44,413 bases of DNA from a virus, in IMG/VR virus record IMGVR_UViG_3300044769_000018. One strand, 5' to 3'. Position 1 is the stretch's first letter; each line of letters starts with the position of its first letter. Shown one piece after another: positions 1 to 44,413 of this stretch. The notes under the pieces were generated by a model. It made no database searches. It had not been told where the DNA came from and saw only the letters and a program-made list of their open reading frames with translations. Made by a program: the position numbers and the translations under genes.

Positions 1-127
1 GGGTCCAATAACATGATAGACTCAACAATAGGATGTAGATGACCAGCGCCCAACATAACGCCATTACGGCGAACCACAATAGTACCGAAATCCAACCTTG
101 GTTCCTGCCATTCGAAGTCTCTCTTTT
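1..127. repeat. Terminal overlap copy 1: 127 bp identical to 44287..44413 (circular closure or terminal redundancy; unit genome 44,286 bp)
   Basis: Base-by-base comparison of both window ends. Identity is exact over 127 nt and runs to the window edge. Confidence 0.97.
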
Positions 128-218
128 CGTAAATCCCCTTCATCTCAGGAATGTCGCTCGGTTGAATCCTGGCGGTACTGAGTTCTGTATCGGGAAGTTC
201 CTTCCCATTTATTCGCAT
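1..218 (-). CDS. Hypothetical protein, N-terminal part. The gene is split by contig linearisation; the full ORF is 218..1 joined to 44286..44100, 134 aa.
   Basis: Manual minus-strand translation. ATG at 216-218, with an in-frame upstream stop at 231-233, reads MRINGKELPDTELSTARIQPSDIPEMKGIYEKRDFEWQEPR. It then continues in frame into track ORF 44100..44381 through the 127-bp overlap. The track start there is an internal TTG. Confidence 0.7.
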   Translation of the reverse strand, partial: MRINGKELPDTELSTARIQPSDIPEMKGIYEKRDFEWQEPRLDFGTIVVRRNGVMLGAGHLHPIVESIMLLD

Positions 219-225
219 CACGAAC

Positions 226-312
226 TCAAATCAGATGGAAAGCTCTCAGAATGACGAGCAATACAATGACGAGAATCAGAAGCACGAGGGCTCTTTCAAC
301 AGTCATTTCCAT
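226..312 (-). CDS. Small hydrophobic single-TM peptide, 28 aa (26 aa if the ATG at 306 is used); possible holin or lysis accessory
   Basis: Below the ORF-track cutoff. The minus strand reads tAAGGAGatggaaATG...: MEMTVERALVLLILVIVLLVILRAFHLI*. The SD AAGGAG overlaps the stop of the 317..667 gene. Its own stop (226-228) lies 7 nt before the next ATG (218). Confidence 0.5.
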   Translation of the reverse strand: MEMTVERALVLLILVIVLLVILRAFHLI

Positions 313-316
313 CTCC

Positions 317-667
317 TTAGCTCGGTGTATCGATACCAGCTAACGAATTCCACAACGTCACAATCTGCGACTGCAAATCAATGTCCGCTGCGGTACATAT
401 TGAGGTTTTCGTTGCTTCATCGTAGGTTGTGCTCGCCACGATGTTCACTCCCATAACTACCTGCGGTCCCGCTTGAGCCGCAGCAAATGAAGGGCTTTGA
501 ACAACCCTCTGAGCATACTCTGCACGCTTAGAATGATATGCTATCGTACCTGCTTCGCTAAGGATAGTCCCAGCTACGAAACATAACATAGCCTGCACGC
601 GCTCCATGAATCCACCCGGACCGGTATCACGCGTTAAAGCCATTTGCTGTACTGATGTTTCTGCCAT
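317..667 (-). CDS. Hypothetical protein (116 aa), distal end of the tail module
   Basis: Track ORF with ATG start, packed between the tail fibre stop (682) and the small TM ORF. No motif recognised. Confidence 0.6.
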   Translation of the reverse strand: MAETSVQQMALTRDTGPGGFMERVQAMLCFVAGTILSEAGTIAYHSKRAEYAQRVVQSPSFAAAQAGPQVVMGVNIVASTTYDEATKTSICTAADIDLQSQIVTLWNSLAGIDTPS

Positions 668-681
668 TTTAATTTTCCAAT

Positions 682-2544
682 CTAAGGCTCTAACGCCTTG
701 ACCTTAGCGTGCAGTACCCGAACTGCCTGCCACAACATCGGAATCATTCGGTCCGAGTACATACCGAGTGACTCAGGATTTTCATCATTCACAACTTTCG
801 TGCCTAATCTGCCATCAAGTTTTTCCATCACATCTTGTGCAGAGAACATAGGAAATTTACGACCCGCTTCGTCGAGGTTAAGCGATGCAATGATAGGTTC
901 AATAGAGTCAACAATATCTAGCGCATCTGGAATAGGACCATCAACCGATTTCGCACGAATATCTGATTGGTTAATTGTTCCGTAATATGCATAAACTGAA
1001 AGCCATCTAGCTGTTGGATGTCCAGAATTAACGACTGCATCAACTTCAGGAGAAACATACGCTGCGTCAATAATCAATGCAAGTGTGCCGCCAACTATAA
1101 AATCAACGCGCGGCCTATCAGACCATGCACGCATCACTGAACGGCCAGCGCTATCATTAAATCTAGCACCATATTCTACAGTTGGATTTCCTGGATTATA
1201 ATACGCACCAGAATCAGCCCTATTTGAAAATCTAAACGATGGCGTAATGGCACTCCCATTAGGCGCTGAAACTCCAGCAACGGGAAATAGTGTACCACCT
1301 GAATCTAATGCGCATAGATTAACAGTACCGGCAAGATTGTAAAAATTATAGTAATCACCACAAAATAAAACGCCTGCACCGTTCTTAATTATTCTTAGCC
1401 CGGTGCCCGGAATTCCACCAACTGAAAGCTGAGGAGCCATTACAACACAGTCAGCTGAGGTGACATACATGAAATGTGAGGCGCCACCTACGGCAGAGAA
1501 ATAGATACTAGAACCATAAAGTTGTGAGTGTGCACCAAAATATGCATTCAGTATGCCTGTTGAGCCATACACATTTCCAGTAAGAGTTTGAAGATGATTG
1601 CCCGCGAGCTTACCAGTAGCATCTATACTAGCATATAAAGTATTAGCGGCAGACCGAAATTGATGGGCATTGGCGTCGTGAAACATAGTACCGTCAGCAA
1701 CGAATAAGGCACCATTATGAACACCAGCGGCCTGCATGAAAAGGCCCTTGCCCGAAGCCGATGTTCCATTAAAAAGAATGTAGGAAGTCGTAGACGCACC
1801 ACTGCCTACAGTTACTTGAGAATTAAACCTCCACTGCCCGGTTGTATCAACACCACCAACATTTATACCACTACGGCCAGCACTGAGTAATGGTGTGCTA
1901 GTACCCCATGCATCATCATAGAATCGAATCGAAAACGATTCAGCTGTCGCAAAAATGATGGTATTTCTTGAACCAGATACACCATCTGAATCATTGAACC
2001 AAACGGCTGGTGAATTGCTTGATACAAGTATAGAATTAACATTTGGTTGTGCAGCGAATGTCCACACAGCACTTATAATTTCGTTTGCGTTAATGTGTGC
2101 GATGTTTGCGATGTTATCAATCGAGGTTTCGATAAGTTTACCAGTAGAATTTGTGATTGGTATAATACCGGAGCCAGCAGAGATAATACCAGCAAAGTAT
2201 ACATTACCTGCTGAGCGTAAATCAGAAAGCCCTGTAATCGTTCCGCCAGTAATGGTAACAGCGTTTGAATTCTGCAACGCCATCGAACCAAGGCCGAAGT
2301 TCGACAGGAATCCATTGATATCGGTCGCGCCCGTACCACCGCCTTGAATCGACACGACCATCGTTATCCATGCGGTGCCATTCCACGCTTCAAACTTATT
2401 GAGTGAAGTATTCCAACGCTTCGCTCCAACTGGCGGGTTAATGGGCGATTCCGCCATCGTATATGAATCAACGTCACGCAACTTGAGCTGGTCAAGTACG
2501 TCAATCTTCAGGTCCGATAACTGCGGAATCGCCCAATTCGCCAT
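682..2544 (-). CDS. Tail fibre / tail spike with C-terminal S74-type intramolecular chaperone (autoproteolytic) domain
   Basis: 620 aa, rich in Gly/Ser/Thr/Asn and beta-prone. The C-terminal ~95 aa begin with NQSDIRAKS, the Ser-x-x-x-Lys dyad context SDxRxK typical of Peptidase_S74 chaperone domains. This is followed by ...MYSDRMIPMLWQAVRVLHAKVKALE. Confidence 0.8.
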   Translation of the reverse strand: MANWAIPQLSDLKIDVLDQLKLRDVDSYTMAESPINPPVGAKRWNTSLNKFEAWNGTAWITMVVSIQGGGTGATDINGFLSNFGLGSMALQNSNAVTITGGTITGLSDLRSAGNVYFAGIISAGSGIIPITNSTGKLIETSIDNIANIAHINANEIISAVWTFAAQPNVNSILVSSNSPAVWFNDSDGVSGSRNTIIFATAESFSIRFYDDAWGTSTPLLSAGRSGINVGGVDTTGQWRFNSQVTVGSGASTTSYILFNGTSASGKGLFMQAAGVHNGALFVADGTMFHDANAHQFRSAANTLYASIDATGKLAGNHLQTLTGNVYGSTGILNAYFGAHSQLYGSSIYFSAVGGASHFMYVTSADCVVMAPQLSVGGIPGTGLRIIKNGAGVLFCGDYYNFYNLAGTVNLCALDSGGTLFPVAGVSAPNGSAITPSFRFSNRADSGAYYNPGNPTVEYGARFNDSAGRSVMRAWSDRPRVDFIVGGTLALIIDAAYVSPEVDAVVNSGHPTARWLSVYAYYGTINQSDIRAKSVDGPIPDALDIVDSIEPIIASLNLDEAGRKFPMFSAQDVMEKLDGRLGTKVVNDENPESLGMYSDRMIPMLWQAVRVLHAKVKALEP

Positions 2545-2550
2545 TAGAAG

Positions 2551-4242
2551 TTACCTCAATCGTCCGATTACAAACTGTGCAGTATAACCCGGCTGTCCGC
2601 CCTGTGAACGCACGAAATTCAAATGTGCTTCTTGCGACAAATCATACTGCTGTTCTTCACTGACATTACCGGCAAAGTCAATGAAGGACATGAAACAAGC
2701 TCTTTTACACCGAGCCCGTAAGTTACCTTCGTCACCGTAGAACACACCAAAGAATCGACCGTCTCCGTTAATTCGATGGTCAAATCGTAAGGTATCTTCC
2801 GCAGTCGGTTCAAAGATTCTATCTGGTTGAGTAGTCCCAAAGTGAATCGCCGTGGGCCACGCCATGATATCCTGTGGCATCCACTGCGCAACTTTGGGAA
2901 CCTCATAGAATCCGGGCCAACGGGTAATATCCCCATCCGATTTCACACCGTCGCCGCAGAAGTAATTGAATGCCTGATTACTGTTCAAAGACTGAACAGC
3001 ACCGGCAATCATGTGATTACAATCGACGTCGCGGCCCTCGTAGCAATGGTTTGGCTTTACTGAAACTTGGTCGCCCGGTCCAGTCCACTCATCTTGGATT
3101 CCAAACTTCTTGGGTGGATGACCTTCCCATTGCACACTAAAGATGTGGCGAATCCGGTCGTGGTCCTCACCACCACGATACCCATGAATAGCAAAGAAGT
3201 CTCCGCCACACCATTCAGCAATATCGTTTTCATGTTCACTAGGCGGTGCGGTTGTGGTGCAAATAATGGTCGAGCAACATTCCTTGAATCTCTGTAAAGC
3301 ATGCTCAATCTCTTGCTTGTTATCCGCACCCGTCTGCCACGCTTCGTTTCCACCGAATACGTACGCCGCAGTGCAATGTTCCCGCTGCGCTAAGTGACGC
3401 CCTAATTCCTCAAAGAATGAACCGTGGTCCTCATTCGGCCAAAGCTCATAATCACCGAGGTTATAACCACCCTTCATTCCGTAGGTGTCTAATACATCCC
3501 CAAGCTTACCCAATTGACCCCAGAAATCTTCGGTGTATCCGGGTCCGCATTCTCTACCGGACCAATAATCACCAAGTGTTCCCAGGTTCATCCAGAAATG
3601 AATGTACGAATAACCCGCATCCCGTGCCTGCTGAATAATACGTTCAGAGTGCGATGGGTCACGGACGAATTTGGAAAACAAATCACCAACGTGAAGCCCA
3701 ATCGGAAGGATACGTGCGCCAGAGTCATCAGTAAAGCCATTTGAATCGATTCGTAACTGGCCTTGAATAACTGACTTACCCGGAACAACACCACTCTTAA
3801 AGGGTGGGTCACACGTAAACGTTTCGTATCCGCCCGGTGTCTCAGAAGGCTTATCCTCAAACATTGGCTGGTCTAGAACGACACGACCATCGTTCCATAC
3901 CTTAATGAAATAGCCCGGTCGGCACAAGGATTCAAATGAGATTTTCTTCCCATTTTCTTGGACAACGAGCTTGAACTTTTCCCACGGGCCTAAGTCCTCA
4001 CGGTTGAATGCTACGTATCCAGCCTTACCTTCATCTTCACAACATGCGAAGAATCCATGAGTAGACTTGATTCCATAGAATTCTGGTTCGTCAGACTTTT
4101 CAATCGTAAATGTTTCCCATGCACCGGCACTATCCCTATTCGCCGTCATTAAACCAGCGGGCCGCCCATCAATAGTTCCTTGTTTGGCCCCGCCGTCCTC
4201 GGCACATACGAATTTGCCGTGGTCACTTTTCAGTGTGTACAT
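2551..4242 (-). CDS. Tail-associated glycoside hydrolase (clan GH-A / GH5-like TIM barrel) with N-terminal fascin-like beta-trefoil repeats; putative polysaccharide depolymerase
   Basis: 563 aa. The N-terminus has two repeats of the pattern GxF(V/F)xAEDGG...ANR...GxWExF (YTLKSDHGKFVCAEDGG..ANRDSAGAWETFTI; STHGFFACCEDEG..FNREDLGPWEKFKL). The C-terminal domain has FGGNEAW (acid/base NE) and IQDEWTG (candidate nucleophile E). It sits directly upstream of the tail fibre gene. Confidence 0.6.
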   Translation of the reverse strand: MYTLKSDHGKFVCAEDGGAKQGTIDGRPAGLMTANRDSAGAWETFTIEKSDEPEFYGIKSTHGFFACCEDEGKAGYVAFNREDLGPWEKFKLVVQENGKKISFESLCRPGYFIKVWNDGRVVLDQPMFEDKPSETPGGYETFTCDPPFKSGVVPGKSVIQGQLRIDSNGFTDDSGARILPIGLHVGDLFSKFVRDPSHSERIIQQARDAGYSYIHFWMNLGTLGDYWSGRECGPGYTEDFWGQLGKLGDVLDTYGMKGGYNLGDYELWPNEDHGSFFEELGRHLAQREHCTAAYVFGGNEAWQTGADNKQEIEHALQRFKECCSTIICTTTAPPSEHENDIAEWCGGDFFAIHGYRGGEDHDRIRHIFSVQWEGHPPKKFGIQDEWTGPGDQVSVKPNHCYEGRDVDCNHMIAGAVQSLNSNQAFNYFCGDGVKSDGDITRWPGFYEVPKVAQWMPQDIMAWPTAIHFGTTQPDRIFEPTAEDTLRFDHRINGDGRFFGVFYGDEGNLRARCKRACFMSFIDFAGNVSEEQQYDLSQEAHLNFVRSQGGQPGYTAQFVIGRLR

Positions 4243-4417
4243 TCTCCAACTCCTTCTTGAGTTGAGCTACTTCCGCGGTTAACTCCGCGATACGCTTTTC
4301 CTTGATGATTGAATCAATCACCATGGAACCGACAACACCTTTGATATCATCAATGGTGAGTTGAGTCTGAACCGGCTCGTTCATTGCATTCATCAGAGTT
4401 TGCCTCTGGCCTTCCAT
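4223..4417 (-). CDS. Small coiled-coil protein (64 aa; alternative ATGA-coupled start at 4393 gives 56 aa)
   Basis: Track ORF. The C-terminus EKRIAELTAEVAQLKKELENV is heptad-like. It overlaps both neighbours by about 20 nt. Confidence 0.55.
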   Translation of the reverse strand: MEGQRQTLMNAMNEPVQTQLTIDDIKGVVGSMVIDSIIKEKRIAELTAEVAQLKKELENVHTEK

Positions 4418-4704
4418 GAAACGGTTCCACTCGCACGTGCGCCCGAGGTACTGAACAGAAGAATCCTGAAGCTCACGGGATTCGGAATGTCTACGAAGTC
4501 GTAGATTGCATTCTGCTCAACTGTACCCTGCGACGTTACGGTAATGGAATCCACGTCCTTAAACGGTTTGTTGAAGAAGACTTCAGTTCCACCTACGTCT
4601 GCTGCGTTAACGTTAACCTTTCCACCGTCTACGGTATGTTTGATGTCTAACCTTAATTGCAGGTTATACATCTGGTAGAGTGCTTCAGCCATTAGATAAT
4701 CCAA
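4393..4704 (-). CDS. Hypothetical virion/tail protein (103 aa)
   Basis: Track ORF in a tightly overlapping gene chain. No motif recognised. Confidence 0.6.
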   Translation of the reverse strand: MDYLMAEALYQMYNLQLRLDIKHTVDGGKVNVNAADVGGTEVFFNKPFKDVDSITVTSQGTVEQNAIYDFVDIPNPVSFRILLFSTSGARASGTVSWKARGKL

Positions 4705-5066
4705 TCATACTCAAACTGGAGGGAAAGTCCTCGTGCAGACGATACTCTCGATAGGACGATTTCAAGCATCCCGTCTACAGGAAGAACATTCCCTCCAGAT
4801 GCTAATGCTCGGAATGGCGTGGTTCCCGGAATCAAATTGGTTAATCCAGGAATTGGTGAGCCATTGATTCTAAGACTCATTGTGACTGAGCCAAAGTCAA
4901 GCGAATGCACAATGCCACTGAACGAACGAGCAACTTTTGCTTTGCTAACGATACGCATGATGCCCGTTGATGGCGTGCGTTCCCAAACTAACATCTCCGG
5001 TGTGAGCAACTTGGCGATAGTTTGCAAGTCCAACGAGCCACCGGGGGAAATAACAATGACGCCCAT
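4692..5066 (-). CDS. Hypothetical virion/tail protein (124 aa)
   Basis: Track ORF. Its start overlaps the stop of the upstream gene at 5066. Confidence 0.6.
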   Translation of the reverse strand: MGVIVISPGGSLDLQTIAKLLTPEMLVWERTPSTGIMRIVSKAKVARSFSGIVHSLDFGSVTMSLRINGSPIPGLTNLIPGTTPFRALASGGNVLPVDGMLEIVLSRVSSARGLSLQFEYDWII

Positions 5067-5359
5067 TACGCGTTGTTATAGTATGAGATGTTCAACACGG
5101 CAGGCGTCGCACCGGATTGAATGTGACGCAGCTTTGCGATATCATTCGCATCTACCTTGAACACCGCGCCAAGTGCAAACAAATGTCCAAGCTTCGTACC
5201 ATCGTTTGGATTCGTGCCGTGCAACGTAACGCGAACGGGTGCGACTTCAACAGTTACTAAAGCTTCTACAACATTCTTACCACCATAGATGCCCGAGTCT
5301 AAAGTTCCCGCTGTCGCACTAACTGTAATTGTTTGATGCCCAAAGCACTTTAATGCCAT
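5066..5359 (-). CDS. Hypothetical virion/tail protein (97 aa)
   Basis: Track ORF, beta-rich, in a coupled chain. Confidence 0.6.
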   Translation of the reverse strand: MALKCFGHQTITVSATAGTLDSGIYGGKNVVEALVTVEVAPVRVTLHGTNPNDGTKLGHLFALGAVFKVDANDIAKLRHIQSGATPAVLNISYYNNA

Positions 5360-5367
5360 GTTATCTC

Positions 5368-6486
5368 CTAGTTCAAAGCGAGGAACTCAAACCGAACCTT
5401 CACGTATCGAAACTGTGGCAGGAAAAGCGATTTCGTTTCGACAGGTGCGGTGTATGCAATTCCGTCTAACGAAGTTGAGAGAAAACACTTCACCTGCGTA
5501 AATGGAACAATCTCGTGATACGCCCACGATACGTTGCAGATGATGCCTTCTAGTATCGTACCGAAATCTGCCACGCGTTCATAGCTTCCTACTCCCGGTG
5601 AGGTAGGCTGCAACCAATACGGCAAGCCATCGTTAATCTCATCCTGCATCGTGGCGTAACCGTTATCAGCATACTGTTGCCACGTCTCGTTCAGATTTAA
5701 CGAGGCAAAAATTGAAGGTAACGTCGCATCGCGGTATACGTTAACTTTCGTACCCGTGAAGTCGTCGGTATAGATATCGTATAGTACGTAGTCTGCCGGC
5801 TGAGAGACTAATAAATCTAAGGTCGCGTCGTTTGAAACGTTACCAAAGATGTCAACCGCTCGGACTGAATACGTATACGTTCCACCCGTATCTTCAAATA
5901 GCGTGATGAACGTGCCCTGCTGCTCACCAACCTGCGTACCGTTCTTCGATACGATATAGTATTCAATTTGAAATGCTGAAGTAGGATTCGTCCACTGCAA
6001 CATCACGAAATTGTCAACAACGTATCCATCGAGGTCAACTTCGCCTAACGGCGGTATCGTAACTAACAGCGGTGTTGCTGACTCAGAGGGCGTACCATCT
6101 AATCCGAAGGCGCGAATCCAATACATATGGTCGCCAACGGCTTGACCTTCTAAGATTGCTGACAACGTTGTCGTAACAATCTGTCGTGAGCCCGTTTCCC
6201 AATCGACACCTTTACGAATCTCAAAACTAAACGCATCAGCTGAAGGACGTTCCCACTCGAATCTAATGCCTAATGGCACTAAACGATACGTGAAGATTTC
6301 AACGTTGGGAACTGTTATTTCCTCAACGATGTCTTCAATTTCAGGTCGTTCCTCAGGTTCGAATAGCTCTAATGAGACAACCTGAAACCGCTTAACGAAT
6401 TCTCTTAAGAGGTCCTTGAGAACAGGGTCTTCGAGTTGAACGGACTGAATAAGCTCAAAGAGTTGACTCTCATTAAGTTGTGTCAC
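5368..6486 (-). CDS. Tail protein with two FN3/Ig-like repeats
   Basis: 372 aa. Two ~90-aa repeats end in the FN3-style signature Y-x-[IV]-R-A-x-[GD]-x-x-G-x-x-S (MYWIRAFGLDGTPSES; YTYSVRAVDIFGNVSND). It lies in the tail module. Confidence 0.55.
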   Translation of the reverse strand: MTQLNESQLFELIQSVQLEDPVLKDLLREFVKRFQVVSLELFEPEERPEIEDIVEEITVPNVEIFTYRLVPLGIRFEWERPSADAFSFEIRKGVDWETGSRQIVTTTLSAILEGQAVGDHMYWIRAFGLDGTPSESATPLLVTIPPLGEVDLDGYVVDNFVMLQWTNPTSAFQIEYYIVSKNGTQVGEQQGTFITLFEDTGGTYTYSVRAVDIFGNVSNDATLDLLVSQPADYVLYDIYTDDFTGTKVNVYRDATLPSIFASLNLNETWQQYADNGYATMQDEINDGLPYWLQPTSPGVGSYERVADFGTILEGIICNVSWAYHEIVPFTQVKCFLSTSLDGIAYTAPVETKSLFLPQFRYVKVRFEFLALN

Positions 6487-8332
6487 TGGGACGCTCCAGC
6501 CACATCTCGGATGCGAATAGAGTTAACTCCAACAAGTTGAGCCAATCACCCGCATTCTCAAGTTCTAGTCTAACAACGCATTTCTCGTTACGCAGATTGC
6601 AAAGACGATTGTGGTACTTTCCGGGTGTCTCTGATAACGTAAGACTCCGAAGCATTGTTGGGGTCGCTTCGTCAATACCTTTGAGGGATAGAAGTAAATC
6701 CCCTTGTCCAATCGCACGCACCCTAACAGCAGTAAAATGAGTAACAGAGCCGTAATTAGCAACGCTCTGAGCGGCGTATTCGGCAATGGTATTGATGGCA
6801 TTGTCGCCGTCATTCATATCATCGTACTTGTAAGCTAAGTCTAACTTCCAGATGATACTATTTCCTGCGACGAGTACATTAACACCTTGTTCCGAGTCAA
6901 CATCGATGCCAATTGCTGTAACGGGCCAAGGGAAGGACCAATGCGACCAACGAATGTTTGCGTAGCCTAAACCGTTTTTGTAGTCTGCAACTAAGATATG
7001 ACCATCAGCAAGCAATGCGTAAATTCTAGAACCAACAACATCGTTAATCAACTGAATTTCATCGAATGAACCTTGGTCCTGCGCCTGCCACATCCTATCG
7101 ATTTTCCAAGAGAATTCAGGCTGGGAATAAATGCCATTGAACGTGAACATTCCCGTGCGCGCCGCGATAACGTATGCATCCGTGTTCGGACCAGCAGTAT
7201 CAAGTACAGTCGCCGCGCTAAAGCATTCGGTGCCGATGCCTTCGTCAATCGAAATGACACGCCAGAAGATAGCCATGTCAGGATTGACTAAATCTCGCGA
7301 GGTTGAAAAGGTGCGCTGAGACTTGAGGATATATAAAGAGTCTCTAAACTGCACACAATTCTTTACCCCACCCGCTTCATTCGGCGCTACGGTAACGTAT
7401 CCACCGACCGCATCGAATCCTTCAGGGTCGCCCTGCTTTGAAATTCTGACGACACTTGGCTCCTTAAATTCGCCCCATACAATCAGAGAATCCTGATAAA
7501 CACCGATGCCCACGCCTGCGGGGATAACATTAAGTTGGTCGAACAGGTAGTCTGCTTCGAGCACCAAATCAGCATCGTAAAAATCCACTGTAACAGTAGT
7601 AGCAGTGTTATTCGTGATGCGACCTGAAGGAACAAAGTAGAAGATATAGCCATCTTGACCTAAGTTATAATCTGCGATACGCCGAGTAGCCAATATCCTA
7701 CGCGCAACAGTACCAGTAGGACCAATAGGAATGCCAGAAATATCAACAGCATGCGAGCCATCTGCAAGCACGCTACCATAAATAGCTGGTCCCGGCTTCG
7801 TAATGTATCCAGATTCCGTCTCAAACGAGACAGCAAATAAGTGCGTGCCTTGTTCAACATGGCCAGATAACGCTGAATTGACGCACGTTATTGAACCAGC
7901 AGGCGCACTACCTCCTGCTTGCCTACAAATTGTTCCATCGTATACGTAAACCGATTCGTTCTCGATGCCTTTGTTTCTATCGTGCGGTGTGATGTAGATT
8001 CGATTGTAGTATTGTGCGGCGCTAAAATCAACCATCGATGCGATATTGAGAATCGGTACGGCTAAATCGGTTGAATCATACAGTTGCCCCGAATCATTCA
8101 ATATAAGTAAACGGGCCACTTCATCTAATCTCTTGTACGAGCAGAATCTCCGCACTCCACCGATAACCTGATGCAGTTTGATGCTGCCCGAACGGGTACG
8201 ATAACCACGCTCCGTGTACGCAATATTCTCCGCAACTGACAAATGGTCAACAGGAACGGAATCCTTTAGCTCAGACCTATCGAACAGGCCCTGAGTTTCG
8301 GCAATAACGATTGGAGCGTGGTCTCGATTCAT
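6473..8332 (-). CDS. Large tail structural protein (possible nozzle / tail tubular B-like)
   Basis: 619 aa, beta-rich, the largest ORF between the capsid genes and the fibres. Called by position and size only. Confidence 0.45.
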   Translation of the reverse strand: MNRDHAPIVIAETQGLFDRSELKDSVPVDHLSVAENIAYTERGYRTRSGSIKLHQVIGGVRRFCSYKRLDEVARLLILNDSGQLYDSTDLAVPILNIASMVDFSAAQYYNRIYITPHDRNKGIENESVYVYDGTICRQAGGSAPAGSITCVNSALSGHVEQGTHLFAVSFETESGYITKPGPAIYGSVLADGSHAVDISGIPIGPTGTVARRILATRRIADYNLGQDGYIFYFVPSGRITNNTATTVTVDFYDADLVLEADYLFDQLNVIPAGVGIGVYQDSLIVWGEFKEPSVVRISKQGDPEGFDAVGGYVTVAPNEAGGVKNCVQFRDSLYILKSQRTFSTSRDLVNPDMAIFWRVISIDEGIGTECFSAATVLDTAGPNTDAYVIAARTGMFTFNGIYSQPEFSWKIDRMWQAQDQGSFDEIQLINDVVGSRIYALLADGHILVADYKNGLGYANIRWSHWSFPWPVTAIGIDVDSEQGVNVLVAGNSIIWKLDLAYKYDDMNDGDNAINTIAEYAAQSVANYGSVTHFTAVRVRAIGQGDLLLSLKGIDEATPTMLRSLTLSETPGKYHNRLCNLRNEKCVVRLELENAGDWLNLLELTLFASEMWLERPSDTT

Positions 8333-8338
8333 CTAAGC

Positions 8339-8650
8339 TTACCTAGAGATGACGGTGAATCCAATGCTCGATGCAGCTGGGCTATTACCCGCCGCTAATT
8401 CTGTTGGTGTACCTGTAACGTTACTCCAGATACGAACCTTCTTAGAAACATCATCGTATCCTGCCGTCAAGCCTGAGGTTGACCCAAACACAATCGAATC
8501 AATCGTATTATGTCCTGCGAGCACAGCTAACAATCCGGCGCTTGATTCACCACCAGCAGTATACGCACCGCTGTAATTCATACGCCCGGTGGTGAACAAA
8601 CCTACGCCGGGCACCTTCTTCTGATTCAATACGGTAACAGTGATGACCAT
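8339..8650 (-). CDS. Hypothetical virion protein (103 aa)
   Basis: Track ORF. SD GGAGGG lies 5 nt upstream of the ATG at 8650, and the ORF overlaps the upstream gene by 25 nt. Confidence 0.6.
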   Translation of the reverse strand: MVITVTVLNQKKVPGVGLFTTGRMNYSGAYTAGGESSAGLLAVLAGHNTIDSIVFGSTSGLTAGYDDVSKKVRIWSNVTGTPTELAAGNSPAASSIGFTVISR

Positions 8651-9312
8651 CCTACCCTCCCCTTCGTTTGATAACCTCTGCGTCTTACAGAGGTGTCCTG
8701 CTGTAGCTTGACACGAATCGCTAAGAAACGATTCATCTCAAACTCCGCTTTCGTTTCCAATCTATCAGAACGGGCTCGATTCTGTCCAATATCGTCCGCT
8801 GCCTCCGCTGCTGTCTTGAGTGCGAGATATCGTTTAGCGCCTGTGATAGGTAAGTCTGTACTCGCTGAGGTAATTTGTGGCAAGCCTTTGAGATAGCGAA
8901 GTAAAATCTCGCGGTCTTGATTCGCACCGACGAATTTGATGCCTTCTCCATCCCACTCCCACACTCCTAACGTCGGTAGCATGGTGTTGTCAATGATTCC
9001 ATGCACTTCACCCATATCGCTCCACTGCATAGAACCGGGAGTACGTTCATATACAGCTTTGGGCTCAAGAAAATTAAGTGGTAACGTAGGGTTTGGGGGG
9101 ACAGCGGCAGTAGATAGAAAAATAACACCAGCAGGCAATAGGATTGCGCTTGACGTTTCCGTCATAATCGGCAATCCATTCGCCTGCATGGTGCTTTGTA
9201 ATTCTTCCCATGCTGATGTCAGAAAGGGAAGGAGCACATCGTTGGTGAATAAATCTCCACCTGCATCGTTCAGGTGAACACGCGCTCTATCCATCACTTC
9301 TGATGCTAACAT
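8626..9312 (-). CDS. Virion protein, possible head-tail adaptor
   Basis: 228 aa, helical N- and C-terminal regions, positioned between head and tail genes. Called by synteny only. Confidence 0.4.
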   Translation of the reverse strand: MLASEVMDRARVHLNDAGGDLFTNDVLLPFLTSAWEELQSTMQANGLPIMTETSSAILLPAGVIFLSTAAVPPNPTLPLNFLEPKAVYERTPGSMQWSDMGEVHGIIDNTMLPTLGVWEWDGEGIKFVGANQDREILLRYLKGLPQITSASTDLPITGAKRYLALKTAAEAADDIGQNRARSDRLETKAEFEMNRFLAIRVKLQQDTSVRRRGYQTKGRVGWSSLLPY

Positions 9313-9323
9313 GAGTTTATCCC

Positions 9324-9941
9324 TTACTTGGCGAATGCCAACTTCTCGTAACGTTCCTTATCGAGAATACACTGGCACGTCGGACAAACAACCGGGGTAG
9401 GACGCATCAGAACACTTGAACACGCTGGGCATCTATCGTTTCCCATATCAACGGTAGCGTGTACCCATTCACGTTCAAGGTTTAAATGTCGTGCGGCTAG
9501 GCGTTGGACGTCCGCAATAACATTATGCTGATGGAACATCTGCCAATCGGAATCTGCCCGACGTACCAATCTCTGAAACCAACGAATCTGATTCTGAATG
9601 TTCTGAGCGAGCAGAGCGCCATGCGTCTTCTTGATATCATCGCGGCTCTGCTTGTTGTATACCCAGAACAATCCAGGAAATGAGTTCGTTGGTGCGTCAA
9701 TCTCAATTTGTGCAATGATGAAGTCGTTGACAATTGCGTCAGCGAAAACAGATACGGGCTCAGGAATAAGTCTTGAGCCGCGCTCATTGTCTAGGTATAG
9801 CGCGTACGAGTTATCCTTGATGTGCAAGGTAACAAAATCATTCAACGGTGCTGCTGGAATCGTTACGTGTGGTTCCGTCAGACCCGGCTTGAATTCCCGA
9901 ATTTCCCTCGGGACTAGGGACACTAATGTCGCGTCTGCCAT
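9324..9941 (-). CDS. Virion-module protein with C-terminal zinc ribbon (205 aa)
   Basis: Track ORF 9324..10013, trimmed to ATG 9941 (MADATLVSL...), which has AAGGA 8 nt upstream. The C-terminus reads CPAC-x11-CPTC. Confidence 0.55.
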   Translation of the reverse strand: MADATLVSLVPREIREFKPGLTEPHVTIPAAPLNDFVTLHIKDNSYALYLDNERGSRLIPEPVSVFADAIVNDFIIAQIEIDAPTNSFPGLFWVYNKQSRDDIKKTHGALLAQNIQNQIRWFQRLVRRADSDWQMFHQHNVIADVQRLAARHLNLEREWVHATVDMGNDRCPACSSVLMRPTPVVCPTCQCILDKERYEKLAFAK

Positions 9942-10419
9942 TGGTATTTTCCTTGGAATTAACGACGGCTTCTCCGATGTGGAGTTGCGTCGACATGACT
10001 GAGCATTCGTCATTCAAGAATTGGGTGAGATAATCAACTTGACGCTCGTAATGGTCTAATTCTTCCTTCACGAGGTCGCGTTTCTTCTTCTCACCAAACA
10101 GTTGAATATGTACGAATGAGAGAACGGCATCTTCTGTTACTATCATTGGCCTGTTGTCAGGCTTTTTGAACACGAAGATGGGTTCGTACGAGAGTTTGAC
10201 TCCCGGTAACAACTCAGCGTTGGGACCGCTGACTGGCATCAATCTCTCAATCACCCAAAAGGTGCCATTGAGATAATTGTAACGTGGTACTAAAACCACC
10301 TCGCCACTATCAAGGCGGCGATACTCAAGTTCATTTGTTCGTGCGAGTCGAAAGGTTTGCTTCCCGTCTAACTCACCAAACAATAACTTGAGCTTCTTGT
10401 TGATGTACACATCGTTCAT
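9838..10419 (-). CDS. Hypothetical virion-module protein (193 aa); its 3' end overlaps the next gene by ~104 nt
   Basis: Track ORF. ATGA-type coupling to the upstream gene at 10419. The last ~35 aa are low-complexity and lie over the next gene's start. Confidence 0.55.
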   Translation of the reverse strand: MNDVYINKKLKLLFGELDGKQTFRLARTNELEYRRLDSGEVVLVPRYNYLNGTFWVIERLMPVSGPNAELLPGVKLSYEPIFVFKKPDNRPMIVTEDAVLSFVHIQLFGEKKKRDLVKEELDHYERQVDYLTQFLNDECSVMSTQLHIGEAVVNSKENTNGRRDISVPSPEGNSGIQAGSDGTTRNDSSSTVE

Positions 10420-11105
10420 CAGTCCATCCAGTAAGGCTTGGGTCGTTTACCAGCCCTATAATCCGCCTCGGCTTGCGCGTGATATTCTGCATTTTCAGCA
10501 TTAGCTTTATCTAGAAATCTTAAATATGTATCGTTCTCTTGCGTTTTAAATGCTGTAGCCTCACCGGGTCGTTCTCTATAAGGAGTGAAGATGCCACCCA
10601 TGTGGCGTTGTGCATTAGGTAAGGTATTTGGATATTGTTGATTCTGCGTAGCGTGTGCGGTTTCATGCGCTAACGTACCCGCAATCATAGATGGTTCCAA
10701 TTTACTATCATCAACAAAGGTAGTACCACCTACTTGCATTCCACGAGTGACACCGGGTAGACGCTGCGAGCGTACATTGCTTACGAAGTTATTTGCAAAA
10801 GGATATCGTTGAGTGAACTCATTCCACGCAGGCTGTAGTTCTTTATCGACTGTTGGATTGCTTGTGCGCGGTGGTGTATACGTTCCCGTTGGTGGTACTT
10901 GATTCGTACCAAGATAAATGCTAGCCATATTCCGAGGATAAGGTTCGTTCGGTCCCGGCATTGGCGCGGTTACATTTACTTCTTCCTGCGATGTTAACGC
11001 TCTTGGCTGCTCGGGCAAACCAAACAAGCTACGCATATTCCACGGCGTAGCGTATGAGTTCTCGCCAACCTGATATAAATAATCGTAATCGTTATCGCTA
11101 GGCAT
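10419..11105 (-). CDS. HExxH zincin-like protein (DUF4157-like motif) encoded directly after the capsid gene
   Basis: 228 aa. It contains GTLAHETAHATQNQ, i.e. HExxHxxQ, the signature I associate with DUF4157-type metallopeptidase-like domains. No other motif seen. Confidence 0.45.
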   Translation of the reverse strand: MPSDNDYDYLYQVGENSYATPWNMRSLFGLPEQPRALTSQEEVNVTAPMPGPNEPYPRNMASIYLGTNQVPPTGTYTPPRTSNPTVDKELQPAWNEFTQRYPFANNFVSNVRSQRLPGVTRGMQVGGTTFVDDSKLEPSMIAGTLAHETAHATQNQQYPNTLPNAQRHMGGIFTPYRERPGEATAFKTQENDTYLRFLDKANAENAEYHAQAEADYRAGKRPKPYWMD

Positions 11106-11119
11106 GGCGGTAATCTTTA

Positions 11120-11153
11120 TGAAAATGAGGGAGGAGTTGTTAGCCCCTCCCCC
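11120..11153 (-). terminator. Intrinsic terminator/attenuator after the major capsid gene
   Basis: On the minus strand, GGGAGG (rc of 11146-11151) pairs with CCTCCC (rc of 11129-11134) around an 11-nt loop, followed by TCATTTTC. Placement parallels the terminator after T7 gene 10. Confidence 0.5.
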
Positions 11154-11161
11154 ATAACTAA

Positions 11162-12439
11162 CTAAGCGTAGCCAGCAGGAATCGCGAGGTTATCGATGTA
11201 CGCGTTCTCCTGTGGGTTGCTTGTGAACAGGTTCCACGAAGCTACAAGATACAGCAAAGTGGAAGCTGCCACACCGCCATCTAAACCACGAACCTCGAAA
11301 ATCTTTCGACCGTCGGAGGTGTAGAAACCAGGCTTCTTGAGTTCTGCACGTCCCCAAGAATCCATGTTCAGGAAATCAATTCGGCGCTTATCCCACTTGA
11401 ACGACTGCTGGATAGGCACACCAGCCATCGTCATGTTTCCACCGAAGTACAAATCCATTCCCTGAGAACCGCCTGAATCCTTATCAATCGTGGTAACGAG
11501 CATACCGAGCGATTCATAAGCCGCAGCCTGAGCCGGATGCATCCAAGCCTTGATGTTCGGCTTCTTCATCGAACCGCTCCTGTCCCCCAATAAATTGAGA
11601 GCCAGTCGCGGGAAGGGTAAAGATAAGCCAGAACCACCGGCATCAACTCTTGAGGCGCGAATAGCAGGCGTTGTCGAGCGCGTGAAACCAAGCCACGTAC
11701 CTGCGGTTGAGTTTGAAACGTGGTATGGCACGCCCAGAAGCGAAATAGGAGTCGCACCCGAAACGCCCTCAATCACAATCTTATCGCCAACAGCCACACC
11801 ACCCGGAATCGTAGCGACTCGAATGGTCTTCGTTGGGACATCACGGAAAACAATCTCCGGCTCATCACCCGGAACCGTCTTCTGTGCTAATGCTGACGAA
11901 TACAGGTTAATCTTCTGACCTTCCATCAAAAGCTTAACACCGAAGTCAACATCGAGAACAATCGTATCGAAGCCGCCTGCGTTTGACGTAGCAGTAACGG
12001 TTCCGAGAACGCCGTTTCCACCCGTCATGCACATAGAATCCATGTGCGCACGGAAGTGAGGCATTGCAGATGCCATGTTCTTGTTGAACACGCTGATGAT
12101 AGCCTTTGCATCACCCTGCGTTGCCCATTCCGCCTTCTTCGTCCATTCCAGTGCATAACGGAAATCGACGATTGGAATGACGGCATTCTCGTAGTGTGGC
12201 CCAGAGCCACGTCCAAGATTGCCACCGTCAGGATTGTACTGTCCAAAGTATCCACCCGGTGCAAACTGGAGTGGAATCTTCATATCCCGAGTGTTAACGG
12301 GAACTGCATCGGTGCTCTTTTCGACCTGAGAATAGAAGGTGTCCTCAATCTCGTAGAGGACCTCAATCTTCTTCTCAATCTTTTCGAGCTGAATTGCAAG
12401 TGTATCAGCTACGTTCTGCGGATTCAGGGGTGTCGCCAC
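11162..12439 (-). CDS. Major capsid protein (by synteny)
   Basis: 425-aa ORF immediately after the acidic scaffold gene and followed by a terminator. No sequence motif verified. Confidence 0.6.
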   Translation of the reverse strand: MATPLNPQNVADTLAIQLEKIEKKIEVLYEIEDTFYSQVEKSTDAVPVNTRDMKIPLQFAPGGYFGQYNPDGGNLGRGSGPHYENAVIPIVDFRYALEWTKKAEWATQGDAKAIISVFNKNMASAMPHFRAHMDSMCMTGGNGVLGTVTATSNAGGFDTIVLDVDFGVKLLMEGQKINLYSSALAQKTVPGDEPEIVFRDVPTKTIRVATIPGGVAVGDKIVIEGVSGATPISLLGVPYHVSNSTAGTWLGFTRSTTPAIRASRVDAGGSGLSLPFPRLALNLLGDRSGSMKKPNIKAWMHPAQAAAYESLGMLVTTIDKDSGGSQGMDLYFGGNMTMAGVPIQQSFKWDKRRIDFLNMDSWGRAELKKPGFYTSDGRKIFEVRGLDGGVAASTLLYLVASWNLFTSNPQENAYIDNLAIPAGYA

Positions 12440-12465
12440 GCGTTTTCTCCCGGTCTAATAAATCA

Positions 12466-13704
12466 TTAACCGTTGAGAAAGTCAATCTCCTTCATCTTTC
12501 CGGTCTTAACCGCAGTGACTGCGTCCTTGTTCACATTGTTTGCGCGTGCTGAAACCTTTGAATCAGTTCCAGTCGCACGCTTGTGTACCGAAGGACGAGC
12601 CTTGAGATTAGTTCCTTTAAGAGCTTGGGAGCGAACTTTCTTAATAATGGTTGGGAGTGCTAACTTTGCGCGTGACAGATACGCGGATGCTACCCTGTCC
12701 TTCCACTCCGTCGAATATCTATTTGAAGCTGCCTGCTTTAACAAACGTTCCATATTGGAACGATGAGCGGGGTCATCTCGAAGGACGCTTGCGAGTTCGT
12801 CCATAACATCACGCGTAATCGAGCGACCTAAGAACGGACTGACTTCATCCGGTAAGTTCTTCTGAACGATGTTCGTAATTGTCTTGCTTGAGTTCGTTAA
12901 GATGGAATCAACAAAATTCTGATGCTGCCCCCTCAGAATTTCCTGATTCTCTGCTCTGAGTCGTTCCTTCTCAGGGTCCTGTTCATTCGTTGGCTGCTGA
13001 ATCCGCGGAGTAGGCGCATCAATCTTATCATCACCGAACATCCATTCGTGAACATTCAGTGCAGAGTTCATGAGATTGTTGTTCCCATTCCGCTTGCCAT
13101 CATTAAACGCACTCTTAATCATGTGCTTGATGACAGGCTCAGTTACCGCTTGGAATGCCGGGCGATTCTTTGATAACAAAGCGGGCAAGAAGTTTTGTAT
13201 GAAACTCCGCTGCTTGTTAACATCGTACTCGCCCAGCAATTCAATAAAATCTCCGGGGTCTGCTTGTGAAATACGCTGTTCCCCAGCTTTGAGTTTATTC
13301 AGCTGCTCGTACGATTCCCTAGCGTCTTCGACAGTGGGAAAGAGTTTGCTATAGTCTCGCTCACGAAAGAAGGTTGACCTGAGTCCTGGGAAGTCTTTGA
13401 AGAGTTTAGGATACTTGGCGACGAGCTGTCTGTACGTAGGTTTACCGTAGCCAGTGCCAATCTTCTCATCCGATTCTTCGTCTTCCTCGTCGTCCTCTGA
13501 TTCCTTCTCCTCGTCATCCTCATCTTCCTCGTCAGGCTTAGATTCTTCCTCGTCATCTAAGATGATATCGTCATCATCTTCTGAATCTTCAGTTTCCTTA
13601 GAATCAACTTCCTCAACAACTTCAGCCTTTGCAGGCTCGTCGTCGTCGCCACGAAGAATTGCTAAGTCATTCGAACGTGTATCTTCAATCGGTGGCTGTG
13701 CCAT
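12466..13704 (-). CDS. Scaffolding protein with hyper-acidic N-terminal region
   Basis: 412 aa. Residues ~20-85 are mostly D/E (EDSEDDDDIILDDEEESKPDEEDEDDEEKESEDDEEDEESDEK) and the rest is charged and helical. It lies between the portal and capsid genes. Confidence 0.55.
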   Translation of the reverse strand: MAQPPIEDTRSNDLAILRGDDDEPAKAEVVEEVDSKETEDSEDDDDIILDDEEESKPDEEDEDDEEKESEDDEEDEESDEKIGTGYGKPTYRQLVAKYPKLFKDFPGLRSTFFRERDYSKLFPTVEDARESYEQLNKLKAGEQRISQADPGDFIELLGEYDVNKQRSFIQNFLPALLSKNRPAFQAVTEPVIKHMIKSAFNDGKRNGNNNLMNSALNVHEWMFGDDKIDAPTPRIQQPTNEQDPEKERLRAENQEILRGQHQNFVDSILTNSSKTITNIVQKNLPDEVSPFLGRSITRDVMDELASVLRDDPAHRSNMERLLKQAASNRYSTEWKDRVASAYLSRAKLALPTIIKKVRSQALKGTNLKARPSVHKRATGTDSKVSARANNVNKDAVTAVKTGKMKEIDFLNG

Positions 13705-13707
13705 TTG

Positions 13708-15909
13708 TTACGGCTCCATCGGAGCTGGGCTATTCACATTAGGTGGCGGTGTTGGTGAACCTGAACTTGGTTGACCAGACTGTGCATTACCTAATGCTGG
13801 AGTACGCGCTCCGGAGTTCATAGCTTGCACATGTTCATTATGATGTGCAAGAATTAACGAATAGACCTTAGGACTATTGAGTTTAAGGTCTTGTCCTTCT
13901 CTTCCCTGTAGGAAGGCCTTGCAAATCTGAGCTTCGACCGCATGGTCGTCAACAATTGGGTCAACCTTTACGGGGCTAACAACTTCACCCGTTGCACTAA
14001 TCGGACCCATATCATCACTATCTTGTCCCAACGAAATAATCTGAAGAATTTCCCTAAACTGTTTGGTTCGGCTCTCGTCGCCTGGAATTTTCAAATCTGG
14101 CAGACCACTCAACCTCACAAGCATATGCGTATTTTCAGGACTAAAGAGAACAGCATTGATTTCATCGGAGCCCATCTTCAACAGCTCCATAATAATATCA
14201 CGCTGCTGTCCCCATGACATTGGAAGCTGATTGCCTGCACTTGGCTCAACGTGTCCAATGCGCCCACTCTGCGCGTCCGCTTGAATGGTTAAGTTTAAGA
14301 ACTCACCCGGCCCAATCTGTGCGGTGTATCGCTCATCTTCTAACAGGCTATCAACATAGATGGGCACGCATTTCTGCATGACCTTTGCCCACCATCGTGT
14401 TGCAGCTTTGTGAATGAGTGATAATCTTTGTAACGCCTGTTGCCTTGAGGCCGAGTATTCAGCGTATGTTTTCGAACCACCCTGAATCGTTCCACCGTAA
14501 ATTGAAGGGAATGCACCGACTAAGAGCTGCGCATACTGCTGAACCTTACTATCGAACTTATCAATTTCCTGTGATAACGTGGCGGTTCGAGTAGTAAAGA
14601 ACCCCTCACCCATCGCACGGCCAGCTAATGCTTTGGCCTGCGTCACCATTCCTGGCTTTCGCCTGGTTTTTGAATACTGGTCGAAATCTAATACTTGAGG
14701 GTCAGCAAACGTCTCAGGTATCGCCTGCCCCATCGTATCGACTGTTAAGTTCACAATATCATTCTGCACTTCCTGTGGGTCAAACAATGGCTGACCAATA
14801 GGATTCATGTGCAGATGCGAACTAACCGGGGATTCCCAAATTGTCCAGACGTCATCTAACTTTTCATTCCGGACTTCGATGACTTCTTCACCGATGATTT
14901 CGGCGTATAGTCCATCGGGGAATTTCTTTTCAAGCTCCTTGCCGAGTTCGACCGAATCGTAATAATAAGCACATGGTCGAAGCCATACGCACTGAGTAGT
15001 GACGCGATTGGCGTCGTCATTCTCATAGCCTTGTGGGTCACGGGAATAACGTTCGTAGCTTGAGATATCGGAATGGCCTGCAATGTTTCGGCCAGTTCTT
15101 GCCCTTGCTTCCGTGACATGCTCATCGAACTCTAAAATCAAATAAGGCGTATCACCCTGCGTACGCGCGTATGGTGAAACCTTCACATGGTCCACACCAT
15201 AAATCTTGATTTTGATTCTCGACTTTGCAACATCTTCCATCCCAACGAAGGCGGAGACTTTCTCTTCAGTCTCTACTTTCTTAACGTCTTCTGAACTACA
15301 CTCGGGACAAACGATGACTGCATCATCAAGTTTAGCATCGCATCGACCACATACCCACTTGATGTGTGTCTCAGTTTTATCTTTGTACTGAGGCGTTGCA
15401 ACGGTACCGTATTCCTTATCAGCATCTAGATAATGATACGCAGCAACGAGCGGTGAAACCCATGCAAGATAAACTGCGTAGGAGTAGAGCAACTCGACAT
15501 CGTTATGCCGCTGAATAAGGAGAGACGCTGCAGAGTAATTCTTTGCAGTGTCGATGTCGTTCGCATTCTTTGTATCATCGGGCAGAAAGTTTACCGCTGG
15601 GACATCGATGGTGAGGGCTGCAATAACCGCTTCACCATGCGCTCGATAAACATTAAAAACGCGATTCGGCTCGTCTTCGTCGGGTTGGTAATCTGGGGAT
15701 TCGTGGAACGCACGATAGTCGCGAGCCTGGTAGTCATAATAAAGCCTCTGATGACCACGAAAGAAATACTCACCCTTCTTCTTTAACAAAAGATGGTCGT
15801 CTCGGATGAGTTCATGCTCACGCTCGAATCCTCGGGCGATGTTCAGGATACTCGTTCCGAGTTCCTTTTCAACTTCATCCTTCACATCGTCCCGAGAATC
15901 TGAGGCCAT
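13708..15909 (-). CDS. Portal protein (by size and synteny), carrying a CxxC-x10-CxxC zinc-ribbon insertion
   Basis: 733 aa, between the terminase and scaffold genes. Residues 187-204 read CGRCDAKLDDAVIVCPEC. Confidence 0.65.
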   Translation of the reverse strand: MASDSRDDVKDEVEKELGTSILNIARGFEREHELIRDDHLLLKKKGEYFFRGHQRLYYDYQARDYRAFHESPDYQPDEDEPNRVFNVYRAHGEAVIAALTIDVPAVNFLPDDTKNANDIDTAKNYSAASLLIQRHNDVELLYSYAVYLAWVSPLVAAYHYLDADKEYGTVATPQYKDKTETHIKWVCGRCDAKLDDAVIVCPECSSEDVKKVETEEKVSAFVGMEDVAKSRIKIKIYGVDHVKVSPYARTQGDTPYLILEFDEHVTEARARTGRNIAGHSDISSYERYSRDPQGYENDDANRVTTQCVWLRPCAYYYDSVELGKELEKKFPDGLYAEIIGEEVIEVRNEKLDDVWTIWESPVSSHLHMNPIGQPLFDPQEVQNDIVNLTVDTMGQAIPETFADPQVLDFDQYSKTRRKPGMVTQAKALAGRAMGEGFFTTRTATLSQEIDKFDSKVQQYAQLLVGAFPSIYGGTIQGGSKTYAEYSASRQQALQRLSLIHKAATRWWAKVMQKCVPIYVDSLLEDERYTAQIGPGEFLNLTIQADAQSGRIGHVEPSAGNQLPMSWGQQRDIIMELLKMGSDEINAVLFSPENTHMLVRLSGLPDLKIPGDESRTKQFREILQIISLGQDSDDMGPISATGEVVSPVKVDPIVDDHAVEAQICKAFLQGREGQDLKLNSPKVYSLILAHHNEHVQAMNSGARTPALGNAQSGQPSSGSPTPPPNVNSPAPMEP

Positions 15910-15912
15910 GAT

Positions 15913-16386
15913 TTACTTATCCTTCTTTTCGTCCTTAACAACGACAACCGGAGCAACTGGCTTAGCTACCTTCTTCGTAACTTCACCTTCAGGAACTTCA
16001 GACTGAATTGGAGGAACGACGTTTCCAGATTCATCAACCTTTGGCTGTCCGGTTGAAGTACGCGTTACCTGCAATTCGTTTGCAGCAGATTCAGCTGCGA
16101 GCCTATCGAGTTCCGCTGCAATCTCTTCCTCGCTTGCCTGCTGCTCTGCTGATAACTTGGCAACGTCATGAAGCGTTGCACCGAAGTTATATCCAGGAAA
16201 CTTGGTATCCTGCAGCTTCTCACCAAATTCCTTCATAACCTCTGGAGCAATCTGTTCAAAGAACTTGACCTGCATGTCCTTGAAGATTGACGGTTCAGCC
16301 TTTGCAACTCGTAAAGCCACGCCAGCGCGAACTGCAACCTCTTGCCTACGATTTTCCATTCCGCAGATGTCATTCACATCGTACAT
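15913..16386 (-). CDS. Hypothetical head-module protein (157 aa)
   Basis: Track ORF 15913..16446, trimmed to ATG 16386 (MYDVNDI...). SD AAAGGAG lies 6 nt upstream. The C-terminus is lysine-rich. Confidence 0.6.
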   Translation of the reverse strand: MYDVNDICGMENRRQEVAVRAGVALRVAKAEPSIFKDMQVKFFEQIAPEVMKEFGEKLQDTKFPGYNFGATLHDVAKLSAEQQASEEEIAAELDRLAAESAANELQVTRTSTGQPKVDESGNVVPPIQSEVPEGEVTKKVAKPVAPVVVVKDEKKDK

Positions 16387-16387
16387 G

Positions 16388-16585
16388 TCAAGCTCCTTTG
16401 GTAAACACGCCGGGCTTACGTAATGATTTCTTGGACGTTCGCCCAAGGATTGATTCGACAGGCATCTTCAGCTTTCCCATTTCTCTCGATGCTGCCGCTG
16501 TCATTTTACCCTTGGCATCCTTCGTACCCTTTTTCAGGCGCTTTGAAGGCTTGCCATTAGGACGATTGTCCACTTGCTGTTTCAT
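16388..16585 (-). CDS. Small highly basic protein (65 aa)
   Basis: Internal ATG of track ORF 16388..16612: MKQQVDNRPNGKPSKRLKKGTKDAKGK... It fills the otherwise non-coding gap between two genes. Its stop TGA lies inside the SD/spacer of the next gene. Confidence 0.45.
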   Translation of the reverse strand: MKQQVDNRPNGKPSKRLKKGTKDAKGKMTAAASREMGKLKMPVESILGRTSKKSLRKPGVFTKGA

Positions 16586-16943
16586 TACGTGCGTCCTTTG
16601 CACGAGCATCATCGAGTTTCATTAACTCGGCCGCTCTTGCTTCCTGACGTTCGATGTGTTCCTGCCATCGAAGTTTACTTAAGTCAGAAAGCCGTTTACG
16701 CTCCGCTTGCTCTTTAGTTACTTGTGCATCCAACGTATGCGGGCCACGTTGGATTTCTTCAATCTGTGGCGTATCAGGGAACATTATACGTTGGGATAGT
16801 TCATCGCACCGCTCACGTTCCCTAGCAAGTTGTGACTCAAGAAAGCTCACCTGACGAGTTAAGTATTCCTCTAGCTCAGTGAACTTAGGTGGAACAAAAA
16901 TCACCTTGAGGAATCTTAACAGCGCCCACCAAATTTGAATCAT
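16557..16943 (-). CDS. Hypothetical protein with N-terminal hydrophobic segment and coiled coil (128 aa)
   Basis: Track ORF, start-coupled (ATGA) to the terL stop. The N-terminus reads MIQIWWALLRFLKVIFV, followed by an E/R-rich helix. Confidence 0.55.
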   Translation of the reverse strand: MIQIWWALLRFLKVIFVPPKFTELEEYLTRQVSFLESQLARERERCDELSQRIMFPDTPQIEEIQRGPHTLDAQVTKEQAERKRLSDLSKLRWQEHIERQEARAAELMKLDDARAKDARNETASGQSS

Positions 16944-18538
16944 CGTTTTCTCGGCCGAACGCTAAAAGGAACGACTTTGCTCTCGGCATCGCGTGCGTGG
17001 ATATAAAACTGAGTCATATCACCACGCTTCTGTCCTTCGCCGTAGAACTTTTCCATCCGTGCCATGTGGTCAAAACGTCTCGCTGCTCTGTTGCTCGAAT
17101 CCCTGTACCGTGAGCACGCCTGCAAAAGGTATCTCACGCCATCGTATGGGTCGTCGCCCTCGAATTCTTTAACGTCCTCAGGATTCGCAGGGTCGTACAC
17201 GCAATTCGGAATAGCATCGATGACCGCTTGGCAATTCTCAAATATCTGAAGTCGGGGAAGATTTGTCTCTTCAGGCTCTTCCTCAAAGAACTTCACATAT
17301 TCATTATACTTGTCCTGCCCATAGTTTCTAAGTAGCTTTGATGCGAGCTCTGAGTTAAAAGCTCCAGCAATGTCTCTAGACTTTGGTTTGGGTGTCCACC
17401 TAAGATAATCGTGTAGTAGAAGCTTGCCCCCAATTCGGTCGTTAATTGCACGTTCAGGTACGTAGCCTGAATACTGCGTGAATTGCTGGTCGATAGTTTC
17501 AACGCCACGATTCTGCCATGCAGAGGGGTCGAGTGCAACTGTCTCAAGGTTATCATTTGCTGATAATCTCTTAAACTCAGAAGCCCACTCCGCAATCATC
17601 TTCCGCTTTTGAAAATATTCACGATAGAGATAAACTCGTCCATCGGGAGCAATTGCTGCCCAACCAATCCATACATGCGCTGCAAAGCCCCAATCGATAG
17701 CCGCGACACGAGGCCACCAGAATGGGATGGCAAAAGGTTCGATAACGTGACGAGCGTTAATAGGTTCGTCGGGCAAAGGCTCCAATCGGAAATTGAATAC
17801 CTGTCCTTCGAACGTGTACCAATCTCCATACTTCTTCGCCCGCTTCTCTGCTTCAGTTGGTAGCATCTCCAACTTAGCAACATACGTTGGGTCGTTTTCG
17901 AGAAGATGCTTATTATCTTCGACCCGCGCTGGTAGGTAAAACCGCTTGAGCCCGGTCTTCCTATCAACGATAATCTTTAAGCCTTCTCGTGCAGGGTCAA
18001 CAAATCTATTTCTGACCCATGTATGTCCAATATTACCGGGGTTCGAACCGGCCCTTGTAATCGCTGGTAGTTCTTTCGTTGACGACCGAACTCGGCTAGC
18101 TACCAAATACAAGTATTGATATTGGGTGAAGTGAGTTAGCTCATCCCAACCAACGTAGTTGTATTCGACTCCATCGTACTTGGTGATGTCCTTTTCATGT
18201 TCGGCGTGTCCAAAAGCCTGGTATCCACCGGCTGGAAAGGTCCATCGTTTCTTTTGTTCATTGTATTTCGCACCCGTTGATTCATACCAAGGGCGTGAAC
18301 GGATGATGATTTCAGCTTCTAACTCAGGGAATGTCCTTCTGAGAATGAGGCCTTTGTATCGAGGGTGCAGATGCCACTGACGAATCAACGGCAACATGTA
18401 GAGGATTTCAGTCTTACCCGGACCTGCGGCACCGCCGTACAATACTTCGAAGATATCATCTGGCAACGTTGTGAATGTCTCCTGTTTACGTGTAGGAGTC
18501 CATTCAACAACTTGCGGCTTTGTTAGCGTATCTTCCAT
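16940..18538 (-). CDS. terL: Terminase large subunit
   Basis: 532 aa. Walker A is GGAAGPGKTE, Walker B-like is YVGWDELTH, and the C-terminal nuclease-like region reads VAAIDWGFA. It lies upstream of the portal gene. Confidence 0.85.
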   Translation of the reverse strand: MEDTLTKPQVVEWTPTRKQETFTTLPDDIFEVLYGGAAGPGKTEILYMLPLIRQWHLHPRYKGLILRRTFPELEAEIIIRSRPWYESTGAKYNEQKKRWTFPAGGYQAFGHAEHEKDITKYDGVEYNYVGWDELTHFTQYQYLYLVASRVRSSTKELPAITRAGSNPGNIGHTWVRNRFVDPAREGLKIIVDRKTGLKRFYLPARVEDNKHLLENDPTYVAKLEMLPTEAEKRAKKYGDWYTFEGQVFNFRLEPLPDEPINARHVIEPFAIPFWWPRVAAIDWGFAAHVWIGWAAIAPDGRVYLYREYFQKRKMIAEWASEFKRLSANDNLETVALDPSAWQNRGVETIDQQFTQYSGYVPERAINDRIGGKLLLHDYLRWTPKPKSRDIAGAFNSELASKLLRNYGQDKYNEYVKFFEEEPEETNLPRLQIFENCQAVIDAIPNCVYDPANPEDVKEFEGDDPYDGVRYLLQACSRYRDSSNRAARRFDHMARMEKFYGEGQKRGDMTQFYIHARDAESKVVPFSVRPRKR

Positions 18539-18855
18539 ATGAATTGGGCAGTTAGTCTAAGGGGCATGTTCTTACCACGCTAGGGGAGCAAACTCTAGGG
18601 TGGTTCTACATTTTCCTCACTAAAACTGCCCAAACTTTAGATGTGAAAATGGGGCAAGCACAAGGGAGATTCTTTCGATTGGCGCCCGTTCCTAAGTCCA
18701 ACGTTTCCATTGTCTAGTTTACGGAATCGATTGAATAATAAGTGCCCACCCCAAAAGGGCTAACGAACGCTACATCATATGGGGTGCTCTTTGCGAGGAT
18801 ATCGCGGAAGCATTTTATGATGCCCTGCCTTAAGCGTTCGCTAGCTTTGTTAATC

Positions 18856-19452
18856 TTATCCAACTTCAACTACGTCGTAATGAACTTTCTCACGCACAGG
18901 CGGTGCGTTGATAACCACCTGAATGCGGTTATCTGAAGTAACATCTTTAGGCCGCATGTTATCAGCAACCTTAGAAAGCTTCATAGCAACGTCGGCTTTA
19001 TCCTTCGCACCTAAACATTCGATATCCGATTCCGTCAAGATACCAAGCGTAGCTAAGGTGCGGGATAGTGCGAGCTTTTCGATGTCGTCTCGCGTTGCGT
19101 TCCTTGTTTTATCTGTTTCCCTTTTCAGTTCAGGAATGACGTATCCATCGCCCGTCCGACCATTCTTCGCCTGAGAAACGGTGGAATTGCTAACATGAAA
19201 CGCTTCAGCAATATCCGTTTGTTTTACTTCACCACTTGCTGCCAAAAGACCAATCGTAGTCCGGAGGAAATCTGGAATGTTCGTGTTTGCGCCACGACCA
19301 ATAGATTCCTTCGCTTGGACAACGAGCGTCGTTCCACTCGTCGATTCCTGGACTTCGATTGAAGCATCGGCAAAAGTGTTCGCAGTGCGTAATAAATAAT
19401 TATGTTTCGGGTCGAGGTGGTGTGCTAAGGTTTCCTTGTTTAAGAAATGCAT
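18856..19452 (-). CDS. HTH DNA-binding protein; positional candidate for the small terminase subunit
   Basis: 198 aa, the first gene of the minus arm. SD GGAGG lies 6 nt before the ATG. The helix-turn-helix-like segment is QTDIAEAFHVSNSTVSQAKNGR. Confidence 0.4.
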   Translation of the reverse strand: MHFLNKETLAHHLDPKHNYLLRTANTFADASIEVQESTSGTTLVVQAKESIGRGANTNIPDFLRTTIGLLAASGEVKQTDIAEAFHVSNSTVSQAKNGRTGDGYVIPELKRETDKTRNATRDDIEKLALSRTLATLGILTESDIECLGAKDKADVAMKLSKVADNMRPKDVTSDNRIQVVINAPPVREKVHYDVVEVG

Positions 19453-19517
19453 TGTACACCTCCCCGTTTATTCCAAGTGGTAGCCACTTGATGTTGAACT
19501 AGTGGCTTGACCGCCTT

Positions 19518-19547
19518 GTTGTACCACATCTAGCACTTGACAGTCAA
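19518..19547 (-). promoter_or_regulatory. Candidate sigma70-type promoter for the virion arm: TTGACT - 18 nt - TGgTACAAC (extended -10)
   Basis: Read on the minus strand, the -35 is the rc of 19542-19547 and the -10 is the rc of 19518-19523, preceded by TGG. The palindrome CAAGTGG-TAG-CCACTTG (19474-19490) lies in the predicted leader. Confidence 0.3.
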
Positions 19548-19646
19548 GGGGAAAAGTGCAAGGCTCGGGTCCGGTGCGCGCTATATATAGAGGTCAAGAG
19601 GTGCTTGGCTACCATGTATTATTTTAATTTTAAATTAATTTGAAAA

Positions 19647-19671
19647 TATGGGACCCTATTTTATGGGACCC
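19647..19671. repeat. Direct repeat TATGGGACCC x2 (15-bp period) inside a ~90-bp AT-rich tract (19611..19705)
   Basis: Copies at 19647-19656 and 19662-19671. The context is aaaaTATGGGACCCtatttTATGGGACCCaatttattttgaaaattatatttt. Confidence 0.9.
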
Positions 19672-19779
19672 AATTTATTTTGAAAATTATATTTTCCCAA
19701 TCGCAGAGTGATGTCGAGCGCCTTTAACTTTGCGCGCTGGGGGACCCGCTGCGGACGCCCATGCCCCTATGCTATCGAA

Positions 19780-19788
19780 TGATATAAT
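19780..19788 (+). promoter_or_regulatory. Candidate early promoter: perfect extended -10 (TGaTATAAT)
   Basis: TGATATAAT at 19780-19788 faces the plus-strand early genes. The -35 is poor. The first CCAGGTTTT copy starts 3 nt downstream. Confidence 0.4.
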
Positions 19789-19832
19789 GTCCAGGTTTTG
19801 GGGCAATTCACGCGCGTAAGGGTATGGGGGGA

Positions 19833-19880
19833 GTACCTCGGGCTCGCCATGCGAGAAAATAAACATGTACCTCGGGCTCG
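19833..19880. repeat. Direct repeat GTACCTCGGGCTCG x2
   Basis: Exact 14-mers at 19833-19846 and 19867-19880. The core CTCGGGCTC is the reverse complement of GAGCCCGAG found at 22505-22513. Confidence 0.9.
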
Positions 19881-19930
19881 AATCGTTTCTATTCCCTTGA
19901 CTCTGTCCCGTGGTTTGATATTCTGACCAT

Positions 19931-20152
19931 ATGACCATTACCTCACATCCCTTGCCCAAGTGTGCAGCCGATACCTATGTTGTCCGCACTCCCGCGATGG
20001 CTTACTCTTTTGAGCCATTCACGACGCACCGCGTCGCTACGCTCGCCGCTGCCGATACGCTCGCCGCTTCCCTGCCGTCTGCTAAGGTCCTGTGCAATGG
20101 CGTTCAGGTGTGCATCTATGTCAATGGTTTGCTAGTTCAGGGAGCCCGCTAA
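19931..20152 (+). CDS. Hypothetical early protein (73 aa), first gene of the high-GC island
   Basis: Track ORF. Its stop overlaps the next start (TAATG). The N-terminal PLPKCAADTY resembles SLPECAAVTY of the next ORF. Confidence 0.55.
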   Translation: MTITSHPLPKCAADTYVVRTPAMAYSFEPFTTHRVATLAAADTLAASLPSAKVLCNGVQVCIYVNGLLVQGAR

Positions 20153-20346
20153 TGCTTGTCTCACGTTCGTTGCCTGAGTGCGCCGCCGTTACATACGGTG
20201 AGTCTGCCATCCGTTTCATTGACTCTGCCCTCCGCGCTACAAACGACGCGCACGCAGGCGCAGCTACGCGAGCGGCTGTATTCGCCACTCGCACCGCTGC
20301 ACGCTACGCCTTGCGTTATCTCTACCCGAATGGAGCATCCTGCTAA
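20152..20346 (+). CDS. Hypothetical early protein (64 aa)
   Basis: Internal ATG of track ORF 20092..20346. TAATG coupling occurs at both ends. Confidence 0.55.
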   Translation: MLVSRSLPECAAVTYGESAIRFIDSALRATNDAHAGAATRAAVFATRTAARYALRYLYPNGASC

Positions 20347-20552
20347 TGATTAACAAAGACGGTAGCTACGGACCACGCGCCACGCAGCACGAACTCGCCG
20401 CCCTATACGGCGAGGCGTGTGTGCGTCACTTGGAATACCTCGCCGAGGTACATCCTGACCGATGGGCATTCTATGTCGCGCTAGTAGTTGAGGATGCGAT
20501 GTTTGCCGCTAACCATGGCCGTCGTGCCTTGCGCCAGTCGAGCCTACGCTAA
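20346..20552 (+). CDS. Hypothetical early protein (68 aa)
   Basis: Track ORF with TAATG coupling at both ends. Confidence 0.6.
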   Translation: MINKDGSYGPRATQHELAALYGEACVRHLEYLAEVHPDRWAFYVALVVEDAMFAANHGRRALRQSSLR

Positions 20553-20767
20553 TGGAAACGAATTGTGCTGTGTGCTGTGGCTCGGGAGTTGTCGCATCCA
20601 ATGGAGCCGACGATACCCGTAACGTCTGTCACGCATGCGGGGGCAAGGGAACCATTCGACTCTGCGTCGACTGCTACCAGCCCTCGGGTGAGTTCGACGT
20701 GTGCGACACTTGCTCAGACGTTCGGGAGTCGAGCTTTGACCACGAATGGAACGGCTATGACCACTAG
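20552..20767 (+). CDS. Cys-rich zinc-finger protein with two DnaJ-type CxxCxGxG motifs (71 aa)
   Basis: CAVCCGSG and CHACGGKG, plus CVDC...CDTC. Confidence 0.6.
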   Translation: METNCAVCCGSGVVASNGADDTRNVCHACGGKGTIRLCVDCYQPSGEFDVCDTCSDVRESSFDHEWNGYDH

Positions 20768-20969
20768 GGAACGCTACTACCTGAACGCGCACCTTGAACG
20801 CCTTGCCGATTGGCAGACCCGGAAGGCCATTGCAGCCAATCGGGAGCGCATTATACGCCGTAGGGAGTTCAGGCGCGCCGTTCGCGCTATGTACCTCGCG
20901 CGAGCCTTGCGGGTCATCCTTGCCGATACCCGCCGAATGAATGCCCGGATAGTGGCTCAAGGCTACTAA
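20757..20969 (+). CDS. Arginine-rich small protein (70 aa, 17 Arg)
   Basis: Internal ATG of track ORF 20565..20969: MTTRERYYLNAHLERLADWQTRKAIAANRERIIRRREFRRAVRAMY... It overlaps the upstream stop by 11 nt. Confidence 0.5.
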   Translation: MTTRERYYLNAHLERLADWQTRKAIAANRERIIRRREFRRAVRAMYLARALRVILADTRRMNARIVAQGY

Positions 20970-20985
20970 TCCAGAAACCTGGATT
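20968..20985 (+). promoter_or_regulatory. Hairpin AATCCAG-AAAC-CTGGATT straddling the stop codon (20967-20969) of the Arg-rich ORF; contains an inverted copy of CCAGGTTT
   Basis: 7-bp stem and 4-nt loop. 20971-20986 is the exact reverse complement of 21989-22004 (AAATCCAGGTTTCTGG). Confidence 0.6.
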
Positions 20986-21006
20986 TAACTTACCAAGGAT
21001 AGAATT

Positions 21007-21159
21007 ATGGAAAAGCAAGCACTTTGCCCGCATTGTCACAAAGTTAAGACAACCGTCCGCTATCGCCCCGACGCCTACGCTAGGGACGTGCGTGATGAAC
21101 AAGGCGCGATGATGATAGCGTGCGACGAATGCGCGCAAGCGAACGCGGACGACATCTAG
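21007..21159 (+). CDS. Small zinc-ribbon protein (50 aa), high-GC paralogue of 26148..26297
   Basis: Below the track cutoff: MEKQALCPHCHKVKTTVRYRPDAYARDVRDEQGAMMIACDECAQANADDI*. It aligns end to end (~55% identity by eye) with the 26148 ORF. Confidence 0.65.
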   Translation: MEKQALCPHCHKVKTTVRYRPDAYARDVRDEQGAMMIACDECAQANADDI

Positions 21160-21183
21160 CACGAACTCAGGGAGCAACGGAAC

Positions 21184-21218
21184 AAGGCCTGCCAATCGTC
21201 GGTAGGCCTTTTCTATTT
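21184..21218 (+). terminator. Rho-independent terminator
   Basis: AAGGCCT (21184-21190) pairs with AGGCCTT (21204-21210) around a 13-nt loop. The tail is TTCTATTT. Confidence 0.65.
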
Positions 21219-21223
21219 GGTCC

Positions 21224-21252
21224 TTGCACTGCAGGGGCGTTCTGAGTATAAA
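21224..21252 (+). promoter_or_regulatory. Candidate sigma70 promoter TTGCAC - 17 nt - TATAAA
   Basis: -35 at 21224-21229 and -10 at 21247-21252. The -10 context AGTATAAAGG recurs at 22559-22568. Confidence 0.45.
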
Positions 21253-21296
21253 GGCAGGTATGCCGGATTCACCGGCCACTAGCAGGGAGCAAAGAC

Positions 21297-21746
21297 ATGG
21301 CACGTGTAGCAACCAAGTTCGACGACCACAAGGATTTCGGGATTCTCGACCAGCCCGAAGTCACGCATGCGGACCTGACGTCCGAAGTTGTCTCAGTCGT
21401 GGCGTCCGACAAGGACAGCAAGCGGTCGGGCGAAGTCAAGGTCACGGTGTACGCGCTCGCGGATGGCGTGGAGAATCCGCTTGAGGCGATTCTCGCATTG
21501 TTCGGTGGGTCGCAGGCTGAACTCGCCAAGTTTGCCCTTGGTGCGCGCAACGACAGCATCAGGAACGCGGGCAAGGATTACGTCCGCGATTCCATCCTTG
21601 GACCTGAAAAGAAGATGGCTCAGGTCATTGCTCGCGTTGCGCGCGGGCTCAAGCTGGACGTCGACACCATCAAGGCCAAGGTGGCGAAGAATCCCGCGTA
21701 CCTCGATATGCTGTTGGAACTCGCGAAGAACGATGCTGCAGCCTAG
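21297..21746 (+). CDS. Hypothetical early protein (149 aa), GC3-rich
   Basis: Track ORF. GGAG lies 7 nt upstream of the ATG, and there is a strong G/C third-position bias. The C-terminus AKNPAYLDMLLELAKND weakly resembles AKSNPAIQAMLDAFKAKD of the 22667 ORF. Confidence 0.7.
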   Translation: MARVATKFDDHKDFGILDQPEVTHADLTSEVVSVVASDKDSKRSGEVKVTVYALADGVENPLEAILALFGGSQAELAKFALGARNDSIRNAGKDYVRDSILGPEKKMAQVIARVARGLKLDVDTIKAKVAKNPAYLDMLLELAKNDAAA

Positions 21747-21768
21747 CATCTAGTTCGTTCGGTCCGTA

Positions 21769-21900
21769 CCTGAGCCCGGTAGCCTACATGGTGCCGGGCT
21801 TTTCTGCGTCTATACGTATCCTCCCGCCATACCCTGAGCCCTACGCTCACATACGCTCGCCCTGAGCCCTTCCGAACGCGCATTGATACGTACTGAGCCC
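21769..21900. repeat. Cluster of CCTGAGCCC repeats (3 exact plus 1 variant)
   Basis: Exact copies at 21769-21777, 21833-21841 and 21861-21869. The variant ACTGAGCCC is at 21892-21900. Confidence 0.9.
21773..21805 (+). terminator. Rho-independent terminator
   Basis: AGCCCGG (21773-21779) pairs with CCGGGCT (21794-21800) around a 14-nt loop. The tail is TTTCT. Confidence 0.6.
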
Positions 21901-21990
21901 TAAAATTTTCAGGATGCCGTAAACCTGGCGTTCGCCAATTTTGAGGGGAGCGCAGTATTGGACCCATTAAGCGGTATTCGGAACCATAAA

Positions 21991-22006
21991 ATCCAGGTTT
22001 CTGGGT
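21991..22006 (+). promoter_or_regulatory. Hairpin ATCCAG-GTTT-CTGGGT (CCAGGTTT copy)
   Basis: 6-bp stem (one G.U) and 4-nt loop. It is the inverted partner of the 20968 hairpin. Confidence 0.5.
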
Positions 22007-22283
22007 GGACTATGAAACTCGAGAATTCGGCTTATTGGATTGAGCTGTTGAGAATGAGTTATTAGTGGTAGCCACAGCCCGAAATTCCACAAAACACCTT
22101 ACATCTACACCAAGGAAACACCAAGGGCTCACTAAACTAGCACGCAAGGCGCACTACGTTTCCACGCAGGGCATTTAACGCTAAGCCCTTGCAGTCGAAG
22201 CACTTAGCTTGACGATAAGCCTTGACTCCCCCTCCCCGTCTATACGTACCGGGCTCCCGATGTCCTCCTAAGGTGACATCCAA

Positions 22284-22383
22284 TATTTTGGATTCTTTTA
22301 GTTTAGTGGCTGTTCTTATTCTTTTCTTTTTTATTTTTTTTTTTTTAATAAGAAGAATAATAGAAATAAGGAATAACTAATCA
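22284..22383. repeat. AT-rich low-complexity tract with a T13 homopolymer (22334..22346)
   Basis: cttttcttttttaTTTTTTTTTTTTTaataagaagaataatagaaataagg. It is flanked by GC-rich repeats. Confidence 0.9.
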
Positions 22384-22417
22384 TGTAAACTTTACACACC
22401 CTATGTAAGACTTACAT
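22384..22417. promoter_or_regulatory. Two tandem palindromic operator-like sites, TGTAA-N3-TTACA, centres 20 bp apart
   Basis: TGTAAactTTACA at 22384-22396 and aTGTAAgacTTACAt at 22403-22417. A third copy is at 26632-26644. Confidence 0.5.
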
Positions 22418-22452
22418 ACGGGGTCTATAGCAGGGTAGACAGGGGAAGGGTA

Positions 22453-22510
22453 CCTGAGCCCGCAATCCCCGCAAGTGCAGGCGAACGTGGCACTTGCCGC
22501 GCCTGAGCCC
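22453..22510. repeat. CCTGAGCCC(G) repeats x2
   Basis: Copies at 22453-22461 and 22502-22510. Confidence 0.9.
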
Positions 22511-22535
22511 GAGTGTATCTCTAGTGAGAATAACG

Positions 22536-22565
22536 TTAGGTCCTAGCGGCATCCTGTAGTATAAA
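22536..22565 (+). promoter_or_regulatory. Candidate promoter TTAGGT - 18 nt - TATAAA
   Basis: Shares the 10-mer AGTATAAAGG with the 21224 promoter. The -35 is weak. Confidence 0.3.
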
Positions 22566-22666
22566 GGGTATACTTCTACGCCCACTTTGTCCTCAGAAGT
22601 GGACATTCTTTGCCTTTCGTCACGTCGTGATTAGTTATCACGCATTAAGAATTGGAGACCCGGTAC

Positions 22667-23068
22667 ATGGATACGATATTCGACTCAGAAACAATTCGGG
22701 CGATACAGACGGATGAGTTGTCCAGCATCCAGGAATTGTCTATCGTCGAGATTTCTAATCGCATCGACGCTTATCAAAAGGCCTCGCGCGAGCTGATGCT
22801 CAGAATGAACAAGGCATCGGAAGAAATGCATCGCCGCTTGTCGCAAAAGACGAACGACGAATTGGAAACTTTGATAGAGCGCGTGCCCGAGGGTGTTTCA
22901 AGCACGGCATACAATCGCCTGCACAATACGCTCCTCAATCGAAAAGGGTACGTTCCGAAAGCACGCGCTCCTAAGATTGAGGATAGGCTGGTGACAAAGC
23001 TCAATGCCGCAGCCAAGTCCAATCCAGCGATTCAAGCGATGCTGGACGCCTTCAAAGCAAAAGATTAA
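22667..23068 (+). CDS. Hypothetical early protein (133 aa), helical
   Basis: Track ORF 22652.., trimmed to ATG 22667. GGAG lies 9 nt upstream. Confidence 0.65.
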   Translation: MDTIFDSETIRAIQTDELSSIQELSIVEISNRIDAYQKASRELMLRMNKASEEMHRRLSQKTNDELETLIERVPEGVSSTAYNRLHNTLLNRKGYVPKARAPKIEDRLVTKLNAAAKSNPAIQAMLDAFKAKD

Positions 23069-23079
23069 CTTTCAATTCA

Positions 23080-23101
23080 CTTGGAACGCCAGGTTTTCAA
23101 G
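23080..23101 (+). promoter_or_regulatory. Hairpin with 8-nt loop CGCCAGGT, 12 nt after a stop codon
   Basis: CTTGGAA pairs with TTTCAAG (7 bp, one G.U). The loop is identical to that of the 26311 hairpin. Confidence 0.5.
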
Positions 23102-23125
23102 CCCGGTAAAATCCTAGGAAAGAAA

Positions 23126-23506
23126 ATGTCAACATACGGCATCGAAGGGCGCGCATCGCATCTTAAACGAGACTGCACCGTTCGCGCGCTCCACGTAGCA
23201 TCCGGCATCGATTACGATATGTGCTATTTGTTTCTCGCGGCTGCAGGTCGCAAGAATAACTGTGGCGCGTATACGTCCGATTGGCTCCCCGTCTATCGGA
23301 AACTCGGCTTGTGTCAGATTGATGACCTAATCAATTTGACGCATGAAGTTTTGCCATGCGATAACGTGATTATCTGCATCCGTGGTCACATCTATGCCAT
23401 TCGCAACGGCGTACACTCAGACGGCCCTTACGCTTTCCAGTCTGGCCTGCGTCGCAACATTCAATTCGCTTGGCGCATTCCTGCATCGTTCATTCAAAAG
23501 GATTAG
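23126..23506 (+). CDS. Early protein with papain-fold-like Cys...His arrangement (putative cysteine peptidase/amidase)
   Basis: Track ORF 23081.., trimmed to ATG 23126 (AGGA 6 nt upstream). It has DCTVRAL near the N-terminus, RGHIYAIRNGVHSD about 80 aa later, and is 126 aa long. Confidence 0.3.
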   Translation: MSTYGIEGRASHLKRDCTVRALHVASGIDYDMCYLFLAAAGRKNNCGAYTSDWLPVYRKLGLCQIDDLINLTHEVLPCDNVIICIRGHIYAIRNGVHSDGPYAFQSGLRRNIQFAWRIPASFIQKD

Positions 23507-23509
23507 ACA

Positions 23510-23674
23510 ATGCTACTTTCAAAGCTTGAAACACTCAGAATACTTGGCAGTATCGCCAATCACATCGGGTACCGATACAGCACGAAATATGGTCCTGTCG
23601 GTTCCCTTGCCGCAGACAGCGATGCACTACGTATCATCACATCAGCCGCTGACCAAGTTTTAGCAGAGGATTAG
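23510..23674 (+). CDS. Hypothetical small protein (54 aa)
   Basis: Below the track cutoff: MLLSKLETLRILGSIANHIGYRYSTKYGPVGSLAADSDALRIITSAADQVLAED*. It is bounded by the repeated junction AGGATTAGACAATG at both ends. Confidence 0.5.
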   Translation: MLLSKLETLRILGSIANHIGYRYSTKYGPVGSLAADSDALRIITSAADQVLAED

Positions 23675-23677
23675 ACA

Positions 23678-23926
23678 ATGTATATCGGATTCTTCGAAGC
23701 AAAGCATCGCACGTTCCAATCTGAGCAACACGCATCCTGCGTTCCATCGATGTTCGTGCAGGTGTCATGCAATTATGGCGCGCGTGTCACGCCAATCTGC
23801 AATTCAAGCTGTTCAGTCGTCTTGTTTGAATCCATCGATGCTATTCACGAATACTGCCGCGCTCACGGGCTAGAGTTCGCAACATGCACGACAGCATTAC
23901 CATCGACGGTTCGCACCGCACCTTAG
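23678..23926 (+). CDS. Hypothetical Cys-rich protein (82 aa)
   Basis: Track ORF. Its start lies in the conserved junction AGGATTAGACAATG. Confidence 0.55.
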   Translation: MYIGFFEAKHRTFQSEQHASCVPSMFVQVSCNYGARVTPICNSSCSVVLFESIDAIHEYCRAHGLEFATCTTALPSTVRTAP

Positions 23927-23949
23927 CATCGCACGCTAGCGTTCGGGCT

Positions 23950-23982
23950 GAGCATCTAACACTCTCCAGGTTTTAGATGCTC
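23950..23982 (+). promoter_or_regulatory. 10-bp hairpin GAGCATCTAA / TTAGATGCTC with CCAGGTT in the 13-nt loop
   Basis: The arms are perfect complements. There is no U-tract afterwards, so it is not a canonical terminator. Confidence 0.55.
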
Positions 23983-24029
23983 TACCAGAATTCTAGACTT
24001 TGTAGTTCTTTCAACTCAGGGAGCAACCA

Positions 24030-25598
24030 ATGGCAAAGCTTATCGAATTGTGCAAGTATTGCGGACTACCCGCGATTGAAAAGAAGAAGACACAACTCAG
24101 CAAAGACTCATTCCTAATCAAATTGGAATGTGGTCACTCTTCCATCGTCAAGGTTAAGTACGTCTCACGCGATATCACGACGCGCACTGGCAAGAAGCCA
24201 TTTCCGTTTCAGTATCAGGGAATTGAATTCATCGAGCGTACATCCTTCCGATGCATCATCGCCGATGAAATGGGATTAGGGAAGACGATTCAAACGAACG
24301 TTGCCCTATTCCTGCATCCGGAAGTTATTCCCGTTTTGTTTCTCGTTAAGGCGGGCCTGCGTCGGCAATACGAAATTGAATTGTTCGATGTCACCGACGA
24401 CATCATGATTCAAACGATTGACTCATCGAAGGAAAAGGTATTCAAATTCCCTTGGAATATCATTTCCTACGACACGCTCGCCCGCATGAATTCGGACGAT
24501 GCAGCGAAGAAGTTCGCGCATATCAAAACAATCGTGCTTGATGAATGCCAATACATCAAGAATGAAGACGCAAAGCGTACGAACGCCGTAAGACTTTTGA
24601 TACAGAAAGTCGGCATTCAGAACATCATCGGCATGTCGGGCACGCCTATTAAGAATAAGGCAGACGAATTCTTCCCTATTCTGAATATGATTGCTCCAAC
24701 CAAGTTTCCGAGCAAGTACATCATGATGCGTCGTTACTTCGAATTCTGGACGGATGCGCAAGGCCAGTATCACATCATCCGTGCGAAGCCGGAGTTCTAC
24801 GATGCTTTGGATGGGATTATGATTAGACGAACAAGGGAAGAAGTCGCACCCGAATTGCCGACCATCCGTCGAGGTTTCTTTAACACCGAAATGGAGAATA
24901 AAGAATTGCGCCGCGCGTATGGCGACATTCAAAGGGAATTCGATGAATTCATGGATTCCAAAGACGGCGAGCCCAACGCATCGGACTATACGAATATCCT
25001 CGGATTCTTTGCGCGCATGCGTCGTATCACGGGCATGGCGAAAATCGGTCCCTGCGTCGAACACGTCACGGATTTTCTTCTTTCAACCGACAGGAAAATT
25101 GTCGTGTTCGGTCATCACAAAGAAACTCTTGATTCATTGAAGGAGGTTCTCGACACGTGGGCGAAGCAAGGCGGTTGGAATGAATGCCTGCACCTCAAGG
25201 CATCATTAGATGCCGACCAGCGTACCGATGTCGTGACCAAGTTCAGGGAAGACCCAAACTCCAGGATTCTCATCGCATCTACACTTGCATCAGGCGAAGG
25301 GCTCAATCTGCAGTTCTGTTCAGACGCGGTCATGCTTGAGCGCCAATGGAATCCAGCGAATGAAGAGCAGGCCGAAACACGCTTTACCCGCTTTGGTTCG
25401 ACAGCGGAACACGTCAACGTTACCTATATGATATCGGTCGGCACGATTGACGAATGGTTAACCGAGCTTGTGGAAAAGAAGCGTTCCTTGATTAGCAACG
25501 TTATCGACCGCGACGAGAACAATTGGGAAGAGTCTTCTTTGATGAAGGAGCTTGCATCGGCAATCTATGCGGGCGGAGGTAAACGATGGACATTCTAA
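24030..25598 (+). CDS. SNF2-family (SF2) helicase/translocase with N-terminal zinc finger
   Basis: CKYC...CGH, motif I DEMGLGKT, motif II VLDECQYIKN, motif III MSGTPIKNK, and motifs V-VI ASGEGLNLQ / RQWNPANEEQAETRFTRFG. Confidence 0.85.
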   Translation: MAKLIELCKYCGLPAIEKKKTQLSKDSFLIKLECGHSSIVKVKYVSRDITTRTGKKPFPFQYQGIEFIERTSFRCIIADEMGLGKTIQTNVALFLHPEVIPVLFLVKAGLRRQYEIELFDVTDDIMIQTIDSSKEKVFKFPWNIISYDTLARMNSDDAAKKFAHIKTIVLDECQYIKNEDAKRTNAVRLLIQKVGIQNIIGMSGTPIKNKADEFFPILNMIAPTKFPSKYIMMRRYFEFWTDAQGQYHIIRAKPEFYDALDGIMIRRTREEVAPELPTIRRGFFNTEMENKELRRAYGDIQREFDEFMDSKDGEPNASDYTNILGFFARMRRITGMAKIGPCVEHVTDFLLSTDRKIVVFGHHKETLDSLKEVLDTWAKQGGWNECLHLKASLDADQRTDVVTKFREDPNSRILIASTLASGEGLNLQFCSDAVMLERQWNPANEEQAETRFTRFGSTAEHVNVTYMISVGTIDEWLTELVEKKRSLISNVIDRDENNWEESSLMKELASAIYAGGGKRWTF

Positions 25599-25723
25599 TT
25601 CGTCTCGCGATTCTTTGCACGGTTACAATAGTGGCGTACTCAATTTATACAAACGAAATTGAGTACACCATTCCATCGTTCGCTTTGCTTATCGTGCTCG
25701 TCTACACTCTGTCAACGCTCTAG
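25586..25723 (+). CDS. Small two-TM membrane protein (45 aa)
   Basis: Below the track cutoff: MDILIRLAILCTVTIVAYSIYTNEIEYTIPSFALLIVLVYTLSTL*. It overlaps the helicase stop by 13 nt. Confidence 0.45.
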   Translation: MDILIRLAILCTVTIVAYSIYTNEIEYTIPSFALLIVLVYTLSTL

Positions 25724-25724
25724 G

Positions 25725-25961
25725 ATGCTAAAGATGAATGAAACTCAAGTTAATGAATCGCACAGGCTCGCCGTCTACATGGAGCATGAAGACGAAATGG
25801 TTTGTTTGTTCGCGGGCGAGATTGAGCGGACGGAAGGATTTCTCAAGTTCTGGAAACTCTATCGTCCATACACGAACATCGAAGTGCAAAAGCTTTCAAC
25901 GCTAGGCTCTAAGACAACTATCTACCGTGGCGAGGCGCGCGACTATACGCGAGGATTCTAG
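25725..25961 (+). CDS. Hypothetical protein (78 aa)
   Basis: Track ORF 25659.., trimmed to ATG 25725 directly after the preceding stop. Confidence 0.5.
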   Translation: MLKMNETQVNESHRLAVYMEHEDEMVCLFAGEIERTEGFLKFWKLYRPYTNIEVQKLSTLGSKTTIYRGEARDYTRGF

Positions 25962-25962
25962 A

Positions 25963-26151
25963 ATGAATCACTACCTAAGCTTCATCGTTGCTATTCTCAC
26001 GATTCCATACCGTGCTACGATAGCGGAACGTGTGAGGCTATCGACCATTTCAATGCCGACCATCTACCATTCGCGTGCGTGGCACGAATTCCAGGTTTTG
26101 AGCATCGCATCGTTCCACCTTGTCCTCGACATCGAAAGGTTTAGACAATGA
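25963..26151 (+). CDS. Hypothetical protein (62 aa); contains a CCAGGTTTT copy
   Basis: Track ORF 25927.., trimmed to ATG 25963. Coding status is uncertain. Confidence 0.35.
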   Translation: MNHYLSFIVAILTIPYRATIAERVRLSTISMPTIYHSRAWHEFQVLSIASFHLVLDIERFRQ

Positions 26152-26297
26152 AAATGAAGCTCTGCCCACACTGTGGTCGTCTGTCTGTCACGGTTCTGTA
26201 TCGTCCAGATTGGTACGCTAGGGACGTTAACAATATCGTTGGCGCAATGTGGATTGCGTGCAATTATTGCGCTACAGAGAATGCGCAGGATATCTAA
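26148..26297 (+). CDS. Small zinc-ribbon protein (49 aa), paralogue of 21007..21159
   Basis: MKMKLCPHCGRLSVTVLYRPDWYARDVNNIVGAMWIACNYCATENAQDI*. The start lies in the junction AGGTTTAGACAATG. Confidence 0.65.
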   Translation: MKMKLCPHCGRLSVTVLYRPDWYARDVNNIVGAMWIACNYCATENAQDI

Positions 26298-26310
26298 AAT
26301 CTTTAACCTA

Positions 26311-26328
26311 GCAAACGCCAGGTTTTGC
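26311..26328 (+). promoter_or_regulatory. Hairpin GCAAA / TTTGC with 8-nt loop CGCCAGGT, 14 nt after a stop codon
   Basis: The loop sequence is the same as in the 23080 hairpin. Confidence 0.45.
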
Positions 26329-26344
26329 GCCTCCCAAACAAACT

Positions 26345-26386
26345 AGCCCGCTGCCGATAACTAATCGGTTGCGGGCTTTGTCGTTT
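26345..26386 (+). terminator. Rho-independent terminator (two-tier stem)
   Basis: AGCCCGC-t-GCCGAT / aacta / ATCGGT-t-GCGGGCT, followed by TTGTCGTTT. Confidence 0.65.
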
Positions 26387-26406
26387 CTAATCGGGTCCGA
26401 CCCACA

Positions 26407-26464
26407 CCTGAGCCCGCAGGAACGGCCGGCATCCTGAGCCCGTAGGGTGAGCTAGCCCGAGCCC
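26407..26464. repeat. CCTGAGCCCG x2 plus variant CCCGAGCCCG
   Basis: Exact copies at 26407-26416 and 26433-26442. The variant is at 26455-26464. Confidence 0.9.
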
Positions 26465-26579
26465 GTATCGTGGCCTGTAGCCCGTCCTATTGCGTCCGAG
26501 CGCGTCCGCTCCCTGTTAGCCTGAGCTTCGACCTGCAAGCCCGAGGTAGACTGTCCACTTTTCTGGACATATTTTCCTC

Positions 26580-26609
26580 TTGTGGTAGCTAGGCGACCTA
26601 TGGTAAAAT
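26580..26609 (+). promoter_or_regulatory. Candidate promoter TTGTGG - 18 nt - TGgTAAAAT (extended -10)
   Basis: -35 at 26580-26585. TG at 26601-26602 and TAAAAT at 26604-26609. Confidence 0.4.
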
Positions 26610-26631
26610 CTGGCAGAGCCCACCATACCTA

Positions 26632-26644
26632 TGTAATTTTTACA
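26632..26644. promoter_or_regulatory. Operator-like palindrome TGTAA-TTT-TTACA just downstream of the 26580 promoter
   Basis: Third copy of the TGTAA-N3-TTACA site. It shares the left flank cctATGTAA with the 22403 copy. Confidence 0.5.
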
Positions 26645-26702
26645 CCCCCCTCACTTAGCTGTAAGAAACCACAACCGCAGAAAACCCAAAGAAAAGGACA
26701 CA

Positions 26703-26918
26703 ATGCAAATCCAGAAAAGAATCAAAGGATACACTCGACGCCCGTACGGAACAAAGGTCATCGATGAAATCGAGCACGCCATCGAAAAGGAATGCGCACG
26801 CTATAACGTTTCAAGAAGTTTCGTCATTGCGAATGCACTTGCTTTTGTCTTCAACATAAAGACCGAGAGCTACATCCCAAAGACCAGGAAAATCCTCCAA
26901 CTCAGGAAGCGCGCATGA
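26703..26918 (+). CDS. Ribbon-helix-helix (CopG/Arc-like) regulator candidate (71 aa)
   Basis: The pattern is strand-helix-helix: PYGTKVI / DEIEHAIEKECARYN / VSRSFVIANALAFVF. It is the first gene after the promoter/operator. Confidence 0.45.
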   Translation: MQIQKRIKGYTRRPYGTKVIDEIEHAIEKECARYNVSRSFVIANALAFVFNIKTESYIPKTRKILQLRKRA

Positions 26919-27160
26919 TTAACGTAAAGATTTACAAAGACAACGCGACCAATAAGTATTTACTCTCAAGCAATTGCATCACGTGCAAGCGTAACATCGT
27001 GGTAACGGTCGAGCCAATGGAGCTTTTTAATTTGCAGCGTGGCGTGCTCATTCAAAATGCTTTACCCAATGTTAATGAGGACCAACGTGAGTTCCTCATC
27101 TCAGGCATATGTGGAAAGTGTTTCGACAAGATGTTCGTGGAGCCAGACGATGAAGATTAG
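26915..27160 (+). CDS. Zinc-ribbon protein (81 aa)
   Basis: CITC...CGKC. ATGA-coupled to the RHH gene. Confidence 0.6.
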   Translation: MINVKIYKDNATNKYLLSSNCITCKRNIVVTVEPMELFNLQRGVLIQNALPNVNEDQREFLISGICGKCFDKMFVEPDDED

Positions 27161-27329
27161 CGTTAAAGTAACCATCAACGCACCGGAAACGTCTACCGAA
27201 CTTGAAGTAATTGAGTACGTTGAAGAAGCAATTAGATGCTGGCGCGGCTCATGGGCACCATCAAATCCTTTCTTTCAACTTGAAGATAAAGATTTTCAGG
27301 TAACGAAAGCAGATGGCACCGAAGATTGA
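27150..27329 (+). CDS. Hypothetical protein (59 aa)
   Basis: Internal ATG of track ORF 27039..27329 (MKISVKVTINAPE...). It overlaps the upstream stop. Confidence 0.5.
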   Translation: MKISVKVTINAPETSTELEVIEYVEEAIRCWRGSWAPSNPFFQLEDKDFQVTKADGTED

Positions 27330-27660
27330 ATTCGTTGAAGCGTGCAACACTTTAAGCGTAGCGATGCTTAATTATAAAGTCATTCATCGTTACGCTTTAA
27401 ACATTCCTTGGTCGTTCAAGTTTGAGAAACGTGCAAAGCAATACGACCCAGTGGAGATACTCTACATGCACGTCTTTGAAACTTCAACGCTCCCTGCATA
27501 CCACATCGCATTCAACAAGCTAGTCAAAAAAGGATACCCAATCGCAACTCTCCTCATCTTGATGCAGTTATCAAATGGCGTGTGGAAACGCTTCATCGGT
27601 AACGAATACGCAACGCATCGAGACACATTTCAAACTATCACAGGAATCTACGTTGACTAA
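27313..27660 (+). CDS. Hypothetical protein (115 aa)
   Basis: Track ORF. No motif recognised. Confidence 0.6.
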   Translation: MAPKIEFVEACNTLSVAMLNYKVIHRYALNIPWSFKFEKRAKQYDPVEILYMHVFETSTLPAYHIAFNKLVKKGYPIATLLILMQLSNGVWKRFIGNEYATHRDTFQTITGIYVD

Positions 27661-28525
27661 CTCACCTTCCACATCGACAAATGGAAAAGAAAAGCTCGTC
27701 ATCAGCATCGATTCTCAGGTGCTCGCCGGTATTCAAACGTGTAATCAACAGGCCGCGTATCGTTTCATCGATTCCATCGAACCAAGAGACTATTCGATGG
27801 AATCAATTCAGCTCGGCCTCGTTCTACATGAAGCAATGGCCGAGCATTACTCCACGTTTCATAAGCTGCCAAGTAACATTTTACGAAACAACGTTGCGAC
27901 TCGGATGGAAAGCTATGCAGCCGCTAAGACAATGCTTTCCCATTCGCAAGTCAACGCGCTCATCGACATCTATCGGCAGTACCAAGCGAAATACATCACA
28001 GAGGATTGGGTTGTTGAGCGAGATACGAACGACAATCCATTGGTGGAAAGTACGTTCGCTAAAACTCTGTATGAAGATGCTGAGATTCATATCCTATACA
28101 CGGGCATCACGGACCTTGTATTGAGGAAGCCATACCAAGTTCCAGTAGACCATAAATCGTTTGGCACATACTTCAAGCCAGCAATCATGAGCAACCAGTT
28201 TCATGGCTACATGTGGGCATTGAACTCACGCAACTTGATTATCAATCGCATCGGTGTGAAATCAAAAACAGGTACGTTCGAACGCATCGTTGTTACGAAA
28301 CCGTTAAGCTTAATCGAAGAATGGAAGAACGATGCGATTCGTGATATCCTCAGACATCTAGACATGATGCACGAGGGAAACTTTAGAAGGAATCGAGAAG
28401 CGTGTGGAATGTATGGCGGATGCAGATTCATTAACCTTTGTTCCGCTGAACCTTCTCATCGTTCCTATTTGATTGCGAACAACTACCAAGTCGTGCCCGT
28501 TTGGAATCCTTTGAACCGAGACTAA
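27653..28525 (+). CDS. PD-(D/E)xK nuclease of the Cas4/RecB-like type with Cys cluster
   Basis: Same frame as track ORF 27575..28525. I prefer the TTG at 27653, which has AGGA 7 nt upstream. Motifs are GITD...VDHK (D...DxK), an N-terminal Cys (QTCNQQ) and a C-terminal C-x5-C-x5-C (CGMYGGCRFINLC). Confidence 0.6.
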   Translation: MTNSPSTSTNGKEKLVISIDSQVLAGIQTCNQQAAYRFIDSIEPRDYSMESIQLGLVLHEAMAEHYSTFHKLPSNILRNNVATRMESYAAAKTMLSHSQVNALIDIYRQYQAKYITEDWVVERDTNDNPLVESTFAKTLYEDAEIHILYTGITDLVLRKPYQVPVDHKSFGTYFKPAIMSNQFHGYMWALNSRNLIINRIGVKSKTGTFERIVVTKPLSLIEEWKNDAIRDILRHLDMMHEGNFRRNREACGMYGGCRFINLCSAEPSHRSYLIANNYQVVPVWNPLNRD

Positions 28526-28530
28526 GCAAT

Positions 28531-28794
28531 ATGCAAAAACGAAACATTCCATTCGACCTCATCGCTAAGCCGATTCACATCACACTTGAGCCAGCGCACG
28601 TTGACGTGATTCAATCAATCTTCGAAGCGTTCTTCAGCTCGGCTCGTGTGATGGAGATAGATGTACCACGAGACATTAAACTAGACGCCGCGGCCGTACT
28701 GCACAAGATTATTGTCGAGTACGAACGGCAAATTGAGGAAGCGAACGATGCCCAGGAAGCGAGCAACCCACACGCACCAGTACAAAAAGGTTAA
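28531..28794 (+). CDS. Hypothetical protein (87 aa)
   Basis: Track ORF 28501.., trimmed to ATG 28531. Confidence 0.55.
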   Translation: MQKRNIPFDLIAKPIHITLEPAHVDVIQSIFEAFFSSARVMEIDVPRDIKLDAAAVLHKIIVEYERQIEEANDAQEASNPHAPVQKG

Positions 28795-29047
28795 GCTCAA
28801 GATTGCATATGTTTATCGTTGCATGCTATCAAATTGCAACCATTACATCATGCCTGAGTTTATCATGGGAAAGGAATCAGTATGCCCATCGTGCAATCAC
28901 GAGTTCGTGATAGACAAATACGCATCGATGCGCACGAATCCTATTTGCATCGACTGTCGAAAGGAGCATCCGACACCATTAACCAATTCATCAAAGCCGG
29001 ATTCCAATGTTATTGCAGACATCCTGAAACGGCATGGCGTACACTAG
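28748..29047 (+). CDS. Zinc-finger protein (start uncertain)
   Basis: Track ORF 28712..; the first ATG is at 28748. Cys pairs: CMLSNC...CPSC...CIDC. Confidence 0.5.
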   Translation: MPRKRATHTHQYKKVKLKIAYVYRCMLSNCNHYIMPEFIMGKESVCPSCNHEFVIDKYASMRTNPICIDCRKEHPTPLTNSSKPDSNVIADILKRHGVH

Positions 29048-29105
29048 ACAACAAACTCTATACCGAATGCCTCATCTGTGGTAAAGAAAGCAAAGGGATA
29101 AAGAT

Positions 29106-29243
29106 ATGAAACTCTTGAGCGATAGGATACAAGAGTTCATCGACTGGCTCGAACAATACACCGACTTTGATATGTGGCATCAAAGCGTTAAAGATGCAAC
29201 CCAACGTAAGCTCATCGAAGTGCTAACAGAAAAGGACAATTAA
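29106..29243 (+). CDS. Hypothetical small protein (45 aa)
   Basis: Below the track cutoff: MKLLSDRIQEFIDWLEQYTDFDMWHQSVKDATQRKLIEVLTEKDN*. It fills an otherwise empty gap. Confidence 0.45.
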   Translation: MKLLSDRIQEFIDWLEQYTDFDMWHQSVKDATQRKLIEVLTEKDN

Positions 29244-29244
29244 A

Positions 29245-29535
29245 ATGAAGCAGAAGATTGTTATCAGCATCGACCTCGTATGCGAACTCAGTTCAGCGGT
29301 CTACCTCGTGAATCAGATTCTCCAGGTTGCGAACATCGACTCGATTGATTCTTTGTACATGCGAGACGAGAAGTACAACACGTACATCAACATCTCCACG
29401 ATGAATCGTTTGCGCGACGAACTCAATCCTACACCTGCACCAAAGGTTGATGAAGCTAAAGAAAAGGAATCACTCGTGCTATCGATGTTTGAATCTGCGC
29501 ATGAGCAGAAGACTATCGAGGAAGGTAGTTTTTAA
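29245..29535 (+). CDS. Hypothetical protein (96 aa)
   Basis: Track ORF. It abuts the next gene's ATG. Confidence 0.6.
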   Translation: MKQKIVISIDLVCELSSAVYLVNQILQVANIDSIDSLYMRDEKYNTYINISTMNRLRDELNPTPAPKVDEAKEKESLVLSMFESAHEQKTIEEGSF

Positions 29536-30342
29536 ATGCCCAACATCGAAGACGCATTAGCGAAAGAAGAATTCTTAATGCTCTTCAAAGGCGAGGTAAG
29601 CAGTGGCAAATCAATCGCCGCTGCTTCCTTTCCTAACCCGTATGTGTTTGACATGGAGAGTAGGATACGTTCGGTTGCAGCGTATCACTTTCCACGTGGC
29701 AAGCGTGACTTATCGTACGATACGTACACGCGCGAGGATTATCCAAAGTTCGACAAACGTTGGGATGAGTTCATCGAATTGAGCAAGATGAAACGATTCC
29801 CTTACGATACAGTGATTGTTGATTCCCTTACATCGTGTGCAGACCTTTTGTTGCAGCACGTCATTAGACTAAAAGGTTTGGATGGTAAGGGAAAGAAGAT
29901 TGCTGGCATCGCGGTCAATAGCATCGAAGATTACAATGCTGAGACCGCTATGTTGACTGAGTTAGTCATGTTCCTCCAGCAAATTAAATGTAAGTACAAG
30001 ATTCTTGTCGCACACGTCATCAAGACTGAGAAAACAAATCTCAACGATGATTCAAGTGTAGTAACAAGACAGCTCTTGACCGGCGGAAAGAAAATAGCGG
30101 CGCGTATCCCGGGTTATTTTGACGAGATTTACCATTTCGAACAACGCTCGGTGGGTAACAAACCGCAATTCGTTGCACGCACGGTCAATTCTGGAGAAGA
30201 TTTCGCACGAACCACTCTCAAGCTGCCTAAAGAGATTGATTTCACGAATCGAAACTTCTTCGAGATTATCGAACCATCTATTCAGGAGGTGATGAACCTA
30301 GGCAAATTAAACGTCGTACCTATCAACCAAGCACCAAAGTAA
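29536..30342 (+). CDS. AAA_24 / Sak4-like RecA-fold ATPase
   Basis: Walker A FKGEVSSGKS and Walker B TVIVDSLT, 268 aa. It is followed by a DUF669-like gene, the usual pairing. Confidence 0.6.
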   Translation: MPNIEDALAKEEFLMLFKGEVSSGKSIAAASFPNPYVFDMESRIRSVAAYHFPRGKRDLSYDTYTREDYPKFDKRWDEFIELSKMKRFPYDTVIVDSLTSCADLLLQHVIRLKGLDGKGKKIAGIAVNSIEDYNAETAMLTELVMFLQQIKCKYKILVAHVIKTEKTNLNDDSSVVTRQLLTGGKKIAARIPGYFDEIYHFEQRSVGNKPQFVARTVNSGEDFARTTLKLPKEIDFTNRNFFEIIEPSIQEVMNLGKLNVVPINQAPK

Positions 30343-30347
30343 AACGT

Positions 30348-30824
30348 ATGGGCTCATGGGCTAGAGATGCTAGGCTACTGAGAACTCCACACGAAACCGC
30401 AAGAGAACGAAAGAAGGCAAGAGAAATGGCATTCACGTATTCGAAGGAAGACATTTCGCGCACTCGCCTCGTTGATTCACCGACGTGGCTTCCAGTTCGT
30501 ATCACGAACTATCAGGAAAAGATTGCGAAGTCCGACAAGCGTGCGGGAGCAATCAATCACGTCATTACCGTCAAGGTTGAGGAAGCCGGTAATGAATACG
30601 AAGGACTCGTCCACGACCAGACGTTTCCGGAGGAGTATCCATCGCTCGCGTTTGATTTCCTGAATGCAATGGGAGTCAATCTCGACAAGGACGGTGGTAT
30701 CGTTCGGTTCGAAGAGTTCAAGGGCAAGGATGTTTTCGTTTGCCTCGGCCCCGGAACGTACAACAACAAGCCAAACAATCAGGTGCTCGGTTGGCGCCCG
30801 ATTGATTGGTCGCCGAACTCGTAG
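30348..30824 (+). CDS. DUF669-like protein (possible ssDNA-binding partner of the AAA_24 ATPase); alternative start at 30426
   Basis: The pattern WLPVRITNYQEKIAKSDK..INHVITVKVEE..YEG....FKGKDVFVCLGPGTYNNKPNNQV fits my recollection of DUF669. The call also rests on synteny. Confidence 0.45.
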   Translation: MGSWARDARLLRTPHETARERKKAREMAFTYSKEDISRTRLVDSPTWLPVRITNYQEKIAKSDKRAGAINHVITVKVEEAGNEYEGLVHDQTFPEEYPSLAFDFLNAMGVNLDKDGGIVRFEEFKGKDVFVCLGPGTYNNKPNNQVLGWRPIDWSPNS

Positions 30825-30952
30825 TTTGAAACTCCGGGCTAATACTATTTTCATGGTTGAGTAGTATTAGTTCTTTCGACCGTGTGGCCCCGAGCGGTGG
30901 AGATTCGGGGCACTTGTTAGCAATTGCTCGCAGGCGCAGGTAAAACTTTGGT

Positions 30953-31011
30953 TAGACTAGGGTGTTGCGTTATGACTCCCATTCATAGCGCAACATATCG
31001 GCCCTAGTCTA
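30953..31011 (+). ncRNA. Long imperfect hairpin (about 23 bp of stem) immediately upstream of the tRNA; function unknown
   Basis: TAGACTAGGG+TGTTGCGTTATGA (30953-30975) pairs with TCATAGCGCAACA (30983-30995) and CCCTAGTCTA (31002-31011). There is one G.U, a 6-nt bulge and a 7-nt loop. Confidence 0.4.
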
Positions 31012-31023
31012 GCCATTCTTTAT

Positions 31024-31100
31024 GCCCTCGTAGCCCAATCGGCAGAGGCACTGGACTTAAAATCCATTAAGTGTCGGTTCGAATCCGACCGAGGGCACCA
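31024..31100 (+). tRNA. tRNA with anticodon UAA (would read Leu UUA/UUG) but a short 5-nt variable loop; encoded CCA
   Basis: Hand fold. Acceptor GCCCTCG/CGAGGGC; T arm GTCGG-TTCGAAT-CCGAC; anticodon arm CTGGA-CTTAAAA-TCCAT (one C-U mismatch); discriminator A; 3' CCA. Confidence 0.8.
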
Positions 31101-31108
31101 CCATCGCT

Positions 31109-31372
31109 ATGAAAACATGGAACCTACGCAACGGTTCAACCATCAATTTCGTTGGAGATGAAATGGATAATGATTACATGGGCATCGAACGTGGTGCGTA
31201 TGCATCACAGGGAGCCTTAGTTCATAAGGAACAACCCATTCGCGTTCAGCTTGCGAATCAGCTTGCAATGTACGATAAGGAAACCGACCGTATCGCCAAG
31301 ATGATTAAGCTGCTCGACGAGAATCCTGCCATCGAACAGTTCATCAATCTCCAGCGTGGTTATACTGACTGA
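31109..31372 (+). CDS. Hypothetical protein (87 aa)
   Basis: Track ORF. No clear SD. Confidence 0.5.
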   Translation: MKTWNLRNGSTINFVGDEMDNDYMGIERGAYASQGALVHKEQPIRVQLANQLAMYDKETDRIAKMIKLLDENPAIEQFINLQRGYTD

Positions 31373-31379
31373 GTAGAGT

Positions 31380-31574
31380 ATGAACGAACTCGGATTAAAG
31401 ATTGCAATCGCGCAGCACATTAGTAAGCTGCGCGAACTCGCAAAGGATGCGGAAGATTTTACAATCCGATTGCAAGCTGCCGCATCCGAACTAGAACACC
31501 GTTACAGATTACTAAGGGAGCAGACGAATGACGACACACGTATTGACGGACGAACAAAAGAAAGCAGTCGCTGA
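31380..31574 (+). CDS. Hypothetical helical protein (64 aa)
   Basis: Track ORF. Confidence 0.5.
   Translation: MNELGLKIAIAQHISKLRELAKDAEDFTIRLQAAASELEHRYRLLREQTNDDTRIDGRTKESSR

Positions 31575-44413: not shown

Follow-up and report, generated by a model that had tools for sequence, protein, structure and literature searches.

The octamer CCAGGTTT occurs in eight exact copies in the genome of an uncultured soil phage (both strands of the window, i.e., the whole analyzed stretch of 44,413 bases), all of them lying within 19791-26325 and zero elsewhere. Tentatively, at a probability of about 30%, CCAGGTTT may be a double-stranded DNA recognition word for a putative factor on the early operons, providing operator and roadblock positions. 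This sequence-specific factor, phage- or host-encoded, would read CCAGGTTT on double-stranded DNA and act on two early operons transcribed by host RNA polymerase, with the site 1 copy, placed where the first early promoter is predicted to start transcription, as operator position and the remaining copies, in every sizeable early-operon gap and in the inter-operon spacer, as roadblock positions like the 'stoperators' of mycobacteriophage L5. Binding would switch off or throttle early transcription and leave the replication operon unaffected. The eight sites are as follows.

Site 1, 19791..19798, plus strand: just past the extended -10 TGATATAAT (19780-19788) of the first early promoter
Site 2, 20975..20982, minus strand: within the palindrome TCCAGAAACCTGGA (20970-20983)
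Site 3, 21921..21928, minus strand (GAACGCCAGGTTTA on that strand): in the 905-nt non-coding inter-operon spacer
Site 4, 21993..22000, plus strand: core of the 16-mer AAATCCAGGTTTCTGG (21989-22004), CCAG/CTGG mini-hairpin (z -4.3)
Site 5, 23089..23096, plus strand: in the 57-nt gap between genes 22652-23068 and 23126-23506
Site 6, 23966..23973, plus strand: in the 13-nt loop of the pre-helicase hairpin (23950-23982)
Site 7, 26091..26098, plus strand: sole genic copy, in gene 25963-26151, codons E-F-Q-V-L
Site 8, 26318..26325, plus strand (AACGCCAGGTTTTG): 21 nt past the stop codon of the zinc-ribbon-2 gene

Copy number and intergenic placement

The first-pass annotation had listed eight copies at these coordinates and none in the rest of the genome, which is borne out by the exhaustive count and by a shuffle null giving a mean of 0.82 copies, a largest value of 4 and at least 8 copies in 0 of 100 shuffles. 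In a post-hoc control, 558 octamers were found with at least 6 copies, among which none besides CCAGGTTT pairs 8 copies with a 6.5-kb span; the clustering corresponds to P ~1.2e-5 per word and to ~1e-3 once corrected. One-mismatch variants number 33 versus ~32.5 expected, hence a degenerate halo around the word is missing. Both sub-families described before can be read directly from the sequence, namely CGCCAGGTTT at 23087 and 26316, plus inverted at 21921, and the 16-mer at 21989-22004, which recurs as an exact reverse complement at 20971-20986. Moreover, the 5' flank is A-rich (AA at -4 and -3 in 7 and 6 of the 8 copies, respectively). On sequence grounds, CCAGGTTT is the invariant core of an asymmetric word of ~12-13 bp, R-A-A-n-K-CCAGGTTT-Y.

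Seven of the eight copies are intergenic, while non-coding DNA makes up 7% of the genome (P ~7e-8). That all copies are confined to the early arm, as had been claimed, is correct but largely a by-product of this bias, since 67% of the genome's non-coding DNA falls within 19453-26702; conditioned on the intergenic bias, arm confinement only reaches P ~0.06. Within the two early operons (19.8-21.2 kb and 22.6-26.4 kb), all four internal gaps of at least 37 nt bear CCAGGTTT, compared to none of the four gaps of the replication operon (Fisher ~0.014). Stop codons precede sites 2, 5, 6, and 8 by 1-40 nt, the shortest distance being found at site 2, 1 nt beyond the stop codon of an Arg-rich gene and at the left end of a 191-nt zinc-ribbon-1 cassette.

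As annotated previously, site 1 directly follows a perfect extended -10, the end of TGATATAAT being separated from it by 2 nt, so that it overlies the predicted start point. The sister lineage B (82-86% identical) has an identical promoter and motif (L232 2660), and in L001 and L146 the -10 is retained with a different sequence at the position of site 1. For sites 2-8, the consensus promoter scan gave no hit and manual checking did not reveal any -35/-10 pair at proper spacing; scan and inspection hence concur with the earlier view that the word follows neither a sigma-70 promoter nor an intrinsic-terminator pattern. It is also very improbable that the word serves a phage-specific or modified RNA polymerase as a promoter element, or that it represents an unusual terminator; both ideas are already largely refuted by the anatomy of the sites. 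The hexamers GAAAAT, TATGAA, and TAAAAT are indeed present exactly 10 nt downstream of sites 3, 4, and 5, respectively, and a -10-like hexamer directly precedes sites 1, 2, and 4. However, a partner element at fixed distance is not consistently found, no gene lies in the direction in which sites 2 and 3 would fire, a terminator follows site 8, site 7 is intragenic and a transcript starting as predicted at site 5 would lack the ribosome-binding site. In addition, an RNA polymerase or sigma gene was not detected, and the hairpins are not followed by a U-tract.

Orientation, folding and the transcript level

The word is plus-sense in six of the eight copies of the window, and the orientation ratio becomes 6:3 when a copy specific to lineage B is added (binomial P ~0.25). 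Such mixed orientation is expected of duplex DNA recognition and not of RNA. A hairpin-loop context had been proposed as well, and the stems do exist as described, but this context is not shared by the copies. The stems CTTGGAA/TTTCAAG (23080) and GCAAA/TTTGC (26311) both enclose CGCCAGGT, yet minimum-energy folds skip them (z -0.7 and -0.8), and in the local fold of site 5 the motif pairs with ACTTGG instead of residing in a loop. The claim of a perfect 10-bp hairpin at 23950 with the motif in its loop could be confirmed (stem 23950-23959/23973-23982, 13-nt loop, z -5.3). Besides this structure, only the mini-palindromes at site 2 (z -4.6) and site 4 fold significantly, i.e., 3 of 8 units, the others being marginal.

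Pre-helicase hairpin, 23950..23982, plus strand: 10-bp stem with 13-nt loop, a family-wide structure

This hairpin reaches significance in L001 and L146 as well as in the window (z -5.2 to -5.5), and its stem shows a compensatory G-C to A-U change between L001 and L146. In relatives it occurs without the motif, being motif-bearing in this lineage only. Lineage B has retained the word at site 8 and lost the local stem, which suggests that sequence and not structure is recognized. A search with the Rfam 15 covariance models over 19000-27500 resulted in zero matches at E ≤1.

An RNA-level cis element on early mRNAs is unlikely. It might either be cleaved or bound by a ribonuclease or an RNA-binding protein of phage or host origin, with a RegB-like inactivation of early mRNAs, or be the seed for sense-antisense pairing among copies. 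The sense orientation of 6 of 8 copies, the location of sites 2, 5, 6, and 8 shortly past stop codons, and the position of site 6, which a strong and conserved hairpin presents in its loop, would be in line with such an element, as would the GGUUU sequence, which is compatible with the loose preference of RNase E (R-N-cut-W-U-U). In addition, plus-strand RNA at site 3 would be complementary to sites 8 and 5 over 12-13 nt. However, finding three antisense copies out of nine is about 20 times less probable if only sense RNA is read than if recognition is strand-blind, site 1 is cut by the transcription start, a structural context is not common to the copies, and lineage B carries the word without the stem at site 8. 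Neither Rfam matches nor a nuclease candidate were found. The suggested role in antitermination is not supported either, as 3 of 9 copies are antisense to the early transcripts, a common hairpin is absent and site 1, located at the transcription start, is only partly transcribed. Nor is a system resembling N/boxB supported: the motif-less L146 and L147 also have homologues of the Arg-rich protein, and lineage B has the Arg-rich protein without an adjacent hairpin.

Conservation, turnover and cassette junctions

Lineage B retains all four copies located in common DNA (sites 1, 6, 7, and 8; P ~0.005) and is devoid of the four located in indels or cassettes. At site 6, 35 of 35 nt are identical, followed by about 12 changes across the next 40 nt, and site 7 is conserved in a 32-nt identical block, which is not significant alone. 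Site 8 corresponds to 14 identical nt between diverged flanks: the upstream gene in lineage B is unrelated, homology restarts at AACGCCAGGTTTTG, and after 11 diverged nt the operon's intrinsic terminator, about 20 nt downstream of the site, is 100% identical. Sites 3 and 4 are retained in lineage C (L231), whereas lineage B possesses only a degenerate counterpart of the former and is missing the segment around the latter. The gap at site 5 is reduced in lineage B to 23 nt, without the motif-bearing 21 nt. On the other hand, one new copy of CCAGGTTT is found within 1,021 nt of B-specific DNA (P ~0.03); it is independent, antisense and placed at another gene boundary. Conservation in relatives therefore holds for the close lineages, but CCAGGTTT is absent from every relative at ≤80% helicase identity. 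Being sharply defined, intergenic and intact at 4 of 4 comparable sister-lineage sites, the word does behave as the phage-specific recognition word that had been proposed.

It is rather doubtful that the copies lack a dedicated function and are remnants of a few short duplications or insertions in an early region that is hyperplastic, their young age explaining why they persist. When the 13-mer and 16-mer sub-families are counted as one event each, 5 independent origins are left, and hundreds of octamers reach 5. The missing degenerate halo, the absence of the motif from all relatives at ≤80% helicase identity and the dispensability of 4 copies in lineage B would agree with this scenario. Nevertheless, even with 5 founders, 4 are still in the non-coding 7% of the genome, which corresponds to an expectation of about 0.15 such words genome-wide. 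Moreover, the 4 of 4 intact copies across 14-18% divergence, the islands of conservation that sites 6 and 8 form between diverged flanks, and the independent acquisition at another gene boundary in lineage B are difficult to reconcile with mere remnants.

The copies are conserved islands among fast-swapping small genes and hence coincide with mosaic junctions. Two cassettes are listed below.

Zinc-ribbon-1 cassette, 20973..21163, plus strand: motif hairpin, ribosome-binding site and 50-aa gene; absent in lineage B
Zinc-ribbon-2 cassette body, 26152..26313, plus strand: sites 7 and 8 as direct motif copies on either side

The lineage B breakpoint of the zinc-ribbon-1 cassette is 2 nt from the octamer, and an unrelated 69-aa gene occupies the zinc-ribbon-2 position. 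Five of the eight copies are within or at most 5 nt from segments that lineage B does not share (~18% of the region; P ~0.01). It is therefore possible, if somewhat doubtful, that the motif modules are cassette-boundary or recombination linkers which travel with or delimit small orphan-gene cassettes, the motif acting as microhomology or hot spot for cassette insertion, deletion and swapping in the manner of PeSL without a promoter, for which the PeSL cassettes provide a precedent (PMC2839356). Three breakpoints are at the motif edge, i.e., the left end of the zinc-ribbon-1 cassette at site 2, the right end of the swapped zinc-ribbon-2 cassette at site 8, and the left edge of a replaced patch at the B-specific copy, and sites 7 and 8 form direct repeats around the swapped gene. 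The 13- and 16-nt identities, the missing degenerate copies and a distribution limited to 2-3 young lineages suggest spread by copying, and the phage encodes a PD-(D/E)XK nuclease and an AAA_24 protein as recombination genes of its own. However, at other breakpoints in the region the junction word is a different one (AGGWTTAGACAATG, TAATG overlaps, AACTCAGGGAGCAAC) or is missing, and breakpoints may just survive at gene boundaries, wherever these are located. In 2 of the 3 exact breakpoint cases the motif is present in only one partner, 8-14 bp are short for homologous exchange, and a recombinase or homing nuclease was not detected. A linker role also leaves the placement of site 1 on the promoter start point and the strict conservation of sites 1, 6, and 8 unexplained.

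For the DNA recognition word, enrichment, sharpness, intergenic bias, gap occupancy, promoter copy, conservation and mixed orientation can be counted as support. Against it, only one copy is at a promoter, roadblocks of the L5 type are orientation-dependent while 2 of 8 copies are reversed here, degenerate copies are absent, which is unusual for protein-binding sites and more like recent copying, and the sister lineage dispenses with 4 of 8 copies. About 40 ORFs were scanned against Pfam and PHROGs, which did not reveal a candidate regulator tracking the motif; as most early ORFs are orphans, a novel binder may be among them. The same scans detected neither integrase nor repressor, so the phage looks lytic and an immunity system is unlikely.

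Comparison with known systems

If CCAGGTTT provides operator and roadblock positions, multi-site transcriptional silencing, so far known mainly from temperate mycobacteriophages, would also time early genes in a lytic phage; if it marks cassette boundaries, it would be a concrete sequence handle on orphan early-gene shuffling in soil phages. In both cases the finding would be of modest practical use, as the phage is uncultured and the word is limited to 2-3 near-identical lineages. It is distinctly unlikely that the word is a promoter-less, hairpin-prone cassette end of ~15-25 nt insulating and mobilizing small early-operon orphan genes, comparable to integron attC or PeSL elements in miniature and without an integrase, or else a stoperator-like early shut-off employed by a strictly lytic phage.

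The targets of T4 RegB, GGAG in early-gene ribosome-binding sites, are likewise a short word limited to intergenic parts of early transcripts, permitting early-specific shut-off. They are all sense-oriented since RegB acts on RNA, whereas one third of the CCAGGTTT copies are antisense and a nuclease homologue was not found. For HK620, Clark et al. in 2001 reportedly described short conserved boundary or linker sequences at lambdoid gene junctions where mosaic joints fall. The similarity consists in a short conserved sequence at gene boundaries with mosaic joints, but the lambdoid sequences are common to many phages, while CCAGGTTT is found in 2-3 very close lineages and also on a promoter start point.

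As in the PeSL cassettes of T4-type phages (PMC2839356, PMC4122927), repeated units separate a stop codon from the ribosome-binding site of small orphan early genes. In both cases the region is hyperplastic, close relatives differ at the units by insertions, deletions or replacements, and direct copies lie around swapped genes. PeSL, however, are defined by a strong sigma-70 promoter and a terminator-like stem-loop (PMC2839356, PMC4122927), whereas here one copy is beside a promoter, 3 of 8 have a significant stem-loop and the unit is far shorter.

At promoters and in short intergenic spaces, the site bound by the L5 repressor is an asymmetric 13-mer (PMC9283540, PMC3029335). Compared to the cluster A stoperators, the core of CCAGGTTT is 8 instead of 13 bp, copies number 8 instead of 24-34 and are restricted to the two early operons (19791-26325) instead of being distributed genome-wide over both arms, and site orientation is neither uniform nor correlated with transcription direction (6/9, P ~0.25). 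Unlike in cluster A mycobacteriophages, an HTH repressor or integrase was not detected among the ~40 ORFs scanned of this apparently lytic phage. Nevertheless, like the stoperators of L5 (gp71) and Bxb1 (gp69), CCAGGTTT is a multi-copy, short asymmetric word mostly found in short intergenic spaces near stop or start codons, with one copy at an early lytic promoter, a lineage-specific consensus, and a copy number varying between close relatives (PMC9283540, PMC3029335).

Genome organization and relatives

At about 44.4 kb, the window represents an entire phage genome; no cultured or close relative was found in phage record collections. A near-identical genome (≥99.9%) recurs among assemblies of several samples from soil and sediment, and contigs with an identical helicase represent the same phage (identity ≥99.9%). 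In the host search, genome contigs gave only matches at ≤31% identity, and searching for closer relatives with two early proteins yielded none or only distant ones. The genes are arranged in three blocks:

Leftwards from 19452: virion genes, including the large terminase (16940-18538), a head protein and tail proteins
19931 to 36009, rightwards: early and replication genes, among them a PD-(D/E)XK nuclease, an AAA_24 protein, a UDG-PolA fusion and a DUF3987 protein
24030-25598, rightwards: SNF2 helicase, within the early and replication block
36065-44381, leftwards: second leftward block, large proteins without assigned function

Among the latter, a 1518-aa protein (36065-40621, minus strand), probably an ejected virion protein, shows the pattern WYHGTG...GSGVYLTD...E at residues ~520-720. 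By eye, this might resemble the H-Y-E signature of ADP-ribosyltransferases, a reading unsupported because no Pfam, PHROGs or PDB sequence match to an enzyme domain was obtained.

The tetramer GATC is absent (0 sites in 1-44413 versus 220 ± 13 expected) and several 6-bp palindromes are strongly depleted, namely GTGCAC (1 observed versus 9.7 expected), ATTAAT (1 versus 8.6), ACCGGT (1 versus 8.1), GAGCTC and CTCGAG (1 versus 7.4 each), which amounts to strong restriction avoidance and suggests a host with a GATC-cutting system. As CCWGG is merely mildly depleted (37 versus ~61), a Dcm/EcoRII-type reading was rejected. Curious in a GATC-free genome is a small ORF (31950-32381) that matches PF05869, the family of phage Dam N6-adenine methyltransferases, at a sub-threshold level (E 5e-5, short of the cut-off).

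A sister lineage 82-86% identical to the window (lineage B) was pieced together from the overlapping contigs L232/L233, L234/L235, L230, L228 and L008/L144, with overlaps being 100% identical. Contig L231, representing lineage C, is 93% identical to the window and covers 21184-22167.

Frequency and placement of the octamer

Eight exact copies of CCAGGTTT are present at the positions and strands given by the first-pass annotation, where 0.82 would be expected. The sub-families, the inverted 16-mer pair, the stems quoted in that annotation and, beside site 1, the extended -10 are likewise found in the sequence. The copies are:

19791, plus strand: site 1
20975, minus strand: site 2, at the left end of the zinc-ribbon-1 cassette (20973-21163)
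21921, minus strand: site 3
21993, plus strand: site 4
23089, plus strand: site 5
23966, plus strand: site 6, in the loop of the pre-helicase hairpin (23950-23982)
26091, plus strand: site 7
26318, plus strand: site 8; the zinc-ribbon-2 cassette body (26152-26313) lies between sites 7 and 8

Since CCAGGTTT was chosen post hoc, it was compared against every octamer. In the window, 558 octamers reach at least six copies and 110 at least eight, and none besides CCAGGTTT has eight copies within a 6.5-kb span (P ~1.2e-5 per word, ~1e-3 corrected). The word is sharply defined, as one-mismatch variants are not enriched (33 versus ~32.5 expected from a simple count). A widely shared mobile word was dismissed after a viral-contig scan for AACGCCAGGTTTTG had given >118 matches, which are unrelated, mostly coding and single-copy.

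Non-coding DNA amounts to 7.2% of the genome in the curated gene set, with 67% of it in 19453-26702, and all but one of the eight copies lie in non-coding DNA (P ~7e-8). The proposed confinement to the early arm holds in that every copy is located there, but its P value is only ~0.06 once this intergenic bias is allowed for, so that the intergenic location has to be considered the primary property of CCAGGTTT. Transcription units (TUs) were deduced from promoters, terminators and gene overlaps:

19.8-21.2 kb: TU1
21297-21746: TU2, one gene
22.56-26.37 kb: TU3
TU4 onwards: replication genes

In TU1 and TU3, genes usually overlap or abut, and gaps of 37 nt or more, whether internal or terminal, are restricted to 20970-21006, 23069-23125, 23927-24029 and the DNA following 26297. 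Each of the four contains CCAGGTTT, versus none of four comparable gaps from TU4 on (Fisher ~0.014). With an operator-like site 1 and one copy per gap in TU1 and TU3, CCAGGTTT could be a recognition word in duplex DNA (operator or roadblock), a tentative assignment which ranks first among the readings considered and to which we give a probability of roughly 0.3. No gene tracking CCAGGTTT across lineages, as would be a candidate for a trans factor, was found.

That the word is a promoter or terminator element is highly improbable. In agreement with the first-pass annotation, which had excluded sigma-70 promoters and canonical terminators, the consensus scan was blank at sites 2-8, and scan totals for sigma-70 promoters and intrinsic terminators were no higher than in shuffles. 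A phage-specific promoter was rejected as well, as there is no partner element at fixed distance and the gene geometry is unsuitable; neither an RNA polymerase or sigma gene nor, in the large proteins, a DxDGD-type motif was found.

Other elements were observed in the same region. A strong promoter, TTGACT-16-TGaTATTCT (19897-19933), ends 6 nt upstream of the ATG at 19931. This start codon lacks a ribosome-binding site, and translation of the first early gene may proceed from a leaderless mRNA. There is also a second family of repeats, CCTGAGCCC, with eight intergenic copies, all on the plus strand (21770, 21834, 21862, 21893, 22454, 22503, 26408 and 26434), in spacers downstream of the terminators of TU2 and TU3 and ahead of the promoters of TU3 and TU4. 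Lineage B has counterparts, as does the related contig L001 (in the form of CTGAGCGC or CTCAGCCC), and these repeats are possible activator or UP-type sites. The palindrome TGTCC(N6-8)GGACA, also kept in L001, occurs at 22588-22605 and 26552-26569 past the predicted TU3 and TU4 start points in opposite orientations and is a candidate shared operator.

Turnover of copies and cassette borders

Conservation in relatives, an issue raised by the first-pass annotation, extends to lineage B, where shared copies are kept, but not to relatives at ≤80% helicase identity, whose early regions lack CCAGGTTT (L001-L007, L011, L012, L146 and L147). K-mer enrichment did not reveal a substitute word with comparable layout in distant relatives. 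L001 does possess CTGAGCGC at the site-1 and site-6 positions; this was taken as coincidence with GAGCGCT, abundant in L001, because L146 differs at those positions.

Sites 1, 6, 7 and 8 lie in DNA shared with lineage B and are all intact there (4/4; P ~0.005 at 85% identity). At site 6, the 35 nt of hairpin and loop are identical, versus ~12 changes in the following 40 nt. At site 8, an identical stretch of 14 nt is preceded by a non-homologous gene and followed by 11 diverged nt; the word is retained and the local stem lost. Site 2, whose palindrome forms the left end of a 191-nt cassette, is missing along with the zinc-ribbon-1 gene, site 5 is inside a 21-nt indel, and the segment bearing sites 3 and 4 is missing or diverged, both sites being retained in lineage C. 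An extra, inverted copy in lineage B borders a replaced patch at a different gene boundary (P ~0.03 given 1,021 nt of private DNA). Altogether, 5/8 window copies are in, or ≤5 nt from, segments not shared with lineage B (~18% of the region; P ~0.01). CCAGGTTT is real, maintained where shared, and gained and lost with small insertions. That the copies are simply young repeats devoid of function is rather unlikely.

Coincidence of the copies with cassette ends is what a cassette-boundary or recombination linker would predict, a role which is possible, though doubtful. Other breakpoints nearby use AGGWTTAGACAATG repeats (23499, 23667 and 26137), TAATG overlaps and AACTCAGGGAGCAAC, and hence the association may partly reflect viable joints at gene boundaries. 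Linker and DNA recognition word are compatible, not mutually exclusive readings.

The two gene replacements between window and lineage B (23510-23674 and 26152-26313) have four breakpoints. Three of these carry the junction word AGG(A/T)TTAGACAATG (23499-23512, 23667-23680 and 26137-26150), and the remaining one, at the right-hand end of 26152-26313, falls at site 8. Both paralogous 50-aa zinc-ribbon genes (21007-21159 and 26148-26297) are lacking in lineage B, one deleted with the motif hairpin and the other swapped for an unrelated 69-aa gene, and, judged from this sequence comparison, they behave like dispensable cassettes. Pfam weakly hints at a relation to Lar, a restriction-alleviation family (E 0.006).

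Hairpins and comparison with known systems

The hairpin-loop context proposed for the motif did not hold up, with the stems at 23080 and 26311 being unused in minimum-energy folds. In the folds, the motif at site 5 is paired with ACTTGG, and sites 1 and 7 show no structure. The mini-palindromes of sites 2 and 4 reach significance on their own (z -4.6 and -4.3), and the sole fold far better than shuffles is the pre-helicase hairpin (z -5.3). The latter is a family feature independent of the motif: L001 and L146 possess an equally significant hairpin of different sequence at this spot, a G-C to A-U difference between the two being compensatory.

23950-23982: pre-helicase hairpin, window
7312-7350: pre-helicase hairpin, L001
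4936-4975: pre-helicase hairpin, L146

Across lineages, the structure is kept at ~72% nucleotide identity, with a 10-13-bp stem, a ~13-nt loop rich in CTCWCC and no U-tract. An N/boxB pairing of the Arg-rich 70-aa protein (20757-20969) with a hairpin is unsupported, as homologues occur in the motif-less L146 (64%) and L147 (36%) and lineage B encodes one (86%) while missing the adjacent hairpin.

The Rfam search gave no match. A function of CCAGGTTT at the RNA level is unlikely, and duplex DNA is favoured over it because orientation is mixed (6:3), one copy is on a transcription start point and the word is kept without its stem.

Among known systems, PeSL cassettes (PMC2839356) show a similar coincidence with cassette ends, but their defining promoter is missing here. 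Unlike in the L5-type mycobacteriophages, the window sites are neither uniformly oriented nor genome-wide, no repressor was found in the window and the phage looks lytic. Nevertheless, site 1 and the one-per-gap placement across TU1 and TU3 resemble the operator/stoperator layout of these phages (PMC9283540, PMC3029335).
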